From: an uncultured Gemmataceae bacterium
GTDB lineage: Bacteria > Planctomycetota > Planctomycetia > Gemmatales > Gemmataceae
Assembly (NCBI GenBank): GCA_963750165.1
Contig: CAVVPN010000004.1
Span: 704,001 to 768,000 of the forward strand
Length of the DNA stretch: 64,000 nt
Direction: 5' to 3'
The position numbers and the translations under genes were made by a program. This document shows, in pieces, positions 1-64,000 of this stretch (the first letter of the stretch is position 1; each line of letters starts with the position of its first letter). The notes under the pieces are model-generated. The model was not told where the DNA came from and made no database searches. It worked only from the letters and a program-made list of their open reading frames with translations.

Positions 1-3000
1 CCGCTGCTCGGGTCCGCAATGTTCAGCGTCAGCGAACCGGACACGCTGACGAAATTGCCCTGCGTGAAGTTGAGGGTGACGCCTTCGAGCGTCTCGTCAA
101 TCGGCGCCCCGGTGTTGTTGAAGTTCAGGGTCAGCGAAGCTTGCAGGACCACACCAGGGATGCCGACCGCCTGCACCACGCCGCTAGCCGTGCCGGCGAT
201 GCCGGACGACTGCAGCAGGAACAGGCCGCTGCCCTGCGTCAGCATCAGGCCGTGGATCAAATTGGCGGCGCCGTCGGTCTGGCCGAGGGCAACGCTGACG
301 TTGCTGGCGGCGAAGCGGATCACCGTCTGGGCCGGCACCGCCGGGTTGGTGCTGGTGGTCGTGTCCTTCTGGAAGACGAAGTTGCCGGAGATCGACTGGC
401 CGGCGACGGTCAGCTGGGCGTTCGTGGCCGAGACGCGGACGAACGGCCCGGCCGGCACGTTCACGGTCACCATGCTGCTGCCGACCATGACCACCTCACT
501 GACGGCGGTCGGCATGTTGTTGATTTGCAGCGCCAGCGTGCCGCTGAGCTGGAAGTTCGCGGCCGATTGACCGGCGTTGACCGTCGCCTGCACGCTGCCG
601 GCCAGGCCCTGGTTCGTCAGGATCAGGGCGCCCGAGCCGTTGGTCAGCGACACCAGGTTGTTGCCGCTGCCGTCCTGCAGCGACACCGTCAACTGACTGA
701 CGGCCACGGTCACCACGCGGCTGCCGTCCGCGGCGGTCTGGGACTGGAAGGTGAAGTTGCCGCTCAGCGTCTGGCCCGCGACGGTCAGCATCAGGCCGGT
801 GCCCGTGACTTCGATGAACGGCCCGGCCGGCACGCTCACGGTCACCGGGTTCAGGTTGGCGTCGTTGACGCTGGCGTTGACCGCCGTGCTGCTCGTGTTG
901 AAGACGAGGTTGAACGTACCGGTGAATCTGGCGTTGGCGCTGGCGGTGATGGTGACGCCGGCGTTCGTCACCTGGCCCGCCAGGCCGGCGCCCGTCAGCA
1001 CGAAGACGGCGCTGGGGATGGTCACCGCGACCAGGGTGTTGGTGCCGTCGCCGAAGGCCAGGCTGACGTTCGTGAAGTCCACGACCACCAGCGTGCTCGC
1101 CGGGTTGGTCGTGGTCTGCTGCTCGAAGACAAAGTTGCCGCTCAGCGTCTGGCCAGCGACGGTCAGCGTGACGTTGTTGCCGGCGACCCGCAGGAACGGC
1201 CCGGTCGGCAGATTCAGCATGACCGTGTTGGCCCCGACCATGAAGCTCTCGACCACCGGGGCGTTGGTGGTGTTGACCGACACGGTAAAGGTGCCGCCCA
1301 GGCTCAGGCTGCTGATGCCGCTGGCGATCGTGGCGCTAAGGGTTCCGGCCAGGCCGCCCGGGGTGATGACCAGGAAGCCGAAGCCGCCCGTCACCGAGAC
1401 GATGTTGTTGCTGCCGTCGCCGAGGCTGAAACTGAGGTTGTTGACGGCGACGCGGACCTGCGTCGCGGTGCCGCTCGGCATCAGGTTGACCGTGCTCTGC
1501 TCCAGGGCGAAGTCGCCCGTCAGCGCGACCGTGTTGGTCGGGCTGAGCTTCAGCGTCAGCGACACGCCGGTGCCCTGGACGCGGAGGTAGGGGCCGGCGG
1601 GCAGGTTGATCACTGTGTGGGTCGTGGTGCCGTTCAGCGTCACCGGGATGGTGTCGTTGACCGGGGCCAGCGTGTTGTTGATCGCCAGGGAGAAGCCGCC
1701 GCCGAAGATGACGTTCGGCGACGCGGTCACCTGCACGTTGGCCGACATCATGCCCGCGATGCCGGCGCTGGTCATCACGAAGTCGCCGGTGCCGGCGCTC
1801 AGCATGGCCAGGCCGCCGCCCAGGTTCAGCGACACGCTGTCGAAGTGGATCGTCAGGACGGTGTTGTTGTTGCTGTCCGTGACCTGGTTGAACGTGAAGT
1901 TGCCCATCAGCGTCTGGCCGGCCACCGTCAGGCTCACGCCGCTGGCGACGACGCTGGTGACCATGTTGGCCGTCGGGAACATCACCTGAATCGACGAGGC
2001 CGGGGTCGTGCCGACGGCCGGCAGCACGATGGTCTGATTGACCGCGGCGCCGGTGTTGTTGACCATGACGGTCGCCATGCCGGACAGGCTGACGCCCGAG
2101 ATGCCGATGATTTGCAGCATGCCCGTGGCGGTGACGGCGTAGGTGGTGCCGCTGGTGCCGGCGACCTTGACGACGCCGAGGCTGGCGTTGGTCAGCAGCA
2201 GGCCCTGGGCGGCTGGGTTGATGGTCGTGCCATCAGACAGGTAGACGGGGCCCTGGCCGACGAACAGCGTGATGCCCGTGGCCCCGGCGGTGTTGCCCGT
2301 GACCGCGAAATTGCTCGATTCGACCTCGACGAAGTTGGCGATCTTCAGATGGACGCCGCCGCCGAAGACGCTGATGAACGGCCCGCTCGCCGTGGCGACC
2401 TCGGTGGCGGCGAAGGTGATCGGCAGCATCTGGCCGCCCACCATCAGTGTCTGATTCACCGCCATCGTGGTGGTGTTGATGCGCAGGCCAAGACTGCCGC
2501 CGACGCTGAAGCCGGAGGCCGCCACGCTGATGTCACCGGACAGGCTGCCTGCGATGCCGCCGCCGCTGCCGCTGAAGAGGATGAAGCCGCCCGAGCCGTT
2601 GGTGATGCCGTTGCCCTGGTACGTCACCGCCAGGTTGGCGATGGCGACACTGGTGTAGGTGGCGGTGTGCGTGATGCTAAAGTCGCCGCTGATGACCACG
2701 CCACTGCCGACGTTCAGCTGGCCGCCCAGGACGGTGATGCGCGTGAACGGCCCAGCCGGCAACTGCAGGTTGATGGTGTCGCCGGCCAGCACGATGGACT
2801 CGACGACCGCGACGCTGGTGGTGTTGATCTCGAACTGGATGGTGGTCGCGCTCAGGCTCAGGCCCGGCAGGCTGAACGTCGCGGTGACGGTGACGCTGGC
2901 CGCGACGCCGTTGCTGTTGACCACGAGGAAGCCCTGGCCGCCGGTGATCGTCACATACGGCTGCACAATCTGCACGTGGACGTTGGCGGTTCCCGACTCA

Positions 3001-6000
3001 CTCTTGAGCTTGCCGAGCGTGGTCAGCGTCAGTGTCAGGCCGTCAGCGCTGACGGTGGCCACGGTGTAGGCGCCGTCGTTCTGGGCGCTGCCGGTAATCA
3101 GGATAACGTTGCCCGCGGTGATGCCGTCGGTGATCCAGCTGCCGCTGCTGCGGGTGATGGTGTCGCCGCCGGTGGTGGCGGGCGCGAACGTCAGCGACGG
3201 GGCCGTGCCGGACAGCGCGATCGGACTGCCGGTGTCGCCGAGCACCAGCGACAGGTTGTTGACGGCGACGCGGACCACGCGCTGGCCGTCGCTGCCGGTG
3301 ACTTGCTGGAAGACCACGTCCGCGATCAGCGTCTGGCCGCCGATGGTCAGGTGGATGCCGGTGCCGGTGACAATGACGTACTGGTTGGCCGGGGCCGTTG
3401 TGTCGATCTGCACTTGCAAGTTGGTCGTCAGCAGGAAGCCCGGGACGTTGACCGTCACCGCGCCCATGAAGCTGCCGGCGATGCCCTGGTTGTTGATGGT
3501 GAACATCGCCGTGGCGACCGTGACCAGAACCACCGGGTTGTTGGCATCGCCCAGACTCAGGCTGACGCCGGTGGCGGTCAGCTGCACCACCTGCACGCCG
3601 GCGCTGACCGTGCTCTGGAACGTCAGCGACTGGGCCGTCAGGGCGCTGCCGAGGACGGTCAGTGCGCCGTTGGTCACCGTCACCTGCACGAACGAACCGC
3701 CCGCCGTCACCGCCGGCACCATCACCGTCTGCGTGCCGATCATGAAGCTCTGGGCCGTCGTCAGCGTCGTGGTGTTGACCAGCACCGTGATCGTGCCGCT
3801 GAGCGTGAAGTCGTTGCCGAAGTCCGGGCCGAGCAGCGTGCCCATGGCCGCCCCGGCGATGCCGCCGCCGGTCGCCGGGAACAGGAAATCGAAGTTGCCG
3901 TTTTGCAGGGCGAGAATGCGGCGGCCGCCGGACTGCAACACCAGGCCGAGGTTGGTGCCGGTCACCGTGACGTTACCGCCGCTGTTCTGGAAGACGAAGC
4001 TGTCGGCGGTCAAGCTGTTGCCCAGGACCGTCAGCACGCCGTTCGTCACCGTCACCTGCACGAAGTAGCCGCTGGCCGGCGCGGCGGGGACGGCAACCGA
4101 CTGGCCGCCGACCGACAATGTCATGGCGGTCGTGGTCGTGTTGACCAGCAGCGCCACGGTGCCGGACAGTGTGACGGTGCCGCCAAGGTCCGGGCCGAGG
4201 ACCGTGGCGTTGACCACGGCGCCCGTGACGCCGGCCTGCGTGAACAGGAAGGCGAACGAGGCGTTGCTGATCTGGATGATGCGGGTGCCGCCCGCGGACA
4301 GCAGGAAGCCGAGGTTCTGGCCGGTGACGGTGACGGTGCTGGTGCTGCCACTGCCGCTTGCCTGCAGCACGAAGTCATCGACGGTCAGGGTTTGGCCAAA
4401 GACCGACAGCGTCGCCGGCATGGCGGGCTGCGTGGTCGTGGCCGGAGTGCCGGTCACCTCGACGCGGGCATAGGGGCTGCCCGTTGCGGCCGCGGCGACC
4501 GTCAACGTCTGGCCGTCCAGCGTGAAGGTCTGCACGTCCGGCGTCGTGTTCAGCAGCAACGAGAAGGTGCCGCTCAGCGTGACGCCGGTGATGGCCGGGC
4601 CCTGCACCGCCCCGTTCAGGACCACGCCGCTGAGGCCGTCCTGCGTGAAGCGGAAGGCGAAGTCGGCGCCGCTGATCGCCACGATGCGCGTGCTGCCGGC
4701 GGCCAGCGTGAAGCCGAGGTTCGTGCCGGAGATGTCCACCTCGGTGCCCTGCTTTTGCAGGATGAATTGATCGGCGGTCAGCGTGGCGACGTTGCTCACG
4801 GCCAGCGTCGCGGGCTGACCGTTGCTGCCGTCGATCTCCACCCGCAGATAGGCGCTGCCGACCGCGGCTGCGGCGACGGTGACCGACTGCGTGCCGACCA
4901 TCAGCGTCTGGGCCGTCGGCGTCGTGTTGATGAGCAGCGAGACGGTGCCCTGGAAGTTGATGAGCGGGTTGCCCGAGGCGTCGGTGTAGTCCGGCCCCAG
5001 GACCACTGCGTTGAGCACCGCGCCCGTGATGCCAGCCTGCGTGAACGTGAAGGCGAACGCGGCGTTGCTGATCTGAATGATGCGGTGGCCGCCGACCTGC
5101 AGCAGGAAGCCGAGGTTGGTGCCGGACACCTGCACGCCCGCGGCGTTCTTCACGAAGTCCAGCTCGGTCGCGGTCAGCATGTTGCCGAGCACACCCAGCG
5201 TCACCGGCGTGCCGTCGGGGTTGGCCGTCAGCACCACCTTGACGAACGAGACGCCGCCGGCCGCCGCGGGCAGCGTCACACTCTGGCCGCCGACCATGAG
5301 CATCTGCTGCGTCGGCGTCGTGTTCAGTTGCAGCGACACCGTGCCGGCCAGGGTGACCGCCCCGCCGAGGTCCGGGCCGAGCAGCGTGGCGTTCGTCACG
5401 ACGCCCGCGATGCCGTTCGCCGCCAGGGTGAAGCTGAAGTTGGCGTGCTGCAGGCCGATGATCCGCGTGCTGCCGGCCTGGAGCACAAAGCTCAGGTTGC
5501 GACCGCTCAGGGTGATGCTGGCGTTGCTGCCGGTGCCGCTCTGCTGGAAGTCGATCTCGTCGGCGGTCAGCGTGAAGCCGGGGACCGTCAGCGTCGCGGT
5601 CAGGATCTGCACCTCGACGAACGGCCCGGCCGGCAGGTTGACCGCCACCGTCGCGCCGTTGACGGTGAACGTCTGGCTGACCGCGGCGCCGGTCGAGTTG
5701 ATGGCGATGTTGACGGTGCCGGTGGCGCTGATCCCTGTGCTCGGGGCGATGGTCACCGTGCCGGCCGCCGTGCCCGCCAGGCCCGCGGAGGACAGCAGGA
5801 ATGCGCCCGAGGCTCCGCTCACCGTGACCAGCGGCGTACCGCCCGCCGTCAGCGCCAGGCTGACGTTGCTGAAGGCGACCGTCAGCACGGAGCCGCCCGC
5901 GGGTGTCGTCTGCTGCTGCACGAAGAAGTTGCCCGTCAGCATCTGGCCGGCGACCATCAGGTTCGCGTTGTCCACCTCGACGCGGACGAGCGGGCCGGCC

Positions 6001-9000
6001 GGGACGTTCAGCGTCACCGTGCCGACCGCCGCGGCGATCGTCTGGTTGACCGCGCTGGTGGTCGTGTTGATTTCGAACAACACGTTGCCGCTCAGGCTGA
6101 CGCCGGTGCTCGGGGCGATGGCGACCGTGGCGGCGACGCTGCCCGCCAGGCCGGCGCTGGTCAGCAGGAAGACGCCGTTGGCGTTCGTCACCGACACCAG
6201 GCCGCCGCCCAGGCTCAGGCCGACGTTCGTGAACGTCACCGTCACCACCGGCGTGCCGCCCGTCGTGCTCTGCTGCTGGAACGCGAAGTTGCCCGTCAGC
6301 GTCTGGCCGGCCACCGTCAGCGTCACACCCGTACCACTGACTCGCACATACGGCCCGGCCGGCAGCACCACCAGGGCCTGGGCGCTGGTCGCCGTCTCCG
6401 CCTGGAGCTGGCCAAGCGTCGTCAGCGTCAGCACGGTGTCCGTGACGGCCGCGATGGTGTAGGTGCCGTTGTTCTTCGTGGTGCCAGTGATCTGCACGCT
6501 GCTGCCGACCTGGAAGCCATCGGTGATGAAGCTGCCGGCGCTGCGGGTGATGGTGTCGCCGCCGGTGGTCGCCGCGGCGAAGGTCAGCGACGGCGTGCCG
6601 GTCAGCTGGACCGGGTGGGCGACGTTGACGTTGACCGCGGCGGTGGTGTTGTTGAACTGCACGTGGAAGGTGCCGCCGAAGCTGACGCCGGTGCCGGTCG
6701 CCACGGTCACGGTGCCATCGACCTGGCCCGCCAGGCCGGCGCTGGTCAGCAGCAGGGCGCCTGAGCCGCCGGTCAGCCTCACCAGGCCGCCGCCCAGGCT
6801 CAGGGTGACGTTGGCCGCGGTCACGCTGAAGACACTGGCGCCGCTGGCGTCGGTGGTCTGGCTGAAGCTGAAGTCGCCCGTCAGCGTCTGGCCCAGCACG
6901 CTCAGCGTCAGGCCGGTGCCGCTGAAGGTCTTGACCACCGCCGTCGTCGGGAAGTTCAGCACCACCGCCGGGGCGCCCGGAATCGCGATGGTGCGGGCCG
7001 AGAAGATCTGGCCGGTGTTGTTGAAGTCGATGGTGGCGGTGCCGCTGAAGCTCACGCCCGGGATGCCCAGCACCTGGATCGCGCCCGTCGCCACCAGCGC
7101 GTAGGTGTCGGGGTTGCCGCCGGTGCCGGGGATCTTCACCAGGCCGAACGACGCGCCCGAGAGCAGCACGCCGCGGGCGCTCGGGTTGATCGAACCGTCG
7201 CTGCGCGTCGCCGGGCCCTGGCCGAGGAAGATGCTCGCGTTCGAGACGCCGACCTGATTGTTGCTGAACGCGAAACTGCCCTCGATGGTCACGAAGCCGC
7301 CGAGGTTCAGGTTGCCCTGGCCGAAGAAGCTGAACACGTCCGCGTTCGTCGGGAAGTCAATTACCTGCTGCTGGCCGGCGACCGTCACCGTCTCGTGGAC
7401 TGGCAGGCCGGTGTTGTTGATCGTCAGGCCGATGGTCGCGCTGACGCTGAAGCCCGACGCCCCGATGCCCGCGGTGCCCGACAGCGAACCGGCCAGACCG
7501 CCGTTCTCGATCACGAAGGCGCCCTGGCCCTGCGTCACCCACGTGGACGTGCCGTTCATCACCTGCACGTTGGTGAAAGCGATGCGCGTCACCGTCGTGC
7601 CGCTGGCGTCGGTGCTCTGGTCGATGGCGACGTTGCCGCTGACCGTGAAGCCGCTGTCCGGGCCGCTGCCGCCGAACGTCAGCGACACGCCAGTCGCCTC
7701 GACGCGGACGAACGGGCCGGCCGGCAGGTTGATGACGACGCCGCTGATGCCCGGGGCGTTGATCTCCGCCGCGACCGTCTGCGGCCCCGTGTTCACTTGC
7801 AGGTGAATGCTGGCGGAGCCGGTGAAGCCCGGCAGCGTCAGCGTGGCCATCAGGCTGAAGTCCGCCGCGATGCCGGCGCTGGTGATGCGCAGGCCGCCTG
7901 TGCCACTGGTCACGGACACGATGGCCGGGCCGCCGGCCGGGCCCAGGGTCAGGCTCAGGTTCGTGACCGCGACGGCGACCACCTGGCCCGTGCTGGTCGT
8001 GCCGAGGGCGGGGTCGGGCACGTCGTTGGTCTGCTGGATGGTGAAGTTGCCGGAGAGTGTCTGCCCCAGGGCCGTCAGGCTGACGCCGGTGCCGGTGACC
8101 TGGATGAAGTTGCCCTGCGTGAAGTTGATGGTGGCCGTCGTGCCATCGACCGCGGTGAAACTCTCGTTGACCGGGCCGCTGGTGGTGTTGAAGCTGGCGG
8201 TAAAGTTGCCGGCCAGCGACAGGCCCGGCAGGGTGCTGGTCACCGTGGCGCCCGTCACCATGCCGGCGATACCGCCGCTGGAGAACACCAGGTCGATGGC
8301 GGCGATGCTGACGTTCAGCAGCTGGCTGCTGCCGTCGCCGAGGCTGAGGTTGACGTTGGACGCATGCAGCGTGGCCACGGTCGTCGGCGGGCCGGTGGCG
8401 GGGTTCGCCGTCGTCTGCTGGAAGGTGAAGTTGCCCGATAGCGTCTGGTTCATCACCGACAGCTGCACTCCGGTGCCGGCCACCTGCACGAACGGCCCGG
8501 CGGGCACGGCCACCGCCACCGGAGTGCCGTCCACCATGAAGCTGTCGTTGACCGCCGTGCTGCCGGTATTCACCTGAACCTGGAAGGTGCCGACCAGCGA
8601 CGCCTCGCCGGCGTTCAGCGCCACCGTGCCGCTCAGGGTGCCGGCCAGGCTGCTCGACGTGAGGATGAACGCACCCTGGCCGTTGGTCACGCTGACGATG
8701 GCCGGGCTGCCCAGGCTGAGCGTCACGTTGGTGGCACCGACGCGGATGATCGTCTGCTGGCTGGCGTCGGTGGTTTGCTCGAAGGTGAAGTTGCCGGTCA
8801 GCGTCTGGCCCAGCACCGTCAGGCTCAACGGATCCGCCTCGACCCGCACGAACGGCCCGGCGGGTAGGTTGACGTTGATGGTGGTGGTGCCGCCCATGCC
8901 GTTCGGCACCGTCGCCGTCTGCTGCACCGCGACGCCGGTGGTGTTGAGCGCCAGCGTGATGTTGGCCGAGCCGCTGACGCTGGTGCCGAGCTGCACCGCC

Positions 9001-12000
9001 AGGCTGCCGCTGACCTGGCCCGCCAGGCCCTGGGCGTTCAGCAGCACTGCGCCGCTCACGTTCGTCACCGACACCAGGCCGCCGCCAAGGACCAGGCTCA
9101 CGCCCGAGAACGCGACCGTCAGCACCTTCGCGCCGGCCGTCGTCGTGGTCTGGTCGAAGCTGATGTTGCCGGACAGCGTCTGGCCGAGGACCGTCAGGCT
9201 CATCGAGCCCGAGAAGCTGCGGGCGCCGTTGGCGACCGTGACGCTCGTGTTCGGCACCATCCAGTCGGCGCCGGTGTTGTTGAACTGCACCGTCACTGTG
9301 GCCGGCATGGTCGGCTGGCCCGGGGCGGACAGCGTGACGCCGGGGATGCCCAGCAGGTTCACGTTGCCCGAAGCGTAGACCGCGTAGTCGAAGCCGCCGG
9401 AGGCCATCGCGTCCGTGACGCGCTCGACGTTGACCGTGGCGTTGGTCAGCAGCAGGCCGCGGGCGGTCGGGTTGATGGTCGTGCCGTCCGCGAGATACGC
9501 CGGACCCTGACCGATGAAGACCGTGACGGACGTGCTGGTGACCGTCTGAGTGGTGCCGGTGCCCGTGAAGCTCAGGCTGCCCTCGATCAGGATAAAGTTG
9601 CCGATCTGCAGCACGCCGTTGGCGAGGACGAACTGGAAGAGGTTGCCCTCGGCGGCGCTGAAGACGACCGGCAGCGGCGTGCCGTTGACCGTCACCGTCT
9701 GGTTGACGGCGCCGCCGGTGGTGTTGAAGCGCACCGTCACGTCGCCGCCGATCTGGGCGCCGCCGGCCGCCACCGACACCTGACCCGACGCCACGCCGGC
9801 GATACCCGTCGTGGTCACGATGATGGCGCCCTGGCCGTTTTGCAGGCCCTGGCCGTTGACCGTCAGCGCCAGGTTGGTGACGGCGGCGCGCGTGACCATC
9901 GTCCCGTCGGCGGCCTTGCCGCGGTCGAAGACGAAGTCGCCCGTCAGCAGCTGGCCGGCCACCGTCAGGCGGGCGCCAAGGACCATCACTTGCACATACG
10001 GCCCGGCGGCCACGTTCACCGTCACCGGCTGGCCGGCCACCGTGATCGTCTGGTTGACCGCCTGGCTGCCGTTGTTGACCAGCACGCTAACCGTCGTGGC
10101 CGTGAGCGTGACGCCAGGGATGTTGACCGCGAGCGACCCGGAGAAGCTGCCGGCGAGGGCGCCGCTGTTCAGGATCAGGGCGCCGCTGCCGTTCGACACC
10201 GTGACCAGCGCCGTGGTGCCGTCGCCCAGCGCCAGCGTCGCGTTGCTGACCGCCACGGTGACGACACGGTTGCCGGCGGCGGTGGTTTGCGACTGCAGCA
10301 CAAAATTGCCGGTCAGGCTCTGGCCCGCCACCGTCAGCGTCAGGCCGGTGCCGGCGATCTGCAGGTATGGGCCGGCCGGCACGTTGATTGGGACCACGAC
10401 GCCGTTGACCGTCACCGAGTCGTTGACCGCCGTGCTGGTCGTGTTGATTTGCAGGGCGAAGGCACCGGCGAAGCTGACGCCCGTGCTCGGGTTGACCGCC
10501 ACATTGACGCTCGCCTGCCCGGCGATGCCGGCTGCGGTCAGGAAGAAGGTGCCGGTGCCATTGGTCAGCGTCACGAAGTTGGTGGTGCCGTCGCCCAGGC
10601 TCAGGCCGACGTTGGCGAAGCTCACCTGCACCAGCTGGGTGCCGGCGGTCGTGGTCGTCTGCTGCGCGGTGAAGTCGCCGGTCAGGGTCTGGCCCAGCAC
10701 CGACAGCGTGATGCCGGTGCCGGCCACCATCACGTACTGGCCGGCCGGCAGGTTCAGGGCGACGTTGCTGGAGCCGATGGCGATCGTCTGATCGACCGCG
10801 GCGCCGGTGGTGTTGATCGACACCTGGAAGCTGCCGCTGAAGGCGACGCCCGGCACGTTGACCGTGACCGCGCCGCTGAAGGTGCCCGCCAGGCCGCCGC
10901 TGCCCAGCACGAAGAAGCCGCTGCCGTTATCGACGCTCAGCAGGGTGTGCGTGCCGTCGCCCAGGCCGAGGTGGATGTTCGTCGCCGCGATGCTGACCTG
11001 CGAGCCGGTCTGCTCCAGGGCGAAGTTACCGGTCAGCTGGAGGTTCTGCAGGACGATCAACTGGGCGTTGGTGCCCTGCACCATCAGGTACGGGCCGGCC
11101 GGCAGGTTGACGCTCAGGGTGGTGTTGTTGAGCGTGACCTGCTCGTTGACCGCGGTGGCTGCGGTGTTGATCGACACGCTGAAGCCGGCCCCGAACTGCA
11201 CGGCCGAGCCGCCGCTGACGCTCAGGGTGCCGGTCACGGTGCCCGCGAAGCCGGCGCTGCTGGCGACGAACACGCCGCTCGCGTTCAGCAGGCTGACGGT
11301 GCCGCCGCCCAGCACCAGCGAACCGTTGGCCAGCGCCAGGGTCAGCACCTGGTTGCCCGTGGCGTCCGTCGCCTGGCTGAAGCTGAAGTCGCCGGTGAGG
11401 GTCTGGCCGAGGACGCTGAGCCGCAGGCCGGTGCCGCTGAAGCTGGCGACGTTGGCGGCGGTCGCGAAGGTCACCGGGTTGCCGGTGCCCGTGAAGGCCA
11501 TGCCCGTATTGTTGAACTGGATGGAGACGGTGCCCGCGAGCGTGACGCCGGGGACGCCGAGGAGTTGAACCTGACCGGTGGCTTGCAGGGCAAAGGTGTT
11601 GGGGCTGCCGTTGGTGCCGGCGATCTCCACCAGGCCGATGGTGCCGTTCGTCAGCAAAACGCCGCGGGCCGTCGGGTTGATGGAGTGGAACGGATCAGGT
11701 AGCTGGGGTGGGCCGCGGCCGAGGAACAGCGTCACGCCGGTGCCGCTGAAGGTCTGCTGGCCGTTGTTGTTCGTGAAGCTGACGCTGCCCTCCAGCGTCA
11801 CGAAGTTGCCGATGGTCAGGCTCACGTCGCCGGCCGACACCGCGATGAACGGCGCGGTCGTCGCCACCTCACTGCTGCCGAACTGGATCAGGATCGGTTG
11901 ACCGTTCAGGGTGATCGTCTGATTGACCGGGTTCGGCGTCGTGTTGAAGCGGACGTTGATGGTGCCGCCGGCGCTCGAGGCGCCCCTGCGGCCGCGGCGC

Positions 12001-15000
12001 TGATGTCGCCGGACAGTACGCCCGCGATGCCGCCGCCCGTGCCACCGAACACCACCAGGCCGCCCTGGCCGTTGGCGATCGTGAGGTTCTGGCCGCCGGA
12101 CGATGTGTTCGCGAAGACGTTGGCGGCGCCGACGCGGACGGTGCCGCTGGCGTCCTGGTCGAAGCTGAAGTCGCCGGTCAGCGTCAGACTGCTGCCAATC
12201 GCCAGCTGGGCGCCGAGGGCCGTGACACGGACGAACGGGCCGGCAGGCAGGTCGAGCGTCGTCGTGGTGCTGCCGATGGTGAACGTATCGTTGACCGGCG
12301 TGCTGGCGGTGTTGATGTCGAAGCGCACGGTGCTGACGGTGAGGGTCGCGCCCGGCAGCGTCACCGCGGCGGTGGCGGCGAAGCTGCCGGCGACGCCGAG
12401 GCTGTTGACGGTCAGGGCGCCGCTGCCGCCCGAGACCACGACCACGCCGTTGCCGATGTTCAGCGTCAGGCCGGCGACCGCGACCTGGAGTTCCCGGCGG
12501 CCATCGGAGGTGGTCAGCACCTGCAGCGTGAAACTGCCGCCCAGGGAGAGGCCGGCGGTGTTCAGCGTGGCGCCGCTGGCGCTGGTCACGGTTACCGACC
12601 GGGTGGCCGAAACGGTGTCGATGGTCACCGTGAAGCTGCCGGCGAACTGCATGCCCGGCACGTTGACCGCGACGCTGCCGGTGAAGGAGCCGGTGACACC
12701 CTGGGGCGTGATCGTCAGGCTGGCGGAGGCGATGCGCACGTCGGCCAGCGAGGCGCCGCCGGTGCCGAGTTGCAGGTCGGCGTTGGTCGCGGTCACCAGC
12801 ACGTTGTCGCCGGACTTCTGGAAGGTGAACTGATCGGCGGTCAGGCTGCTGCCGAGGATGGACAGTGTGCCCTTGGCGACCGCGACCTCGACGAACGGAC
12901 TGCCGGCGGCTGCGGCCGGGACCGAAACCGACTGGCCGGCTACCTGCAATGTCGTGGCGGTCGTGGTGGTGTTGACCAGCAGCGACACGGTGCCGGCGAG
13001 GGTCAGATTTGGCAGCGCCGGCCCCTGGACGGTGGCGTTGACGACGGCGGCGGCGACGCCCGCGGCGGTGAACTGCGCGGCGAACGAGGCGTTGCTGATC
13101 GACACGATGCGCTGCGTGCCGGCCTGGAGCAGGAAGTTGAGGTTGGTGCCGGACACCGCCACGCCCGTGGCGTCCTGCTGGAAGACGAACTGGTCGGCGC
13201 TGAGGGTGTTGCCGGCCACGGTCAGGGTCGCCGGGGTCGCGTCGGGGTTTTTGCCGATGACGACCTGGATGAACAGAGTGCCCGGGGCGGAGGCGGGCAC
13301 GGCCACCGTCTGGCCCGCGACGACCAGGTTGCGGGCGGTGCCGGTGTTGTTCAGCAGCAGCGACGCGGTGCCGGTCAGGCTGACGCCGAGGCTCGGGTCG
13401 GGGCCGTTGATGGTCGCGTTGAGGGCGGCGCCGACCAGGCCGCCGGAAGTCAGCAGGAAGGCGAAGTCCATGTGCTGCAGCTGCACGATGCGCGTCGCGT
13501 TGGCGTCGAGTTCAAAGCTCAGGTTTTGACCCGAGACCAGAATGCCCGTCGCGTTCTGCAGGAAGTCGATTTCGTCCGCCATTAGCGTGAAGCCGCCGAT
13601 CCGCAGGAAGCCGGAGATGACCTGCACCTGCAGCAGCGGCCCGGCCGGCAGCGTGACCGTCGCGCCCGTGGCGCCGGTGAAGGTGTGGAAGTCGGCGGTG
13701 GTGTTGATCGCCAGGGCGAAGGTGCCGCCGAGGCTAATGCCCGTGCTCGGCGCCACCGTCACCGTCGCCAGCGCCTGACCAACCAGGCCGGCCGTGGTCA
13801 ACTGGAACGTGCCGGCGGCGTTGCTGACCGTGACCAGGGCGCTGCCGCCGGCGGTCAGTGCCAGGCCGGCGTTGGCGAAGGTGATCGTCACCGTCTGCAC
13901 GCTCGCGGTGTTCTGCTGTTCAAAGGTGAAGTTACCCATCAGCGTCTGGCCCGCGACCGTCAGCACCAGGTTGGTGCCGGTGACGCGGACGAAGGTGCCG
14001 GCGGGCAGGTTCAGCGTGATGGTATCGGCACCGACCTGGAGGCTCTCGTTGACGGGGGCGCCGGTGGTGTTGAAGCTGACCGTGAAGGTGCCGCTCAGGC
14101 TGACACTGGGCACGGCACTGGCGACCGTGGCGGTCAGGCTGCCGGCCAGGCCGCCCATACTATTAATGATGAGGAAGCCCTGACCGTTCGTCACGTTCAC
14201 CAGGTTGTTGGTGCCGTCGGTCAGGCTGAAGCTGACGTTGCTGGCGGCGATGCGGATCTGCGTGTCGGTGCCGCCCGGCAGGTTCGCGGTCACCTGCTCC
14301 AGGGCGAAGTTGCCCGTCAGGGTGATGGTGTTGGTGGCGCTGAGGTGGATGGTCAGCTGGGTGCCGGTGCCGGCGATGCGCAGGTACGGCCCGGCCGGCA
14401 CGTTGACCATGACCACCGCCTGCACCTGGGCGCTGGCGTCCGTCTCGTTCTGGACCTGGCCCGAGATGGTGAGCGTCAGGACGGTGGCAGTCAGCGAGGC
14501 GACGGTGAAGGCGCTGTTGTTCTGGGCGGTGCCGGTAATCTTGATGGTGTTGCCGGCCTGGAAGCCGTCGGTGAGCCAGCTGCCGGCGCTGCGGGTGATG
14601 GTGTCGCCGGTGATCGCCGTGGCGAAGGTCAGCGCCGGACTGCCGGTCAGCTGGGCCGCGGTGGTCAGCGTCGTGGCCACGGCCGCCGGGGTGGTGTTGA
14701 TCGTCACGCCGAAGCCGCTGCCGAAGGTCACCGCGCTGGACGCGAAGTTGATCGTTCCAATCATGCTGCCGGCCAGGCCGGCGCTGGTGAACACAAAGTC
14801 GCCATTGCCGGTCAGGGTCAGCAGGTTGGACCCGCTGCCGAGGTTGGCGGCCACGTTGCTGAAGTGGACCGTCAGCACCTTGGTGCCGCTGCTGTCCGTG
14901 CCCTGACCGAACGCAAAGCCACCGGTCAACGTCTGTCCAGAAAAGCTCAGCGTGCCCGAGGTGACGCCGACGCTGGCGATGGTGATGGCGCCGGTGTTGT

Positions 15001-18000
15001 CGAAGGCGACCGATACGCCGCTGGCGGCGAGCGTCAGGCCAGGGATGCCGACCAGGGAAAGGTTGGCCGCCGTGGCGGTGAGGACGTAGGTGCCGGAGGT
15101 GGTGCCCTGGGTGACGCTGCCGTTCGCCCCCGTCAGCAGCAACCCCTGGGCACTCGGATTCGGGATCATGCCGCCCATGCCGTCGGGAATCGTCGACGGC
15201 CCCTGACCGACGAACAGTGTCACATTGCTGAGGGTGAAGGTGGAACCGCCACTGAAGCTGACCGTGGCCTCGATCTGAACAAAATTCCCCAGGTTGAGGC
15301 TGCCGGTGCCGACGAACGTGAAAGTGTCCGTGGCGGTTGGGAAGTTGATGGTGAACGTGCGTCCGTTCAGATTGATCGTCTGATTGACCGTCTGTCCCGT
15401 CTTGTTGAATTGCAGGCTGATCTCGGCGCCGACGGAGAAGTTGCCGGAGGCCACGCCCGCCTGGCCGGAGATGACGCCGGCGATGCCTGAACCGACGATC
15501 ACGAAGGCGCCGCTGCCCTGGGCGAGCGTCTGGCCGTTGAAGACCACCTGCAGGTTGGTAACCGCGACCCGAGTGATGGGGTTGTCGCCCGCGATCATGC
15601 TCTGGTCGAAGGCGAAGTTGCCGGTCAGTTGCGTGCCGCTGCCCGCCCCGCTGCCGAGGGTGATGCTGGCGCCCACCACCTGAACGCGGAGATACGGGCC
15701 TGCCGGCACCTGGATCGGCGTCACGACACCGGCAACCGTCACCGTCTCGTTCACCGCCACCGGGGCCGTGTTCACCTGCATCGTTACGGTACTGGCGCTC
15801 ACCATCACGCCGGGCACGTTGAAGGAGGCGGTGACCGTGAAGCTGGCGGCGACGCCCTGGCTGGTCAGCGCGAGCGAGCCGATGCCGTTCGTGATGCTGA
15901 CGTAGGTGACTGTACTGGTGCCCAGTGACAGGGCGGCGTTGCTGACTCCGAGCAGGACCAGCTGGCTGTTGTCCGCCGCGGTCGTCTGCTGCAGGGTGAA
16001 GTTGCCGCCGAGCGTCTGCTGCTGACCAGCCGGACCTAGTTTCAGCGCCACCCCGGTGCCGACGCTGGCGACGCTGAACGTCGGCGTCGCGGTCGTTGTG
16101 TCGATCTGTACATTGAAACTGCCGTTCAGGGCGACGTTCGGGACGTTGACCGTCACGCTGCCAGTGAAGTTGGCCATGATGCCGGCAGCCACGACGTTTA
16201 ACGTACCGCTGGCGACGCTGACATCCGCCAGGTCGTTGGTGCCGTCTGTCAGTCGCAGGGCCAGGTTCGTCGCCGTCACCTGAGCGCCGCTCGCGGACTT
16301 CGTGAAGGTGAACGAATCCGCAGTCAGGCCGTTGCCCAGGATTGTGAACGTTCCTCCACTGACATTAACGTTCAGGTACGTGCCTGGCGCCGCGGCCGGC
16401 ACGGTGATCGACTGTCCATCCACGCTCAGCGTTTGCACCACTGGCGTGGTGTTCACCAGCAGCGACACCGTCCCCGCCAGGGCCAGCCCCGGAATCGAGG
16501 GCCCCGTCAGGGTCGCATGGTTCACTGCTCCCAGGATGCCGTTCTGGCTGAACTGGAAGGTGAACGACGCATCCGTGATTTGCAAAATCCGCTGCGACCC
16601 CGCCTGCAACAGCAGACCGAGGTTCGTACCGGACACCTGTACTTCCGATCCGTTCTTCTGGAAGATGAACTGGTCGGCAGTCAGGCTGTTGCCCAGGACC
16701 GTCACACTCGCCGGTGTGGTGGTTTGCCCGGTGGTGGTCGGCCCAAGGACGACCTGCACGAAACTACCGCTGGTCGCCGCCGGCACCGGCACCGTCTGCG
16801 TGCCGATCGTGAACGTTTGACCGGTAGGCGTGGTGTTCAGGTACAGCGACGCCGTGCCGGACACGGTGATGCCGAGACTGGCGTCCGGTCCGGTCAGGAC
16901 CGCACCGAGGGCGGCGCCAGCCAACCCGGTTGGGGTTAGCAGGCCGGCGAAGCTCATTTGTTGGAGGCTCAGGATCTGCGTTGGTCCGGCGCGGGTGATG
17001 TAACCGACGTTCACGCCGGCGACAGCGATGCCGGTGCGACTTTGCTGGAAGGTGATCTCGTCCGCGGTCAACGTCTGGCCGGCGACCGTCAGCACGGCCG
17101 CCTGGGCCTGCACCTGCACCACCGGGCCGGCGGGCAGGTTCACGAGTACGGGCGATCCGTTCACTGTGAACGTCTGATCCACCGCCATGTTGGTCGCGTT
17201 GACGCCGATCTCGAAGTTGCCGGTCACGCTGACGCCGCTGCCGGTCGCGACCTGCACCGTGCCGGCGACCTCGCCCACGGCACCGCCGGTCGTCAGGATC
17301 AGCGCCCCGCTCGCCCCGGTCACGGTCACCAGCGGTGTCGCGGCGGCGGACAGCGCCAGCCCGGCGTTGGCGAAGGCAATGGTCACTGTGGCGGTGTTCG
17401 CGGTGGTGAACTGCTGGATCACAAAGTTGCCGGTGAACGTCTGTCCGGCGACCTGCAACGCGGCGTTGTTGACCTGAAGCTGGACGTAGGGGCCGGCCGG
17501 CAGGTCGATCTGCGCGGTGCCGGCCGTCAGGTTGATACCCTGATGAACGTCCGTTGAGAGTGTATTGATGGCCAGCTGGAAACTGCCCGTCAGGCTAACG
17601 CCGGTGCCGGGCGCGAAGGCCACCGTGGCGCCGGCCAGGCCGGCAATGCCGCCGCTGTTCAAAAGGAACGTACCGCTGGCGTTCGTCACCTGGACGAGGT
17701 TGCTGTGCCCATCGCCGAGGTTGACCTGCACGCCGTTGAAGGCGACGGTCACGACCTTGCTCAAATCGGCGTTGGTGTGCTGTTCAAAATTGAAGTTCCC
17801 CTGCAGCGTCTGTCCATCGACCAGTAGCGACACACTGCTGCCGGTCACGCGGACGTAGGGGCCGGCCGGCACGCTGACCGTGGCAGCGGAGTTGACGCCG
17901 AAGGCGAGCGCCGTGTTGACCGCCGCTGTCGAGGTGTTCACTGCCACCGTGAAGGTGCCGCCGAGGCTGACGCCGCTGGCGTTCAGGCCGACCGTGCCGC

Positions 18001-21000
18001 CCAGGCTGCCGGCAACGCCGGCGCTCGTCAGCAGCAGGGCGCCGCTGCCGTTGGTCAACGTCAACAGGTTCGCCGTCGTGCTGTCGCCCAGGTTCAGCGC
18101 CGCGTTGCCCGCGGTGACGGCAATGATGCTCTTGCCGCTGGCATCGGTGCCGGTACTGAACCCAAACGTACCACTGAGCGTCTGTCCAAGCACATTGAGA
18201 CCAAGGGTGCTCTGGAAGCTCTGCGTGCCGTTCGGCACGACCGTGGTCGGCACCAGGCTGGGGACGGTCCAGGCGGTGCCGGAGTTGTTGAACTCGACCG
18301 TCGCGCTGGCGGTCCCGGTGCCCGTCGGTCCCGTGAGGCTGACGCCGGGGATGCCCAGGAACTGCACGTTGCCGGTGGCGTAGACGGCGTACTGACCAGT
18401 CGTTGCGAACTGGTGGGCGTAGACGCTCGCCCCCGACAGCAGCACACCGCGAGCGCTCGGGTTGACCGAACCGTCCGCCTGCGTCCCCGGACCCTGACCG
18501 AGAAACACGTTCAGGTTTGTGCCGCTGAACGAACCATCACTGGCGAAGGTGACGGTGCCCTCGATGCTCACGAAGTTGCCGATCGTCACCCGGCCGGAGC
18601 CGTAGAACTCGAACAGGTCGGCGCCGGTGGTGAACTTGATTTCCAGGGTGCTTCCGTTCAGGTTGATCGTGTCATCGATCGGCGCCCCCGTCTTGTTGAA
18701 GCGCAGCCCAATAGCGGCTCCGGCCGTGAAGCCGTTGACCGCCACCGCCGCCACGCCGGACACGTAGCCGGCAATGCCTGTACTGGTGACGATCAGTGCG
18801 CCTGTACCCTGACTGAGCGATTGCCCAGCGATGGTCGCCTGCAGGTTGGCGATGGCGACGCGCGTGGTCGTGACGCCGGCGACGCTGCTCTGGTCGAAGG
18901 CGAAGTCGCCGGTGAGCTGGGTGCCGGTGCCGGCGCCGGTCGCGTTGACCGTCAGCGTGGCACCGATCACCTGCACGCGGACGAACGGGCCGGCCGGCAC
19001 CTGCAGCGCCAGTGGCACCCCGTCGATGTTCAGGGATTCGGACTCCGGCACAGGCATCGTGTTCACCTGCACGGTGACCGCGCCGGCTGTGACCGTCACG
19101 CCGGGGACCGTGAAGGTCGCCGTGGCGCTCACGCTCGCGGCCACGCCCTGGCTGGTGATCAGAAAAGCACCGCTACCATTCGTGACACTGACGTAAGTGT
19201 TCGTGCTGTCCCTGAGCGTCAGGCTCACGTTGCTGGCGCCGACCTCCACCAGCTGGCTGCCGTCGTTGGCGATGATCTGCTGGACCGTGTAGTTGCCCGT
19301 CAGCACCTGGCCGCCGACCGTCAACTGCTGGCCGGTGACCGTGGCCTGGATGCTCTGATGGTTCGGGTCGGTGGTGTCGATGGCGACCGTGAAGTTGCCG
19401 GTGAAGGACACCCCGGACAGGTTCACCAGCGCCGTGGCACTGAAACTGCCCTGAACGGACGTTCCGGAGAACTGCCCGTTCACCATGCGCGCCGCCAGCG
19501 TGAACTGCGCCGTGGTGCCGACGTTCTGCGTCAACTCGACGAGCGGATTCGTCCCATCCGTCAGCACCAGCATGGCGTTGGCAATCGTCAACTGTACACT
19601 GTTCGTGCCCTGCTGGAAGGTGAAATCGCCCATCAGCGTCTGGCCGAGCAGTTGCAAGTTGACGCCCGTACCGCTCACGACAAACGTCGGCGTCGCCGCC
19701 AGGGCGAGCACGACCGGGACGCCGCCGACGCTGAACGACTCGTTGACCGCGGCGCCGGTGTTGTTCACCGCCACCTGGAAGTTGCCCCGCAGGCTCACGC
19801 CCGGGGCGTTGACGGTGACCGTCCCGCCCAGGGTGCCCGCCAGGCCGGCGCTGTTAATCAGGAACGTACCTTGACCGTTGTTCACATCGACGAGGGCGTT
19901 CGTGCCGTCGCCCAGGGCCACCGTCACGTTGGAGGCGGCGACCTGTAGCACCGCATGACCGGCGCTGGTCGTGATCGACTGGAACCCGAAGTTGCCCGAC
20001 AGCGTCTGCCCCGCGACCGTCATCTGAACATTCGTCGCGTTCACTTGCAGCAGGGGGCCGGCTGCCACATTGACGGCCATTGTCGTACCGCCCACCATCA
20101 CGCTGTTCTGATAAGCCGAGCCGGTGCTATTGAGCACGAAGCTCACGTCACTGCTGGCCGTGTTCAGCTGAATCGCATTGGTCGTTGTCAGCGCGATACT
20201 GGCGTTCACCTGCCCAACCAGGCCGTCCGGCGTCAGCAGCGCCAGACCGCTGCCGTTGGTGATGGTCAGCGCCCCGCCCGGGCCGAGGTTGACGCCGACG
20301 TTCGCGAAGGCCACGGTCAGCACCTGCTGACCATCGGTCGTGGTCGCCTGATCGAATGTGAAGCTGCCGTTGAGCGTTTGCCCAAGGACGTTCAACCCCA
20401 ATGTGCCCTGGAAGCTGCGTGAACCTCTGGCCACGGTCGTGCCGATGCCCGGCACCATCCAGTCGGCGGCGGAGTTGTTGAACTGCACCGTCGCGGTGGC
20501 GCCGGCCGCCAGGCTGACGCCGGGGACGCCCACCAAACTCACGTTCCCCGTGGCGTACAGAGCGTAGTCCAGGCCGCCGGGTGTGGCACTATCCGTGAAC
20601 TGCTGGGCATGCAGCGTCACGCCGGTCAGCAGCAGGCCGCGGGCCGTCGGGTTGGGCGTGGTGCCGTCGGCGAGGTAGGCCGGGCCCTGCCCAAGGAACA
20701 GGCTCGCGTTGGTGACGGTCAGGTTGCCGTTGGTGTCCACGCTGACGGTGCCGTTGACCGTGACGAAGCCGCCAATGTTCAGGCTCGCCCCACCGGCCGT
20801 CAGCGCGATGAACGGTGTGCTGCCGTTGGCCGCCTCGTTGCTGGCGAAGACGAGCGGCAGCGCCGCTCCGCCGGTCGGGACCGATGTCTGATCCGGCACC
20901 GGAATCGTTTCGTTGACAGCGCCGGGGGTGGTGTTGATGCGCAGATCGAGGTTGCCGCCGAGCTGGAAGCTGCCCACGTTAGCGGACACCTGCCCCGAGA

Positions 21001-23178
21001 AGATGCCGGCCACGCCATTGCTCAGCACGACCAGCGCCCCGTGGCCGCCGCTCAGCGCCCCTGGGTGCCGACGGTCGCGGCCAGGTTCGCCACGGCGATG
21101 CGCGTCACGCTGCCGGTGCTGGTGCCGGTGCCCTGAATCTGATCGACGAAGAAGTCGCCCTGCAGCACCTGGCCGCCGACGGTCAACTGCGCATTCCGCG
21201 CCACCACCTGAATGTGCGGCCCGGCCGGCACGTTCACCTGCACCGACTGGCCGCCGACCGTGAACGTCTGATGGATGGCGGCGGACTCGGTGTTGAACTG
21301 CACCTGCACCGTCGTGGCCAACAGCGACACGCCGGCCGCACCACCGATGGTCAGCGTTGGGCTGCCCGAGAAGCTGCCCGCGACGCCGTTACTGTCGAGG
21401 ATGAACGCGCCCTGACCGGACTGGACATTGATACCGTTGTGGTTGGCATCCTGCAGGTTCAGACTCGCGTTGGCCAGCGCCACCGACACCACCTGGGCGC
21501 CCGTCGCCGTCGTCACCGCTTGCAGCGTGAAGTCGCCCGTTAACGTCTGTGTCTGTCCGGTGGCGCCCGGCAGCGGCAGCGTCAGCGTCTGGCCCGTGGC
21601 CGCGAGCTGGAAGTATGGGCCGGCAGGCAAGTTGAGCAGCGACGTGGACGCCGTGTTGACGCTCAGCGTGTACGTCCCCGACAGCGCCGCCCCGCCGACG
21701 GCGACGTTCAGGCCGAACGAACCGGTGCCGGCGAAACCACTGCTGCCGAGCTGGAACGTCGCGGTGGCGCCGTTGGCCGCCCCTTGCGGCGCCGTCAGGC
21801 TCAGCAGGGTGTTGCTGCCATCCGTCAGCGTCGCCTGCAACTGCGTGCCGGCGAGCGTGAAATCGAAGCCCTGCTGCGTCGAGGCGGATACCGTCCACTG
21901 GCCGGACAGCGACTGGCCCAGCACGTTCAGCGTGCCGCCGAAAGTCACTGGCGTCGTGATCCTTCCGGCGAGGAAGGCGAAGAAGTTCGACGCCACGCTG
22001 GCCGTGCCGCCGTGGCCGCCGCCGGCGAAGGCGCCTGCACTGATCGCCTTGCCCAGCTGCTGCGCCACCGTCCCCGGCGTGTCCCCGGCCACCGACGTGT
22101 AACTGTACGTCTGGCCGTCCAGCAGCACGCTCCAGACGTGGCCTGCGTTGACCGCGCCGCTGATGGTGAGCGTCGCGGACGTGAAGGCGGTCGCGCTGGG
22201 GGTGGCGGTGATGGCGATGCCGGGGTCCGTGGTCGAGACGCTGGAGGTGCCGCCCGGGTTGGCCGGGTTGCTCGTCAGATCCAGTTCCGAACCCTGCACT
22301 TCCGCCTGGCCGGGCACCTCGGCCACCACCAGGTTGTACACCTTGTTGACCGGATCGAGTTGCGGCTTGAAATACAGCCCGTTGCCAATGCCCAGCCCCT
22401 GGAACTTTGTGAAGTCGCCCGTCACGGAGCCGAAGGTCAGGAATGGGAAGGTGTCGCCGACGGCCGGCTGAAAATTGTTGCCGAGCTGCACTTGCAGCGT
22501 GCCGTTCAGGCTGGCGGCGCCGGCCACCTGCAACTGGTCGTAGCCATCGCCCGCGCCGGCCGCCCCCTTGCCGTAGACCTGAACGACCAGGGTGCCGGTC
22601 GCGGTCTGGCTGTAGGAGGCGAATTGCTGAATGCCCGGCGAGTTGCCGGGGCTGACCACGCCACTGCTGACCACGGGGCCGCTGACGGTGCCGTTGCCGG
22701 TCACCTCGTCCGTGGAGCCGAGCACCAGGGAACCGTCCACGCCGCCGCCCGGCGTCAGGTGGTAGTTGTGGCCGGCAGGCGCCGCCAGGGCGTCGGTGGC
22801 GAAGGCCTGGTCCAGGGCTGACGCTTGTGGCCCGGCCGGGGCGGCCGGTAGCGGCGTATCCTGCGTGAGCCAGTCTCCCGAGGCGAACAGCTGGTCCACG
22901 GCACCGACGGAATTCGGGGGCAGGCTGGTGGGCGTCTGAATGGAGCTGGAGGAAGGTTGCGGTACGGTCAGGTTGTTGGCCGTCACTCCGGTCTGGGTGG
23001 GGAGCACTGGCGGCTGGAGGGGGTTCTCGGGCAAAGCGGGCCCGGTCGGACAGATGCGATCTTCCAGTTGCTCCAGGCGCGGGCGTATCCACTCCCCCTT
23101 TGCGAAGAAGGGGAGCGGTCGCTTCGACTTCGGCGGCGGTTGGCCGTCCAAAGGCTGGTGCAACACGGAGATGGCCAT
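1..23178 (-). CDS. Giant secreted repetitive beta-rich protein (planctomycete LEPR-XLL-type N-terminus), >7,700 aa in window, 3' end beyond window; two apparent frameshifts
   Basis: ATG at 23178; RPRLEQLEDRICP motif near aa 31-43. ORF 21052-23178 joins ORF 11906-21028 if one G is added to the run at 21058-21061, and that joins a frame open from ~11985 to base 1 if one G is added at 11983-11986. The antisense shadow ORFs keep one constant frame from 19 to 11578. The ~100-aa repeat (PAGPY/F..V.G....L.V.GQTL.GNF.F.Q...) runs across both junctions. Confidence 0.88.
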
Positions 23179-23509
23179 TACGCGCTCTACAAGTGCTCTG
23201 CTTGCCTTCCGAACAGAACGATCCCCATCCCTTGAAGGACGATACTTCGGCGCGACAACACGATCCCCGATCCCAGCGGGATGGACTACCCTGCGAGGGG
23301 GTAATCTTGCCCGTGGACCGTTTACCCAGGCGATTGGAGAGAGCTTCTTACAGACGAGCCGATTCCACCGGCTCTCAATTGCCGTTACGAGAGAGGCGCG
23401 GTACGATACGTCTCGATCTCACAGGCAGAACAGTTTCTGGTTGAGGTTTTGTGCCGCTCGTCAATCTTCTCTTTCCGTTTGATGAACGGGCGGCGAGTAA
23501 AGTAGAGTT

Positions 23510-23540
23510 ATGTGTTAATCGCCCAGATTGGCTCTGTCAA
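23510..23540 (-). promoter_or_regulatory. Possible sigma70-like promoter for the giant gene
   Basis: Minus strand TTGACA (23540-23535), 17 nt, then TAACAC/CATAAC, in an AT-richer intergenic region ~340 nt upstream of the ATG. Confidence 0.3.
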
Positions 23541-23665
23541 GCATTTTCCCCAAGAAGTTTTTTTTGATTGCCGTCTGCCGTTCCGTCTGGCGCGGACGCA
23601 CCAACAGTTCTGCTACAATCGTGGCAATATTGAAGTGACAGTGGCAATCAGGCATCCGCGGCGCG

Positions 23666-26122
23666 TCATTTCCGCAGCCGGGCCAGCGCCTCGCGGGCGT
23701 CGAGCGTCAGGTGCGCATCGGGAGCGCCGCCGGCCAGGCGCTGCAGCAGCGCCGTCGCCGCGGGTGTGGCCATCGCCTCCAGGGCCTGCACCGCCCGCAA
23801 CGCCCGCAGTGCGTCGCCCGGCGGCAGGTTGACATCACGCGGCGGGAGCGCGTCCAGCAACTTCTCGATGCGCCGTTTCATTTCCAGCGGTGGTTTCGCC
23901 GTTAGCGCCTGACGCAGAGCCGGGCCAACCTGACCGCCCAGTTGCTTTAACTTCGCCGTCGCCTGTTCGCGGGTCCTGAATTGTTTCGCCCCCAGTTGCT
24001 CGATGAGCGCCTGCAGCTCTTTGGCGGTAACGTTCGGCACCGGGGAGAGTTTTTTGTTGAAGAAGGGCACCGCCAGATCCGGGTGCGTCGCCAACTTGCC
24101 GACGGCCTCCTGTCCCGTCTTCGCGTCGCCATCGGCCAGCGCTTGCCAGCACTTTTCCAGGTCGGCCGCGGTCAGCTTGACGCCCGCGCCCGGCAGCACA
24201 CCGTGACCGGGGCGCACGTCCCAGAGCAGGACGGTCCCATCCGTACTGCCCGTGGCCAGCCATTTACCGTCCGGGCTAAAGATCGGAACACTCAACAAGC
24301 CCGCATAGCTTTCATGGCCGCGCAGGTCCGCGAACGGCTTGCCGGTGGCCATCTCCACCAGCCGCACGGTTTTGCTGTCCTGTGCCCAGGCGGCCAGGAT
24401 GCGGCCATCCGGCGAAAACCGCACGTTAGCGAACGCGCTCAGACTGGGCACCTGCGCATTCAGATTGAGTAACGTGCGCCCCGTGATGGGGTCCAGAATC
24501 ACCGACACCAGCGCGGAACCGCCGGACACAGCCACGGCTCGGCCTGTGGGCACGACGGACAATTTCGGTGGAAAAATTGGGTGTTCGGGGTGCCCGACCT
24601 GATGTTCCGGGCCGAGCAGTTTCCCATCCGTAACCCGTAGCCGCCGCACAACCGACCGCCGATCGGCCAGCAGCACGGCCGTGCCGTCCGCCGTGAAGTC
24701 AACGAAAGGAGAAGGAATTTGCTTGATCTCCGGATCAGACAAGGTCCACAGGAGTTTCCCCGTGGCGGCGTCGCGGAGCTGGAGCCAACCTGGCCCCAAC
24801 ACAACGAACTGGTTACCGCGTGGCGAAATGGCAACGATTCTGTCCCCGTCGGGGAGTCCGATCGGGGGCGTCTCCACCCCGCGGCCCAGGTCCAGCAGGG
24901 TATACCGTTTCCCATCCTGCGGCCTCTCCAGCACCACCGCGCCGGATGCCGTGAGGCTATGATGAAAATGGTTCTCCAGAACAACCCGTTTCAGGGCAGC
25001 CCCGGTCGTCGGCGAGGTCGTCCACGTCCACATGCCGTCGTCGTCCCACACGACCAGCCTGCCGTCTGGGAAAAACCCCAGTGGCTCCGGCCTGGCGTGG
25101 CCGATGAGTGGCAGCAATTCCTTGCCGGTGGCGGCGTTCCAGAGCTGAATCACGCCAGTATTGCTCCCGGTGGCCAGCGTGCGACCGTCCGGGGAAAAGG
25201 CCAGGGCGTCCGTCCCCGTCCGGGCGGCGATCTGCAAGCGTTTCTTGCCGGTTTTCACGTCCCACAGCCGCACCGGCGCTTCCTCCCCTCCCCGGGCTGC
25301 CAGGGTCCGCCCGTCGGGAGCGAAGACCGCCAGGCCGCCTCCGGTCGGCAGCGTTTTTAGTTGCCGTCCCGTGGCCGCGTCGATGATTTCCAGGCTCTCC
25401 TTGTCGCCGAAGGCCAGCTGCCGGCCGTCGCGCGAAAAGGCCAGGGGAATTGCCTCCTTTTCGTCCTCGTGCGACAGCCGTAGTTCGTTGGTGACCACAT
25501 CCCAGACCGTCAGCTCGTCTTTCCGCGGCGCGGCAAGGCGCCGGCCGTCCGCGGAAAAAATCGGCTGAACCCTGGCGCGTGCCGGCACGTCAAACTTCTG
25601 CACCTCCCGCCCGGTCGCCACGTCTCAGATCCGGCCGTCGCCGTCCTCGTCCACGGTGGCCAACTGTTTCCCCGCGTTGAGGAAACGCCCATTCGTGTAA
25701 AAGCCGAAGTGCGAGGGGAAGCAGCCGAAGGTCTTCTGCAACTTGCCGTCGGCGACACGCCACAAGCGGACGGCGCCGTCGTAGCCGACCGACGCCAGCG
25801 TCTTGCCGTCCGGCGTAAAACACACCGCCACGATTCTGTCATCGTGCTCGCCGAGTGCGAACACGCGCTTGCCCGTGGACACCTCCCACAGTCGAACCGT
25901 GCCGTTGTAACAGCCACTGGCCAGCAGCTTGCCGTCCGGCGAAAAGGCGAGCGCCTGAACCGAGTTCGGGTGCCTCAGCCGCATGGTGCCGAGGCGGGCC
26001 ACCGCGCCCGGCGGCAGCGGGTCGCCGTACCTGTCCAGGGACGCGGGCGGCTGGGCCGACGCTGGCGTCGCCAGACACCCCCACAGCAGCGGCAACAGAC
26101 AGACGAAACAGACGCGGTTCAT
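23666..26122 (-). CDS. Secreted WD40-repeat protein with C-terminal helical (HEAT-like) domain; internal in-frame TGA at 25627-25625
   Basis: Signal peptide [15 protein letters not shown] with [25 protein letters not shown]; many FSPDG...LWDV repeats; C-terminal [18 protein letters not shown]. The two ORFs are in the same frame, separated by ATC TGA GAC GTG (I-*-D-V where IWDV is expected). Confidence 0.85.
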
Positions 26123-26239
26123 GGTCGGGCTCTCCTGGCAGCGGGCCAAAATCCCTGCCTCATCCTAACCGCCACCTCTACGGGGCTGCCATCCTGATCT
26201 CTGGCCGCCTGCACTACGGCCCGCCGACCGAAGTTTTCG

Positions 26240-26268
26240 TTGACAAACCCCACGCGCCGGGCGACGAT
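26240..26268 (+). promoter_or_regulatory. Possible sigma70-like promoter
   Basis: TTGACA at 26240, 17 nt spacer, GACGAT, upstream of the DUF1559 gene. Confidence 0.3.
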
Positions 26269-26329
26269 ACTTTCACAACATTCTTATGCCGAACTGGTGG
26301 TCTATTTCCGGGTTATCAAGGAGGTCTTC

Positions 26330-27253
26330 ATGCACAGGCGACTGCGCGGCGCGTTCACGCTCATTGAGTTACTGGTCGTCATCGCGATCATTGCCATCCT
26401 GATCGGCCTGCTCCTGCCTGCCGTGCAGAAGGTGCGCGACGCGGCGGCTCGAACGCAGTGTGAGAACAACCTGCACCAGATCGGCCTCGCCTGCCACCAG
26501 GCCAACGACACTTTCAAGGGCATGCCGCGCTACGCGGAGCAGGGCTACCCCACCGCGGGCGCCTTTTCGCCGCCTAACCCGCGCACCTTCGACGGCACCA
26601 TCCACTTCTATCTGCTGCCGTTCCTGGAGCAGAGTAATTTGATGCAGTTGTGGAACGGCGTCTCGAACAACGGCGCCAACGGCCTGAACGGGCCGAACAT
26701 CCCGCACACGCCGGAGGTGTTCGTCTGCCCGTCGGACCCGACCATGACCGACGACCGCACCACCAACCACAATTCGCCGTTGGCCAGCGGCGCCGGCTTC
26801 GCCATCACCAGTTACAGCTTCAACGGCCAGGTGTTCGGCAACACCTGCCAGCGGCCGCGCGTTCCGCAGACGTTCCGCGACGGCACCTCCACCACGGCGC
26901 TGCTGTTCGAGCGTTACGCCATCTGCGGCCAGAACGGCGACGTGCGGACCTGGGGCGACGGCGCCGGCAACTCGCCAAACGCCGAGGCGGCCTATCTCGT
27001 CAATACCGGCGACAACCCGGGCGTACCCGGCGTGGCCTGGGTTGACAAGTACGTGACGGCCGTGTTCCAGTCGAACCCGACACCGGCGGGCTGCCTGGCG
27101 TCGCGCTGGAACAGCGCGACGCCGCACCGGGCCATGGCCGTGCTGCTGGGCGACGCCAGCACGCAAAACATCAGCCCGGGCGTGTCGCTGGTGACCTGGC
27201 GAGCGCTGATTACGCCGGACGGCAACGACATCGTGGGGCCGGACCTGGAGTGA
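26330..27253 (+). CDS. DUF1559 protein with prepilin-type N-terminal cleavage/methylation motif
   Basis: [64 protein letters not shown]-terminal H...DAS (H-X9-DG-like) motif. Confidence 0.95.
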
Positions 27254-27300
27254 GCGTTGGCCGCGCAGGCGCGACGCCTGCACCACGGCCAGGGCGCCGC

Positions 27301-27351
27301 ATCTCGACGTATGAAAACGTTGGCGTTCTTGGCGTTCTTGGCGTTCTTGCT
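27301..27351. repeat. Intergenic repeat, TCTCGACGTRTGAAAA + (TTGGCGTTC)n family, copy 1
   Basis: atctcgacgtatgaaaacgttggcgttcttggcgttcttggcgttcttg; near-identical to the copies at 53395 and 53494. Confidence 0.8.
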
Positions 27352-27611
27352 GTGGCAAACCATGTCACCCCGCGCCCCGTCGTGCCACGCTGCGGAGCGG
27401 CTGCCGCGGTACGGATTGCGGCCTTCGCGACGGTCGCGGTATATTCCCCCGGCGGCCAAGATGCTCCCGTGGCACGGCTCTCCCGAGCCGTGTCGCCAGC
27501 CTGGCAGTGTCCGATTTGCTGCTGCTCTGAAGCCGCGCCCGCCGCGACGGCCCGGGGCTGCTATACTTGAAGGAAGTACCTGGCGCACCCGGCACCTACT
27601 GGCGGACCTCC

Positions 27612-29177
27612 ATGCCACGCATCCACATCTACGACACGACCCTGCGCGACGGCAGCCAGGGTGAGGGCGTCAACTTTTCGCTGCAGGACAAACTGCGCCT
27701 CACGCAGCGCCTGGACGAACTGGGCATCGACTTCATCGAGGGCGGCTATCCGCTGTCGAACCCCAAGGATTTCGAGTACTTCCAGCAGGTGCGCACGCTG
27801 ACGCTCAGGCACGCCCGGGTCGCCGCCTTCGGCATGACGCGCCGCAAGAACGCTCGCGCCGAGGACGACACCTGTCTCAAGGCCCTGCTCGACGCCCAGA
27901 CCAACCTCGTCACCCTGGTCGGCAAGACCTGGGACATGCAGGTGCATGAGGTGCTGGGCGCGTCGCTGGAGGAGAACCTGCGCATGATCGGCGACTCCAT
28001 CGAGTTCTGCCGCCGCCAGGGGCGCGAGGTGTTTTACGACGCGGAGCACTTCTTCGACGGCTACAAGCACAACCCGGAGTACGCGCTGCAGACGCTGCGC
28101 ACCGCTGCCGACGCCCGTGCCAGCGTGCTGATCCTGTGCGATACCAACGGCGGCACCCTGCCGGAGGAAATCGCGGCCGCGGTCGCCGCGGTACGGCGGG
28201 CGCTGCCGCGCGCCGAGTTGGGCATCCACTGCCACAACGACTGCGACGTGGCCGTCGCCAACTCGCTGGCCGCGGTCGCGCACGGCGCCACGCAGGTGCA
28301 GGGTACGATCAACGGCATTGGCGAGCGCTGCGGCAACGCCGACCTCATCAGCGTGATCGCCAACCTGGCGCTGAAGCGCGGCCATGACGTGCTGCGGCCG
28401 GACAGCCTGCCGCACTTGACGGAGGTGTCGCGCTTCGTTTACGAGACGGCGAACATGAATTTCCGCAACAGCCAGCCGTTCGTCGGGGCGAGCGCCTTCG
28501 CGCACAAGGGGGGCATGCACGCCCATGCGGTGGCGCGGGTCACGGCCAGCTACGAACACATCGATCCGCGGCTGGTCGGCAACGAGCGTCGCATCCTGGT
28601 CAGCGAACTGTCGGGGCAGGCGAGCATTTTGAGCAAGACGGCCAAATACGGTCTGGCGGGCGACAAGGCGCTGACGGTCCAGGTGTTGCAGCGCGTGCAG
28701 GACCTGGAGCACGCGGGCTACGAGTTCGAGGCGGCGGAGGCGTCGTTTGATCTGCTGGTGCAGAAGGTGGCGGGAGTGTTTCGGCCGAAGTTCGAGCGGC
28801 TGGCGTACCACGTGGACGTGGGCACGGGGCCGGACGGCAAGCCGGTCAGCGAGGCGACGGTGAAGGTGCGGGTCGGCGAGCGGGTGGAGCACACGGTCAG
28901 CGAGGGTGACGGCCCGGTGAACGCGCTGGATAGTGCGTTGCGCAAGGCGCTGGCGCCATTCTTCCCACGGCTGGCGGAGATGCACCTGAGCGACTACAAG
29001 GTGCGTGTGGTCAACGCCCGGGCGGACACGGCGGCGCGGGTGCGCGTGGTGATCGAGTGGCGCGACGGCGATGCGCTGTGGGGGACGGTGGGCGTCAGTG
29101 AGAACATCATTGAGGCGAGCTGGCTGGCGCTGGTGGACGCGGCGGAGTACAAGCTGTTCAAGGACGAGGGCGTTTGA
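27612..29177 (+). CDS. cimA: Citramalate synthase (LeuA/CimA family)
   Basis: YDTTLRDGSQGEG, GIHCHND, GERCGNADL, AFAHKGGMH, and C-terminal regulatory domain GDGPVNALD...GVSENIIEASW. Confidence 0.9.
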   Translation: MPRIHIYDTTLRDGSQGEGVNFSLQDKLRLTQRLDELGIDFIEGGYPLSNPKDFEYFQQVRTLTLRHARVAAFGMTRRKNARAEDDTCLKALLDAQTNLVTLVGKTWDMQVHEVLGASLEENLRMIGDSIEFCRRQGREVFYDAEHFFDGYKHNPEYALQTLRTAADARASVLILCDTNGGTLPEEIAAAVAAVRRALPRAELGIHCHNDCDVAVANSLAAVAHGATQVQGTINGIGERCGNADLISVIANLALKRGHDVLRPDSLPHLTEVSRFVYETANMNFRNSQPFVGASAFAHKGGMHAHAVARVTASYEHIDPRLVGNERRILVSELSGQASILSKTAKYGLAGDKALTVQVLQRVQDLEHAGYEFEAAEASFDLLVQKVAGVFRPKFERLAYHVDVGTGPDGKPVSEATVKVRVGERVEHTVSEGDGPVNALDSALRKALAPFFPRLAEMHLSDYKVRVVNARADTAARVRVVIEWRDGDALWGTVGVSENIIEASWLALVDAAEYKLFKDEGV

Positions 29178-29231
29178 GTTCGGCGTCCCGGTGGGGATCG
29201 ATCCGCCACCGGGACGCCGAACTCAAACGCC
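29169..29231. terminator. Perfect 26-bp-stem palindrome between convergent genes (bidirectional terminator or REP-like element)
   Basis: ggcgtttgagttcggcgtcccggtgg (29169-29194) is the reverse complement of 29206-29231; it overlaps the cimA stop codon. Confidence 0.7.
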
Positions 29232-29249
29232 ACACCGACACTTTGACGA

Positions 29250-29573
29250 TTACAGGTTTTTCCGGAAGATGCCCTTCACCTTGTTGTCCAGGAAGGTGAC
29301 GGTCAAGTTCTTGTCATCACTGCCCCAGCGGACGATCTTCATGTTATCCGGGATGGGGATGTCCTGGCCGGAAGCCTTCTTGAAATCTTCCTTGGTGAGT
29401 TCCGTCCCCTTGCCCAGGATTTTCTCCACATCTTCCTTGCTCATATCGGTCTTGATTTTGTCGGCGTTTTCCTTGCTCGGAGCCCCTCCACCGCAGCCCA
29501 CCAGGAACGCGGCGCAGAACACGAACGCCAGGATCATCAACCCCAGATGCCGCATACGGATTGAACCTGTCAC
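29250..29573 (-). CDS. Small lipoprotein (SmpA/BamE/BLIP-like fold)
   Basis: GAGGAGG RBS before GTG 29573 (alternative ATG 29555); lipobox LVGC; IKTDMSKEDVEKILG motif. Confidence 0.75.
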   Translation of the reverse strand: MTGSIRMRHLGLMILAFVFCAAFLVGCGGGAPSKENADKIKTDMSKEDVEKILGKGTELTKEDFKKASGQDIPIPDNMKIVRWGSDDKNLTVTFLDNKVKGIFRKNL

Positions 29574-29861
29574 AATCTTTCCTCCTCTAAAGAATGAACT
29601 GGTGCCGAACGTCCGTGGACGGGACGGCGGCGAAGGCGGTATGACCAGTGCTGGTCTTGCCGGCGCCCCCATCGGGGCTGCGAGTAGCCCTGGACCCTGG
29701 GAGCGGCTCTAGTCCTTCAGACACCACGGCCCCGCGGTTGGACCGCGGTCAACCACGTTGTAGCAGGCGGCTTGCGCACCGACCAGCGCCGGCTAGTCGC
29801 AATCTGGCGAAAAGCGGCCCGTTCACGTAAGGTATCCGGGTCGCCCGCAGGAGGAGCCGTC

Positions 29862-30734
29862 ATGAGCGAGGAACGCAACCCCGTCGCGCCGCCGTCCACC
29901 AGCGCCCCGGAGCTGGACCCGTGGCGCTTCGGCTGGCGCTACGTGCCGCAGCAGCAGCCGGACGGGACGGTGGTCCGCGAACAGGTGCCGCTCACCTACG
30001 AGGACGTGTTGCATCCTCAGGAGGGGGATGTCATCGTGGAGACGCCGGTTCACGATCAAACTTGCCTCGACCTGAAGTGCGCCCTGCAGTTGAAACTGGC
30101 TGGACGGTTGGGCTTCGTCGTCTTGCACAGTTGCCGGGTCGATTGGGGCGTGCCGGGGGTCCGAGCCCACGCCCCCGACATCGCTGTGATGGAAAACGTG
30201 GGGGAGTGGGACCAGAATCGCGGGACGTTCTACGTGGCCGAACTGGGAGCCAGGCCGGTGCTGGTGATCGAGGTAACTTCCCCAAGCACGCGGACCCAGG
30301 ACATCGTCACCAAGATGAGCCACTATTACCGCGCCGGCGTGCCCTTTTATGCGATCATGGACCGGGGCCCGACTGGGGAGGAGTTGAGCCCGCTGCTGCT
30401 GGGCTACCGGGCGACCCCAGCAGGATACGCGTGGGTGGATCCGGACGAGCATGGGCGTCTGCCACTCCCCCTGATGAGCCTGTCCCTCGGAGTGGTCGGC
30501 GGCCAACTGGTCGTTTACGACGAGCGGGGGAAGCGGATGGCGTCTTACGTCGAGGTCGCCCTGCGGCTCGAACATGAAGCGCAGCGGGCGGAAAGCGAGG
30601 CCAGGCGGGCGGAGGCAGAGGCCAAACGCGCAGACGACGCAGCCAGGCGGGCGGACGCCGCGGAGGCGGCGCGCGAGCAACTCGAAGCGAAGGTGCGCGA
30701 ACTCGAAGCGCGGATTCAGGCGTCCGGATCGTAG
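29862..30734 (+). CDS. Uma2/DUF820 PD-(D/E)XK family protein with C-terminal coiled coil
   Basis: AGGAGG RBS; HAPDIAV, LVIEVTSPST, YYRAGVPFY; AE-rich tail. Confidence 0.85.
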   Translation: MSEERNPVAPPSTSAPELDPWRFGWRYVPQQQPDGTVVREQVPLTYEDVLHPQEGDVIVETPVHDQTCLDLKCALQLKLAGRLGFVVLHSCRVDWGVPGVRAHAPDIAVMENVGEWDQNRGTFYVAELGARPVLVIEVTSPSTRTQDIVTKMSHYYRAGVPFYAIMDRGPTGEELSPLLLGYRATPAGYAWVDPDEHGRLPLPLMSLSLGVVGGQLVVYDERGKRMASYVEVALRLEHEAQRAESEARRAEAEAKRADDAARRADAAEAAREQLEAKVRELEARIQASGS

Positions 30735-30746
30735 GAGCAATTGTTC

Positions 30747-33731
30747 ATGGCCACCGAACTCCCCAAGCAGTACGACCCGAAAGACGCGCAGCAGCGCTGG
30801 CTGACGTTCTGGGAGGAGCACGGCTACAACCACAGCCGGCCCGACCCGAGCCGCGAGCCGTTCACCATCGTCATCCCGCCGCCGAACGTGACCGGGGCGC
30901 TGCACATGGGCCACGCCCTGAACAACACGCTGCAGGACGTGCTGATCCGCTGGCGGCGGATGCAGGGCCGCAACGCCCTGTACATGCCGGGGACCGACCA
31001 CGCCGGCATCGCCACGCAGGCCGTGGTGGAGCGGCGCATCCGCGACGAGGAGAAGAAGACGCGCCACGACCTCGGCCGTGAGGAACTGGTGCGGCGCATC
31101 TGGCAGTGGAAGGACCAGTACGAGGTCCGCATTCTGCGGCAACTCCGCGAGCTGGGCTGCAGCTGCGACTGGCAGCGGACGCGCTTCACGCTGGACCCGA
31201 TCTGTGCGCGGGCGGTGCGGCACACCTTCTTCCGCATGTTCCGCGACGGTCTGATCTTTCGCGGCAAACGTTTGGTGAACTGGGACGCCCAGCTGCAAAC
31301 GTCGGTGGCCGACGACGAGACATACACCGAGACGGTCAAGGGCGGCTTCTGGACGTTCCGTTACAAGGTGAAAGACAGCGACGCATTCATCCGCTTTTCC
31401 ACAACGCGGCCGGAGACGATGCTCGGCGACACCGCCGTGGCCGTGCATCCGGATGACGAGCGCTACCAGCACCTGATCGGCAAATTCGTGACCATTCCGC
31501 TGGTGAACCGCGACATTCCGATCATCGCGGACGGGCTGCTGGTGGACCCGGCGCTGGGCACCGGCGCCGTGAAGGTGACGCCGGCGCACGACCCGAACGA
31601 CTACGCCTGCGGTCTGCGGCACAAGCTGCCGATGATTAACATCCTCGACCCGGACGGCACCATCAACGCCAACGGTGGCCCCTATGCGGGCATGGAGCGC
31701 TACAAGGCCCGCGAAAAAGTGGTCGAAGACATGGAGCAACTGGGCCTGTTCGAGGGCCGCGAGGATCGCGACATCGAGCTGAAGCATAGCGACCGTAGCA
31801 AGTCGCCGATTGAGCCGTACCTGTCCGATCAATGGTTCGTGAAGATGGGCGACCAGGGCGACCGGCCGGGGCTGGCGCAAACGGCGATGGATGCGGTGAG
31901 CGACGGCCGCGTGCGCTTCTTCCCGGAGCGCTACCGCAAGACGTACCTGGACTGGCTTGGCGAAAAGCGCGACTGGTGCATCAGCCGCCAGCTGTGGTGG
32001 GGCCATCGCATTCCCATCTGGTACGCGCGCTGCCCCGAGGCGGAACTGAAGCGATCGTTTGCCGGCCGCGCGGACGTGACCTGGCGGCTCGACGAGGAGA
32101 ACGGTCAGTGGCTGGTGTGCGCGCTGGAGATGGATTTGCCGGCGGACGCGCTGGGCACCCAGTATCCGCTGACGCAGGATCCGGACGTGCTGGACACGTG
32201 GTTCAGCTCGGCGCTGTGGCCACACTCGACGCTGGGCTGGCCGGAGCTGACGCCGGAGTTGCGCTACTACTACCCAACGAGCGTGCTCGTGACCAGCCGC
32301 GACATCATCACGCTCTGGGTGGCGCGCATGGTGCTGACGGGGCTGTACAACCTCGGCCAGGTGCCGTTCCAGCACGTCTACATCCACCCGAAGATTCTGG
32401 ACGGCTTCGGCGACACGATGAGCAAGATGAAGGGCAACGGCATTGACCCGCTCGACATCATCGAGCGCTACGGCACCGACGCGCTGCGCTTCGGCATCGT
32501 CAACATCGCGACCGAGACGCAGGACAGCCGTATGCCAGTGGCCAACGTGTGTCCGCACTGCGGCGCTTTGGTGCCGGTGAAGCAGGAGCACATGTACCTG
32601 CGGACGCGCAAGTTGACGTGTCCGGAGTGCAAGAAGCCGTTCCGGCCCGGCGGCCCCTGGCCGAAGGAGGACGCCGAGTTGCCGACGGCGCGGCAGGCGT
32701 CGGAGCGCTTCGAGGCGGGCCGCAATTTCGCCAACAAACTGTGGAACGCCGCGCGCTTCCTGCTGCTGAACCTGGAGGGCTACACCCCGCAGGCGCTCCG
32801 GCTGGAGGAACTGCCCATCGAGGACCGCTGGATCGTGAGCCGGCTGGCGACGACCACGGCGGCGGTGACGCAGCAGCTGGAGGGCTATCGCTTCAGCGAG
32901 GCGGGGCGGACGCTGTACGAGTTCGTGTGGTCGGAGTTCTGCGACTGGTACGTGGAGATGAGCAAGGGCCGGCTGAAGGATGTGGAATCCCGGCCGGTGG
33001 CGCAGCGCGTGCTGGCGGGCGCGCTGGACGCGATCCTGCGGTTGGTGCATCCGATCATGCCGTTCGTGTCGGAGTCGATCTGGCAGGCGCTGGCGGACGT
33101 GGCCTTCGAGCGCGGGTTACCGAACCCGGAGCCGGTGAGCGAGAGCGTGATGATCGCGCCGTGGCCGAGCTTCCCGGCGGCGTGGCAGGACGCGACGATG
33201 GAGGCGCGCATCGGCCGCATGCAGGAACTGGTGGGCGGTGTGCGCGAGGTGCGCAACCGGTACATGATCGAGCCGAAAACGCCGCTGCACGTGTTCGTGC
33301 GCTGCGGCGCCGCGGTGGCGGCGGACTTCAATCAGCTGCGGCCGTTCATCCTGCAGCTGGCGGGCGTTGGCGACTTCGCATGCGGGCCAGACGTGGCGAA
33401 ACCGCCGCAGGCCGGCGGCATCGTGCGGCCCGAGTTCGAGGCGTACGTGTCACTGGTGGGTTTGATCGACGTGGACGCGGAGGTCAAGCGCCTGGAGAAG
33501 CAGATCGCCGACAAGCGCAAGCACCTCACCGGCACCGAGGCGAAGCTGGCCAACAAGAGCTTCACCGACAAGGCGCCGCCCGAGGTGGTGCAGCAGCAGC
33601 GCGACATGGCCGAGGATTTGAAGAAGCAGATCACGACACTGGAGGCCAATCTGGCGGAGTTGCGCGCGGCGCGTGAGCGCCGCGCGCAACTCCGGGTGGG
33701 GTTTGCTACTTCTCCTGCACCTTCAGCGTGA
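30747..33731 (+). CDS. valS: Valine--tRNA ligase
   Basis: PPPNVTGALHMGH, DHAGIATQ, DWCISRQLWWGHRIP, DVLDTWFSS, TMSKMKGN, C-terminal coiled coil. The last ~20 aa may be read-through from an indel (a TGA lies out of frame near 33674). Confidence 0.97.
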   Translation: MATELPKQYDPKDAQQRWLTFWEEHGYNHSRPDPSREPFTIVIPPPNVTGALHMGHALNNTLQDVLIRWRRMQGRNALYMPGTDHAGIATQAVVERRIRDEEKKTRHDLGREELVRRIWQWKDQYEVRILRQLRELGCSCDWQRTRFTLDPICARAVRHTFFRMFRDGLIFRGKRLVNWDAQLQTSVADDETYTETVKGGFWTFRYKVKDSDAFIRFSTTRPETMLGDTAVAVHPDDERYQHLIGKFVTIPLVNRDIPIIADGLLVDPALGTGAVKVTPAHDPNDYACGLRHKLPMINILDPDGTINANGGPYAGMERYKAREKVVEDMEQLGLFEGREDRDIELKHSDRSKSPIEPYLSDQWFVKMGDQGDRPGLAQTAMDAVSDGRVRFFPERYRKTYLDWLGEKRDWCISRQLWWGHRIPIWYARCPEAELKRSFAGRADVTWRLDEENGQWLVCALEMDLPADALGTQYPLTQDPDVLDTWFSSALWPHSTLGWPELTPELRYYYPTSVLVTSRDIITLWVARMVLTGLYNLGQVPFQHVYIHPKILDGFGDTMSKMKGNGIDPLDIIERYGTDALRFGIVNIATETQDSRMPVANVCPHCGALVPVKQEHMYLRTRKLTCPECKKPFRPGGPWPKEDAELPTARQASERFEAGRNFANKLWNAARFLLLNLEGYTPQALRLEELPIEDRWIVSRLATTTAAVTQQLEGYRFSEAGRTLYEFVWSEFCDWYVEMSKGRLKDVESRPVAQRVLAGALDAILRLVHPIMPFVSESIWQALADVAFERGLPNPEPVSESVMIAPWPSFPAAWQDATMEARIGRMQELVGGVREVRNRYMIEPKTPLHVFVRCGAAVAADFNQLRPFILQLAGVGDFACGPDVAKPPQAGGIVRPEFEAYVSLVGLIDVDAEVKRLEKQIADKRKHLTGTEAKLANKSFTDKAPPEVVQQQRDMAEDLKKQITTLEANLAELRAARERRAQLRVGFATSPAPSA

Positions 33732-34812
33732 ACGTGCCGCCCTTCTTGTCCAGGCTGGTCACGTAGACCCGGTACACGCCGCTCTCAGTGGGCTCGAACA
33801 CGATCCGCGCATCCGAGCCGCCGCCGCTGTCATCGTCAAACGCCACCTGCTTGCCGAAGCGATCCTCCAACCGCAGGAAGGCGTCAAAGTCCGCGCTCTT
33901 CAGGTCAATCATGTACTTCCGCCCGGCGGCCAGGTTGAACGCATACATCTGGTGCGGGCTGCTTTTCAACAGCCGGTCCTTCGGCGCGGTCAACGGGAGC
34001 TGTCGTTTGGCCTCGAACCGCCCGCCCTCCAGAGCCTCGGGGACGACCGGCGCCGACTCTCGGACGGTCAAGGTAAACGGACCGTCACCCTTCCAGCCGA
34101 ACGAGGACACCAGCAGGCGGTACTCGCCCGTGAACGGGGCGTCGAAATTGATCTGGGAATTCCGGCCGCCGCCGCTGTCGTCGTTCTCGGCCATCTTCTT
34201 GCCCGCGGCGTTGAACAGATACAGGTACGGGTCCAGTTTGTCCCAGTTCGGGCTGGTCAGGTCGATGACGTAACTCTTGCCGGCGGTCAGCTTCACCCGG
34301 TAGGCCACGCCCTTGGCCATGGGGTCCAGCTTGCCTGCGATCCGGAGGCCCACGGCCGGGTTGTAGACTTCCGACTTGAACTCCATGCTGTAGATGACGC
34401 AGTTATAATTTCCCAATCCGAAGCCGGCGGACACCATCTTGTACTGGCCGTCTTTCGGCGGCGTGTAGAACAGCATGGCGTCGGGAAACTTGCCCGCCTC
34501 GCCGTCGTCGAACGCCAGCTGCTTGCCGGTCGCGTCGCGGATGACCACGGCCGTGTCATAGGTTTTGCTGCTGAGCGAGAAGACGTACATCCGGTTGGCC
34601 GACAGTTTCACCTCGAACAGTTTGGCGGCGAGGTCCAACGTCTGGCCGTTGGCGATGTTGATCCGGACCTTCGGGTCGTCCTTCGTGAGTTGGCTCGCGA
34701 AAGTTGTCTGCTGTTTGTCCGGCTGGAGGACCGTGCCTCCCTGGGGGACGCCCTGGGCGACCACGACCCCGAGCCCCAGCAGCGCCAGCGCGAATACCAT
34801 GGACCGAGACAT
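33706..34812 (-). CDS. Secreted protein with three PPC (pre-peptidase C-terminal)-like domains
   Basis: AGGAGG RBS, signal peptide, three repeats of Y.IDL.S..FD.YL.L....GK..A.DDD.GGG.DA.I.F.P...G.Y. Confidence 0.8.
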   Translation of the reverse strand: MSRSMVFALALLGLGVVVAQGVPQGGTVLQPDKQQTTFASQLTKDDPKVRINIANGQTLDLAAKLFEVKLSANRMYVFSLSSKTYDTAVVIRDATGKQLAFDDGEAGKFPDAMLFYTPPKDGQYKMVSAGFGLGNYNCVIYSMEFKSEVYNPAVGLRIAGKLDPMAKGVAYRVKLTAGKSYVIDLTSPNWDKLDPYLYLFNAAGKKMAENDDSGGGRNSQINFDAPFTGEYRLLVSSFGWKGDGPFTLTVRESAPVVPEALEGGRFEAKRQLPLTAPKDRLLKSSPHQMYAFNLAAGRKYMIDLKSADFDAFLRLEDRFGKQVAFDDDSGGGSDARIVFEPTESGVYRVYVTSLDKKGGTFTLKVQEK

Positions 34813-34890
34813 CCGTAACCTCCTGGCTAAAGGATCGATTTCGGGCACCCACCCGGAGCGCCGGGCGGGTGGGATGGTTTGTCCGACGGT

Positions 34891-36285
34891 TCACCGGGCG
34901 AAGATCGAAAACCGCCGGGGGACCGTCGCGGTCAGACAGTGGACGGCGCCCTGCTGAGGCGCGGTGATCGAGCAGTCCACGGGAATGATCCGCACGTCGC
35001 CGCCAAACGCCTGCCGGATTTTTTTGTACGCCGCGAACTGCGCGTACTGGTCCAGGAAGGGATAGTAGGGCACCAGGACGGCGAAGCCGCCTTTGTCGGT
35101 GCGGAGCGTGAGGGCGTTGAGCAGGGTCGGGTAATAGATCATGGTGGTGGGCGCCAGTTGCATCCCGTACAGGCTCGTCTCCACGGGCGGCAGCGACGGC
35201 ACCTCAATCACTTCGTAACCGAGTTTCTCCAGCCTGGCCTTGTTCTTCTTCATGGCCTGGGCCGCGAGTTCGGTCAGCACCCGGATGCGTGGGCTGGGCG
35301 AAAACTGGCTGGGGTCGTACGAGGCCAGCAGCACGCGCTTGCCGGTGGCCGGCAGCAGGAACATGTCCACGTGCCGGATCACCGGGCCGGGCAGCGCGTC
35401 GAGGTAGACGACCTCCTGCACGGCGAAATACTTCTTCATCTGGTCGGTGAAGCCGTTTTCCTTTTTTCGATTGCGCAGAATCAACTCTTTGGTGGTGATC
35501 AGGTGGCCGTCCGCCAAGCGGAGGAGGTTGCCGCCCTCCAGGTACAGGTCGGGTCGTTCGACCTGGATCGCCGCGCGATCCGTCACCGCCTGCATCATTT
35601 CGTAGGGGGAGAAGTCATCGTCACTGCGGTCGTTCAACTTGCCGCTGGCCAGGATTTCGTCCTGGTGCTTCAAAATGTTGAGCCAATCCTTGATGTGCTC
35701 CAACCGGGCATCGGGCCTGGTTTGCGGCAGCGTTCCGGTGGACAGGCCAGCCCCGCTCTTCGTCAGTTCCAGCCGCACCGTCTCGATCAACTTTTTCCGG
35801 TCCTCATTCACGGCCTTCCGCTGGCGTTCGATGGCCGTTTGATAGCGGATGTCCTGGTACTTGGAATCGACCAGGACGAAATCCTTGGCCCCGGTCTTGA
35901 TCTGCGGCCCGTAGTCGCGGACCCAGTACGTGTCGTGCGGGACGACGAAAAAGCGCAGGCGGCCCTCCTTCACGGCCCGACCCAGGGCCGGGTGATACCG
36001 GCTGAACGCATCGCGCACGCTTACGAAGTCGAGGTCCAGATCGATGAAGACCACGACGTCGGTGAACTCCAGCGCGGCCAGGGCGATCTCCTTCTGGGTC
36101 CGGGCGAAGTTCGGGGTGGGGATCAGCTTCTGATTGCGAATTTCACCGAGGGACAGCAGGACGACAGACGGCTCCTGTGCCTCGACATCGAGCGCCTTGG
36201 CGGCGGGCGGCTGAGCCTGGGCCGCCGCCGGCAGCGCCGGGATGGACAGCACCACGAAGGCGAGCAATGGGACGAGTTTGCGCAT
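34891..36285 (-). CDS. Secreted agmatine/peptidylarginine deiminase family (pentein) enzyme
   Basis: Signal peptide MRKLVPLLAFVVLSIPALPAAAQA; WVRDYGP, LEGGN, RHVDMF, GAVHC (catalytic Cys motif). Confidence 0.8.
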   Translation of the reverse strand: MRKLVPLLAFVVLSIPALPAAAQAQPPAAKALDVEAQEPSVVLLSLGEIRNQKLIPTPNFARTQKEIALAALEFTDVVVFIDLDLDFVSVRDAFSRYHPALGRAVKEGRLRFFVVPHDTYWVRDYGPQIKTGAKDFVLVDSKYQDIRYQTAIERQRKAVNEDRKKLIETVRLELTKSGAGLSTGTLPQTRPDARLEHIKDWLNILKHQDEILASGKLNDRSDDDFSPYEMMQAVTDRAAIQVERPDLYLEGGNLLRLADGHLITTKELILRNRKKENGFTDQMKKYFAVQEVVYLDALPGPVIRHVDMFLLPATGKRVLLASYDPSQFSPSPRIRVLTELAAQAMKKNKARLEKLGYEVIEVPSLPPVETSLYGMQLAPTTMIYYPTLLNALTLRTDKGGFAVLVPYYPFLDQYAQFAAYKKIRQAFGGDVRIIPVDCSITAPQQGAVHCLTATVPRRFSIFAR

Positions 36286-36307
36286 GGGCATCTCTCCTAA
36301 AAAAGCG

Positions 36308-37603
36308 TCACAGACCAAACGGACACAAGCCGATCATGTGGCAGATCCCCGCGGCGATCATTCGCTGGAGTTCGCTCGGGGCGGTTTCGTAAATGGCCAG
36401 CAAGGTCGGGAGGTGTTTGCGGCAGCGCATCCGCAGCAAGCTAATGATGCTGTAGTAGCGCACGGCGTCCGCGGGGTCATTCTGGGCCGCCTTCGCCAGG
36501 TCGTCGGCAGCATCGCGGGCCTGCAGCATCCCCAGGACGAAGGCGGCAAAGTCGCGGATGACCGGCCGTTGCCGGGCGGTCGCGTCCGCGCCGGTCAGCC
36601 AGTTCCTGAGCTGCCGTTCAAGCGGCACCTTGCGGGCCTTGCCCAGTTCGCTCAGGAACTGGTGGACCGGGTTCACGTAGGCACGGTTGGCGACGGCCGC
36701 CGTGTGGTTGGCCAGGATGGCCTCCAGCAGACCGCAGGCGCAGAAGAAGAAAAACCAAAGTTCATCCGTCAGGGTGACCTCGTCCGGGTCAACGGCGCGC
36801 AACGGCCGGAAATTCGCCGGGGGCGGGCCCGGCACTTGCAGGGCGGCGTCGGCCCAGTTCGGTGCGGACTTGTCCAGAGACTTCCGGGTGACGCGGAAGT
36901 CGGCGTGGCTGCGGCCATTCTGGTAGCGCGCCACCGCGAGCCGGCCGAGGTGGGAGGTCAGGGCCGGGTTGCCCTCGAAGTCGTAGAAACGGCGGATGAA
37001 CTCGAGCAGGTTTTCGCCGAGGACGAGCGAGGACGGCGGCGGCGGCGCGGACAGCAATCCTTTCTGGCAGATGGCCGGCAGGGCGCGCCAGCGCTTGTAC
37101 CAGTCGCGGAGTCGTTTGCGGAAAATCGGGCGGAATTCGTCCAGAGTGGTGAATTTCCCAGGAAAGTGGGTCTTGGATTCTTCCAGGTTGCGCTTGAATT
37201 CCTGGACTTTCTCCCACTGCGCGGCGTCCGCGGCCGGCGCCGGGAGGTGTTTGAAGTAGAGGAGGACATCATCCAGCTGGCCCTGCGTCGCCCGGTCGGT
37301 GGCGATGCGCAACTCTTCCTGGAAGCCCGTCTCGCTGGAGGTGACGCTGCTGGGGGTGCCTAACCGGGACCACAACAAGCCGACGAAGAGTTCGGATTCT
37401 TCCAGGGCCGGGATGATCCGCCCCTGAGGCCGGCCAAACCCGTACGGGAGGTCGGTATCCCAGCGGTAGCTCTCCAGCAGGATCCCATCCCTGGCCGCCT
37501 CAACGCTGAGAACCCGAACCTCCTCTTCCACCACGTCCCGTTCGGGGACGACATCACCGGGAGAGGCGATAAAAACTTGCAGACGGAGGGCGAGTTGGGC
37601 CAT
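36308..37603 (-). CDS. DUF4062 (TIR/SLOG-like) N-terminal domain plus C-terminal HEAT-like repeats
   Basis: VFIASPGDVVPER, ESELFVGLLWSRLGTP, TGFQEE, LLYFK; C-terminal IRDFAAFVLG / VRYYSIISL helical pairs. Confidence 0.7.
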   Translation of the reverse strand: MAQLALRLQVFIASPGDVVPERDVVEEEVRVLSVEAARDGILLESYRWDTDLPYGFGRPQGRIIPALEESELFVGLLWSRLGTPSSVTSSETGFQEELRIATDRATQGQLDDVLLYFKHLPAPAADAAQWEKVQEFKRNLEESKTHFPGKFTTLDEFRPIFRKRLRDWYKRWRALPAICQKGLLSAPPPPSSLVLGENLLEFIRRFYDFEGNPALTSHLGRLAVARYQNGRSHADFRVTRKSLDKSAPNWADAALQVPGPPPANFRPLRAVDPDEVTLTDELWFFFFCACGLLEAILANHTAAVANRAYVNPVHQFLSELGKARKVPLERQLRNWLTGADATARQRPVIRDFAAFVLGMLQARDAADDLAKAAQNDPADAVRYYSIISLLRMRCRKHLPTLLAIYETAPSELQRMIAAGICHMIGLCPFGL

Positions 37604-37863
37604 GATCGCCTGGGGTCGGAGGTTATTCGGAAGTAGACTTCGGAGACGTTTGGGCTACAGCCTTTTGAACTGAATCGAATACGGAACCGTTATTCAATCT
37701 GATGGTGATGGTATCACCACTATTCGGTTTTTCAACAAAAAAAATTCGGCGCGCCTGCGGCGGGTGTGGCCACGCCCCGATGCTTTCTGGTTGGTGGCGG
37801 CGCCGCGGTTCGCTAAAATGGTCGCAATCTCTTTGTCCCCACGGCACCCCGGAGGACTCTCCC

Positions 37864-39126
37864 GTGACCACGCGCCGCGATTTCCTGAAAACCACCGCCG
37901 CCGCGGCCGCCGCGACGGTCGCCCTGCCGGCCGTCCACGCCGGCGGCACCGATGTGCTCCGCATCGGCCTGATCGGCTGCGGCAACCGCGGCACCGGCGC
38001 CGCCACCCAGGCCCTGCGCGCCGACCGCCATGTCCGCCTCGTCGCCCTGGGCGACGCCTTCCCCGACCGGCTCAACGGCTGCCTCGACCAGCTCCGCCGC
38101 GACGCCGCCATCGCCGACAAGGTCGCTGTCCGGCCCGAGCACTGTTACGTCGGCTTCGACGCCTACCGCGGCGTGCTGCAGGCCGGCGTGGACGTGGTGC
38201 TGCTGGCGACGCCGCCGCACTTCCGCCCGCTGCACCTGCGCGCCGCCGTCCAGGCCGGCAAGCACGTCTTCGCCGAGAAGCCCGTCGCCGTGGACGCCCC
38301 TGGCGTTCGTGCCGTGCTGGCCGCCTGCCACGAAGCGCAGCAGCGGCACCTCGCCGTCGTCTCCGGCCTGTGCTACCGCTACAGCCGGGCCAAGCGCGAG
38401 ACCATGCAGCGCATCCACGATGGCGCCATCGGTCAGATCGTGACGCTGCACACGACCTACAACGTCGGCGGCCTGTGGGTGCGTGAGCGGCAGCCGCACT
38501 GGTCGGACATGGAATGGCAGATGCGCAACTGGCTGTACTTCACCTGGCTGTCCGGCGACCACAACGTCGAGCAGCACGTCCACAGCCTGGACAAGATCGC
38601 CTGGGCGATGAACAACCAGTATCCGGTCAAGGCGGTGGGCCTGGGCGGCCGGCAGTCGCGCACCGGGCCGGAGTTCGGCCACATCTTCGACCATCACGCG
38701 GTGGTGTACGAGTACGCGAACGGCGTGAAATGCTTCAGCTTCTGCCGCCAGCAGGACAACTGCGCCAACGAGGTGTCGGACTTCGTGTACGGCACGCAGG
38801 GCCGGGTGGACGTGCAGCGGCACCTCATCACGGGCCAGCAACCGTGGCGTTTCGTGCTGCCGCGCGGCCAGACGGACAACATGTACCAGAACGAACACAA
38901 CGAGCTGTTCGCGAGCATTCGCAGCGGCACGCCGATCAACAACGGCGACTGGATGTGCAAGAGCACGTTGATGGGCATCATGGGCCGCATGGCGACGTAC
39001 ACCGGTCAGGAAATCACCTGGCAGGAGGCGCTGAACTCAACCGAGAATCTGACGCCGCCGCGCTACGCATGGGGCCCGCTGCCGACGCCGCCGGTGGCCC
39101 GACCGGGTGAGACACAGTTTTCCTGA
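37864..39126 (+). CDS. Tat-exported Gfo/Idh/MocA oxidoreductase
   Basis: GGAGG RBS plus GTG; TRRDFLK Tat motif; IGLIGCGNRG; ATPPHFRP; HVFAEKPVA. Confidence 0.92.
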   Translation: MTTRRDFLKTTAAAAAATVALPAVHAGGTDVLRIGLIGCGNRGTGAATQALRADRHVRLVALGDAFPDRLNGCLDQLRRDAAIADKVAVRPEHCYVGFDAYRGVLQAGVDVVLLATPPHFRPLHLRAAVQAGKHVFAEKPVAVDAPGVRAVLAACHEAQQRHLAVVSGLCYRYSRAKRETMQRIHDGAIGQIVTLHTTYNVGGLWVRERQPHWSDMEWQMRNWLYFTWLSGDHNVEQHVHSLDKIAWAMNNQYPVKAVGLGGRQSRTGPEFGHIFDHHAVVYEYANGVKCFSFCRQQDNCANEVSDFVYGTQGRVDVQRHLITGQQPWRFVLPRGQTDNMYQNEHNELFASIRSGTPINNGDWMCKSTLMGIMGRMATYTGQEITWQEALNSTENLTPPRYAWGPLPTPPVARPGETQFS

Positions 39127-39171
39127 GAGAAAAAGAACTTGGAGCGCGTTGCGTTCGGGTGTGGCGGGTTC

Positions 39172-39349
39172 TTCGCCCCGAAGGGGCGGGACAACTTAGC
39201 CCCGGGCAACGCCCTGGGGACGCCTGAAGGGGCACCCCAAGCGTTGTTGTGGTGCCCCTTCAGGGCACGGAAGAAAGCAGGGTAACAGTCGCCTCCCTGG
39301 TTCCCAGGGCGTTGCCCTGGGCTAAGTTGTCCCGCCCCTTCGGGGCGAA
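39172..39349. repeat. Large nested REP-like inverted repeat
   Basis: 47-bp arms 39172-39218 and 39303-39349 (1 mismatch), enclosing an inner pair cctgaaggggcacc / ggtgccccttcagg. Confidence 0.88.
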
Positions 39350-39385
39350 AGACACGACCGCTACCGTCGTCTGCGAACCGCTCTC

Positions 39386-39480
39386 GCCACAGAGGACACA
39401 GAGGACACAGAGAGAAAATCAAAAGCCTGGGAAAACCCAATCTCTGTTTTTCTCTCTGTGTCCTCTGTGTCCTCTGTGGC
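39386..39480. repeat. Inverted repeat built from 9-bp units (CACAGAGGA)n / (TCCTCTGTG)n
   Basis: gccacagaggacacagaggacacagagagaaaa pairs with ttttctctctgtgtcctctgtgtcctctgtggc. Confidence 0.85.
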
Positions 39481-39517
39481 CAAGTTCTTTGAATTACTTG
39501 ACTGCAGGAGGCCAGCC

Positions 39518-39967
39518 ATGACCGTCCCCGACCGCCCGCCGCGCGTGCTCATCGCCGACGACAACCCGCAGGGCCTCGAACTGCTGGAGGCGTACCTCGC
39601 CGAGACCGACTATGATGTCGAGACCGCCGCGGACGGCGAGGAGACGCTCGCCAGGGTGCGGCAGTGGCAGCCCGACCTCATCTTGCTCGACGTGATGATG
39701 CCGAAGATCAGCGGCTTCGAGGTCTGCAAGCGCCTGCGCAGCGACCCGGCCACGCGCGACATCGCCGTGCTCATGGTCACCGCCCTCGACCAGCCCAGCG
39801 ACATCGACCGCGCCGTCGAGGCCGGCACCACCGACTTCCTGACCAAACCCATCAACAAGACCGAACTGCTGCTGCGCGTCGGCGCTGCCCTCAAGAGCCG
39901 CCGGTATAAAGAGCAGCTCGACCAGGCGCTGGCGTACATCGACGGCGTGGAACGGCCGCAATCATGA
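39518..39967 (+). CDS. Stand-alone response regulator receiver protein
   Basis: AGGAGG RBS; VLIADD, PDLILLDVMMP, MVTA, DFLTKP. Confidence 0.92.
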   Translation: MTVPDRPPRVLIADDNPQGLELLEAYLAETDYDVETAADGEETLARVRQWQPDLILLDVMMPKISGFEVCKRLRSDPATRDIAVLMVTALDQPSDIDRAVEAGTTDFLTKPINKTELLLRVGAALKSRRYKEQLDQALAYIDGVERPQS

Positions 39968-41153
39968 CGATCCCGCGTGTGGTGCTGCAGCCGAGGCGGG
40001 CCCGGCCGTTCTTCGGCCGCCATCCCTGGGTGTTTGCCGGCGCCGTTGCCGCCGTCGAGGGCGCCCCGGCCGACGGCGCCGAGGTCGATCTCGTTTCGCA
40101 CGCCGGCAACTTCATCGCCCGTGGTCTGTACAACTCGCACAGCAAAATCCGCGTCCGCCTCTACGCCTGGCAGCCCGACGTGCCGCTCGACGACGCCTTC
40201 TTCCGCAGCCGCTTCGAGGCGGCGTTGCGGCTGCGCCGCCACCTGCTCGGCCTGGACGGTCCCGGGCGCGCCTATCGCCTGGTGTTCAGCGAGGCCGACG
40301 GCCTCTCCGGGCTGACCGTCGATCGCTACGATCAACAACTCGTGATGCAGTTTACCGCGCTGGGCCTGGCCGAGCGCCGGCAGCGGCTGGCGGAACTGCT
40401 CGCGGACCTGCTGCGGCCGCGCGGCATCATCCTGCGTACCGAGCGCGGCGTCGGCAAGCTGGAGGGGCTGGAGTTACAGGACGGGCCGCTGTGGGGCGAG
40501 GCACCGAGCGAGCCCGTCATCGTGGAGGAGAACGGCGTCAAATTTCTGGTGCATCTGGCGGAGGGGCAGAAGACCGGTTTTTACCTGGACCAGCGCGACA
40601 ACCGCGCCGCGGTGGCCCGGCTGGCGGTGGGGCGGCGCGTGCTGGACGGCTTCTGCTACACCGGCGGCTTCGGTCTGTACGCCGCCCGCGCCGGCGCCAG
40701 GGAAGTGCTGGGCGTCGATGTGTCCGAGCCAGCGCTGGCGCTGGCGCGGCGCAACGCGGAGTTGAACGGGCTGGGCAACCTGCACTTCCAGCGCCGCGAC
40801 GTGTTCGACCAGCTGGACGCGCTGGTGGCGGGGGGGAGCGCTTCGGCCTGGTGGTGCTCGACCCACCGAAGTTCGCCCGTGACCGCAAGGCCATCGACGA
40901 GGCGCTGCGCGGCTACCGCCGGCTGCAACAGCAGGCGCTGCGGTTGCTGGAGCCGGACGGCGTGCTGGTGATGTGCTGCTGCTCAGGCCTGATTACCACG
41001 GCGATGCTGGAGGAACTGCTCGGCCAGCTGGCGGCGGAGGAACGGCGCGACATCCAGATTCTGGAGCGGCGCGGCCAGGCGGCGGACCATCCGGTGTCCG
41101 CGTCGTGCCTGGAGTCGAATTATCTGAAGTGTCTGATTTGCCGGGTCGGATAA
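39964..41153 (+). CDS. rlmI: RlmI-family SAM-dependent rRNA methyltransferase; frameshift in the G7 run at 40830-40836
   Basis: PUA N-terminus (HPWVF), [39 protein letters not shown]. After the shift: [12 protein letters not shown]...YLK. Confidence 0.85.
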
Positions 41154-41307
41154 TGACCTCATCCCTCCGCGCCGTTGTGGTATCCTGAAGAAAGAGTGCC
41201 ACGGAGGGAACTCATCTCGTTTCATTTCACAGACCCCCTGGTTGACCCTGGGGAGCCGGAGATTCCCTACCGATTGTTCCCACACCCCCAGACGCGGAAT
41301 CGAAGCC

Positions 41308-41748
41308 ATGCGAGCCCTGTTGCAGCGCGTCCGCCGTGCCTCCGTCCACGTCGATCAGGAACTGGTCGGCCAGATCGGCCCCGGCTTGCTGGTGCTGCTC
41401 GGCGTCACGCAGAGCGACACCGCCGACCAGGCCCGCTGGCTCGCGGACAAAATCGTTACGCTACGCGTCTTCGCCGACGAGCACGGCAAGATGAACCGCG
41501 ATGTAACCGAGAATGGCGGCGGCGTCCTCGTCGTCAGCCAGTTCACGCTCTACGGCGACTGCCGCAAGGGCCGCCGGCCCAGCTTCGTCGAGGCGGCGCC
41601 GCCGGAGATCGCCATCCCCCTGTACGAGGCCTTTATTGACGCGGTCAGGGCGCACGGCGTACCGGTCGCCACGGGCCGCTTCGGGGCCATGATGCAGGTC
41701 GAACTGGTCAACGACGGGCCGGTCACGTTGCTCGTGGACAGCAAATAA
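41308..41748 (+). CDS. dtd: D-aminoacyl-tRNA deacylase
   Basis: [27 protein letters not shown]. Confidence 0.96.
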
Positions 41749-41906
41749 TGCTTTGCGGCGCACGGGTTTGTGTGGTAATCTCGCTGCCGACGCCGCGCGA
41801 CCGCCGGCGCCAGCCGCACCCCCGGGGGCATCTGTATACTGCCGTGAACGACCGCGCTGGGCGGGGTGTGCATCACCGTAACCTCCTCTCCGTGAGAGAT
41901 GCTTGC

Positions 41907-43876
41907 ATGTTCTGGAAACGTTTGTTTGCCACGAAGTCGCTGGAAATGCTCCACGACGAGATGAAGAGCGATAACCGCCTGCGGCGCGTGCTCGGCCCGG
42001 TCGGCCTGACCTCGCTCGGCGTCGGCGCCATCATCGGCGCCGGTATCTTCGTCATCACCGGCCGCGTCGCCGCCCAGGACGCCGGGCCGGCCATCATCAC
42101 GTCCTTTTGCGTGGCCGGCGTCGCCTGTGCCCTGGCCGCCATGTGCTACGCCGAGTTCGCCTCCATGGCCCCTGTTGCCGGCAGCGCCTACACCTACGCC
42201 TACGCCACCCTCGGCGAGCTGTTCGCCTGGATCATTGGCTGGGATCTCGTGCTCGAATACGCGCTCAGTGCCGCCACCGTCGCCTCGGCCTGGTCGGAGT
42301 ACCTCAACAAGCTTCTTGAGGTCACCTGCGACTGGCGCATCCCCAAGTATTTATGTAACGACCCCTTCTCCCACCCCGGAGCCTGGTTCAACCTGCCCGC
42401 GGTGGTCATCCTGGCCATCGTCACCTCGGTCCTGGTGCTCGGCATCCGCGAGAGCGCCACGTCCAACACGGTCATGGTGGTCGTCAAGCTGAGCGTGGTC
42501 CTGTTCGTGATTGCTGTCGGCATCCAGTACGTCAACCCGGACAACTGGACGCAGATTCCGGTGAGCGAGCGCAAACTGCCCGAGGACTGGATCATCCCCG
42601 ACTACGCGGAAAAGTACATAAACATCGAGGAGCGCTTACTCAAGGACGCCGAGCACTACGCCGCCTTCTACGGGGCCGACAAGGTCAAGAGCATCACCGT
42701 CCAGCCCGAGCGGGTGCCGCCGCAAACGATCCGGCCCACGGAGGAGAAGCACGACGCCCGGGTGGCGCGGCTCAAGAAGGAGGCCATCGCCGCCTTCCGC
42801 ACCAAAATGGCCCGCGAACTGGCCGACGAGGCCGAGGCGAAAAAAGTCGAGGAAAAGTACGCCGCGGACATGCCGAAGACCGAGCACGACAAGCTGGTCG
42901 TCCAGGGACTGCTGGCGGAGGTCGGCAAAAAGGCTCCCGAGAAGACGACGGCCAAGTGGGGCCTGCTCGGCTTCCTGGGCCTGAACCAGGCGCTGGCGCA
43001 GATCGACAACTCGACGCGCAGCACCTTCATGCCGTTCGGAGTCTCCGGCATGATGCTGGGGGCGGCCCTGGTGTTCTTCGCGTTCATCGGCTTCGACTCG
43101 ATCTCGACGCACTCCGAAGAGGCTATCCGGCCACAGCGCGACGTGCCGTTCGGCATCATCACCTCACTGGTGCTGTGTACGGTCCTGTACATCGGCGTGG
43201 CGGGCATCATCACCGGCATGGAACCCTATCCGAACATCGACCCCAAGGCCGCGGTGGCCGCCGCCTTCGACCGCCAGGCCAAAATCACGGGCAACCCGCT
43301 GTTGACCGCTTCGGCGGCGCTGATCGCGCTGGGGCGCTGGCCGGCATGACCAGTGTGCTGCTCATCACCTTCCTGAGCCAGGCCCGCATCTTCCTGGCGA
43401 TGGCCCGCGACGGCCTGGTGCCGCACGCTGTCTTCGGCGTGGTCCACCCCAAGTTCAAGACGCCGCACATCTCGACCATGCTGACCGGCTGCATCATGGC
43501 CACGGTCGCGGCCCTGACGCCGATCGGCGTGCTGGAGGAGATGGTGAACATCGGCACGCTGTTCGCCTTCGTGGTGGTCTGCGCCGCGGTGCTGATCCTG
43601 CGCTTCAAGCGGCCGGAGGCCCGCCGGCCGTTCCGCTGTCCGCTTGTGTATGTCGTGGCCCCGCTGGGCATCCTGGTGAACGTCACCCTGATGTTGTTCC
43701 TGCCCATCGACACCTGGACCCGGCTGGTGGTTTGGCTGTTCATCGGCCTGACGATTTACTTCACCTTCGGCTGGCGCAACAGCGTCATGGGCAAGCGCGA
43801 GCGTGGCGAACCGCTGCCGAGCACGTACACGATGGGCAACCCGGAAATGGCGGCTGCGGCCGAGGCGCACCCATGA
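41907..43876 (+). CDS. APC-superfamily amino acid permease (CAT-like); frameshift at 43331-43334; large hydrophilic loop insert
   Basis: GVGAIIGAGIF, CYAEFASMAPVAGSAYTY, FFAFIGFD. After the shift: RIFLAMARDG, RRPFRCP. Confidence 0.87.
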
Positions 43877-45723
43877 GTGCGACCATACCGGAGTCGCCGC
43901 CGACAACCGCCGCTGCGCCGGCCCCGGGCTTTCAGCAACGGCTGGGCCTGTTCGACGCCACCATGCTCGTGGCCGGCAGCATGATCGGCTCGGGCATCTT
44001 CATCGTCTCCGCGGACATCACGCGCGATGTCGGCTCCGCCGGCTGGCTGCTGGCCATCTGGCTGCTGACCGGCGTCATGACCATCATGGGCGCGCTCAGC
44101 TACGCCGAGCTGGCCGCCATGATGCCGCGCGCCGGCGGCCAGTACATCTTCCTTCGCGAAGCGTACAGCCCACTGTGGGGCTTCCTCTACGGTTGGACCA
44201 GCTTCCTCGTCATCCAGACCGGCTTCATCGCAGCGGTGAGCGTGGCGTTCGCCAAGTTCCTCGGTGTGCTGGTGCCGCCGCTGGGCACGGACAACGTCAT
44301 CTGGGCGCTGCCGAACTCCGCGGTGGACCTGAGCCTGTCGGTGTCGTGGCTGGACCAGCCGGTGACGTTTTTCAAGCGCGACCGGTTCGCCGTCAGCGCC
44401 GGCCAGCTGGTGGCGGTCGTCGTGGTGGCGGTGCTGACGCTGCTCAACTGCCGTGGCCTGCGCGAGGGCAAACTCGTGCAGAACATCTTCACCGTCGCCA
44501 AGACGCTGGGCCTGGCGCTGCTGATCGTCCTGGGGCTGACGGTGGCGCTGCAACCGGCGACCTTTCAACACAACCTGACGGATGTGTGGAACGGCATGTG
44601 GACGACGCCGCAGTTCCACACGGTATCGGGCTTCATGCCGCTGGCGGGCGTGGCGGCGCTGATGGTGATGGGCGGCGCCATGGTCGGGGCGCTGTTCTCC
44701 TCCGACGCCTGGAACAACGTGACGTTCGCGGCGGGCGAGATCAAGAACCCGCGGCGAAATTTGCCGTGGAGCCTGGCGCTGGGCACGGGCATGGTGATCG
44801 TGCTGTACCTGCTGGCGAACCTGGCGTACCTGGCGGCGCTGCCGCTGCACGGCGACCGCGTCCTGGCGGCCGAGAAGATGGTGCAGGCGAAGGCCGAGGA
44901 GCAGAAGGCGAAGGCGAAGGAGGCGGAGGAGTACCGCGTCCGCAAGGTCCGGGCCGAGGTCGAGGTCGAGATCGAGAAGACCACCGCGGAGGCGGCGCAA
45001 CTGAAGCTGCACGGCAAGGCCGATGAGGCCGCGCAGCTGCTACGCGGCCTGGACAAGCGCCGGGACTACCTGAAGGCGGCGGACAAGAAGATCGGCCTGC
45101 ACCGGCAGGAGCAGGCGAAGGCGCAGGAGCAGGCGCGGGAGCTGCAGGCGGAGGCGGCGTTCGCGCTGGGCATCGACCATGCGAAGGACGATCGCGTCGG
45201 CACGGCGGTGCTGGAGCGGGCGTCGCCGAATTTCGGCGTGCCGCTGATGGCGGTGGCGATCATGATCTCGACGTTCGGCTGTGTCAACGGCCTGGTGCTG
45301 ATGGGGGCGCGGCTGTACTACGCGATGGCGCAGGACCGGCTGTTCTTCGAGTCGGTGGGCCAGCTGAGCGGCCGCGGCGTGCCGGCGGTCGGCCTGGTGC
45401 TGCAGGGGTTGTGGTCGGTGGTGCTGATCTTCTCCGGGACGTACAGCGATTTGCTGGACTACATCATTTTCGCGGCGCTGCTGTTTTACGTGCTGACGGT
45501 GAGCGGCCTGTTCGTGCTGCGCCGCAAGCAACCCAACGCGGAGCGGCCGTACCGGGCGCTGGGCTATCCGGTGGTGCCGGCGATTTATGTGGCGCTGTGT
45601 GCGTTCATCATGCTGGATCTGCTGGTCGTGAAGCCTGTCTACAGCTGGCCGAGCTTTATCATTGTGTTGACGGGCATTCCGGTGTACCTGTTCTGGCGGC
45701 GGTCGGCGCGGGCGGTGGCGTGA
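43873..45723 (+). CDS. APC-superfamily amino acid permease (LAT-like) with coiled-coil insert
   Basis: ATGA overlap with the previous gene; GSMIGSGIF, YAELAAMMPRAGGQY, SDAWNN, GARLYYAMA, ERPYRALGYP. Confidence 0.9.
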   Translation: MSATIPESPPTTAAAPAPGFQQRLGLFDATMLVAGSMIGSGIFIVSADITRDVGSAGWLLAIWLLTGVMTIMGALSYAELAAMMPRAGGQYIFLREAYSPLWGFLYGWTSFLVIQTGFIAAVSVAFAKFLGVLVPPLGTDNVIWALPNSAVDLSLSVSWLDQPVTFFKRDRFAVSAGQLVAVVVVAVLTLLNCRGLREGKLVQNIFTVAKTLGLALLIVLGLTVALQPATFQHNLTDVWNGMWTTPQFHTVSGFMPLAGVAALMVMGGAMVGALFSSDAWNNVTFAAGEIKNPRRNLPWSLALGTGMVIVLYLLANLAYLAALPLHGDRVLAAEKMVQAKAEEQKAKAKEAEEYRVRKVRAEVEVEIEKTTAEAAQLKLHGKADEAAQLLRGLDKRRDYLKAADKKIGLHRQEQAKAQEQARELQAEAAFALGIDHAKDDRVGTAVLERASPNFGVPLMAVAIMISTFGCVNGLVLMGARLYYAMAQDRLFFESVGQLSGRGVPAVGLVLQGLWSVVLIFSGTYSDLLDYIIFAALLFYVLTVSGLFVLRRKQPNAERPYRALGYPVVPAIYVALCAFIMLDLLVVKPVYSWPSFIIVLTGIPVYLFWRRSARAVA

Positions 45724-45899
45724 CCGCTGCGTTTGCGGGGCGCTGCACACCGCCAGAATGCGGTTGCGATCGACATGATATAATGGGTCAGAGGTCAATC
45801 GGATCATTTGTCTCCGGGTGGTTTTTGGTGGCGATTGAGTAAAGTTTGTGCTGCCCGTGCCCTGAAACCGATCCAGGAGCGACGAACCAGCGAGGCCCC

Positions 45900-46169
45900 A
45901 TGGACGAGAAGATCCTGAACGGTGAGGAATTTACCGATGAGCAGCTCCGTGCGGCCCTGAAACGCATGGGCGACAAGGCATGCCAGGCGACATTCGCGGC
46001 AGGGCGCCCGGTAGTGGTGTTCCGGCACGGGGCGCTGGTAGCGTTGTACCCGGACGGCACCGAAAAAATCCTCGAACAGGACCTCATTCCCGAGGGTGTG
46101 AAAGCGACATTCGGTTGCGCAGGAGGGTGCCTGGATGATTTCTCTGGTCGGGATGGCAGGTCTCGCTGA
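45900..46169 (+). CDS. Small hypothetical protein
   Basis: GAGG RBS plus ATG; MDEKILNGEE...GRPVVVFRHGALVALYPDG. The 3' part is uncertain. Confidence 0.45.
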   Translation: MDEKILNGEEFTDEQLRAALKRMGDKACQATFAAGRPVVVFRHGALVALYPDGTEKILEQDLIPEGVKATFGCAGGCLDDFSGRDGRSR

Positions 46170-46596
46170 AGCGGCCGAGTTTATCGTGTTGTCAGTCGGC
46201 TACGGCGGCCTCTTACTATCAGGTCTGGCGGCCACGGTGGGGCTGTTCGCCTACTCTCGGGTGGCTTCGGGGGTTGCTCTGGCCCTGGTGTTAGCCCTAA
46301 CGTTAATGCTCACTCCCTGGGAGGCGTTTCGCACGTTCGAGTCGGCTGATCCGGATGTTCATGATTGGGTCGCGGCCTGGCGTGGTTTCGGTTGGTGCTG
46401 GGGGGTCGCTGTGGCCGCCGCGGTCGCTGTCTCGGTCCGTGCCTTCTGCTTCCCTCCCAAGACGGCCGTGCATTCCCCGGGCGAAAACGAAACCTTGCTA
46501 CTTCTATCAAGATCGAGAAGTCGCGCCAGGCGCTACGGCAACTCGGCCACGCAATTTCGGTCCTGGCGGTTCCGGGAGGCCAGGAAAAAGCGCTGA
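46135..46596 (+). CDS. Hypothetical membrane protein
   Basis: AGGAGG upstream; three hydrophobic segments; lower GC than flanking genes. Confidence 0.45.
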   Translation: MISLVGMAGLAEAAEFIVLSVGYGGLLLSGLAATVGLFAYSRVASGVALALVLALTLMLTPWEAFRTFESADPDVHDWVAAWRGFGWCWGVAVAAAVAVSVRAFCFPPKTAVHSPGENETLLLLSRSRSRARRYGNSATQFRSWRFREARKKR

Positions 46597-46768
46597 GCCT
46601 GCTTTTTCCGTTCTGAATACTCGTGATCGCTCACGCCCGCGCAACCCGCAATCTCCCGCGTCAGCCGCCGCACCGCCGGTACAAAGCGCAACCTTTACCA
46701 TTGCACCGGCCGCGCCCGTTCTGTTGAATAAACGCATCTTGATGGAGTCCCCTGGTACGGAGACACGC

Positions 46769-47242
46769 ATGTCGCAGCGATGGCGCGTTCCGGTGTTGCC
46801 GGTGTTGACGGTGCTGCTGGCGCTGACGGACCCGGCCTGGGGTTGCAGCGAACGCAGCACGGTCTGGCACTGGGACCACTGCTGGCTGAGCGTGCCGCGC
46901 TGGCTGGTGCTCGCCGCCGCCTGCGCCGGCTGGTGGTATCTGTGCTTCCACCGCCTTTTTCCCTGGCTGCTGGCCCCCGACCGGCCGCAGCCGCCCTGGC
47001 CGCGCGTCGCCTTCCGCCGCGCCGTGGCCCTGTTCTGGTTACTTTCCTGGGTGACGTTCGTCGCCCTGTTCGCCTGGCTGTCGGACGAACTGCTGTTGCT
47101 GTCGGCGCGGTCGCTGCCGAACCTGGGGCCGTGGCTGAGTCAGCAGGCGCTGAGCCTGCTGGTGCTCGCGGTCGGCCTCGGCGGTGCCGCCGTGCTCTGG
47201 CTCGCCGGCCGTCAACGCCGCCCCGGGATGCGTGAATCCTGA
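46769..47242 (+). CDS. Hypothetical Trp-rich membrane protein (signal peptide plus ~3 TM)
   Basis: GGAG RBS; hydrophobic segments; ends 15 nt before the tubulin-like gene. Confidence 0.65.
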   Translation: MSQRWRVPVLPVLTVLLALTDPAWGCSERSTVWHWDHCWLSVPRWLVLAAACAGWWYLCFHRLFPWLLAPDRPQPPWPRVAFRRAVALFWLLSWVTFVALFAWLSDELLLLSARSLPNLGPWLSQQALSLLVLAVGLGGAAVLWLAGRQRRPGMRES

Positions 47243-47257
47243 ACGAGGGAACCGGCC

Positions 47258-50200
47258 ATGACTGACACACCCCCCACCGCGCCGCCCGGCGTCCGCCATG
47301 TCGCCCCGACGGTCCTGATCGGCCTGGGCGGCACCGGCAAGGACGTGCTGTTGCGCGTCCGCCGCATGTTTTACGAGCGCCACGGCCTGCGCCCGGACGG
47401 CGGCGTCGGCTACCCGATCATCGGCTACCTGGCCCTGGACACCGACCCGGGCGCCCTGGACCGCATCGAGGGCGAGGGCGCCAGCGATTTCGTGCTGCGG
47501 GCGATCCAGTTCAAGCGCGGCGGCACCCCGGAGGCGCTCGACTGCACGGTGGCGCCGCGGCAGCTGGAAGATTATTTCCGCGGCGGCGAACAGCAGTTCC
47601 CACACCTGTTCCGCTGGCTGCCGGCGGAGCTAAAAAAGTTCGGGGCCAACGGCATCGTCGGCGGCGCCGGCCAGAACCGCCTGTTCGGCCGCCTCGCATT
47701 CTTCCACCACTTCACGCGCATCCGCGACACATTGAAAGCCCGCATCAGCCAGGTTGTCGCTGATGCCACGCTGCCCACTCGCCGCGCCGCCTGGCTGTCG
47801 GAACTGCGCACGCCGGTGGAGGTCAACCCGCAGCGCCTGGAAATCGTGCTGGTCTACTCGCTGGCCGGCGGCACGGGCGCCGGCATGTTCCTGGACATGG
47901 GCTGGCTGGTCCGCCACGTCGTCGAGCGCGAGCTGGCTCTGGCCGGCGTGCAGCCGTTCTTCACGCACTACGCGCTGCTGCCGGAGGCGTTCGTGCAAGA
48001 GGCCGCCGAGGGCCGTCGCAACGTCACGCTCAAGCCGGAGCAGCGCCGCAAGATTCAGGAGAACGCCTTCGCCTGCCTGCGCGAGATGGAGTATTTTTCC
48101 ATGGCGCCGCGGCAGGCGTTTGACCTGACCATTCCGCAGGCCGTGCCCGCCGCTGTATTCCCCCCCAAAATGGGAGGGGATACAGCGGCGGGCGGCGTCT
48201 CGGAGCCGTGGTATGGCGTGCAGTGGGAACTGGATGGCCCCGTCGTCGAAATCCACAGCTCGCCGTGGGATACGTGTTACCTGCTTGGCGGCGGCAACGA
48301 GGCGATGGGCAACCAGTGCCTGCCGCCGGCGGAGCTGTACCAGATGATCGCGGAGCGGCTGTTCCTGCAGTTCGCCGGCGGCCAGTTCGGCAGCCTGAAG
48401 GAGTCCGCCCTGAGCAACGAGGTGGACGAGACGCTGCAGGCGCTGGCCGACGAGGTGCGCGATGAGCGCGGCCAGATTTTGTATCGCCATTTCCTGAGCA
48501 AGCGCTTCAGCACCTTCGGCCTGTCGCAAATTTTCTTTGACCGCGAGCGTATGCGGCGGGCAGCGGCGCACCGGCTGGCGTGGAAGCTGGTCGCCGAGTG
48601 GTGGCTGCGGCCGGCGGACCTGGCGCCCGTGGAGTTGCAGCGGCTGGCGAAGGAGGATTTGCACGGGGGAGCCGGCGGCCGCGGCGAAGTTGTCACCGCG
48701 ACCGGCCTGGCTGGTGACAGCCCATTGTCACTGGCATACGACGCGCTGCGCGATCAGATTCTGCTGGAGGACCGCGACCAGGACCGGCATCGCACCTGGT
48801 TCCAGGTGGTTCTCGACGATGAGCAGCAGCGCCGCCGCCGTGTCGAGGAGGGCGATTTTGACACGCGCACCGAGGAAGCGATCACGCCCTTGCTGCAAGC
48901 GCACCTGCACCGCCTCAAGCGCGTCCGCGGCGCCGCGGGAGAGACGGGGCTGGCCGTCCGCAGTTTCGAGCGGCACCGCCAGCAACTCGAAGAGGAAATC
49001 GAGCGCCGCCTGCGGGCGCTGGTGCTGCACCGCCTGCAACAACTCGGCGTACGCGGCACCTTGCAGTTACTGGAGGAATACGCCAACCTGCACAAAAACG
49101 AGCTGCAAAAAGCCCAGTATTTGGCGGCGAAGAAGGCCGCGCCGCTGCCGCCCTACCCAGACCGCGTGAGCGACGCCCGCCGCCTACCGCTGGCGTACTA
49201 TGCGCGCACGGCGGTACGCCTGGAGTTGCAGCGGGCGCTGCGGCAGGTCCGGGACCACCTGCTCAAGGCGTTCCACCGCGAGGCGCTGCCGGAAATTCGC
49301 GCCTGCCTCGACCGCGTGCAGCAGCGCATCGGCCTTGACCAGCGCGAGGGTTCTTACGCCGATCTCTTGCAGCGCTTTCAATCGCTGCTGGAAGCGCAGA
49401 CCGACGCGATGTCCGGCGTGCAGCACTACCTGGCCCAGCGCTTCCGCGAGTTGCGCACGCAAGACGCCGCCCAGGAGCGCACCATCGGCCTGCTCGACCA
49501 GCTGAGCGATGCCGCCTACGACGCCCGCATCCGCCAGCTGATCGCCCCGGAGAGTCCCGGCACCGCCCTGGACATGCACGAACTCGGCCCACGTGTCGAG
49601 CGGCTGGTCTTGCAGCAACTGGCCGCGGTCGATCCGAAGTGGCAGCGCGTGCAGTCGGTCGGCGACCTGGCCCTGACGCTGCTGGCGCTGCAGCCCGCGG
49701 AACTGCCAGCGCAACCGGTCCTCGACGAACTCGCCGCCGACCTGGCCGCGGCGTGCGAGGCGCTGCTGGCGAATTTTGCCGGTGAAACCAGCGCCCTGGA
49801 GCAGTTCAACCGCGACGTGCATTTGATGCGCGTGCGGCTGGACAATTTGCGCACCTACTCGGGTTGTTTTTTGCGGCGGACGCGCGAGCCGGAGGCACAG
49901 CGGCTGGACACCGCGGCGGTACTGCGGCTGGGCGTCGCCGACTGCAAGGGCCGCGCCGCCGAGGAGTTTCGCCGTCAGGCCGAGGCCGCCGGCTCCGACC
50001 GCCAGTTGCTCGGATTGCAGTCCTTCGAGATCGATGGCGACCGCATCGTACTTTATCAGGAAAAAACCGGCCTGCCGCTGTGCTATTACTGCGGCCTGGA
50101 GACGCTGGGCGAGCTGTACGCCCGGTCGCTGCGGCAGCGCGAGACGCACCTGGACTACCACGCGCTGCGCGGCCGATTGCCGGAGGTGCGCCGGGCGCAG

Positions 50201-50917
50201 CCGGAGCGGCAGAAGCACCTGGCCCAGTGTGTCGAGCTGGCGCTGTACGGCGTCAGTACGGGCGTGTTGCGTTACGAGCAGCGTTTCGAGCAGCAGCGCT
50301 TCTGGCTGGCGGTGAAGCAGGGCTACGGCACGCCGTTGACGGTGCCGCTGGGCGGTCAGCTGGAAGAGGTGATCGCCTACCTGGCCGAGCACGCCAGCGA
50401 CCGGGCGGAGTTGCAGCGGCAGCTGGACCGCTGGTTCCAGGCCGCCGCCCAGAACGACGGTGAGGCACTGGTGCTGCTCTGGTGCGCCGTGCAGGATTTT
50501 CACGAGGACATCCGCGGGCGCGTGCAGCGGCACATCGACCAGGGCCGGCTGACGAGTTCCGAGGCCCGCCACCACCCACTGCTGGCCGTGCTGGAGCAGC
50601 GCATGCTGTCGCGCGTGCGCGAGCGGCTGCTGGGCTTGCCGGGCGGCCCAGGCTGGCTGGAGTCGAAGCTCGACCGCGGCGGTCTGGCGGCGGAGCTGGA
50701 CGGCGACGACCTCGACCAGGCCCTGCGGCTGCGGGCGGAACTGCTGCGCGACTGCTACGCGCCGCTGTCAGAGGCGGTGCCGGTGCCGGTGCTGCGTCCG
50801 GGCGCCCGGTTGGACCGGCGCGTCTTCGGCGACCTGATGGGGCCGCGCCCCGGGCCGCGGCCGGCCGCCGCGGCGCCGCTGCGGCGCTTCCAGCAGGCGG
50901 AGGATGAGTCGGTGTGA
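47258..50917 (+). CDS. Tubulin/FtsZ-like GTPase (Tubulin_2 / FtsZl1 type) with long helical C-terminus, 1219 aa
   Basis: VLIGLGGTG, LALDTD, GAGQNRLFGRLAF, SLAGGTGAG (tubulin signature), ENAFACLREMEYF, PWDTCYL. Confidence 0.88.
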   Translation: MTDTPPTAPPGVRHVAPTVLIGLGGTGKDVLLRVRRMFYERHGLRPDGGVGYPIIGYLALDTDPGALDRIEGEGASDFVLRAIQFKRGGTPEALDCTVAPRQLEDYFRGGEQQFPHLFRWLPAELKKFGANGIVGGAGQNRLFGRLAFFHHFTRIRDTLKARISQVVADATLPTRRAAWLSELRTPVEVNPQRLEIVLVYSLAGGTGAGMFLDMGWLVRHVVERELALAGVQPFFTHYALLPEAFVQEAAEGRRNVTLKPEQRRKIQENAFACLREMEYFSMAPRQAFDLTIPQAVPAAVFPPKMGGDTAAGGVSEPWYGVQWELDGPVVEIHSSPWDTCYLLGGGNEAMGNQCLPPAELYQMIAERLFLQFAGGQFGSLKESALSNEVDETLQALADEVRDERGQILYRHFLSKRFSTFGLSQIFFDRERMRRAAAHRLAWKLVAEWWLRPADLAPVELQRLAKEDLHGGAGGRGEVVTATGLAGDSPLSLAYDALRDQILLEDRDQDRHRTWFQVVLDDEQQRRRRVEEGDFDTRTEEAITPLLQAHLHRLKRVRGAAGETGLAVRSFERHRQQLEEEIERRLRALVLHRLQQLGVRGTLQLLEEYANLHKNELQKAQYLAAKKAAPLPPYPDRVSDARRLPLAYYARTAVRLELQRALRQVRDHLLKAFHREALPEIRACLDRVQQRIGLDQREGSYADLLQRFQSLLEAQTDAMSGVQHYLAQRFRELRTQDAAQERTIGLLDQLSDAAYDARIRQLIAPESPGTALDMHELGPRVERLVLQQLAAVDPKWQRVQSVGDLALTLLALQPAELPAQPVLDELAADLAAACEALLANFAGETSALEQFNRDVHLMRVRLDNLRTYSGCFLRRTREPEAQRLDTAAVLRLGVADCKGRAAEEFRRQAEAAGSDRQLLGLQSFEIDGDRIVLYQEKTGLPLCYYCGLETLGELYARSLRQRETHLDYHALRGRLPEVRRAQPERQKHLAQCVELALYGVSTGVLRYEQRFEQQRFWLAVKQGYGTPLTVPLGGQLEEVIAYLAEHASDRAELQRQLDRWFQAAAQNDGEALVLLWCAVQDFHEDIRGRVQRHIDQGRLTSSEARHHPLLAVLEQRMLSRVRERLLGLPGGPGWLESKLDRGGLAAELDGDDLDQALRLRAELLRDCYAPLSEAVPVPVLRPGARLDRRVFGDLMGPRPGPRPAAAAPLRRFQQAEDESV

Positions 50918-51045
50918 TTGTCTGGCCGGCCCAAAGTGCGAACTTGTGTATAAGTATCTATTCCGGTTACTCTACTGGGTGGTTCGGTTGGATGAGTGAA
51001 TTGCCGTCCTCGTCAGGATGGCGCGCCTTTCACAAGGAGTCTTCC

Positions 51046-52173
51046 ATGAAAGCCGTCACGCTGGTGGTGTTGAGCGGAGCCCTGTTGAGTTGGGTGCCGC
51101 AGGCGCCTGCCCAGACGGAACTGCCCCCGGCCGCGAAGAAATTGCTCAAGGAATATGAGGAGAGCATCGTCGAGCTTGACAAAAAGTACGAGGCCGAGGT
51201 CAAGAAACGCGGGGAAAAGACGACCGTGGAACTGAAGAAGGTGCAGGATCGGATGTGCAAGGAGGCCAAACTCGACGAGGCGGTGGCTGTCCGCGACCTG
51301 ATTCGCAGCATCCAGGCCGGGACCAACGAGGCCTCCGCCGCCGACCTGCCGGCCGCCGCCCGCGAAATTTACAAAGTGTATCAGGATGACACCGCCGCGA
51401 TCCTCAAGAAGGCCGAGACCGAGGTCGAGGTCCGGCGAAACCAGGCCACCGTGGGGCTGAAGCGGTTGCAGGACCTGTTGTGCAAGGAAACCAAGCTCGA
51501 CGAGGCCATCGTCATCCGTGACCTCATTCGTTCGCTTCGGGACGGGGTGACCAACACCCTGGCCGATCCGGGCTACGTGAACAACCCGGCCAACGACGTC
51601 GGCAAGGTGTTTTACTACACGGTCACCGGCGTCACCAACGGCGGCTCGATCTACGGTACCGATATTTACACCACCGGCTCGCACCTGGGCATGGCGGCGG
51701 TCCACAGCGGCGTCCTGAAAGCCGGCCAGCAAGGGGTCGTGAAAGTGACCATCTTGCCGGGCCAGAACAACTACACCGCCTCCATGCAGAACGGCGTTAA
51801 CAGTAACGGGTATGGGAATTGGGGGGTGAGCTTCAAGGTCGAACGGGTCTACGGGTTGGCGGGGAAACGTGTCAGTTCCGTCCTGGCCGACCCGGGCTAT
51901 GTGAGCAACTCGGCCAACGACATCGGCAAGGTGTTTCACTACACGGTCACCGGCGGCAACAACGGCCAGATCTGGGGCACCGGCGTCTACACCACCGGCT
52001 CGCACCTGGGCACGGCTGCGGTTCACAGTGGTGTGCTGCGAGTCGGCCAAAAGGCCATCGTGAAAGTGACCATCTTACCCGGCCAGAACAACTACATCGC
52101 CTCGCCCAGGAACGGCATCACCAGTAATGGGTATGGGAATTGGGGGGTGAGCTTCAAGGTCGAGCGGAGATAA
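51046..52173 (+). CDS. Secreted protein: two helical repeats plus two LCCL domains
   Basis: AAGGAG RBS; signal peptide; 2x (LKxxQDxxCKExKLDEAxxxRDLIRS); 2x (I[YW]GTxxYTTGSHLGxAAVHSGVL...PGQNNY...NG). Confidence 0.85.
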   Translation: MKAVTLVVLSGALLSWVPQAPAQTELPPAAKKLLKEYEESIVELDKKYEAEVKKRGEKTTVELKKVQDRMCKEAKLDEAVAVRDLIRSIQAGTNEASAADLPAAAREIYKVYQDDTAAILKKAETEVEVRRNQATVGLKRLQDLLCKETKLDEAIVIRDLIRSLRDGVTNTLADPGYVNNPANDVGKVFYYTVTGVTNGGSIYGTDIYTTGSHLGMAAVHSGVLKAGQQGVVKVTILPGQNNYTASMQNGVNSNGYGNWGVSFKVERVYGLAGKRVSSVLADPGYVSNSANDIGKVFHYTVTGGNNGQIWGTGVYTTGSHLGTAAVHSGVLRVGQKAIVKVTILPGQNNYIASPRNGITSNGYGNWGVSFKVERR

Positions 52174-52231
52174 TCCGACCTGCGAGGCGGCGGCCGGGTA
52201 CGGTCGGGCGCGATCCAGGGAGGGCTGTCCG

Positions 52232-52366
52232 ATGGCCGTCGAGAAGGAGGCGCTGCGCGACTGGCATCGCCTGTTCGGCCTGCTCTTGACCGACTATTTC
52301 AGCGGCGCGCCCTTCGTCGTCGAAGTCGCGCGCGACTTCTCGGTCCAGCAGCAACTGCTCAGCTAA
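52232..52366 (+). pseudogene. Truncated 5' fragment, probably of a PD-(D/E)XK-like gene
   Basis: GGGAGGG RBS; MAVEKEALRDWHRLFGLLLTDYFSGAPFVVEVARDFSVQQQLLS* (44 aa) resembles the start of a longer conserved family and stops abruptly. Confidence 0.5.
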
Positions 52367-52643
52367 CCTGGGCCGTGAACCAGATCGCCGACTTTCTCAG
52401 CCGGGAGGCGGTGCGCGGATTGGATAACGCGGTTTGGCTCCGCCAGGACGCGCAGGCCCGTGACCGCTTGAACGCACGGTCGGGCCTGGTGAAGCGCATC
52501 AAAGCTCTGCACCCCACCCCGGGATCCTCTTTGTAAAAGCCACGGAGCCACCATCCTTGTCCGTGTTCCCCATCCCGTCCCAGGGCCAGGGGACTTGCGG
52601 ACGCCGCGGCGGTTGGCGAGAATACCACGCGGAGGGTCAGGCC

Positions 52644-53351
52644 ATGCCGCTGCACGATTGGACAGACGAACGGGGCTGGGACAGCGTCCATCCGTTCTGG
52701 TTGGCGTACCTCGTCGAGTGGGTGCAGCCCCGCTTGCCGGAGGGGTATCGGGCGTTCCTCGGGGGCGTGCCTGCCCTGACGGTGGCGACGGGCAACGGCA
52801 AGCCCGACGTCAGCGTTCGCCACTGGGAGCCGCGTCCGCCGACCGAGGCAGTGACAACCGATACTGCCGTCCTGGAACCGGACCTGGAAGCGAGCGTCGT
52901 CGTCCGCCTTGACCCGCAACCGGCCGTCCACGTCGATTTCCACGGGCAACTCATTGCCGCCATTGAGATCGTCTCGCCGCGAAACAAGGACCACCTCGGC
53001 GCGAAGGATACGTATGCCCAGCGCTACCTGGGCTACCTCCGCCTGGGGGTGCATTTGCTGCTCGTCGATGTGCTACCGCGGCCGAAAGACTTCTCGTTCT
53101 CCGACATCATCACGGGCAGCCTGGGGCTCGAATTGCCGCCGCTGCCGGCCCCGTTTGCTGTGGCCTATCGTGTGGACGAGGTCGTCCCGGTCGGGAGCGA
53201 CATGGGCAGCCTCGTGGGCCTCTGGCGCCGTCCGCTGCAGGTCGGCCAACCCCTGCCACCGCTGCCGCTGCCGTTGAGCGTCACTCGGGCCGTCCAGATC
53301 GATCTGGAGCAGACGTACGCACGGGCGGCGAAGCGGGCTTACCTCGATTGA
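52644..53351 (+). CDS. DUF4058 family protein (PD-(D/E)XK-like, planctomycete-expanded)
   Basis: MPLHDW, PDVSV, IAAIEIVSPRNK, GVHLLLVD, LPxLPLPL...IDLEQTY. Confidence 0.85.
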   Translation: MPLHDWTDERGWDSVHPFWLAYLVEWVQPRLPEGYRAFLGGVPALTVATGNGKPDVSVRHWEPRPPTEAVTTDTAVLEPDLEASVVVRLDPQPAVHVDFHGQLIAAIEIVSPRNKDHLGAKDTYAQRYLGYLRLGVHLLLVDVLPRPKDFSFSDIITGSLGLELPPLPAPFAVAYRVDEVVPVGSDMGSLVGLWRRPLQVGQPLPPLPLPLSVTRAVQIDLEQTYARAAKRAYLD

Positions 53352-53394
53352 GCTGGGGCGTCGATCAGGAGCTCTTGTTGTTCAAAGGGCGCTG

Positions 53395-53545
53395 ATTCTC
53401 GACGTGTGAAAAAGTTGGCGTTCTTGGCGTCCTTGGCGTCCTTGATCGGTCAGGCGGCATCACAAAGTGATACGCCGTGCCAGCCAGGCGTTCATTCTCG
53501 ACGTGTGAAAAAGTTGGCGTTCTTGGCGTTCTTGGCATCCTTGAT
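53395..53545. repeat. Two direct copies (52 bp, 99-bp period) of the TCTCGACGTGTGAAAAAG(TTGGCGTTC)n repeat
   Basis: 53395-53446 and 53494-53545 are nearly identical; a third copy lies at 27301. Confidence 0.85.
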
Positions 53546-53626
53546 TAGACAGCCGTCGCCAGCCAGAGACTCCCAGCGCCAACCCGCCAGGGCAGGCAGA
53601 CGGCGACAGAAGCAGAAAGTCCCCCG

Positions 53627-56600
53627 GTGAAGGATTCCGAACCCTTGTCCGCGTTCCCCCCCACCCCCTGCCCCGTCTGCGACAACCGCCTGGCGGTCTG
53701 CTGGCGCTTCCGCGCCGACGACCGCCACTGCGGCCTGTGCGGCCAGCGCGTGCTGCGGCTGCGCGTCAGCCCCGCGACGCCGGACGGGGCGGTCTGGCTG
53801 TACCTGCACCCGACGGAGGCGCTGCGGTTGCGGCTGACGTGGGAGCGCGGCCCCGACGGCGGCCCGGCGCAAGACCTTCCGCCCCGCGCTCGACCTCGCC
53901 CGCAGTGGCGCCCACTTCACCGACGACCGCCTCGGCAGCCTGGCGTTCGCACTGGAAGAACTGCCCGCGGACAGCCCCGCCGCCGACACGGTGACGGTGC
54001 GACTGCGGCCGCTGTTCGAGGGCCTGGAAGCGCTGACGCTGCCGCCGGCCGGCGTCGCGGGCCAGCTGCACCTCGCCGCCAGCACCGGCACGGAAATCCG
54101 CCCCGCCCTGCTGCTGCCGCCGCCGCAGGAGATCGCGCTGGCCTGCACGGACCCGAGCATCGCGCGTCGCAGCGGTGTCTGGCAAATCTACCAGCGCGGC
54201 CCTGGCGTGCGCGTGCCGATGCGGCTGACGACGCCGGTGCCGCTGTGGGCCGGCGACCTGCGCATCGCCGAGGACAGCGACCCGGACGTGAGTGTCGAGG
54301 GCCTCGGCGACTTCGTGCTGCTGGAGCCACAGCGGCCGCACCCCTTCGCCCTGCGCGTCAACAGCACGCACTGGGCGTCGCAGGCGGCCCACAACTTCAA
54401 GTTCTTCGTCAACCTGGCGACGCTCGGCCCGCTGACGCTGAGCGGCGAAATCGCCCTGCTGGAGGGCAGCAAACTCCTCATCGGCGGCCCGAATCCGCGG
54501 CTGCTGGAAGTGCAACTCGGCCGCAGTTTCGCCACCAGTTTCACGCTGACCGCCAGTGCCGAGGGCGCTGCCGAGGAGGACGGCATCACGCTGGTCGATT
54601 ACACCGTGCTGCGGCAGAGCGGCATCGAGGCGGATGACGAGCCAGACTGGCTGCGCCTGCTGACGCCGGCGCGGGCGGACCTGCCGCTGACGATCCGGCC
54701 GCACGGCCCCGAGCGGCCCGCCGAGCAGTTGGTGCTGGAGGTGAGCACCGGCCGCCTCGACCGCCAGCGCTACGCCGGGGCACTGCTGCGCGGCGCGGTC
54801 GAACTGATCGATTCGCGGCGGCGGCGCTGGACCTGCGAGGTCCACGCCACGGTGACGCGGCCGCCGCGGCTGGGCAGTCCGGTGGCCATCGACTGGGGCA
54901 CGACCAATTCGTGCGCCGCCTACTGCGTCGGCGCTGTTGGCGGCGAGCCGCCGCGCTCGCTGTCGTTCGACGAGGAGCAGCAGCGCGCCCCGAGTCGTTC
55001 CCGTCGGACCTGTACTTCAGCGATCTGGACGACCCGGAAAATCCAGTCTTTTATCTGGGCCACGAGGCCGCCCGGCGGGCGCGCGAGCACCCCGAGTGCT
55101 GCCTGCGCAGCGTCAAGCGCAAGTTCCAGTTCCTCGACCAGGTGTTCGTCATGGACGAGCACCAGCGCGGCCACACCTACCCGATCACGCAGCTGGTCGA
55201 ACTGTTGCTGGAGCGGCTGGTCACGCTCGCCGAGGCCGCCCAGGGCCAGGAGTTGCACACGCTCGGCCTGACGTTTCCGACGAAGTGGTCCGCGCGCGTG
55301 CGGCACAAGTTGGAGGGCGTCACGCAGGCCCTGGCGGCCCGGCTGCAGCGGGCGCGGCAGCCGATCACGGTGCAGGTGCTGCCGCCGCAGATCGACGAGG
55401 CCAACGCCGTCGCCCTCAACCTCATCACCAGCCATCACGGTCGCGCCCTGCCCGACACCTTCCATCTCATCGCCTACGACTTCGGCGGCGGCACCATCGA
55501 CACCTCGGTGCTGGAGGTCCACCTGCCCGACGACCCGGCGGAGCTGCGGACGCGCTACATCGGCATCGGCGGCCGCCATGACTTCGGCGGCGACGACGTG
55601 ACGCGCGCCGTGCTGCTGCTGCTGCACGACCGCCTCACCGGGGCGCTGCAGCGGCGCACCGTCGTGCTGGACGACCTCACACACAAGAGCGCCTGGCTTC
55701 AGGAAATCCCGCTGGTAGCGGACGGCGAGCCGCTGCGCGAGAGCGGCCCGGGAGCGGCGCACCGCTACCAGCTGGGCCGCCGCAACTGGGACGCGCTGTG
55801 GAAGATCGCGGAACTCATCAAGATGGATTTATGCGATGCCGAGGCCGAGCCGGCCCCACCGCCCCCACCGCCGCGGCCCGCGACCGCCGCCCGGCTGACC
55901 GGCCTGGCCGACGACTTCACGCTGACCGTGGACGAGGATTCCAGCTTCGAGTCCGCCATCGCCGACGCCTTCGACCAGGAGCAGACCGGCGCGGCCGAGC
56001 CGGCGGTGTCGCCGGTGACGGATCGGCTGCGGCCGCGGCTGGCGGACCTGCTGTGCCGGGTGCAGATCCAGCCGGGGCCGGCGGAAGGCGGCGCCCCTGT
56101 GGAGGTGCTGTGGACGCTGGACGCCGTGCTCGACCCGCTGGAGGCCGAGGACCGCACCGCTTTCTTCGATGAGCTGCGCTTCACGCTGGACCACGCCTGC
56201 GAGTTCCCGCTGGAGGACCTGCACGGCACCAACCACGGCCAGCGCTACAACGTCCGCCAGCGCGTCGAGGACACCGTGCGCGAGCTGCAATGGCAGTGCG
56301 CCCAGCAGCGGGTGCAGCCGCACATCATCGTGCTGGCCGGCGGCGGCTGCCGGCTGCCGCTGGTGGCGCGGCTGATGCGGCAGTATTTCCCGAGCGACCA
56401 CGACCTGCTGTACTACCAGAAGGAGTTCGCGAAGCGGCGGGTGGCGCACGGCATGGCGAGTTACCTGGCGCTGCGACAGGTGCTGAACCTCGACAGCAGG
56501 TTAGCGCGTTCCGTGGACGTGCTGCACCACCCGCTGGGCTTGCAGAAGATGGTGCGGGCCGACGGTACCCTGCGGCTGGCGTTCGAGGCGGTGGCGCCGC

Positions 56601-56944
56601 TGGGGGCGCGCGTCAACGACCCGGGCGTGTGGCACCCGTTCACGGCGCGGGCGTCGCAGCTGCGCGATGCGGACGGTCAGTTGCGGTTGACGCTGTTCGT
56701 GCAGGACTGGCGTGGCGGCCCGCAGGAATTCGGCGTCTGCGACCTAACGCGGCCGGCGGCGACCGCGGAGCCGGGCTGGGCGGCCGGGCCGCTGCCGTTC
56801 GCGGACGGGGCGACGTACCAGGGCGGCCTGCGGCTGTGCGGCGTGCAGCGTGTCGAGGTGCGGCTGTCGCTCGGCGATGCCACTTACGGCCCCTTTGTGG
56901 CGGCGCCGACTGGGGGCGACCCGGAGGCGCTGTTGCAGAGCTAG
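53627..56944 (+). CDS. Hsp70/actin-fold ATPase with N-terminal Zn ribbon and beta-rich region (~1,100 aa); two frameshifts (~53850-53885 and 54988-54991)
   Basis: CPVC...HCGLCG; VAIDWGTTNS (phosphate-1), IDEANAVA (connect-1), YDFGGGTID (phosphate-2), FGGDDVT, VLAGGGCRLPLV (adenosine). The three ORF pieces join on single-base corrections. Confidence 0.8.
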
Positions 56945-56953
56945 CGCTTCGGG

Positions 56954-56979
56954 GTAGCGGAAGTCGCCAGACTTCCGCT
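56954..56979 (+). repeat. GTAG-type REP element
   Basis: GTAGCGGAAGTC-GCCA-GACTTCCGCT: GTAG tetranucleotide followed by a 10-bp stem, 10 nt after the Hsp70-like stop. Confidence 0.75.
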
Positions 56980-57059
56980 TCAAAAAGGTTGGTAAAGCAA
57001 GGATTCCCGCCCGGTGGTATCATGCGGGGTAGTGGGTGACGCAACCTGGGAGCATGAAC

Positions 57060-58001
57060 ATGAGTATGACGAGCGAACAGGTCAGCTCCGCGAACGGGGT
57101 GAAGGCGGCACGGACCGTCTTCGTGTCCTCCCCCGCCCGAACGGACACGTCCGTTATCCGCCGGGTGCTGGAGGGGGAAGGCATCCGCGTGCTGGAGTCG
57201 GAACTGCTGGAACCGGGCCAGCTCATCCGCGAGTCACTGATCGAAGGGATACAGAAGGCCGACGCGGTGATCGCAGTGCTCGGCGACCGGAATGCGAACT
57301 CGCCCGTCTTCTATGAGTTGGGCATCGCGGATGCGATGGCAAAGCCCGTCCTGGTCGTCTCCGCGGATGCCCTCGACCCGGCCAATGACGTCGCCCTCTA
57401 CCCCTACATCCGCGCCCGTCACGACGACGAGGAAGCCCTGCGGTTCGGCCTCGTTCACTTCCTCCGCGCACCGCACCACGGCGTGAAGCCCGAGCGGGAT
57501 TACACAGCCGTGACGAAACCGATCGGGGCGGTGGTGGACGGCCTGCTCGCGCGGGTGCGGGCGGATGAGCGCATCATGCATGACGAACTGGTCAGCATCA
57601 TCGCCGTGGCGATCCAAGAAAGCGGCGTCGCTGCGCAGGCGGCCGTGTCCAGGCGGCCCGCCGGCGAGGAGATACCAGCCGACATCGCGGTGTGGTCGGA
57701 TGAGCTGACGTCGTTCGTCGGCAACCCGCTACCCATCGAGATCCGCTCGTCGTTGGTGACGCAGAGCGACACGGAGGCGGCGGCGCAGACCATCATGCGG
57801 GCGATGATCGGGGCGCGGGCCCGGTGGGGCCTGATCCTGTACCGGAAGGCGACGCCGGACGCACTCCACGCCCTGAACAAGTTCCCCGTGTTGGCGATGT
57901 CCATCGAGGACTTCCTGGAGGGGCTGCGGACGCGGTCCTTCGCCAGGATCGTCACCGACTTGCGGAACCGGACCGTGCACGGGGTGCGGTTCGATGGCTA
58001 A
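57060..58001 (+). CDS. Nucleoside-deoxyribosyltransferase/TIR-like domain fused to a C-terminal restriction-endonuclease-like domain
   Basis: TVFVSS, IQKADAVIAVL...NSPVFYELGIADAMAKPVLVV; C-terminal ADIAV...PLPIEIR...WGLILY. Confidence 0.7.
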   Translation: MSMTSEQVSSANGVKAARTVFVSSPARTDTSVIRRVLEGEGIRVLESELLEPGQLIRESLIEGIQKADAVIAVLGDRNANSPVFYELGIADAMAKPVLVVSADALDPANDVALYPYIRARHDDEEALRFGLVHFLRAPHHGVKPERDYTAVTKPIGAVVDGLLARVRADERIMHDELVSIIAVAIQESGVAAQAAVSRRPAGEEIPADIAVWSDELTSFVGNPLPIEIRSSLVTQSDTEAAAQTIMRAMIGARARWGLILYRKATPDALHALNKFPVLAMSIEDFLEGLRTRSFARIVTDLRNRTVHGVRFDG

Positions 58002-58643
58002 GGCGTGCAGAAGGAAATAATTCGTCCGATGTACATCTGCTCCGCCGGCGAAGTCCAGGTTGGGCGGGCGCTTTCTGGCCAAGTTGGACGAATTATTTTC
58101 TTCCGTTCGCCTAAGTTCTCGCAGAAGAAGATCAAGGACCATTTCGCCAAGTCCGACGCGGCAACCACGAAGGCGGAGAAAGGGAAGCACCTTGAAGATC
58201 TGGCCGTCTACCTGTTCGAGATGGTCCCGGGCATCAGCCTGTCCGCCCGGGACAAGAAGAATGCCTACGAAACCGAAGAGATCGACGTGGCGTTCTGGAA
58301 CGAGCAGCACGCCAAGGGTTTCAAGGCGCTGAACTTCCTCATCCTGGTCGAGTGCAAGAACTGGTCGTCGCCTGTCGGTAGTATGGAGGTGAACTGGTTC
58401 CTCACAAAGATCAGGAACCGATCCCTGGACTTCGGCATCCTCCTCGCGGCCAATGGGATCACCGGGAGTGACGAAGACAAGAAGCAGGCACATGACGTGA
58501 TCTCCAAAGCCCTCACGGACGGCGTTCGCATGATCCTGCTGACCCGCGCCGAGATCGAGGCGCTGACCGACGGCGACGAGTTGGTCAAAATGGTGAAGCG
58601 GAAACTCTGCGAGTTGGTCGTGTCGGGTACCGTCTGGTCGTGA
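57994..58643 (+). CDS. Mrr-like restriction endonuclease, interrupted at codon 2-3 by a MITE
   Basis: KGKHLEDL, EEIDV, LILVECKNW, GILLAANGITG. Removing the insert restores ATG GCT AAG TTC TCG (MAKFSQKKIK). Confidence 0.8.
58002..58111. mobile_element. 110-bp MITE with ~26-bp imperfect terminal inverted repeats and TAA target duplication
   Basis: Left end ggcgtgcagaaggaaataattcgtcc; right end reverse complement ggcgaacggaagaaaataattcgtcc; flanked by TAA (57999-58001 and 58112-58114). Confidence 0.85.
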
Positions 58644-58659
58644 CGTGTCGGGGGAGAAC

Positions 58660-58917
58660 ATGAAGACCCGTATTGTGGTGATCGGCAACTCGCAGGGCAT
58701 TCGCATCCCGAAGCCGCTGCTCGAACAGACGGGCCTGTCCGGGGAGGTCGAGATCAGCGCGGAGGACGGCACCCTGGTGATCCGGCCCGTCAAAAAGCCG
58801 CGGGCCGGCTGGGCGGTGGCCCTCCAGCAGATGGCACAGCGCGGCGACGACGCCCTGCTTGACGAAGCGCCGCCGGGTTTGACTGCCTGGGACGAGGGCG
58901 AGTGGGAATGGCGATAA
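58660..58917 (+). CDS. mazE: AbrB/MazE family antitoxin
   Basis: IGNSQGIRIPKPLL...LVIRP; overlaps the toxin start. Confidence 0.9.
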   Translation: MKTRIVVIGNSQGIRIPKPLLEQTGLSGEVEISAEDGTLVIRPVKKPRAGWAVALQQMAQRGDDALLDEAPPGLTAWDEGEWEWR

Positions 58918-59231
58918 ACCGTTTCGAGGTCTACCTGATCAACCTCGACCCGACGGTCGGCAGCGAGATCAAGAAGACGCGGCCCTGCCTGGTCGTTTCG
59001 CCGGACGAGATCAACCACAACATCCGCACGGTGATCGTGGCGCCGATGACGACCAGGGGACAACCTTACCCGACGCGGGTGCCCTGCCGGTTCAAGGGGA
59101 AGGACGGCCAAGTGGTGCTCGACCAGATCCGGGCGGTGGATCGGTTGCGGTTGGTCAAGAAACTGGGGAGGATTGACGCCAGGACGGCGACGGCGGTGCT
59201 CGATGTCCTTCAGGAGATGTTCGCGCCTTGA
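58908..59231 (+). CDS. mazF: PemK/MazF family toxin
   Basis: LDPTVGSEIKKTRPCLVVS, VIVAPMTT, DQIRAVD. Confidence 0.93.
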   Translation: MAINRFEVYLINLDPTVGSEIKKTRPCLVVSPDEINHNIRTVIVAPMTTRGQPYPTRVPCRFKGKDGQVVLDQIRAVDRLRLVKKLGRIDARTATAVLDVLQEMFAP

Positions 59232-59423
59232 GCGAGAGAACTATCCCGAATCAGCCGCAAATGCCTGTCCGGTGTAGCTGGTCAGGAATTTCTTGTTTCT
59301 TCGTTGCCCGGTCCTGTACCGTGGGGAGGTTCAGATCGTGGTCGCGGCAGATTCGTGGAGCGGGAAGAAGTAGGTTGTGATGTTTGCAGCGCGGACCTCG
59401 AATTTTCATTGCAAGGAGTTACC

Positions 59424-61553
59424 ATGTCGAAATCCTCTGCGGTCGTGAGCTTCGTTCAACACCTAGCTCTCGCCCTGGCAGTCGTGCTGCCGTTGACGGC
59501 GCCCCTGGCAAACGCGGGGGAAACGAAGCTGCGAACCAAGCTTCTGGATACGTTCGAACAGGGGCACGGCAGCGTAGACCCATTTCTGCCCTCCAGCGTC
59601 GCATCGTTGGCCTTGAGTCCTGACGGAACGCTGCTGGCGACTGGGGGCGGTGATAAGACCGTCAAGTTGTGGGACGTGGCCAGGCGGCGCGTCATCGCCA
59701 CCTTGCGTGGACACGCCGCACGGGTCCGCCTGGTGGCCTTTTCCGCCGATGGCAAGACGCTCTTTTCCGCAAGTAATGTCGAAGAAAAAATCCAAAAAAA
59801 AACAAGGCTGGTCGGAATGCTCAAGCTGTGGGACGTGGCAACCGGAAAAAACTTGGCCACGTTGGAATACCCTGATGGTCACGTATCTGGGCTTGCCGGC
59901 AGCCCTGACGGTACGCATTTCGCTGTCGCAACGGGAGGCACGATCGAAATCGTGGACTTTGCCACCCGCAAGCCAATCGCTTCTTTGGGCAAGAAAAAAG
60001 ACCTAAATGCCTTTAATGGCAGTGGTGGTCCAATCGCCTTCAGCTCGGACGGTAAGACCCTGGTCGCTGGTCCCTTTGGGCTCGGGAACAACGTCAAGGT
60101 ATGGGACGTGGCCGGCCGCGAGCTGAAGGCGGATCTCCGCATCGATAACGGTGGCGCAGAGTGGACACTTTCGCTGGCCCTGAGTCCGGACGGCAAGAGC
60201 GTGGTTGCGACGCGGCCTCTTTGCATCGAGGTCTGGGATGTGGCCACCGGCAAACAAAAGCAAAAAAAGGACTTCCATGACAAGAGAGAAGAGCGCGTGA
60301 GAGGCCTTTATGTCGGCGCCGTCCTCGCCAACGACGGCAAGACTCTGGTCGGTTTCAGCCGGCCCGTAGATCGCCCACGGAAGGTCATTTTCTGGGACGT
60401 GGCCAGCCAAAAAATAACCGCCGAGTTGGATGGTGACGTCGATATCTACACGGGTGTCGCTGTCAGCAGGGATGGCAAGACGATTGCAGGCGTGAATCAT
60501 TCGAACGACGAGATCAAGGGTGAAATCGTGCAGGTGTGGGACGTGGCCCGTGCAAAACGGACGGCCCGGATGGTCGGGCGCACGTGGTACGGGGCCAGGG
60601 GTTTGTTCTTTCGCCCGGATGGCAAGGTCCTGGTGTCCACGCACGACCCCTTCTCTTTTTTCTGGGAAGTGCCCACGGGCAAGAACTTGCTCAGCTTTCC
60701 CCCCGGCCTGACCGGCGTCGCCTTCGCTTCGGACAACAAGACCTTTTTCTGCTCCGCGGGCGGCCTGAGCCGGAGCAGCCATCTTGAGCTCCACGAGTTA
60801 GCCACCGGCGAAGAACTGCGGCTGGATGAGTACATCCTGAGCCACAAAGGCATGATCCAGTGCATGGCGTCAACCCACGACGGCAAAACCCTGGCCACCG
60901 GCTCGGATGACAAGACGATCCGCATCTGGGACGTGGCCGGGCTCAAGAAGAAGAAACGCCAAGGCGATGAGGTGCTCGCCGGGTTCAAGACGGTGCAGAT
61001 TCTCACAGGCCACGCTGACGAAGTCCGTTTTGTGACCTTCAGTAAAGATGGCAAGCGGCTGGCCTCGGCGAGCACAGCGGGAGATTTCAAGCTGTGGGAC
61101 GTCGCCTCGGGCAAGGAGCTGAGCACCCTCCTTCTGGTCGAGCCGGGGAAAGAGAAAGCGGATGTTGGGGTTGGAGAGGGACGAGGCTCTCCCGTGGCGA
61201 TCAGTCGTGACTTCAAGACCGTGGCTCTGGGTACGCGGACGGGTGAGGTCAAGTTGTGGGACGTGGGCAGCGGCAAGATCCTGGCCAAGCACCAGGTCCT
61301 CAAGGGCCAGGCCGTGACGGCGCTCGCCTTGAGTCCGGACGGCAAGACGCTGGCCACTGCCGGCGGCGACAGCACGATCCAGCTGTGGGACGTGGCCAGC
61401 GGCAAGAGCCTGGCTTCGCTCAAGGCGCACACGGCCGTCGTTCACTGCCTTGTGTGGAGCCCAACGGACCCCATCCTCGCTTCGGCCGGCGCCAATGCGG
61501 ATGCCACCATCAATCTCTGGGAAATCGTCCGTCCGGAAACAGCGGACAAGTGA
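59424..61553 (+). CDS. Secreted WD40-repeat (multi-propeller) protein
   Basis: AAGGAG RBS; signal peptide; >12 SPDGKTLA...LWDVA repeats. Confidence 0.9.
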   Translation: MSKSSAVVSFVQHLALALAVVLPLTAPLANAGETKLRTKLLDTFEQGHGSVDPFLPSSVASLALSPDGTLLATGGGDKTVKLWDVARRRVIATLRGHAARVRLVAFSADGKTLFSASNVEEKIQKKTRLVGMLKLWDVATGKNLATLEYPDGHVSGLAGSPDGTHFAVATGGTIEIVDFATRKPIASLGKKKDLNAFNGSGGPIAFSSDGKTLVAGPFGLGNNVKVWDVAGRELKADLRIDNGGAEWTLSLALSPDGKSVVATRPLCIEVWDVATGKQKQKKDFHDKREERVRGLYVGAVLANDGKTLVGFSRPVDRPRKVIFWDVASQKITAELDGDVDIYTGVAVSRDGKTIAGVNHSNDEIKGEIVQVWDVARAKRTARMVGRTWYGARGLFFRPDGKVLVSTHDPFSFFWEVPTGKNLLSFPPGLTGVAFASDNKTFFCSAGGLSRSSHLELHELATGEELRLDEYILSHKGMIQCMASTHDGKTLATGSDDKTIRIWDVAGLKKKKRQGDEVLAGFKTVQILTGHADEVRFVTFSKDGKRLASASTAGDFKLWDVASGKELSTLLLVEPGKEKADVGVGEGRGSPVAISRDFKTVALGTRTGEVKLWDVGSGKILAKHQVLKGQAVTALALSPDGKTLATAGGDSTIQLWDVASGKSLASLKAHTAVVHCLVWSPTDPILASAGANADATINLWEIVRPETADK

Positions 61554-61738
61554 ATCCGTCGAGCGGAACAATCTTCGTAGTCGTGTCTGAAACAAGTCAG
61601 CATCCATGCTGATAAACGGGACGCGGACCGTTTCGGCGCGGCAACCGCAACCAGGGCCGAACCGGGAAACAAAGGGGTCAGCGTAGATTATCGAGCTTTC
61701 CCCAAAGAGTGTTGAAGTCGAGGGTGAGGAGTGCAGAT

Positions 61739-61835
61739 TCCGAACCAACCGCTGCAGCAGACCCGCCCCCCCATTGAGGTGTTGGAGATGTTCAGGTCAC
61801 TCAGGGGGGCGGGCTGCTGAGCTATGGCGTTCGGC
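61739..61835 (+). other. Integron attC recombination site
   Basis: R'' TCCGAAC ... R' GTTCGGC; L'' GCT(G)CAGCAG pairs with L' CTGCTGAGC leaving an extrahelical G; further stem CCCGCCCCCC / GGGGGGCGGG with an unpaired A; 97 bp. Confidence 0.85.
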
Positions 61836-61952
61836 TACGCTATCAACGTGTGTCGAGATGCGAGTTGCTGGGTAGGAGAAAGGGCGCATTCAACAATTAA
61901 GAATCGGAAATGGTTAAGACTTCAGAAGTGCTCACACGAGGAGAATTCCGTC

Positions 61953-62159
61953 ATGACCTTCAAGACCGTGGAAGGCGTGCTTCATCCGGACGGCACGCTG
62001 GCCTTGCCGAAGGAGGAGTTACCGGACCATGCCGTGCGCGTCATGGTGACACTCCTGGAGGCGACCGATGACGTCGCACTGGCCGAGGTGGGCGATTACC
62101 ACGAGCAGCTCAGGGATTACGAAGAGCGATTGGCTCGGGGAGAAGTCCGGTGGCAGTGA
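61953..62159 (+). CDS. Putative antitoxin
   Basis: GAGGAG RBS; 68 aa; beta-rich N-terminus (VEGVLHPDG...VRVMVT) and acidic C-terminus; overlaps the toxin start. Confidence 0.7.
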   Translation: MTFKTVEGVLHPDGTLALPKEELPDHAVRVMVTLLEATDDVALAEVGDYHEQLRDYEERLARGEVRWQ

Positions 62160-62539
62160 AGCGCGGTGAAGTCTGGCAGGCGGATCTGTCGCCCACGCGC
62201 GGCACCGAACAATCGGGGGTCCGCCCCGTGCTGGTCGTGCAAACAGACCGGGCCAACCCGCACAGCCCCCACACCATCATCATTCCGTTCACGACACGCG
62301 TGCGAGTGAAACTTCTGCCCAGTCACGTCCTCGTCCCTGCCGGGGAAGGGGGTCTGACGCAGGACTCGGTGGCGCTGGCCGAGCAAATCCGGGTGGTTGA
62401 CCACGGCCGCCTCCTCAAGCACCTCGGCGATCTGTCGGCCACGCGGGTGCAGGAAGTGGACGACGCACTCCGCGATCCTCGACCTGTAAGAAAATCAAAG
62501 AGAAAGCAAAAAGAGATCAGGTTTAGTTTACTGAAGTGA
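62150..62539 (+). CDS. PemK/MazF family toxin (true stop probably TAA 62487-62489)
   Basis: RGEVWQADLSPTRGTEQSGVRPVLVVQ, EQIRVVD. Adding 2 nt in cgcg (~62472) gives the expected ...ALRAILDL* end. Confidence 0.88.
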   Translation: MAVKRGEVWQADLSPTRGTEQSGVRPVLVVQTDRANPHSPHTIIIPFTTRVRVKLLPSHVLVPAGEGGLTQDSVALAEQIRVVDHGRLLKHLGDLSATRVQEVDDALRDPRPVRKSKRKQKEIRFSLLK

Positions 62540-62607
62540 ATTGGGGATAAAAAAGGGAGAAAAAAGGGGACGAGCACGAATGGGGACGGAAAAAGGCGAC
62601 GGGCACG

Positions 62608-62640
62608 TTTGTTTGTCTCAATTGTCCAAATGTGCCCGTC
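62608..62640. repeat. Imperfect palindrome in a purine-rich intergenic tract
   Basis: gacgggcacgtttg ... caaatgtgcccgtc, preceded by repeated aaaaggg(g)ac words. Confidence 0.5.
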
Positions 62641-62698
62641 CCCCCCTTTTCCGCCCTTCGGAAGGGTTTGAGGAGGCGGGTAGGGCTTGCTTGGGCGT

Positions 62699-62727
62699 TT
62701 GACAGCCCTTCCCCTGGCCTGGACAAT
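62699..62727 (+). promoter_or_regulatory. Possible sigma70 promoter of the TA pair
   Basis: TTGACA, 17 nt, GACAAT, ~30 nt before ATG 62757. Confidence 0.4.
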
Positions 62728-62756
62728 TCAATGTCATCGCCCGGGGAGACCATCCG

Positions 62757-62969
62757 ATGACCCCTGCACACCGCGTCGAAACCGTCCTCTCGGAAGCCGG
62801 CAAGCTGTCGCTCGACCGGCTCCCCTTCCGGGCCGGCCAGGCGGTCGAGGTGATCGTCCTGCCAGCGCCGGCCCCGGCGCCTGCTAGCCAGCCGCTCCGC
62901 GGCACACTCCTCCGCTACGACCGGCCAACCGAGCCGGCCGCCGAGGCTGACTGGGACGCCCTCCGGTGA
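62757..62969 (+). CDS. Putative antitoxin (VapB-like partner)
   Basis: GGAG RBS; LPFRAGQAVEVIVL...LRYDRPTEP...DWDAL; GTGA overlap with the PIN gene. Confidence 0.7.
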   Translation: MTPAHRVETVLSEAGKLSLDRLPFRAGQAVEVIVLPAPAPAPASQPLRGTLLRYDRPTEPAAEADWDALR

Positions 62970-63050
62970 TCATCCTGGACACTCACATTTGGGTCTGGTG
63001 GGTGGACGGCGGTGCCCAGCTGCCCGCCGACTACGCCGCGCTGCTCCAGG
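62966..63050 (+). pseudogene. Truncated VapC/PIN toxin
   Basis: MIILDTHIWVWWV...LP is a typical PIN N-terminus; similarity is lost after ~28 codons. Confidence 0.7.
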
Positions 63051-63132
63051 CGCCTGCCGAATTCAGTTCGATGGCCAGAACCCGGCTCGTTATAATGACG
63101 TGTGGTGTCCTGGAGTTCACAGGGAGAAGGCC

Positions 63133-63342
63133 ATGTCGCTTGTCGAGGTTTTGCCGGAGGTCCAGTCGCTTTCGCGGCTCGACAAACTTCGCCTGATCCA
63201 GTTCCTTGCCCGGGAACTCGAACGGGACGACGGCGACCTGATCGAACCGGGCCGCTCCTATCCCGTCTGGTCGCCTGATCGCGCTTTCGCCGCCGCCGCC
63301 GCCCTCCTGCAAGCACTGGAGGAGGACAGAGGTAAATCATGA
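63133..63342 (+). CDS. Small hypothetical protein, partner of the retropepsin gene
   Basis: GGAGAAGG RBS; MSLVEVLPEVQSLSRLDKLRLIQFLAREL...YPVWSP; ATGA overlap with the next gene. Confidence 0.7.
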   Translation: MSLVEVLPEVQSLSRLDKLRLIQFLARELERDDGDLIEPGRSYPVWSPDRAFAAAAALLQALEEDRGKS

Positions 63343-63755
63343 GCGCCCAGCCTCAGCAATTCCCCTACGTCGTGCGCGATCCGTCGCTCGGGGCCGCAAG
63401 TCTCGCCCCCATGCTGCCGCTTACCTTGATCGGAAGCCAACAGGTTCCGACGGTTGGTCTCGTCGATAGCGGCGCAGCGGTCAACGTCCTGCCTTACTCG
63501 CTTGGTGTGCAGTTAGGATTCGACTGGGCTCAGGAAACGAAATCAGTAGAACTGTCCGGCAACCTGGCCTCGGTCGAGGCCCGCATTGTGGTCTTGTCGG
63601 CGGTAGTTGGGGGTTTTCCGCAGATACGTCTGGCCTTCGCCTGGGCTAAGACGGACGCCGTTTCCGTCATCCTGGGACAGGTCAATTTCTTCTCTGAATT
63701 CGACGTTTGTTTCTTCCGTTCCCGTAGTGTGTTCGAGGTGAAGCCCAGGCCGTGA
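63339..63755 (+). CDS. Retropepsin-like (clan AA) aspartyl protease
   Basis: GLVDSGAAVNVLP (D-S-G-A catalytic motif) and VILGQVNFF (ILG motif). Confidence 0.8.
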   Translation: MSAQPQQFPYVVRDPSLGAASLAPMLPLTLIGSQQVPTVGLVDSGAAVNVLPYSLGVQLGFDWAQETKSVELSGNLASVEARIVVLSAVVGGFPQIRLAFAWAKTDAVSVILGQVNFFSEFDVCFFRSRSVFEVKPRP

Positions 63756-63869
63756 GGTTGGTTCTGCCGCCGTTGCTATCAATCCTGACCACGGGATGCT
63801 CATCTGCGTGACCAGCTGCCGAAACCGTTGCACCCCGGCAGCGCGAACTGGAAACAAAGGTTTCCTGAC

Positions 63870-64000
63870 ATGGCCGAGCCACCCCCTCCTCCATCTGCAC
63901 ACGCCGAACCCTGGGGCCGCTGGTCCGGCGATGGCCTGACGTTCACCGTGGACCGCGCCAGCGACGGGCAGTCCTTCCTCCCCGTGCCGGCGGCCGACCA
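63870..64000 (+). CDS. Partial hypothetical CDS running off the window
   Basis: ATG 63870: MAEPPPPPSAHAEPWGRWSGDGLTFTVDRASDGQSFLPVPAAD, open to the end; GC-rich codon usage. Confidence 0.5.
   Translation, partial: MAEPPPPPSAHAEPWGRWSGDGLTFTVDRASDGQSFLPVPAAD

Follow-up and report, generated by a model that had tools for sequence, protein, structure and literature searches.

The 64,000-nucleotide stretch of DNA analysed here (the window) carries on its minus strand the start of a 79.7-kb locus that we regard with high confidence as one gene for a protein of ~26,500 aa. In our preferred reading, to which we give a probability of roughly 45%, this is an exported giant protein in which ~95 repeats join into one continuous curved sheet and so form a long groove, lined on the inside by hydrophobic residues that would hold lipid chains. 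The features in the window are:

21064..23178, minus strand: gene piece 1 (705 aa), in-frame, beginning with the ATG at 23178
23056..23085, minus strand: N-terminal leader motif of the planctomycete LExLEDR type, residues 32-41; motifs like it stand at the start of further giant ORFs in the genome
22281..22863, minus strand: conserved N-terminal domain, residues ~106-300, preceding the array; BLASTP matches in 11 homologues
22023..22176, minus strand: small domain with ~20 further copies in the C-terminal half
1..21939, minus strand: beta-meander array, ~58 of its ~95 units, placed by the repeat profile; continues to G000:C4:687026
21059..21063, minus strand: break 1, a frame switch in a G-run/GCGC context, within a repeat unit
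11984..21058, minus strand: gene piece 2 (3,025 aa), in-frame
11982..11983, minus strand: break 2, a frame switch in the same G-run/GCGC context as break 1, adjoining CTCGAG, within a repeat unit
3..11981, minus strand: gene piece 3, cut by the window edge and left open there; the in-frame stretch totals 5,036 aa
1..2, minus strand: window edge; the gene runs on from G000:C4:704000 to 647455
20368-20794, 18172-18601, 14932-15310, 11393-11831, 9170-9617, 6878-7322 and 1904-2360, minus strand: seven longer variant units (span 1904..20794)
14422-14644, 6377-6599 and 2972-3203, minus strand: three ~75-aa guest domains inserted in array loops (span 2972..14644)
9666..11462, minus strand: five-unit stretch folded with AlphaFold2 (pLDDT 93.7, pTM 0.86)

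The array occupies residues ~414-13,380 in units of ~120 aa. Units and guest domains together account for 94.7% of residues 410-13,440, and every gap between them is shorter than 40 residues. Unit profile scores reach 147 bits, against two matches of at most 2.6 bits in a control of five shuffled and one reversed copies of the array. Counted along the entire array there are 11 longer variant units, which mark a repeat of higher order; the ~75-aa guest domain has ten copies in the full protein. The unit found no match in Pfam, in NCBIfam or, by sequence, in the PDB (two hits only, E 0.56 and 0.61), and a literature search found no description of this repeat (supplements could still list such proteins); on these sequence comparisons it is uncatalogued. 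Weak Pfam matches on the protein (ACD, DUF4827, MG2, NifZ and others) lay below cut-off and were rejected, and PF22692, exactly at the cut-off (27 bits) with no passing stretches, was treated as noise. The initial annotation had recognised a giant protein built from a regular beta-meander unit, while its unit size of 100-115 aa and its >23 kb fell short, and the repeat makes up the first half only.

For the five-unit stretch AlphaFold2 predicted five all-beta models, with mean pLDDT between 92.6 and 93.7 and pTM 0.86, and the fragment is predicted to fold alone. These models and covariation over ~2,000 units (2,201 adjacent unit pairs, Meff 1,987), which share part of their input alignment, both predict a unit of six antiparallel strands. 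The sixth is modelled as pairing with strand 1 of the following unit, which would leave the sheet unbroken across units, and the inter-unit couplings F96-G10', S91-T16', A99-S9' and A99-R7' reach z 10-15 over the same pairs. That the array units form one continuous sheet we consider very probable from these models. Over 1,836 units the inner wall is 88% V/I/L/F/M and 0.5% charged, the floor positions are 80% G/A, and the outer face, on which a hairpin is predicted to pack, is polar (48% S/T/N/Q, 20% charged). Wall residues as bulky as these could also fill the fold, an observation that weighs against a groove. Array strands are mostly 11-15 residues long in antiparallel ladders, and a parallel beta-helix or RTX beta-roll was rejected on that ground; Ig-like or cadherin adhesin repeats were rejected for the array, the sheet crossing unit borders and no Pfam match exceeding cut-off. 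A continuous single-layer sheet with one hydrophobic face, neither Ig, cadherin and RTX nor beta-helix, was what the initial annotation had proposed, and the folding of consecutive units that it advised gave neither discrete beta-sandwiches nor a beta-helix.

Structural neighbours were taken as the best 50 matches, all with Z under 8, a range graded 'possibly a common arrangement'. MORN, LptD/LptC and the TamB taco come closest, with weak matches (Z 5.7-7.1); the top match, MORN1 (Z 7.1, rmsd 7.2), is not a lipid groove. Neither Ig nor beta-helix folds occur in the top 50, nor do VPS13, ATG2, BLTP or YhdP chains among the 50 matches listed, and Foldseek against PDB and BFVD returned no match at E<=0.001, with TM at most 0.18. 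Local matches to LptC (Z 6.5, rmsd 3.3 over 120 aa, and Z 6.1, rmsd 3.6 over 133 aa), to the TamB taco 5VTG (Z 5.7, rmsd 4.7 over 104 aa) and to LptA (Z 5.4, rmsd 4.5 over 102 aa) lend a groove some support, with no Z of 8 or more.

Past the window edge the gene encodes the rest of the array, a conserved core with six Ig-like repeats, Gly-rich motifs of Ca-binding type (confined to the part beyond residue 15,900 and below the Pfam cut-off), 29 C-terminal repeats of ~62 aa each and DUF4214, which together make the second half an adhesin-like mosaic. With such a second half, the earlier wording 'rather than a standard adhesin' proved too sharp. The core, at residues ~13,350-15,900, was found in 180 GTDB stretches from many phyla, with 45-60% identity across phyla, and is predicted to be a long meander as well; a barrel was set aside, since the large beta-barrels that alone matched the core model did so at rmsd 8-18 A. 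DUF6603 (PF20248) is the label on 24 of the 30 language-model neighbours of the core (best score 0.93), the PF20248 HMM found none of 45 core sequences and nothing in five genomes at E<=1, and the kinship is a lead only. Literature searches found nothing on DUF6603 and unrelated work only on LEPR-XLL.

A scan of GTDB with a single-protein query returned nothing, and a 13-row alignment query found relatives; the wider profile search urged by the initial annotation has in this way led to many phyla, Actinomycetota among them. The repeat family comprises 1,750 sequence clusters in at least eight phyla, monoderms included. Isolates of Microbacterium, Oryzobacter and Solirubrobacter have 31-38 units in single ORFs, and complete genomes of Microbacterium sp. 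F51-2R and Oryzobacter telluris hold intact copies. Unit number ranges from 2 to ~95 among relatives, as in spacer stalks, which is a point against a groove.

In the mechanism we propose, the Gly/Ala floor would be the line on which the sheet curls into a beta-taco, and 570 strands at 3.5-4.8 A each would give it a length of ~0.2-0.27 micrometre. Outside the cell, the groove may bind or carry lipids or hydrophobic molecules of other kinds, and the C-terminal mosaic may attach it to cells or surfaces. We put the chance of an open and cargo-holding groove at about even. A close rival, plausible though short of probable, is that the sheet closes on itself, its hydrophobic face being its own core and the array a stiff, length-variable adhesin stalk without cargo. 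The variable unit number, the bulky inner wall, the low-complexity G/T/V/A composition and weak rim-to-rim couplings such as L51-V40' and V59-V40' (z ~4) would all be expected of such a stalk, as would domains of the adhesin type: FG-GAP turned up in 6 of 14 scanned homologues, and the present protein has DUF4214 along with repeats of the Ig-like and Ca-binding types. However, a packed core should give sharp, sandwich-type cross-layer couplings, and those seen do not rise above noise, whereas strand neighbours reach z 5-22. In favour of the groove, what rim-to-rim signal there is on average is weak and one-directional (mean z 0.47-0.66 with s.e. ~0.2 for strands +2 to +5, compared with 0.01-0.44 in the outward control); it also should be considered that the conservation of the post-array core across phyla goes beyond the needs of a spacer. 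We think it unlikely that another chain, or a remote segment of the same one, covers the hydrophobic face to form a two-layer ribbon or surface sheath: so large a one-sided face would suit a partner, and couplings to one of variable register would smear out, but the single-chain model is confident without it and the Gly/Ala floor line is more in keeping with curling than with a flat sheet.

The array invites comparison with the AsmA-like/RBG proteins (TamB, YhdP, YdbH; VPS13, ATG2), which likewise have a continuous antiparallel repeat meander, one hydrophobic face and a length set by unit number; two RBG traits, repeated antiparallel units in one sheet and a hydrophobic lining on one face, are seen here. 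Unlike AsmA and TamB, this giant protein lacks an N-terminal anchor helix, and 45 pieces of it yielded no AsmA, TamB or Chorein-N domain; nor does the list of 25 families obtained with 68 aligned members include one. The array, of ~13,000 aa and about ten times TamB in size, is fused to adhesin-like domains and, whereas bacterial AsmA-like proteins belong to diderms, between inner and outer membrane, occurs also in Actinomycetota, whose envelope is monoderm. Its unit has six strands plus an outer hairpin, in contrast to the five strands and a loop given for eukaryotic RBG units in one account (PMC10345924). The Lpt beta-jellyroll bridge (LptA, LptC, the LptD N-terminal domain) provides the best low-rmsd local matches, but is made of short subunits rather than a single polypeptide of ~570 strands, and there is no sequence match. 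The giant-protein tubes of Omnitrophota, hollow antiparallel beta-helices, are also long predicted beta tubes; by their description in the accessible text (10.1101/2023.11.21.568195) they are set apart, being of ~1,500 aa and RHS-like, with outer helices or strands. PVC giant secreted proteins with a LEPR-XLL/planctomycete leader share the leader motif and, from the available part of PMC12673574, the size class; neither the repeat nor the core is described in that part, and our gene differs in a leader that misses NF012209 and in having no cassette adjoining.

Export of the protein is likely, and would presumably depend on the N-terminal leader. In the first ~120 residues neither a hydrophobic signal nor an anchor helix is present, the 19-residue Kyte-Doolittle mean peaking at 0.3, and the leader itself matched nothing in Pfam or NCBIfam, NF012209 included; both of the two full-start homologues scanned match NF012209 (LEPR-XLL) above cut-off. 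All three proteobacterial relatives with flanks read have a SecA_DEAD/HlyD/(TolC) cassette directly after the gene, and Kamneva et al. (PMC4452313) treat a SecA_DEAD-HlyD-OEP locus; among the actinobacterial relatives the starts resemble signal peptides. The scanned neighbours of our gene include no partner, export cassette or lpt genes, and ORF inspection places the second SecA_DEAD of the source genome outside any HlyD cassette. The missing membrane anchor and adjoining partner gene are observations against a groove.

The unity of the gene is seen in its reading frame. Residues 1-7,725 of the conceptual protein (26,571 aa, X placed at each of five breaks) are encoded in the window, and the remaining 56.5 kb, with three further breaks, end at G000:C4:647455. 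High GC3 (0.84-0.97) tracks one frame, changes frame at every break and persists throughout, with no in-frame stop over 26,566 codons; the product has one Cys. The unit straddling the break at ~21060 covers model positions 1-56 and then 61-117, and that at ~11985 positions 1-89 and then 90-120, both in register. A single hidden gene with a G/T/V/A-rich product poor in Cys and charge, crossing two G-run indels and running off the window, had been claimed from the window alone, and its three in-frame pieces, the shared G-run context and the adjacent sequence bear this out; the 1-11985 segment is indeed poorly shown in the ORF list, where piece 3 appears solely as an open-ended ORF (3..11867, 3,955 aa).

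The five breaks are likely assembly errors, since they match the genome-wide, motif-linked rate of frame switches (559 called, one per ~17 kb) and relatives collinear with the gene form one ORF each, of 10,000-24,000 aa. Switches fell at 21 of 427 GGGGCGC sites and 4 of 15 GCTCGAGC sites (in a separate count, 9/50 at GCTCGAGC vs 45/4326 at random sites), with mild enrichment at plain GCGC (7/976) and 1/1004, 2/964, 0/1083 and 5/989 at the comparison motifs GGCC, CCGG, ACGT and GAAG; the relevant context, on these counts, is a G-run plus GCGC, not GCGC by itself. A link to GCTNAGC was rejected, GCTGAGC switches (11/1433) being background. Real breaks, in a gene decaying, phase-variable or split into several proteins in the source organism, are highly improbable: the assembly does contain five frame switches, but 5 in 79.7 kb fits the genome-wide rate, the switches are motif-linked (three of the gene's five CTCGAG sites lie at breaks), ordinary genes are split likewise (an RlmI-type methyltransferase, a BcaP-type permease, the second SecA), and the stop-free codons, sustained GC3 and single-ORF relatives stand against it.

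Known beta-groove proteins act inside cells or across the periplasm, and an exported sheet of ~570 strands with the form of a groove would carry this architecture outside the cell. If so, Gram-negative and Gram-positive bacteria alike may take up lipids or other hydrophobic molecules or pass them between cells, vesicles or surfaces. The wider proposition, a widespread unnamed exported family with a single-chain lipid groove of up to a quarter micrometre, an extracellular counterpart of bridge-like lipid-transfer proteins, is a speculative extension of the models that we think doubtful. Even as a mere stalk, the array would be an uncatalogued filament fold shared by all these sequence clusters. 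The functions of planctomycete 'giant genes' are mostly unknown, and the array gives them content.

Six long overlapping minus-strand frames tile C4:727178 -> 647455 (contig CAVVPN010000004.1) of the assembly under study, G000 (9.6 Mb, 12 contigs, 65-67% GC). Joined with an X at each of the five breaks, this giant gene yields 26,571 residues and zero in-frame stops, residues 1-7,725 lying inside the window (C4:704001-768000), and GC3 is high in one frame at a time, the frame changing at every break. The initial annotation had proposed a single hidden gene of more than 23 kb running off the window, and this is upheld by the open frame and by GC3. Its scanned neighbours are housekeeping and transport genes unrelated to it.

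Features of the window
from 23178 past the window edge (-): giant gene
39303-39347 (+): Rfam Acido-Lenti-1 RNA, 42.3 bits against a cut-off of 37
~40835 and ~43335: RlmI-type methyltransferase and BcaP-type permease, both split
47258-50914 (+): 1,219-aa ORF, no NCBIfam match, starting with what we take to be a tubulin-like glycine-rich motif
55142-56941 (+): nearby ORF, weak DnaK-like match

The last two ORFs may belong to a conflict system.

Frame switches were called by codon score, a rough caller that may give false calls, and 559 of 729 calls genome-wide were same-strand switches without a nearby stop, one per ~17 kb; the giant gene has 5 in 79.7 kb. The frame switches at 21 of 427 testable GGGGCGC sites, the context of both breaks inside the window, and at 4 of 15 GCTCGAGC sites, compared with GGCC (1/1004), CCGG (2/964), ACGT (0/1083) and GAAG (5/989). 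With wider windows, GCTCGAGC gave 9/50 and random sites 45/4326. Assembly-wide, switches are thus enriched at G-run/GCGC and at CTCGAG contexts. Three of the five CTCGAG sites in the giant gene are at breaks, and the second SecA gene of G000 is also split. Homopolymers and methylated motifs are sites of long-read sequencing error, and the switch pattern fits such error, the sequencing technology being presumed; any split-gene finding from this assembly should be treated with caution. The genome's strong avoidance of CTCGAG (observed/expected 0.19) and CTAG (0.22) suggests restriction-modification.

Relatives with an unbroken gene
Microbacterium sp. F51-2R (complete genome): 12,861 aa
Oryzobacter telluris (complete genome): 14,483 aa
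Solirubrobacter phytolaccae: 10,364 aa
Mangrovicoccus: 13,989 aa
Sulfuritalea: 19,171 aa
Burkholderiales chromosome: at least 24,069 aa (the fetched stretch ends before the frame closes)

Collinearity with the giant protein, from the repeat array through the conserved core that follows it, holds for the first four. The two longest (fetched stretches L112-L116 of genome G047 and L117-L121 of G046) have only 3 units of the repeat each, and further meander repeats of diverged sequence may lie in their thousands of upstream residues. In both complete actinobacterial genomes a beta-helix (PF13229) gene adjoins the relative (L093:14031-15437, L097:11083-12522). Enzyme domains occur in some homologous proteins (P0166, P0115, P0162), namely a DNA/RNA non-specific endonuclease (E 5.5e-45) and, as weak matches, M10 peptidase-like domains.

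An HMM built on 20 seed units gave 92 matches ahead of residue 13,400, and joining units split by inserts and adding 11 longer variants brought the total to 95 (84 plus 11), ~58 of them within the window. Identity between units averages 37% (range 20-66%, 65 units), shuffled and reversed copies scored at most 2.6 bits, and units together with the guest domains inserted in the array's loops cover 94.7% of residues 410-13,440. All 90 matches of the repeat in the genome are inside the giant gene. No described family matches the repeat in Pfam (zero families at cut-off across 23 array pieces and, among 68 aligned members, none common to more than 5) or NCBIfam (zero matches on 7 scanned pieces), and a PDB sequence search gave no match.

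AlphaFold2 modelling of consecutive repeats, a step the initial annotation had proposed, took five units and an alignment of 68 rows and gave a model that is nearly all strand (pLDDT 93.7, pTM 0.86), in which a unit consists of six long strands plus a short hairpin. Mean-field covariation (1,836 units with 1,498 adjacent pairs in one set, 2,201 adjacent pairs in another) showed antiparallel ladders linking successive strands and couplings of the hairpin to the polar face (V39-E109, A76-V107, A67-F111). Between units, the highest-scoring couplings link strand 6 with strand 1 of the unit that follows (z: F96-G10' 14.6, S91-T16' 10.7, A99-S9' 10.3, A99-R7' 10.2), and because of this pairing the sheet is continuous rather than a chain of sandwiches; model and covariation are not fully independent, since both draw on homologous sequences. 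With faces assigned by hand from residue alternation, V/I/L/F/M make up 88% of the inner wall and charged residues 0.5%, G/A make up 80% of its mid-line, and the outer face is polar. The single sheet with one hydrophobic face proposed in the initial annotation is supported. Weak couplings cross the inner face: for opposite rims the mean z is 0.47-0.66 at offsets of +2 to +5 strands and ~0 at negative offsets, and for outward residues it is 0.01-0.44. This signal, near noise, fits a curled sheet with loosely approaching rims.

Structural neighbours of the array model (48,161 chains; zero at Z 8 or above)
MORN1: Z 7.1, rmsd 7.2, 195 aa
LptD: Z 6.7, rmsd 29.3, 275 aa
LptC: Z 6.5, rmsd 3.3, 120 aa
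PagL: Z 6.3, rmsd 4.5, 100 aa
TamB taco: Z 5.7, rmsd 4.7, 104 aa
LptA: Z 5.4, rmsd 4.5, 102 aa

Single-layer meanders, tacos and small barrels make up this list, and such Z values may reflect no more than a common arrangement; Foldseek against PDB and BFVD gave zero at E<=0.001.

The most conserved part is the core (residues ~13,350-15,900; 50 relatives, mostly 45-60% identity), whose 566-aa centre is predicted to fold as another long meander, interrupted by a helical insert (pLDDT 83.9, pTM 0.56), and matches big barrels only, at rmsd 8-18 A. A language-model search labelled 24 of 30 hits DUF6603 (best 0.93), but despite this resemblance HMMs gave no support for that assignment. The rest is a mosaic of domains and repeats: 6 repeats Ig-like in appearance, three small domains in 15, 21 and 10 copies, 10 Gly-rich Ca-binding-type motifs, 29 repeats of ~62 aa and, at the C-terminal end, DUF4214 (E 4.8e-14).

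Among 1.84 billion 50%-identity representatives the repeat profile had 1,750 matches, one piece of the giant gene itself included, 515 of them at E<=1e-30. The core is present in 180 GTDB stretches, and the 80 matches listed include, by record title, Actinomycetota, Planctomycetota, Verrucomicrobiota, Alpha- and Betaproteobacteria, Desulfobacterota, Rokubacteria, Acidobacteriota, Chloroflexota and Elusimicrobiota; among these 80, repeats precede the core at all 61 loci where 5 kb or more of upstream sequence is available. Distribution is patchy, with a match in 1 of 40 relatives of G000. Other giant ORFs of G000 (C3:3184541-3218779, C3:2539511-2566405, C4:235127-259480, C3:3405774-3444477 and on C9) reach 11,412 codons, some frameshifted and some with the giant gene's leader motif; none has the array repeat.

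LExLEDR leaders are found on giant ORFs of G000 and, together with the kinds of genes that flank the giant gene, make a planctomycete host likely. Regarding export, LEPR-XLL starts several relatives, and actinobacterial relatives start with segments that by eye resemble signal peptides; the giant protein's N-terminus has no hydrophobic segment. The relatives of Mangrovicoccus, Sulfuritalea and Burkholderiales are each followed by GAF-HlyD and SecA_DEAD genes, to which the Burkholderiales genome adds an OEP gene, an arrangement corresponding to the locus of Kamneva et al. (PMC4452313). The second SecA_DEAD gene of G000 lies elsewhere, with no HlyD neighbours visible.

The suggested likeness to AsmA/TamB/VPS13 beta-grooves survives in part: the architecture matches, but the N-terminal anchor, Chorein-N domain and periplasmic groove in diderms, by which AsmA-like proteins are defined in PMC10345924, do not apply. 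Planctomycetes are already known to have giant genes (PMC12673574), and beta tubes have been predicted in giant proteins of Omnitrophota (10.1101/2023.11.21.568195); no description of this repeat was found in the literature searched. A self-packed adhesin stalk is a close rival and a real possibility. Our best reading, at a probability of about 45%, is that the giant protein would be an exported filament carrying a putative lipid-holding groove.

Follow-up and report, generated by a model that had tools for sequence, protein, structure and literature searches.

What does a locus encode in which a tubulin-like gene and an ATPase gene lie on the same strand, kept apart by DNA of a different kind? 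In the window analysed here, a stretch of 64,000 nt from a Gemmataceae genome (hereafter G000), positions 46769..56944 had been taken in a first-pass annotation for part of a single multi-gene system with both a tubulin-fold and an Hsp70/actin-fold NTPase, interrupted by unrelated material and continuing beyond the window. Features are listed in Table 1.

Table 1. Genes and inserted segments in the window and directly beyond its end
Feature	Position	Strand	Remarks
Small Trp-rich membrane protein gene	46769..47242	+	157 aa, 9.6% Trp
FtsZl1/Tubulin_2 GTPase gene	47258..50917	+	1219 aa; PF13809 E 1.6e-49
Insertion 1	50918..53626	+	2.7 kb (2,709 nt); not part of the system
LCCL-domain gene	51046-52173		within insertion 1
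DUF4058 gene	52644-53351		within insertion 1
Two copies of a dispersed genomic repeat	53388-53584		within insertion 1
Zn-ribbon / Ig-like repeats / DnaK-type Hsp70 ATPase gene	53627..56944	+	~1,105 aa, three frames
Insertion 2	56945..63869	+	6.9 kb; not part of the system
GrpE-like partner gene, start	63870..64000	+	runs past the window end; full gene G000:C4:767870-769048, 392 aa
Degenerate Hsp70-like paralogue	G000:C4:769074-771062		beyond the window, next after the GrpE-like gene; 662 aa

The first two genes were described correctly. The Trp-rich membrane ORF ends 15 nt before the 1219-aa ORF, which reaches 169.5 bits against Pfam Tubulin_2 (PF13809, cut-off 27) and whose nucleotide-binding motifs GLGGxG, GAGQ and AGGTGxG are invariant in the alignment of six orthologues; its C-terminal extension of about 800 aa is also conserved among orthologues. 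The small membrane protein aligns with its orthologues (seven in the alignment). Two segments exceed the hydropathy threshold, and the protein probably consists of a signal peptide and two to three membrane helices (signal peptide and third helix judged by eye). The same gene is found 5´ of the tubulin gene in L030, L031, L040, G115, G163, G172, G176, G232 and G233. Two further Tubulin_2 proteins of G000 are only remotely similar, with 24-25% identity confined to the domain, and at least one of them has N-terminal kinase-like sequence, as seen by eye. Matches to the tubulin protein in 51 of 61 genomes were not taken as orthologues, being weak outside G000 and G012 and nearly all restricted to the N-terminal domain. 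Canonical FtsZ (PF00091), expected to be lacking, was not found in G000 (93% complete), while 13 of 14 control genomes were matched.

The ATPase gene becomes visible only across frame changes near 53880 and near 54987, both accompanied by shifts in third-position GC. Its seven full-length orthologues (1126-1165 aa) are each encoded by one ORF. Of the earlier description, a Zn-ribbon Hsp70/actin ATPase of about 1,100 aa spanning two breaks, the breaks and motifs held; the actin side did not, and an actin/MreB-type filament protein was rejected, the ATPase being an Hsp70 of the DnaK type, paired with a GrpE-like protein of its own. Comparison with DnaK structures (E 4e-6) aligned the phosphate-1, K70-equivalent, E171-equivalent, GGGT and adenosine motifs, and residues D464, G466, K539, D632, E633, D661, G663-G665 and G942 are invariant in 42 relatives. 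The score with Atlas HSP70 clusters was 0.96. Housekeeping DnaK was rejected as well: the match to prok_dnaK (TIGR02350; E 9e-10, 37.5 bits) lies far below the equivalog cut-off of 822, and in our tree, from which a wrong-frame outgroup row and the long-branch rows G503 and G433 were left out, the protein falls in a clade apart from four DnaK-like paralogues of G000. Canonical dnaK and grpE genes are present separately in this genome. Relative to DnaK, the protein is extended by some 460 residues at the N-terminus and short at the C-terminus, where too little sequence would be left for a helical lid; the nucleotide-binding motifs and linker are retained. Hydropathy analysis detected no signal or membrane segment in it. 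A weak SrfB match (E 5e-4) was noted for the Hsp70 of G558, whose genome is 100% complete.

Linkage of these genes is evident from related bacteria. At the metagenome locus L040, the membrane, tubulin, Hsp70, GrpE-like and paralogue genes, together with a gene for a large vWA/Ig membrane protein, are contiguous, with gaps of 21-120 nt. Five more family genomes (G115, G163, G176, G232, G233) carry membrane, tubulin, Hsp70, GrpE-like and vWA genes on a single contig. Counting L040, these five, G558, G366 and G341, the tubulin-like gene has the Hsp70-like gene as its immediate neighbour at nine other loci; no GrpE-like gene was recognised in G341 and G366. Homologues of the two NTPases do co-occur, as the proposal of one system implied, and ORF 63870 does not belong to an unrelated operon: its orthologue lies 21 nt 3´ of the Hsp70 gene in L040.

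The material separating these genes in the window is absent from L040, where a gap of 120 nt corresponds to insertion 1 and one of 21 nt to insertion 2, so that the LCCL and DUF4058 genes and the repeat copies are indeed foreign to the system. The repeat has 245 matches of at least 40 nt across G000, and at a further locus, L042, other genes (PIN, DUF4288) occupy the tubulin/Hsp70 junction. Insertion 2 contains TIR-like, Mrr-like, MazEF and MazF toxin-antitoxin, WD40 protein and aspartyl-protease-like genes. A common GC-rich, Leu/Ala/Arg-rich style had been ascribed to the system genes. Their GC content bears this out (membrane, tubulin and Hsp70-like genes 69-72%, the two inserts 61-63%), but the amino-acid style was rejected as evidence of linkage, since a neighbouring permease has an L+A+R content of 32%, like the 33% of the Hsp70 part. 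The vWA gene of G000 is found on contig C11 and the propeller gene likewise outside the operon's contig; altogether, operon genes occupy three places in G000 and four contigs in G012. Comparison thus confirms that the operon has been broken up in G000 by inserted DNA and is intact in related bacteria.

The system also includes the GrpE-like gene, the degenerate paralogue, the vWA membrane protein and a Zn-ribbon propeller; with the first two, it continues past the window as foreseen. Hsp70 and tubulin orthologues occur in the same 9 of 252 family genomes (5 of 90 genera), and so does the vWA gene, which has one additional partial-domain match; most of the positive genomes had gone into these profiles, scoring was limited to two candidates per genome, and related genomes do not count as independent. 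G352, a genome of the phylum (89% complete), carries a tubulin, whose gene runs off the contig, and gave no Hsp70 match. The vWA/Ig protein of about 1,600 aa bears hydrophobic segments at the N- and C-terminus, and its vWA DxSxS motif is invariant in all seven proteins, which are only 24-48% identical to one another. Pfam VWA_2 matched the operon proteins of G558 and G341 and missed that of L040. The rhomboid and other genes 5´ of the L040 operon were rejected as parts, their G000 orthologues residing elsewhere with neighbours of their own. Neither a J-domain gene nor kinase, P-loop GTPase or OmpA genes occur in the L040 operon.

The GrpE-like protein of G000 is devoid of most of the roughly 170 N-terminal residues present in orthologues. 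Its similarity to GrpE is weak, with an HHalign probability of 65% (E 6e-5) for the C-terminal 67 columns and 14% for a wider alignment; an Atlas GrpE cluster score of 0.87 serves as a lead only. Pfam gave no match, the profile produced coiled-coil noise against solved structures, and a fold search with the structure model, which ends in helices plus strands, returned generic helical bundles, GrpE not being among the results. Co-folding of its C-terminal half with the Hsp70 domain of G012 scored 0.78, the best of three controls 0.38; at least 86% of contacts recur between runs, with partner pLDDT of at least 85, and the mark used is reached by 116 of 157 solved pairs as against 2 of 215 mismatched ones. 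The model, in which an orthologue from another genome stands for the Hsp70, supports contact of the GrpE-like protein with the nucleotide-binding domain; the passing score may reflect likeness to solved DnaK-GrpE complexes. In the paralogue, a Zn ribbon and Ig-like domains are joined by a domain that is probably of the actin fold (ASKHA) and lacks the catalytic motifs. The Hsp70-like profile aligns with the N-terminus of the paralogue (HHalign probability 88.5%, E 2.7e-6), and in its structure model (pLDDT 80) residues 376-658 resemble the kinase MurK (Z 8.9, rmsd 4.8, 227 residues), the Ig domains ASH/MSP/PapD folds (Z 10-12).

Related Hsp70s from the same supported clade have a different GTPase beside them. 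A dynamin-like GTPase lies 5´ of the Hsp70 gene in 13 of the 14 loci examined, with a gene in the GrpE slot 3´ in ten and a vWA gene 3´ in seven, the vWA protein being half the size. A profile of these dynamin-like proteins found no match in G000, where the gene 5´ of the Hsp70 is Tubulin_2. GrpE-slot proteins of the two operon types give no profile match (best E 0.18; HHalign probability 1%) and are therefore linked only by position and C-terminal pattern; the Hsp70 tree gives no order of the tubulin and dynamin associations. Tubulins and dynamins are polymerising GTPases acting on membranes, and the exchange of one for the other beside related Hsp70s points to membrane remodelling as a putative common output. 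Speculatively, and with more doubt than confidence, one may see in the Zn-ribbon/Ig Hsp70, the GrpE-like protein and the membrane vWA protein a general control chassis which accepts a tubulin-fold or a dynamin-fold GTPase and could drive, by chaperone action, assembly and disassembly of membrane-shaping polymers in FtsZ-less cells. The logic would be comparable to that of eukaryotic Hsc70 uncoating. If true, this would be the first mechanism for FtsZl1, a membrane-bound polymer recycled by a private Hsp70.

Our main reading, to which we give a probability of about 0.5, is that of a chaperone-gated, envelope-anchored GTPase assembly remodelling the membrane, i.e. one envelope-spanning, nucleotide-gated machine whose genes are scattered in G000. 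It is based on gene content and order, intact GTPase and ATPase motifs, contiguity in L040, shared contigs, co-inheritance and the modelled Hsp70-GrpE-like contact; on the dynamin, likewise a membrane-acting polymerising GTPase, in the tubulin slot of related loci; and on the vWA protein with its hydrophobic ends and invariant DxSxS. From these we infer the following steps. The exported, membrane-anchored vWA/Ig protein would bind or sense something beyond the inner membrane via its metal site and, together with the small membrane protein, place the cytoplasmic FtsZl1 GTPase at the membrane. There the GTPase would assemble through GTP and its long helical tail and bend, seal or scaffold the membrane. 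The private Hsp70, docking through its Zn-ribbon/Ig front end and served by the GrpE-like protein as an exchange factor of its own, would keep the GTPase inactive or dismantle the assembly, while the degenerate paralogue and the Zn-ribbon propeller might be adaptors. Damage to the envelope or an invader could act as trigger, and the data do not tell the two apart. Weighing against the machine are the weak sequence identity to GrpE, the genomes G352, G341 and G366, and the state of the T6-T7 region: according to the 2010 description of the group, no T6-T7 elements can be recognised in FtsZl1 proteins, which perhaps do not build filaments of the FtsZ type (PMC2875224).

Defence is the main rival to membrane remodelling. 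The vWA protein might sense infection, Hsp70/GrpE set the threshold and the tubulin act as physical barrier or kill the cell, as proposed for GTPase-centric systems. The patchy spread of the operon would suit such an anti-phage or anti-invader role, as would its surroundings: in G115 it is followed by an ATPase matching the NsnB/PDC-M55A/HEC-03B defence models, in G163 an IS66 transposase flanks it on one side and ArdC, RadC, TrwC and ParA genes on the other, and in G000 toxin-antitoxin and Mrr-like genes have been inserted into it. The same parts recur in the predicted conflict systems of Kaur et al. (PMC7159879). Yet the operon has no conserved nuclease, TIR, pore or protease effector, none of its six proteins matches PADLOC, and searches of G000 and G232 gave neither DO-GTPase2 nor GAP1-N2; moreover, the genes outlast break-up of the operon in G012 and G000, which fits a settled host function. 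We therefore consider defence possible and rather unlikely. Quite improbable appears a system devoted to making a single large surface protein or appendage, in which Hsp70/GrpE would fold and deliver the vWA/Ig adhesin and the tubulin merely position it. Co-inheritance of the large vWA/Ig protein and resemblance of the paralogue Ig domains to PapD-type chaperone and MSP folds would be expected, but an Hsp70 without signal or membrane segment is kept apart from the vWA protein in its folded state, the vWA proteins diverge, unlike the invariant catalytic motifs of the Hsp70, and the vWA protein of the dynamin version is so much smaller.

For the G000 copy only, it may be asked whether the system is decaying and its frameshifts, of which the Hsp70 gene and the relocated vWA gene have two each, are real. 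The split and scattered operon and the lost N-terminal sequence of the GrpE-like gene agree with this. However, the housekeeping dnaK of G000 is also frame-split, within a G run, because of which the Hsp70 frameshifts are probably assembly errors; frame changes affect 3 of 18 other compared genes, the break near 54987 sits in a C run, no break affects the tubulin, membrane and paralogue genes, and co-folding still passes with the GrpE-like C-half. Decay is thus an unlikely explanation. A search of public reads gave a single run (word share 0.05) and no RNA data set; the run yielded short contigs, mostly less than 95% alike, and was uninformative on the frameshifts.

Planctomycete hosts are known for elaborate membranes, and a new cytoskeletal or immune machine in FtsZ-less hosts would interest both cell biology and phage defence. 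FtsZl1 proteins were predicted in 2010, and the literature searched contains no functional study of them. Such study now has a defined parts list (GTPase, private Hsp70 with co-folding partner, two membrane anchors) and intact operon copies in L040, G115, G163, G176, G232 and G233, and the tubulin/dynamin exchange makes a GTPase swap between operon types possible. The parts already figure in computer surveys, and the G000 copy is fragmented.

Among known systems, the conflict systems of Kaur et al. 2020 built on GAP1-N2 and DO-GTPases have much the same inventory: a tubulin with a helical tail (putative in our case), a vWA protein that is membrane-bound and carries beta-rich domains, HSP70 together with GrpE (here a GrpE-like protein), a further, shortened HSP70 and zinc ribbons (PMC7159879). 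With respect to FNIII-type domains, our proteins have Ig-like beta-sandwich repeats whose best structural matches are ASH/MSP/PapD folds. In that account the tubulin and HSP70 themes are non-overlapping and belong to firmicutes and actinobacteria, whereas here they share one operon in planctomycetes; an overview sentence does speak of systems combining GTPases with tubulin and HSP70 (PMC7159879). No DO-GTPase occurs in the intact L040 operon or four scanned flanking genes. PF19993 (DO-GTPase2) has no matches in G000, G115 and G232 (the control matched), and its matches in G012 and G176 lie on other contigs; GAP1-N2 (PF20013) is missing from G000 and G232 and matches non-operon contigs in G012, G115 and G176; the DO-GTPase1 profile (PF19975) matched nowhere, controls included. 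Because the operon is without DO-GTPase and GAP1, it is not a published GTPase-centric conflict system.

In the "chaperone clade" of cyanobacterial dynamin-like proteins, a DnaK-domain gene lies directly 3´ of the GTPase (Jilly et al. 2018, PMC5827413). The order, a membrane-remodelling GTPase (here, a proposed one) before a DnaK-domain gene, is the same; the slot differs in holding a tubulin-fold GTPase instead of a dynamin, and GrpE or vWA partners are unmentioned in the accessible text. With the DnaK-GrpE pair (PF00012, PF01025) the system shares Hsp70 nucleotide-binding motifs and linker; a putative GrpE-like C-terminal beta domain and the modelled contact would be further common points. 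The literature searched, with most subscription journals outside its scope, holds no description of a tubulin-Hsp70-GrpE-vWA operon or of tubulin/dynamin exchange; neighbourhood source data of Kaur et al. may list the combination.

Closest are the FtsZl1-vWA operons of Makarova and Koonin 2010, for which a role in membrane remodelling has been proposed and which likewise combine a giant FtsZ-like protein, much extended at its C-terminus, with membrane proteins and a vWA protein whose DxSxS is intact (PMC2875224). The main text of that paper, in the part available, does not describe an Hsp70/GrpE module and gives planctomycete FtsZl1 members as kinase fusions, unlike here. Its supplement 5 has amb2961, annotated as DnaK, in the FtsZl1-vWA cluster of Magnetospirillum and, next to FtsZl1 in Chloroflexus, a gene annotated as GrpE; given the former, the tubulin-Hsp70 pairing is not wholly unrecorded (PMC2875224). 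The operon described here is a variant of the FtsZl1-vWA operons with an Hsp70/GrpE-like module.

The tubulin-like and Hsp70-like genes of the window belong to an operon that is real, conserved and uncharacterised. The first-pass annotation had proposed a single multi-gene system continuing past the window, and such a system was found in L040, a metagenome locus in which membrane, tubulin, Hsp70, GrpE-like and paralogue genes and a 1589-aa vWA/Ig membrane gene lie consecutively, with intergenic gaps of 100, 120, 21, 45 and 73 nt. L041 is identical to L040 in Hsp70 sequence and in gene order from Hsp70 onward and is not independent of it. Features of the genome under study (G000; a 9.6-Mb, 12-contig, 93%-complete assembly) are collected in the table.

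Features in the window and elsewhere in G000 (C, contig; positions without a contig refer to the window)
Feature	Position	Remarks
Very long ORFs (3955+, 3040, 708, 651, 1075 aa)	1-33050, minus strand	take up the window's first half
Small membrane ORF	46769-47242	15 nt upstream of the 1219-aa ORF
1219-aa ORF (tubulin)	47258-50917	Tubulin_2 match, 169.5 bits
Insertion 1	2.7 kb after tubulin	LCCL gene, DUF4058 gene, dispersed repeat
Two tandem copies of ~58-nt core repeat	53388-53584	~245 matches over 8 contigs
Hsp70-like gene	53627-56944	frame shifts near 53880 and 54987
TIR-like/nucleoside-deoxyribosyltransferase-like gene coupled to Mrr-like nuclease gene	57036-58643	each single-copy in G000
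MazEF pair; second MazF with small upstream partner; broken PIN-like gene; aspartyl-protease-like gene	58645-63755	around a 709-aa WD40 gene
ORF 63870, 392 aa		downstream of insertion 2
662-aa ORF		follows ORF 63870
Two long Gly/Met-rich low-complexity ORFs	L001 7338-10176, minus strand	just past the window; near-identical signal-peptide-like start before both
Tubulin_2 protein	C3:674346-678008	starts with kinase-like sequence
Tubulin_2 protein	C12:987468-988484
vWA gene	C11:372-377 kb	two frame changes
~58-nt repeat pairs	C11:377056, 377168	just past the relocated vWA gene
Housekeeping dnaK	C11:438182-440004	frameshift inside G run
Second Hsp70	C11:684571-686089	likewise split
Propeller gene	C11:686304-687938

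Within the family, Hsp70 profile matches were found in 9 of 252 genomes, tubulin matches in the same nine, and vWA matches in these nine plus one short partial match. Most of the positive genomes had gone into the tubulin and vWA profiles, and no more than two candidates per genome were scored; what counts most is therefore the absence of tubulin or Hsp70 matches from 243 genomes, together with gene order. The order membrane-tubulin-Hsp70-GrpE-like-vWA occupies a single contig in G115, G163, G176, G232 and G233 (the last two being near copies) and two contig ends in G172. A Zn-ribbon/propeller-like gene, its fold judged from sequence reading, lies upstream of the operon in G115, G163, G172, G176 and G232; the degenerate paralogue was not found in these five. 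Outside the family, this tubulin is present in four of 400 phylum genomes. Hsp70 lies directly 3´ of it in three (G558, G366, G341), so that the two genes adjoin elsewhere too; the fourth, G352, has no Hsp70 match in its genome, and its tubulin gene runs off the contig. By eye, the two genes before this tubulin (L140, on G352:C79) resemble FRG-domain and DUF262 proteins, which are typical of defence islands. Most relatives have weak Tubulin_2 matches like those on C3 and C12, and these frequently come in tandem pairs.

The copy in the window is fragmented: two stretches of DNA with lower GC content, 2.7 kb and 6.9 kb long, separate its genes. The unrelated material noticed earlier between tubulin and Hsp70 is indeed there, as are two changes of frame in the latter gene, whose seven full-length orthologues are each one ORF. 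These frame breaks are probably assembly errors, because dnaK is split within a G run, frame changes occur in 3 of 18 other compared genes, and the second break sits within a C run. The split dnaK and second Hsp70 indicate indel errors in this assembly and call for caution over its other broken genes. Loss of linkage is seen in relatives as well: the tubulin-Hsp70 junction of locus L042 holds other inserted genes, and G012 has the operon genes spread over four contigs, where unrelated genes follow tubulin and flank Hsp70 on either side. The operon genes are retained once linkage is lost. Within insertion 2, the TIR-like and Mrr-like genes, for which PADLOC gave no match, are a possible small defence pair.

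Neither ORF 63870 nor the 662-aa ORF gave a match in the Pfam scan. The C-terminal segment of the former resembles GrpE (HHalign probability 65%, E 6e-5; Atlas lead 0.87), and the protein is without most of the ~170 N-terminal residues present in orthologues. Its C-terminal half was co-folded with the Hsp70 nucleotide-binding domain of the G012 orthologue, scoring 0.78 against 0.38 for the best control; at least 86% of contacts agree between runs, partner pLDDT is at least 85, and the mark is attained by 116 of 157 solved pairs and 2 of 215 mismatched ones. This pass may stem from resemblance to solved DnaK-GrpE complexes. In the model, the last strands (371-385) and helices of the GrpE-like protein contact Hsp70 residues 850-890 and 530-538, a pattern which we take to agree with the known GrpE binding mode. 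The 662-aa protein and the Hsp70-like protein have a common N-terminus. The model of the former contains Ig-like domains, and its C-terminal domain aligns to an actin-fold kinase (Z 8.9, a middling score); we read the 662-aa protein as a degenerate paralogue of the Hsp70-like one.

A broader Hsp70 profile matched 37 of 401 phylum genomes. Excluding G000 and the three tubulin carriers, we surveyed 14 loci from 13 of the remaining 33. None of these loci carries tubulin, and in 13 a gene for a dynamin-like GTPase lies upstream of Hsp70 (six confirmed by Pfam Dynamin_N; five had been used to build the local profile). Downstream lie a GrpE-slot gene in 10 of the 14 (weak Pfam GrpE matches in two of five scanned) and a vWA gene in seven. 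At E 1e-40 the tubulin profile is absent from all 33 genomes, and the dynamin profile found no match in G000. A quick tree with 28 rows groups the 24 divergent Hsp70s in a single clade, separate from four DnaK-like paralogues (support 100); the 12 dynamin-linked rows form a clade (support 95), and the tubulin-linked rows fall in three unresolved lineages. With its small outgroup, this tree shows relatedness, not order of events. Kinase-dynamin-Hsp70-GrpE-like-vWA operons (L114-L127) occur across many planctomycete lineages, and in one family (f29) all 11 sampled genomes matched the Hsp70 profile.

The analysis establishes which genes belong together, in what order, and that they are inherited together; the catalytic motifs are conserved, and contact between Hsp70 and the GrpE-like protein is modelled. 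We propose the following mechanism. The vWA protein, which has export and anchor segments, would sense outside the inner membrane; tubulin would assemble at the membrane, aided by the small membrane protein; and a private Hsp70 cycle would gate or reverse this assembly. Membrane remodelling is the output we favour, with a probability of about one half, mainly because two unrelated polymerising GTPases occupy one slot. The main rival, a role in defence, appears less likely: the patchy distribution of the operon and the two copies adjoining defence or mobile genes speak for it, whereas no effector is conserved in the operon and PADLOC matches none of its proteins. Biogenesis of a surface protein would be a still less likely role. 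Remodelling and defence are compatible, and both could hold.

The window tubulin belongs to FtsZl1 (PMC2875224). FtsZl1 neighbours annotated as DnaK (Magnetospirillum) and GrpE (Chloroflexus) are already listed in the supplement to that work; the available main text does not comment on them. Dynamin-DnaK gene pairs are known from cyanobacteria (PMC5827413). Our literature search found no account of a tubulin-Hsp70-GrpE-vWA operon or of tubulin/dynamin exchange. In the available text of Kaur et al. (PMC7159879), the tubulin theme and the HSP70+GrpE theme of DO-GTPase/GAP1 systems are described as non-overlapping; here, in contrast, they co-occur, without DO-GTPase or GAP1, so that the operon has the same parts as those systems yet is not a member. 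Individual parts and looser combinations are already in print; our analysis contributes the exchange between tubulin and dynamin and the co-fold of Hsp70 with the GrpE-like protein.
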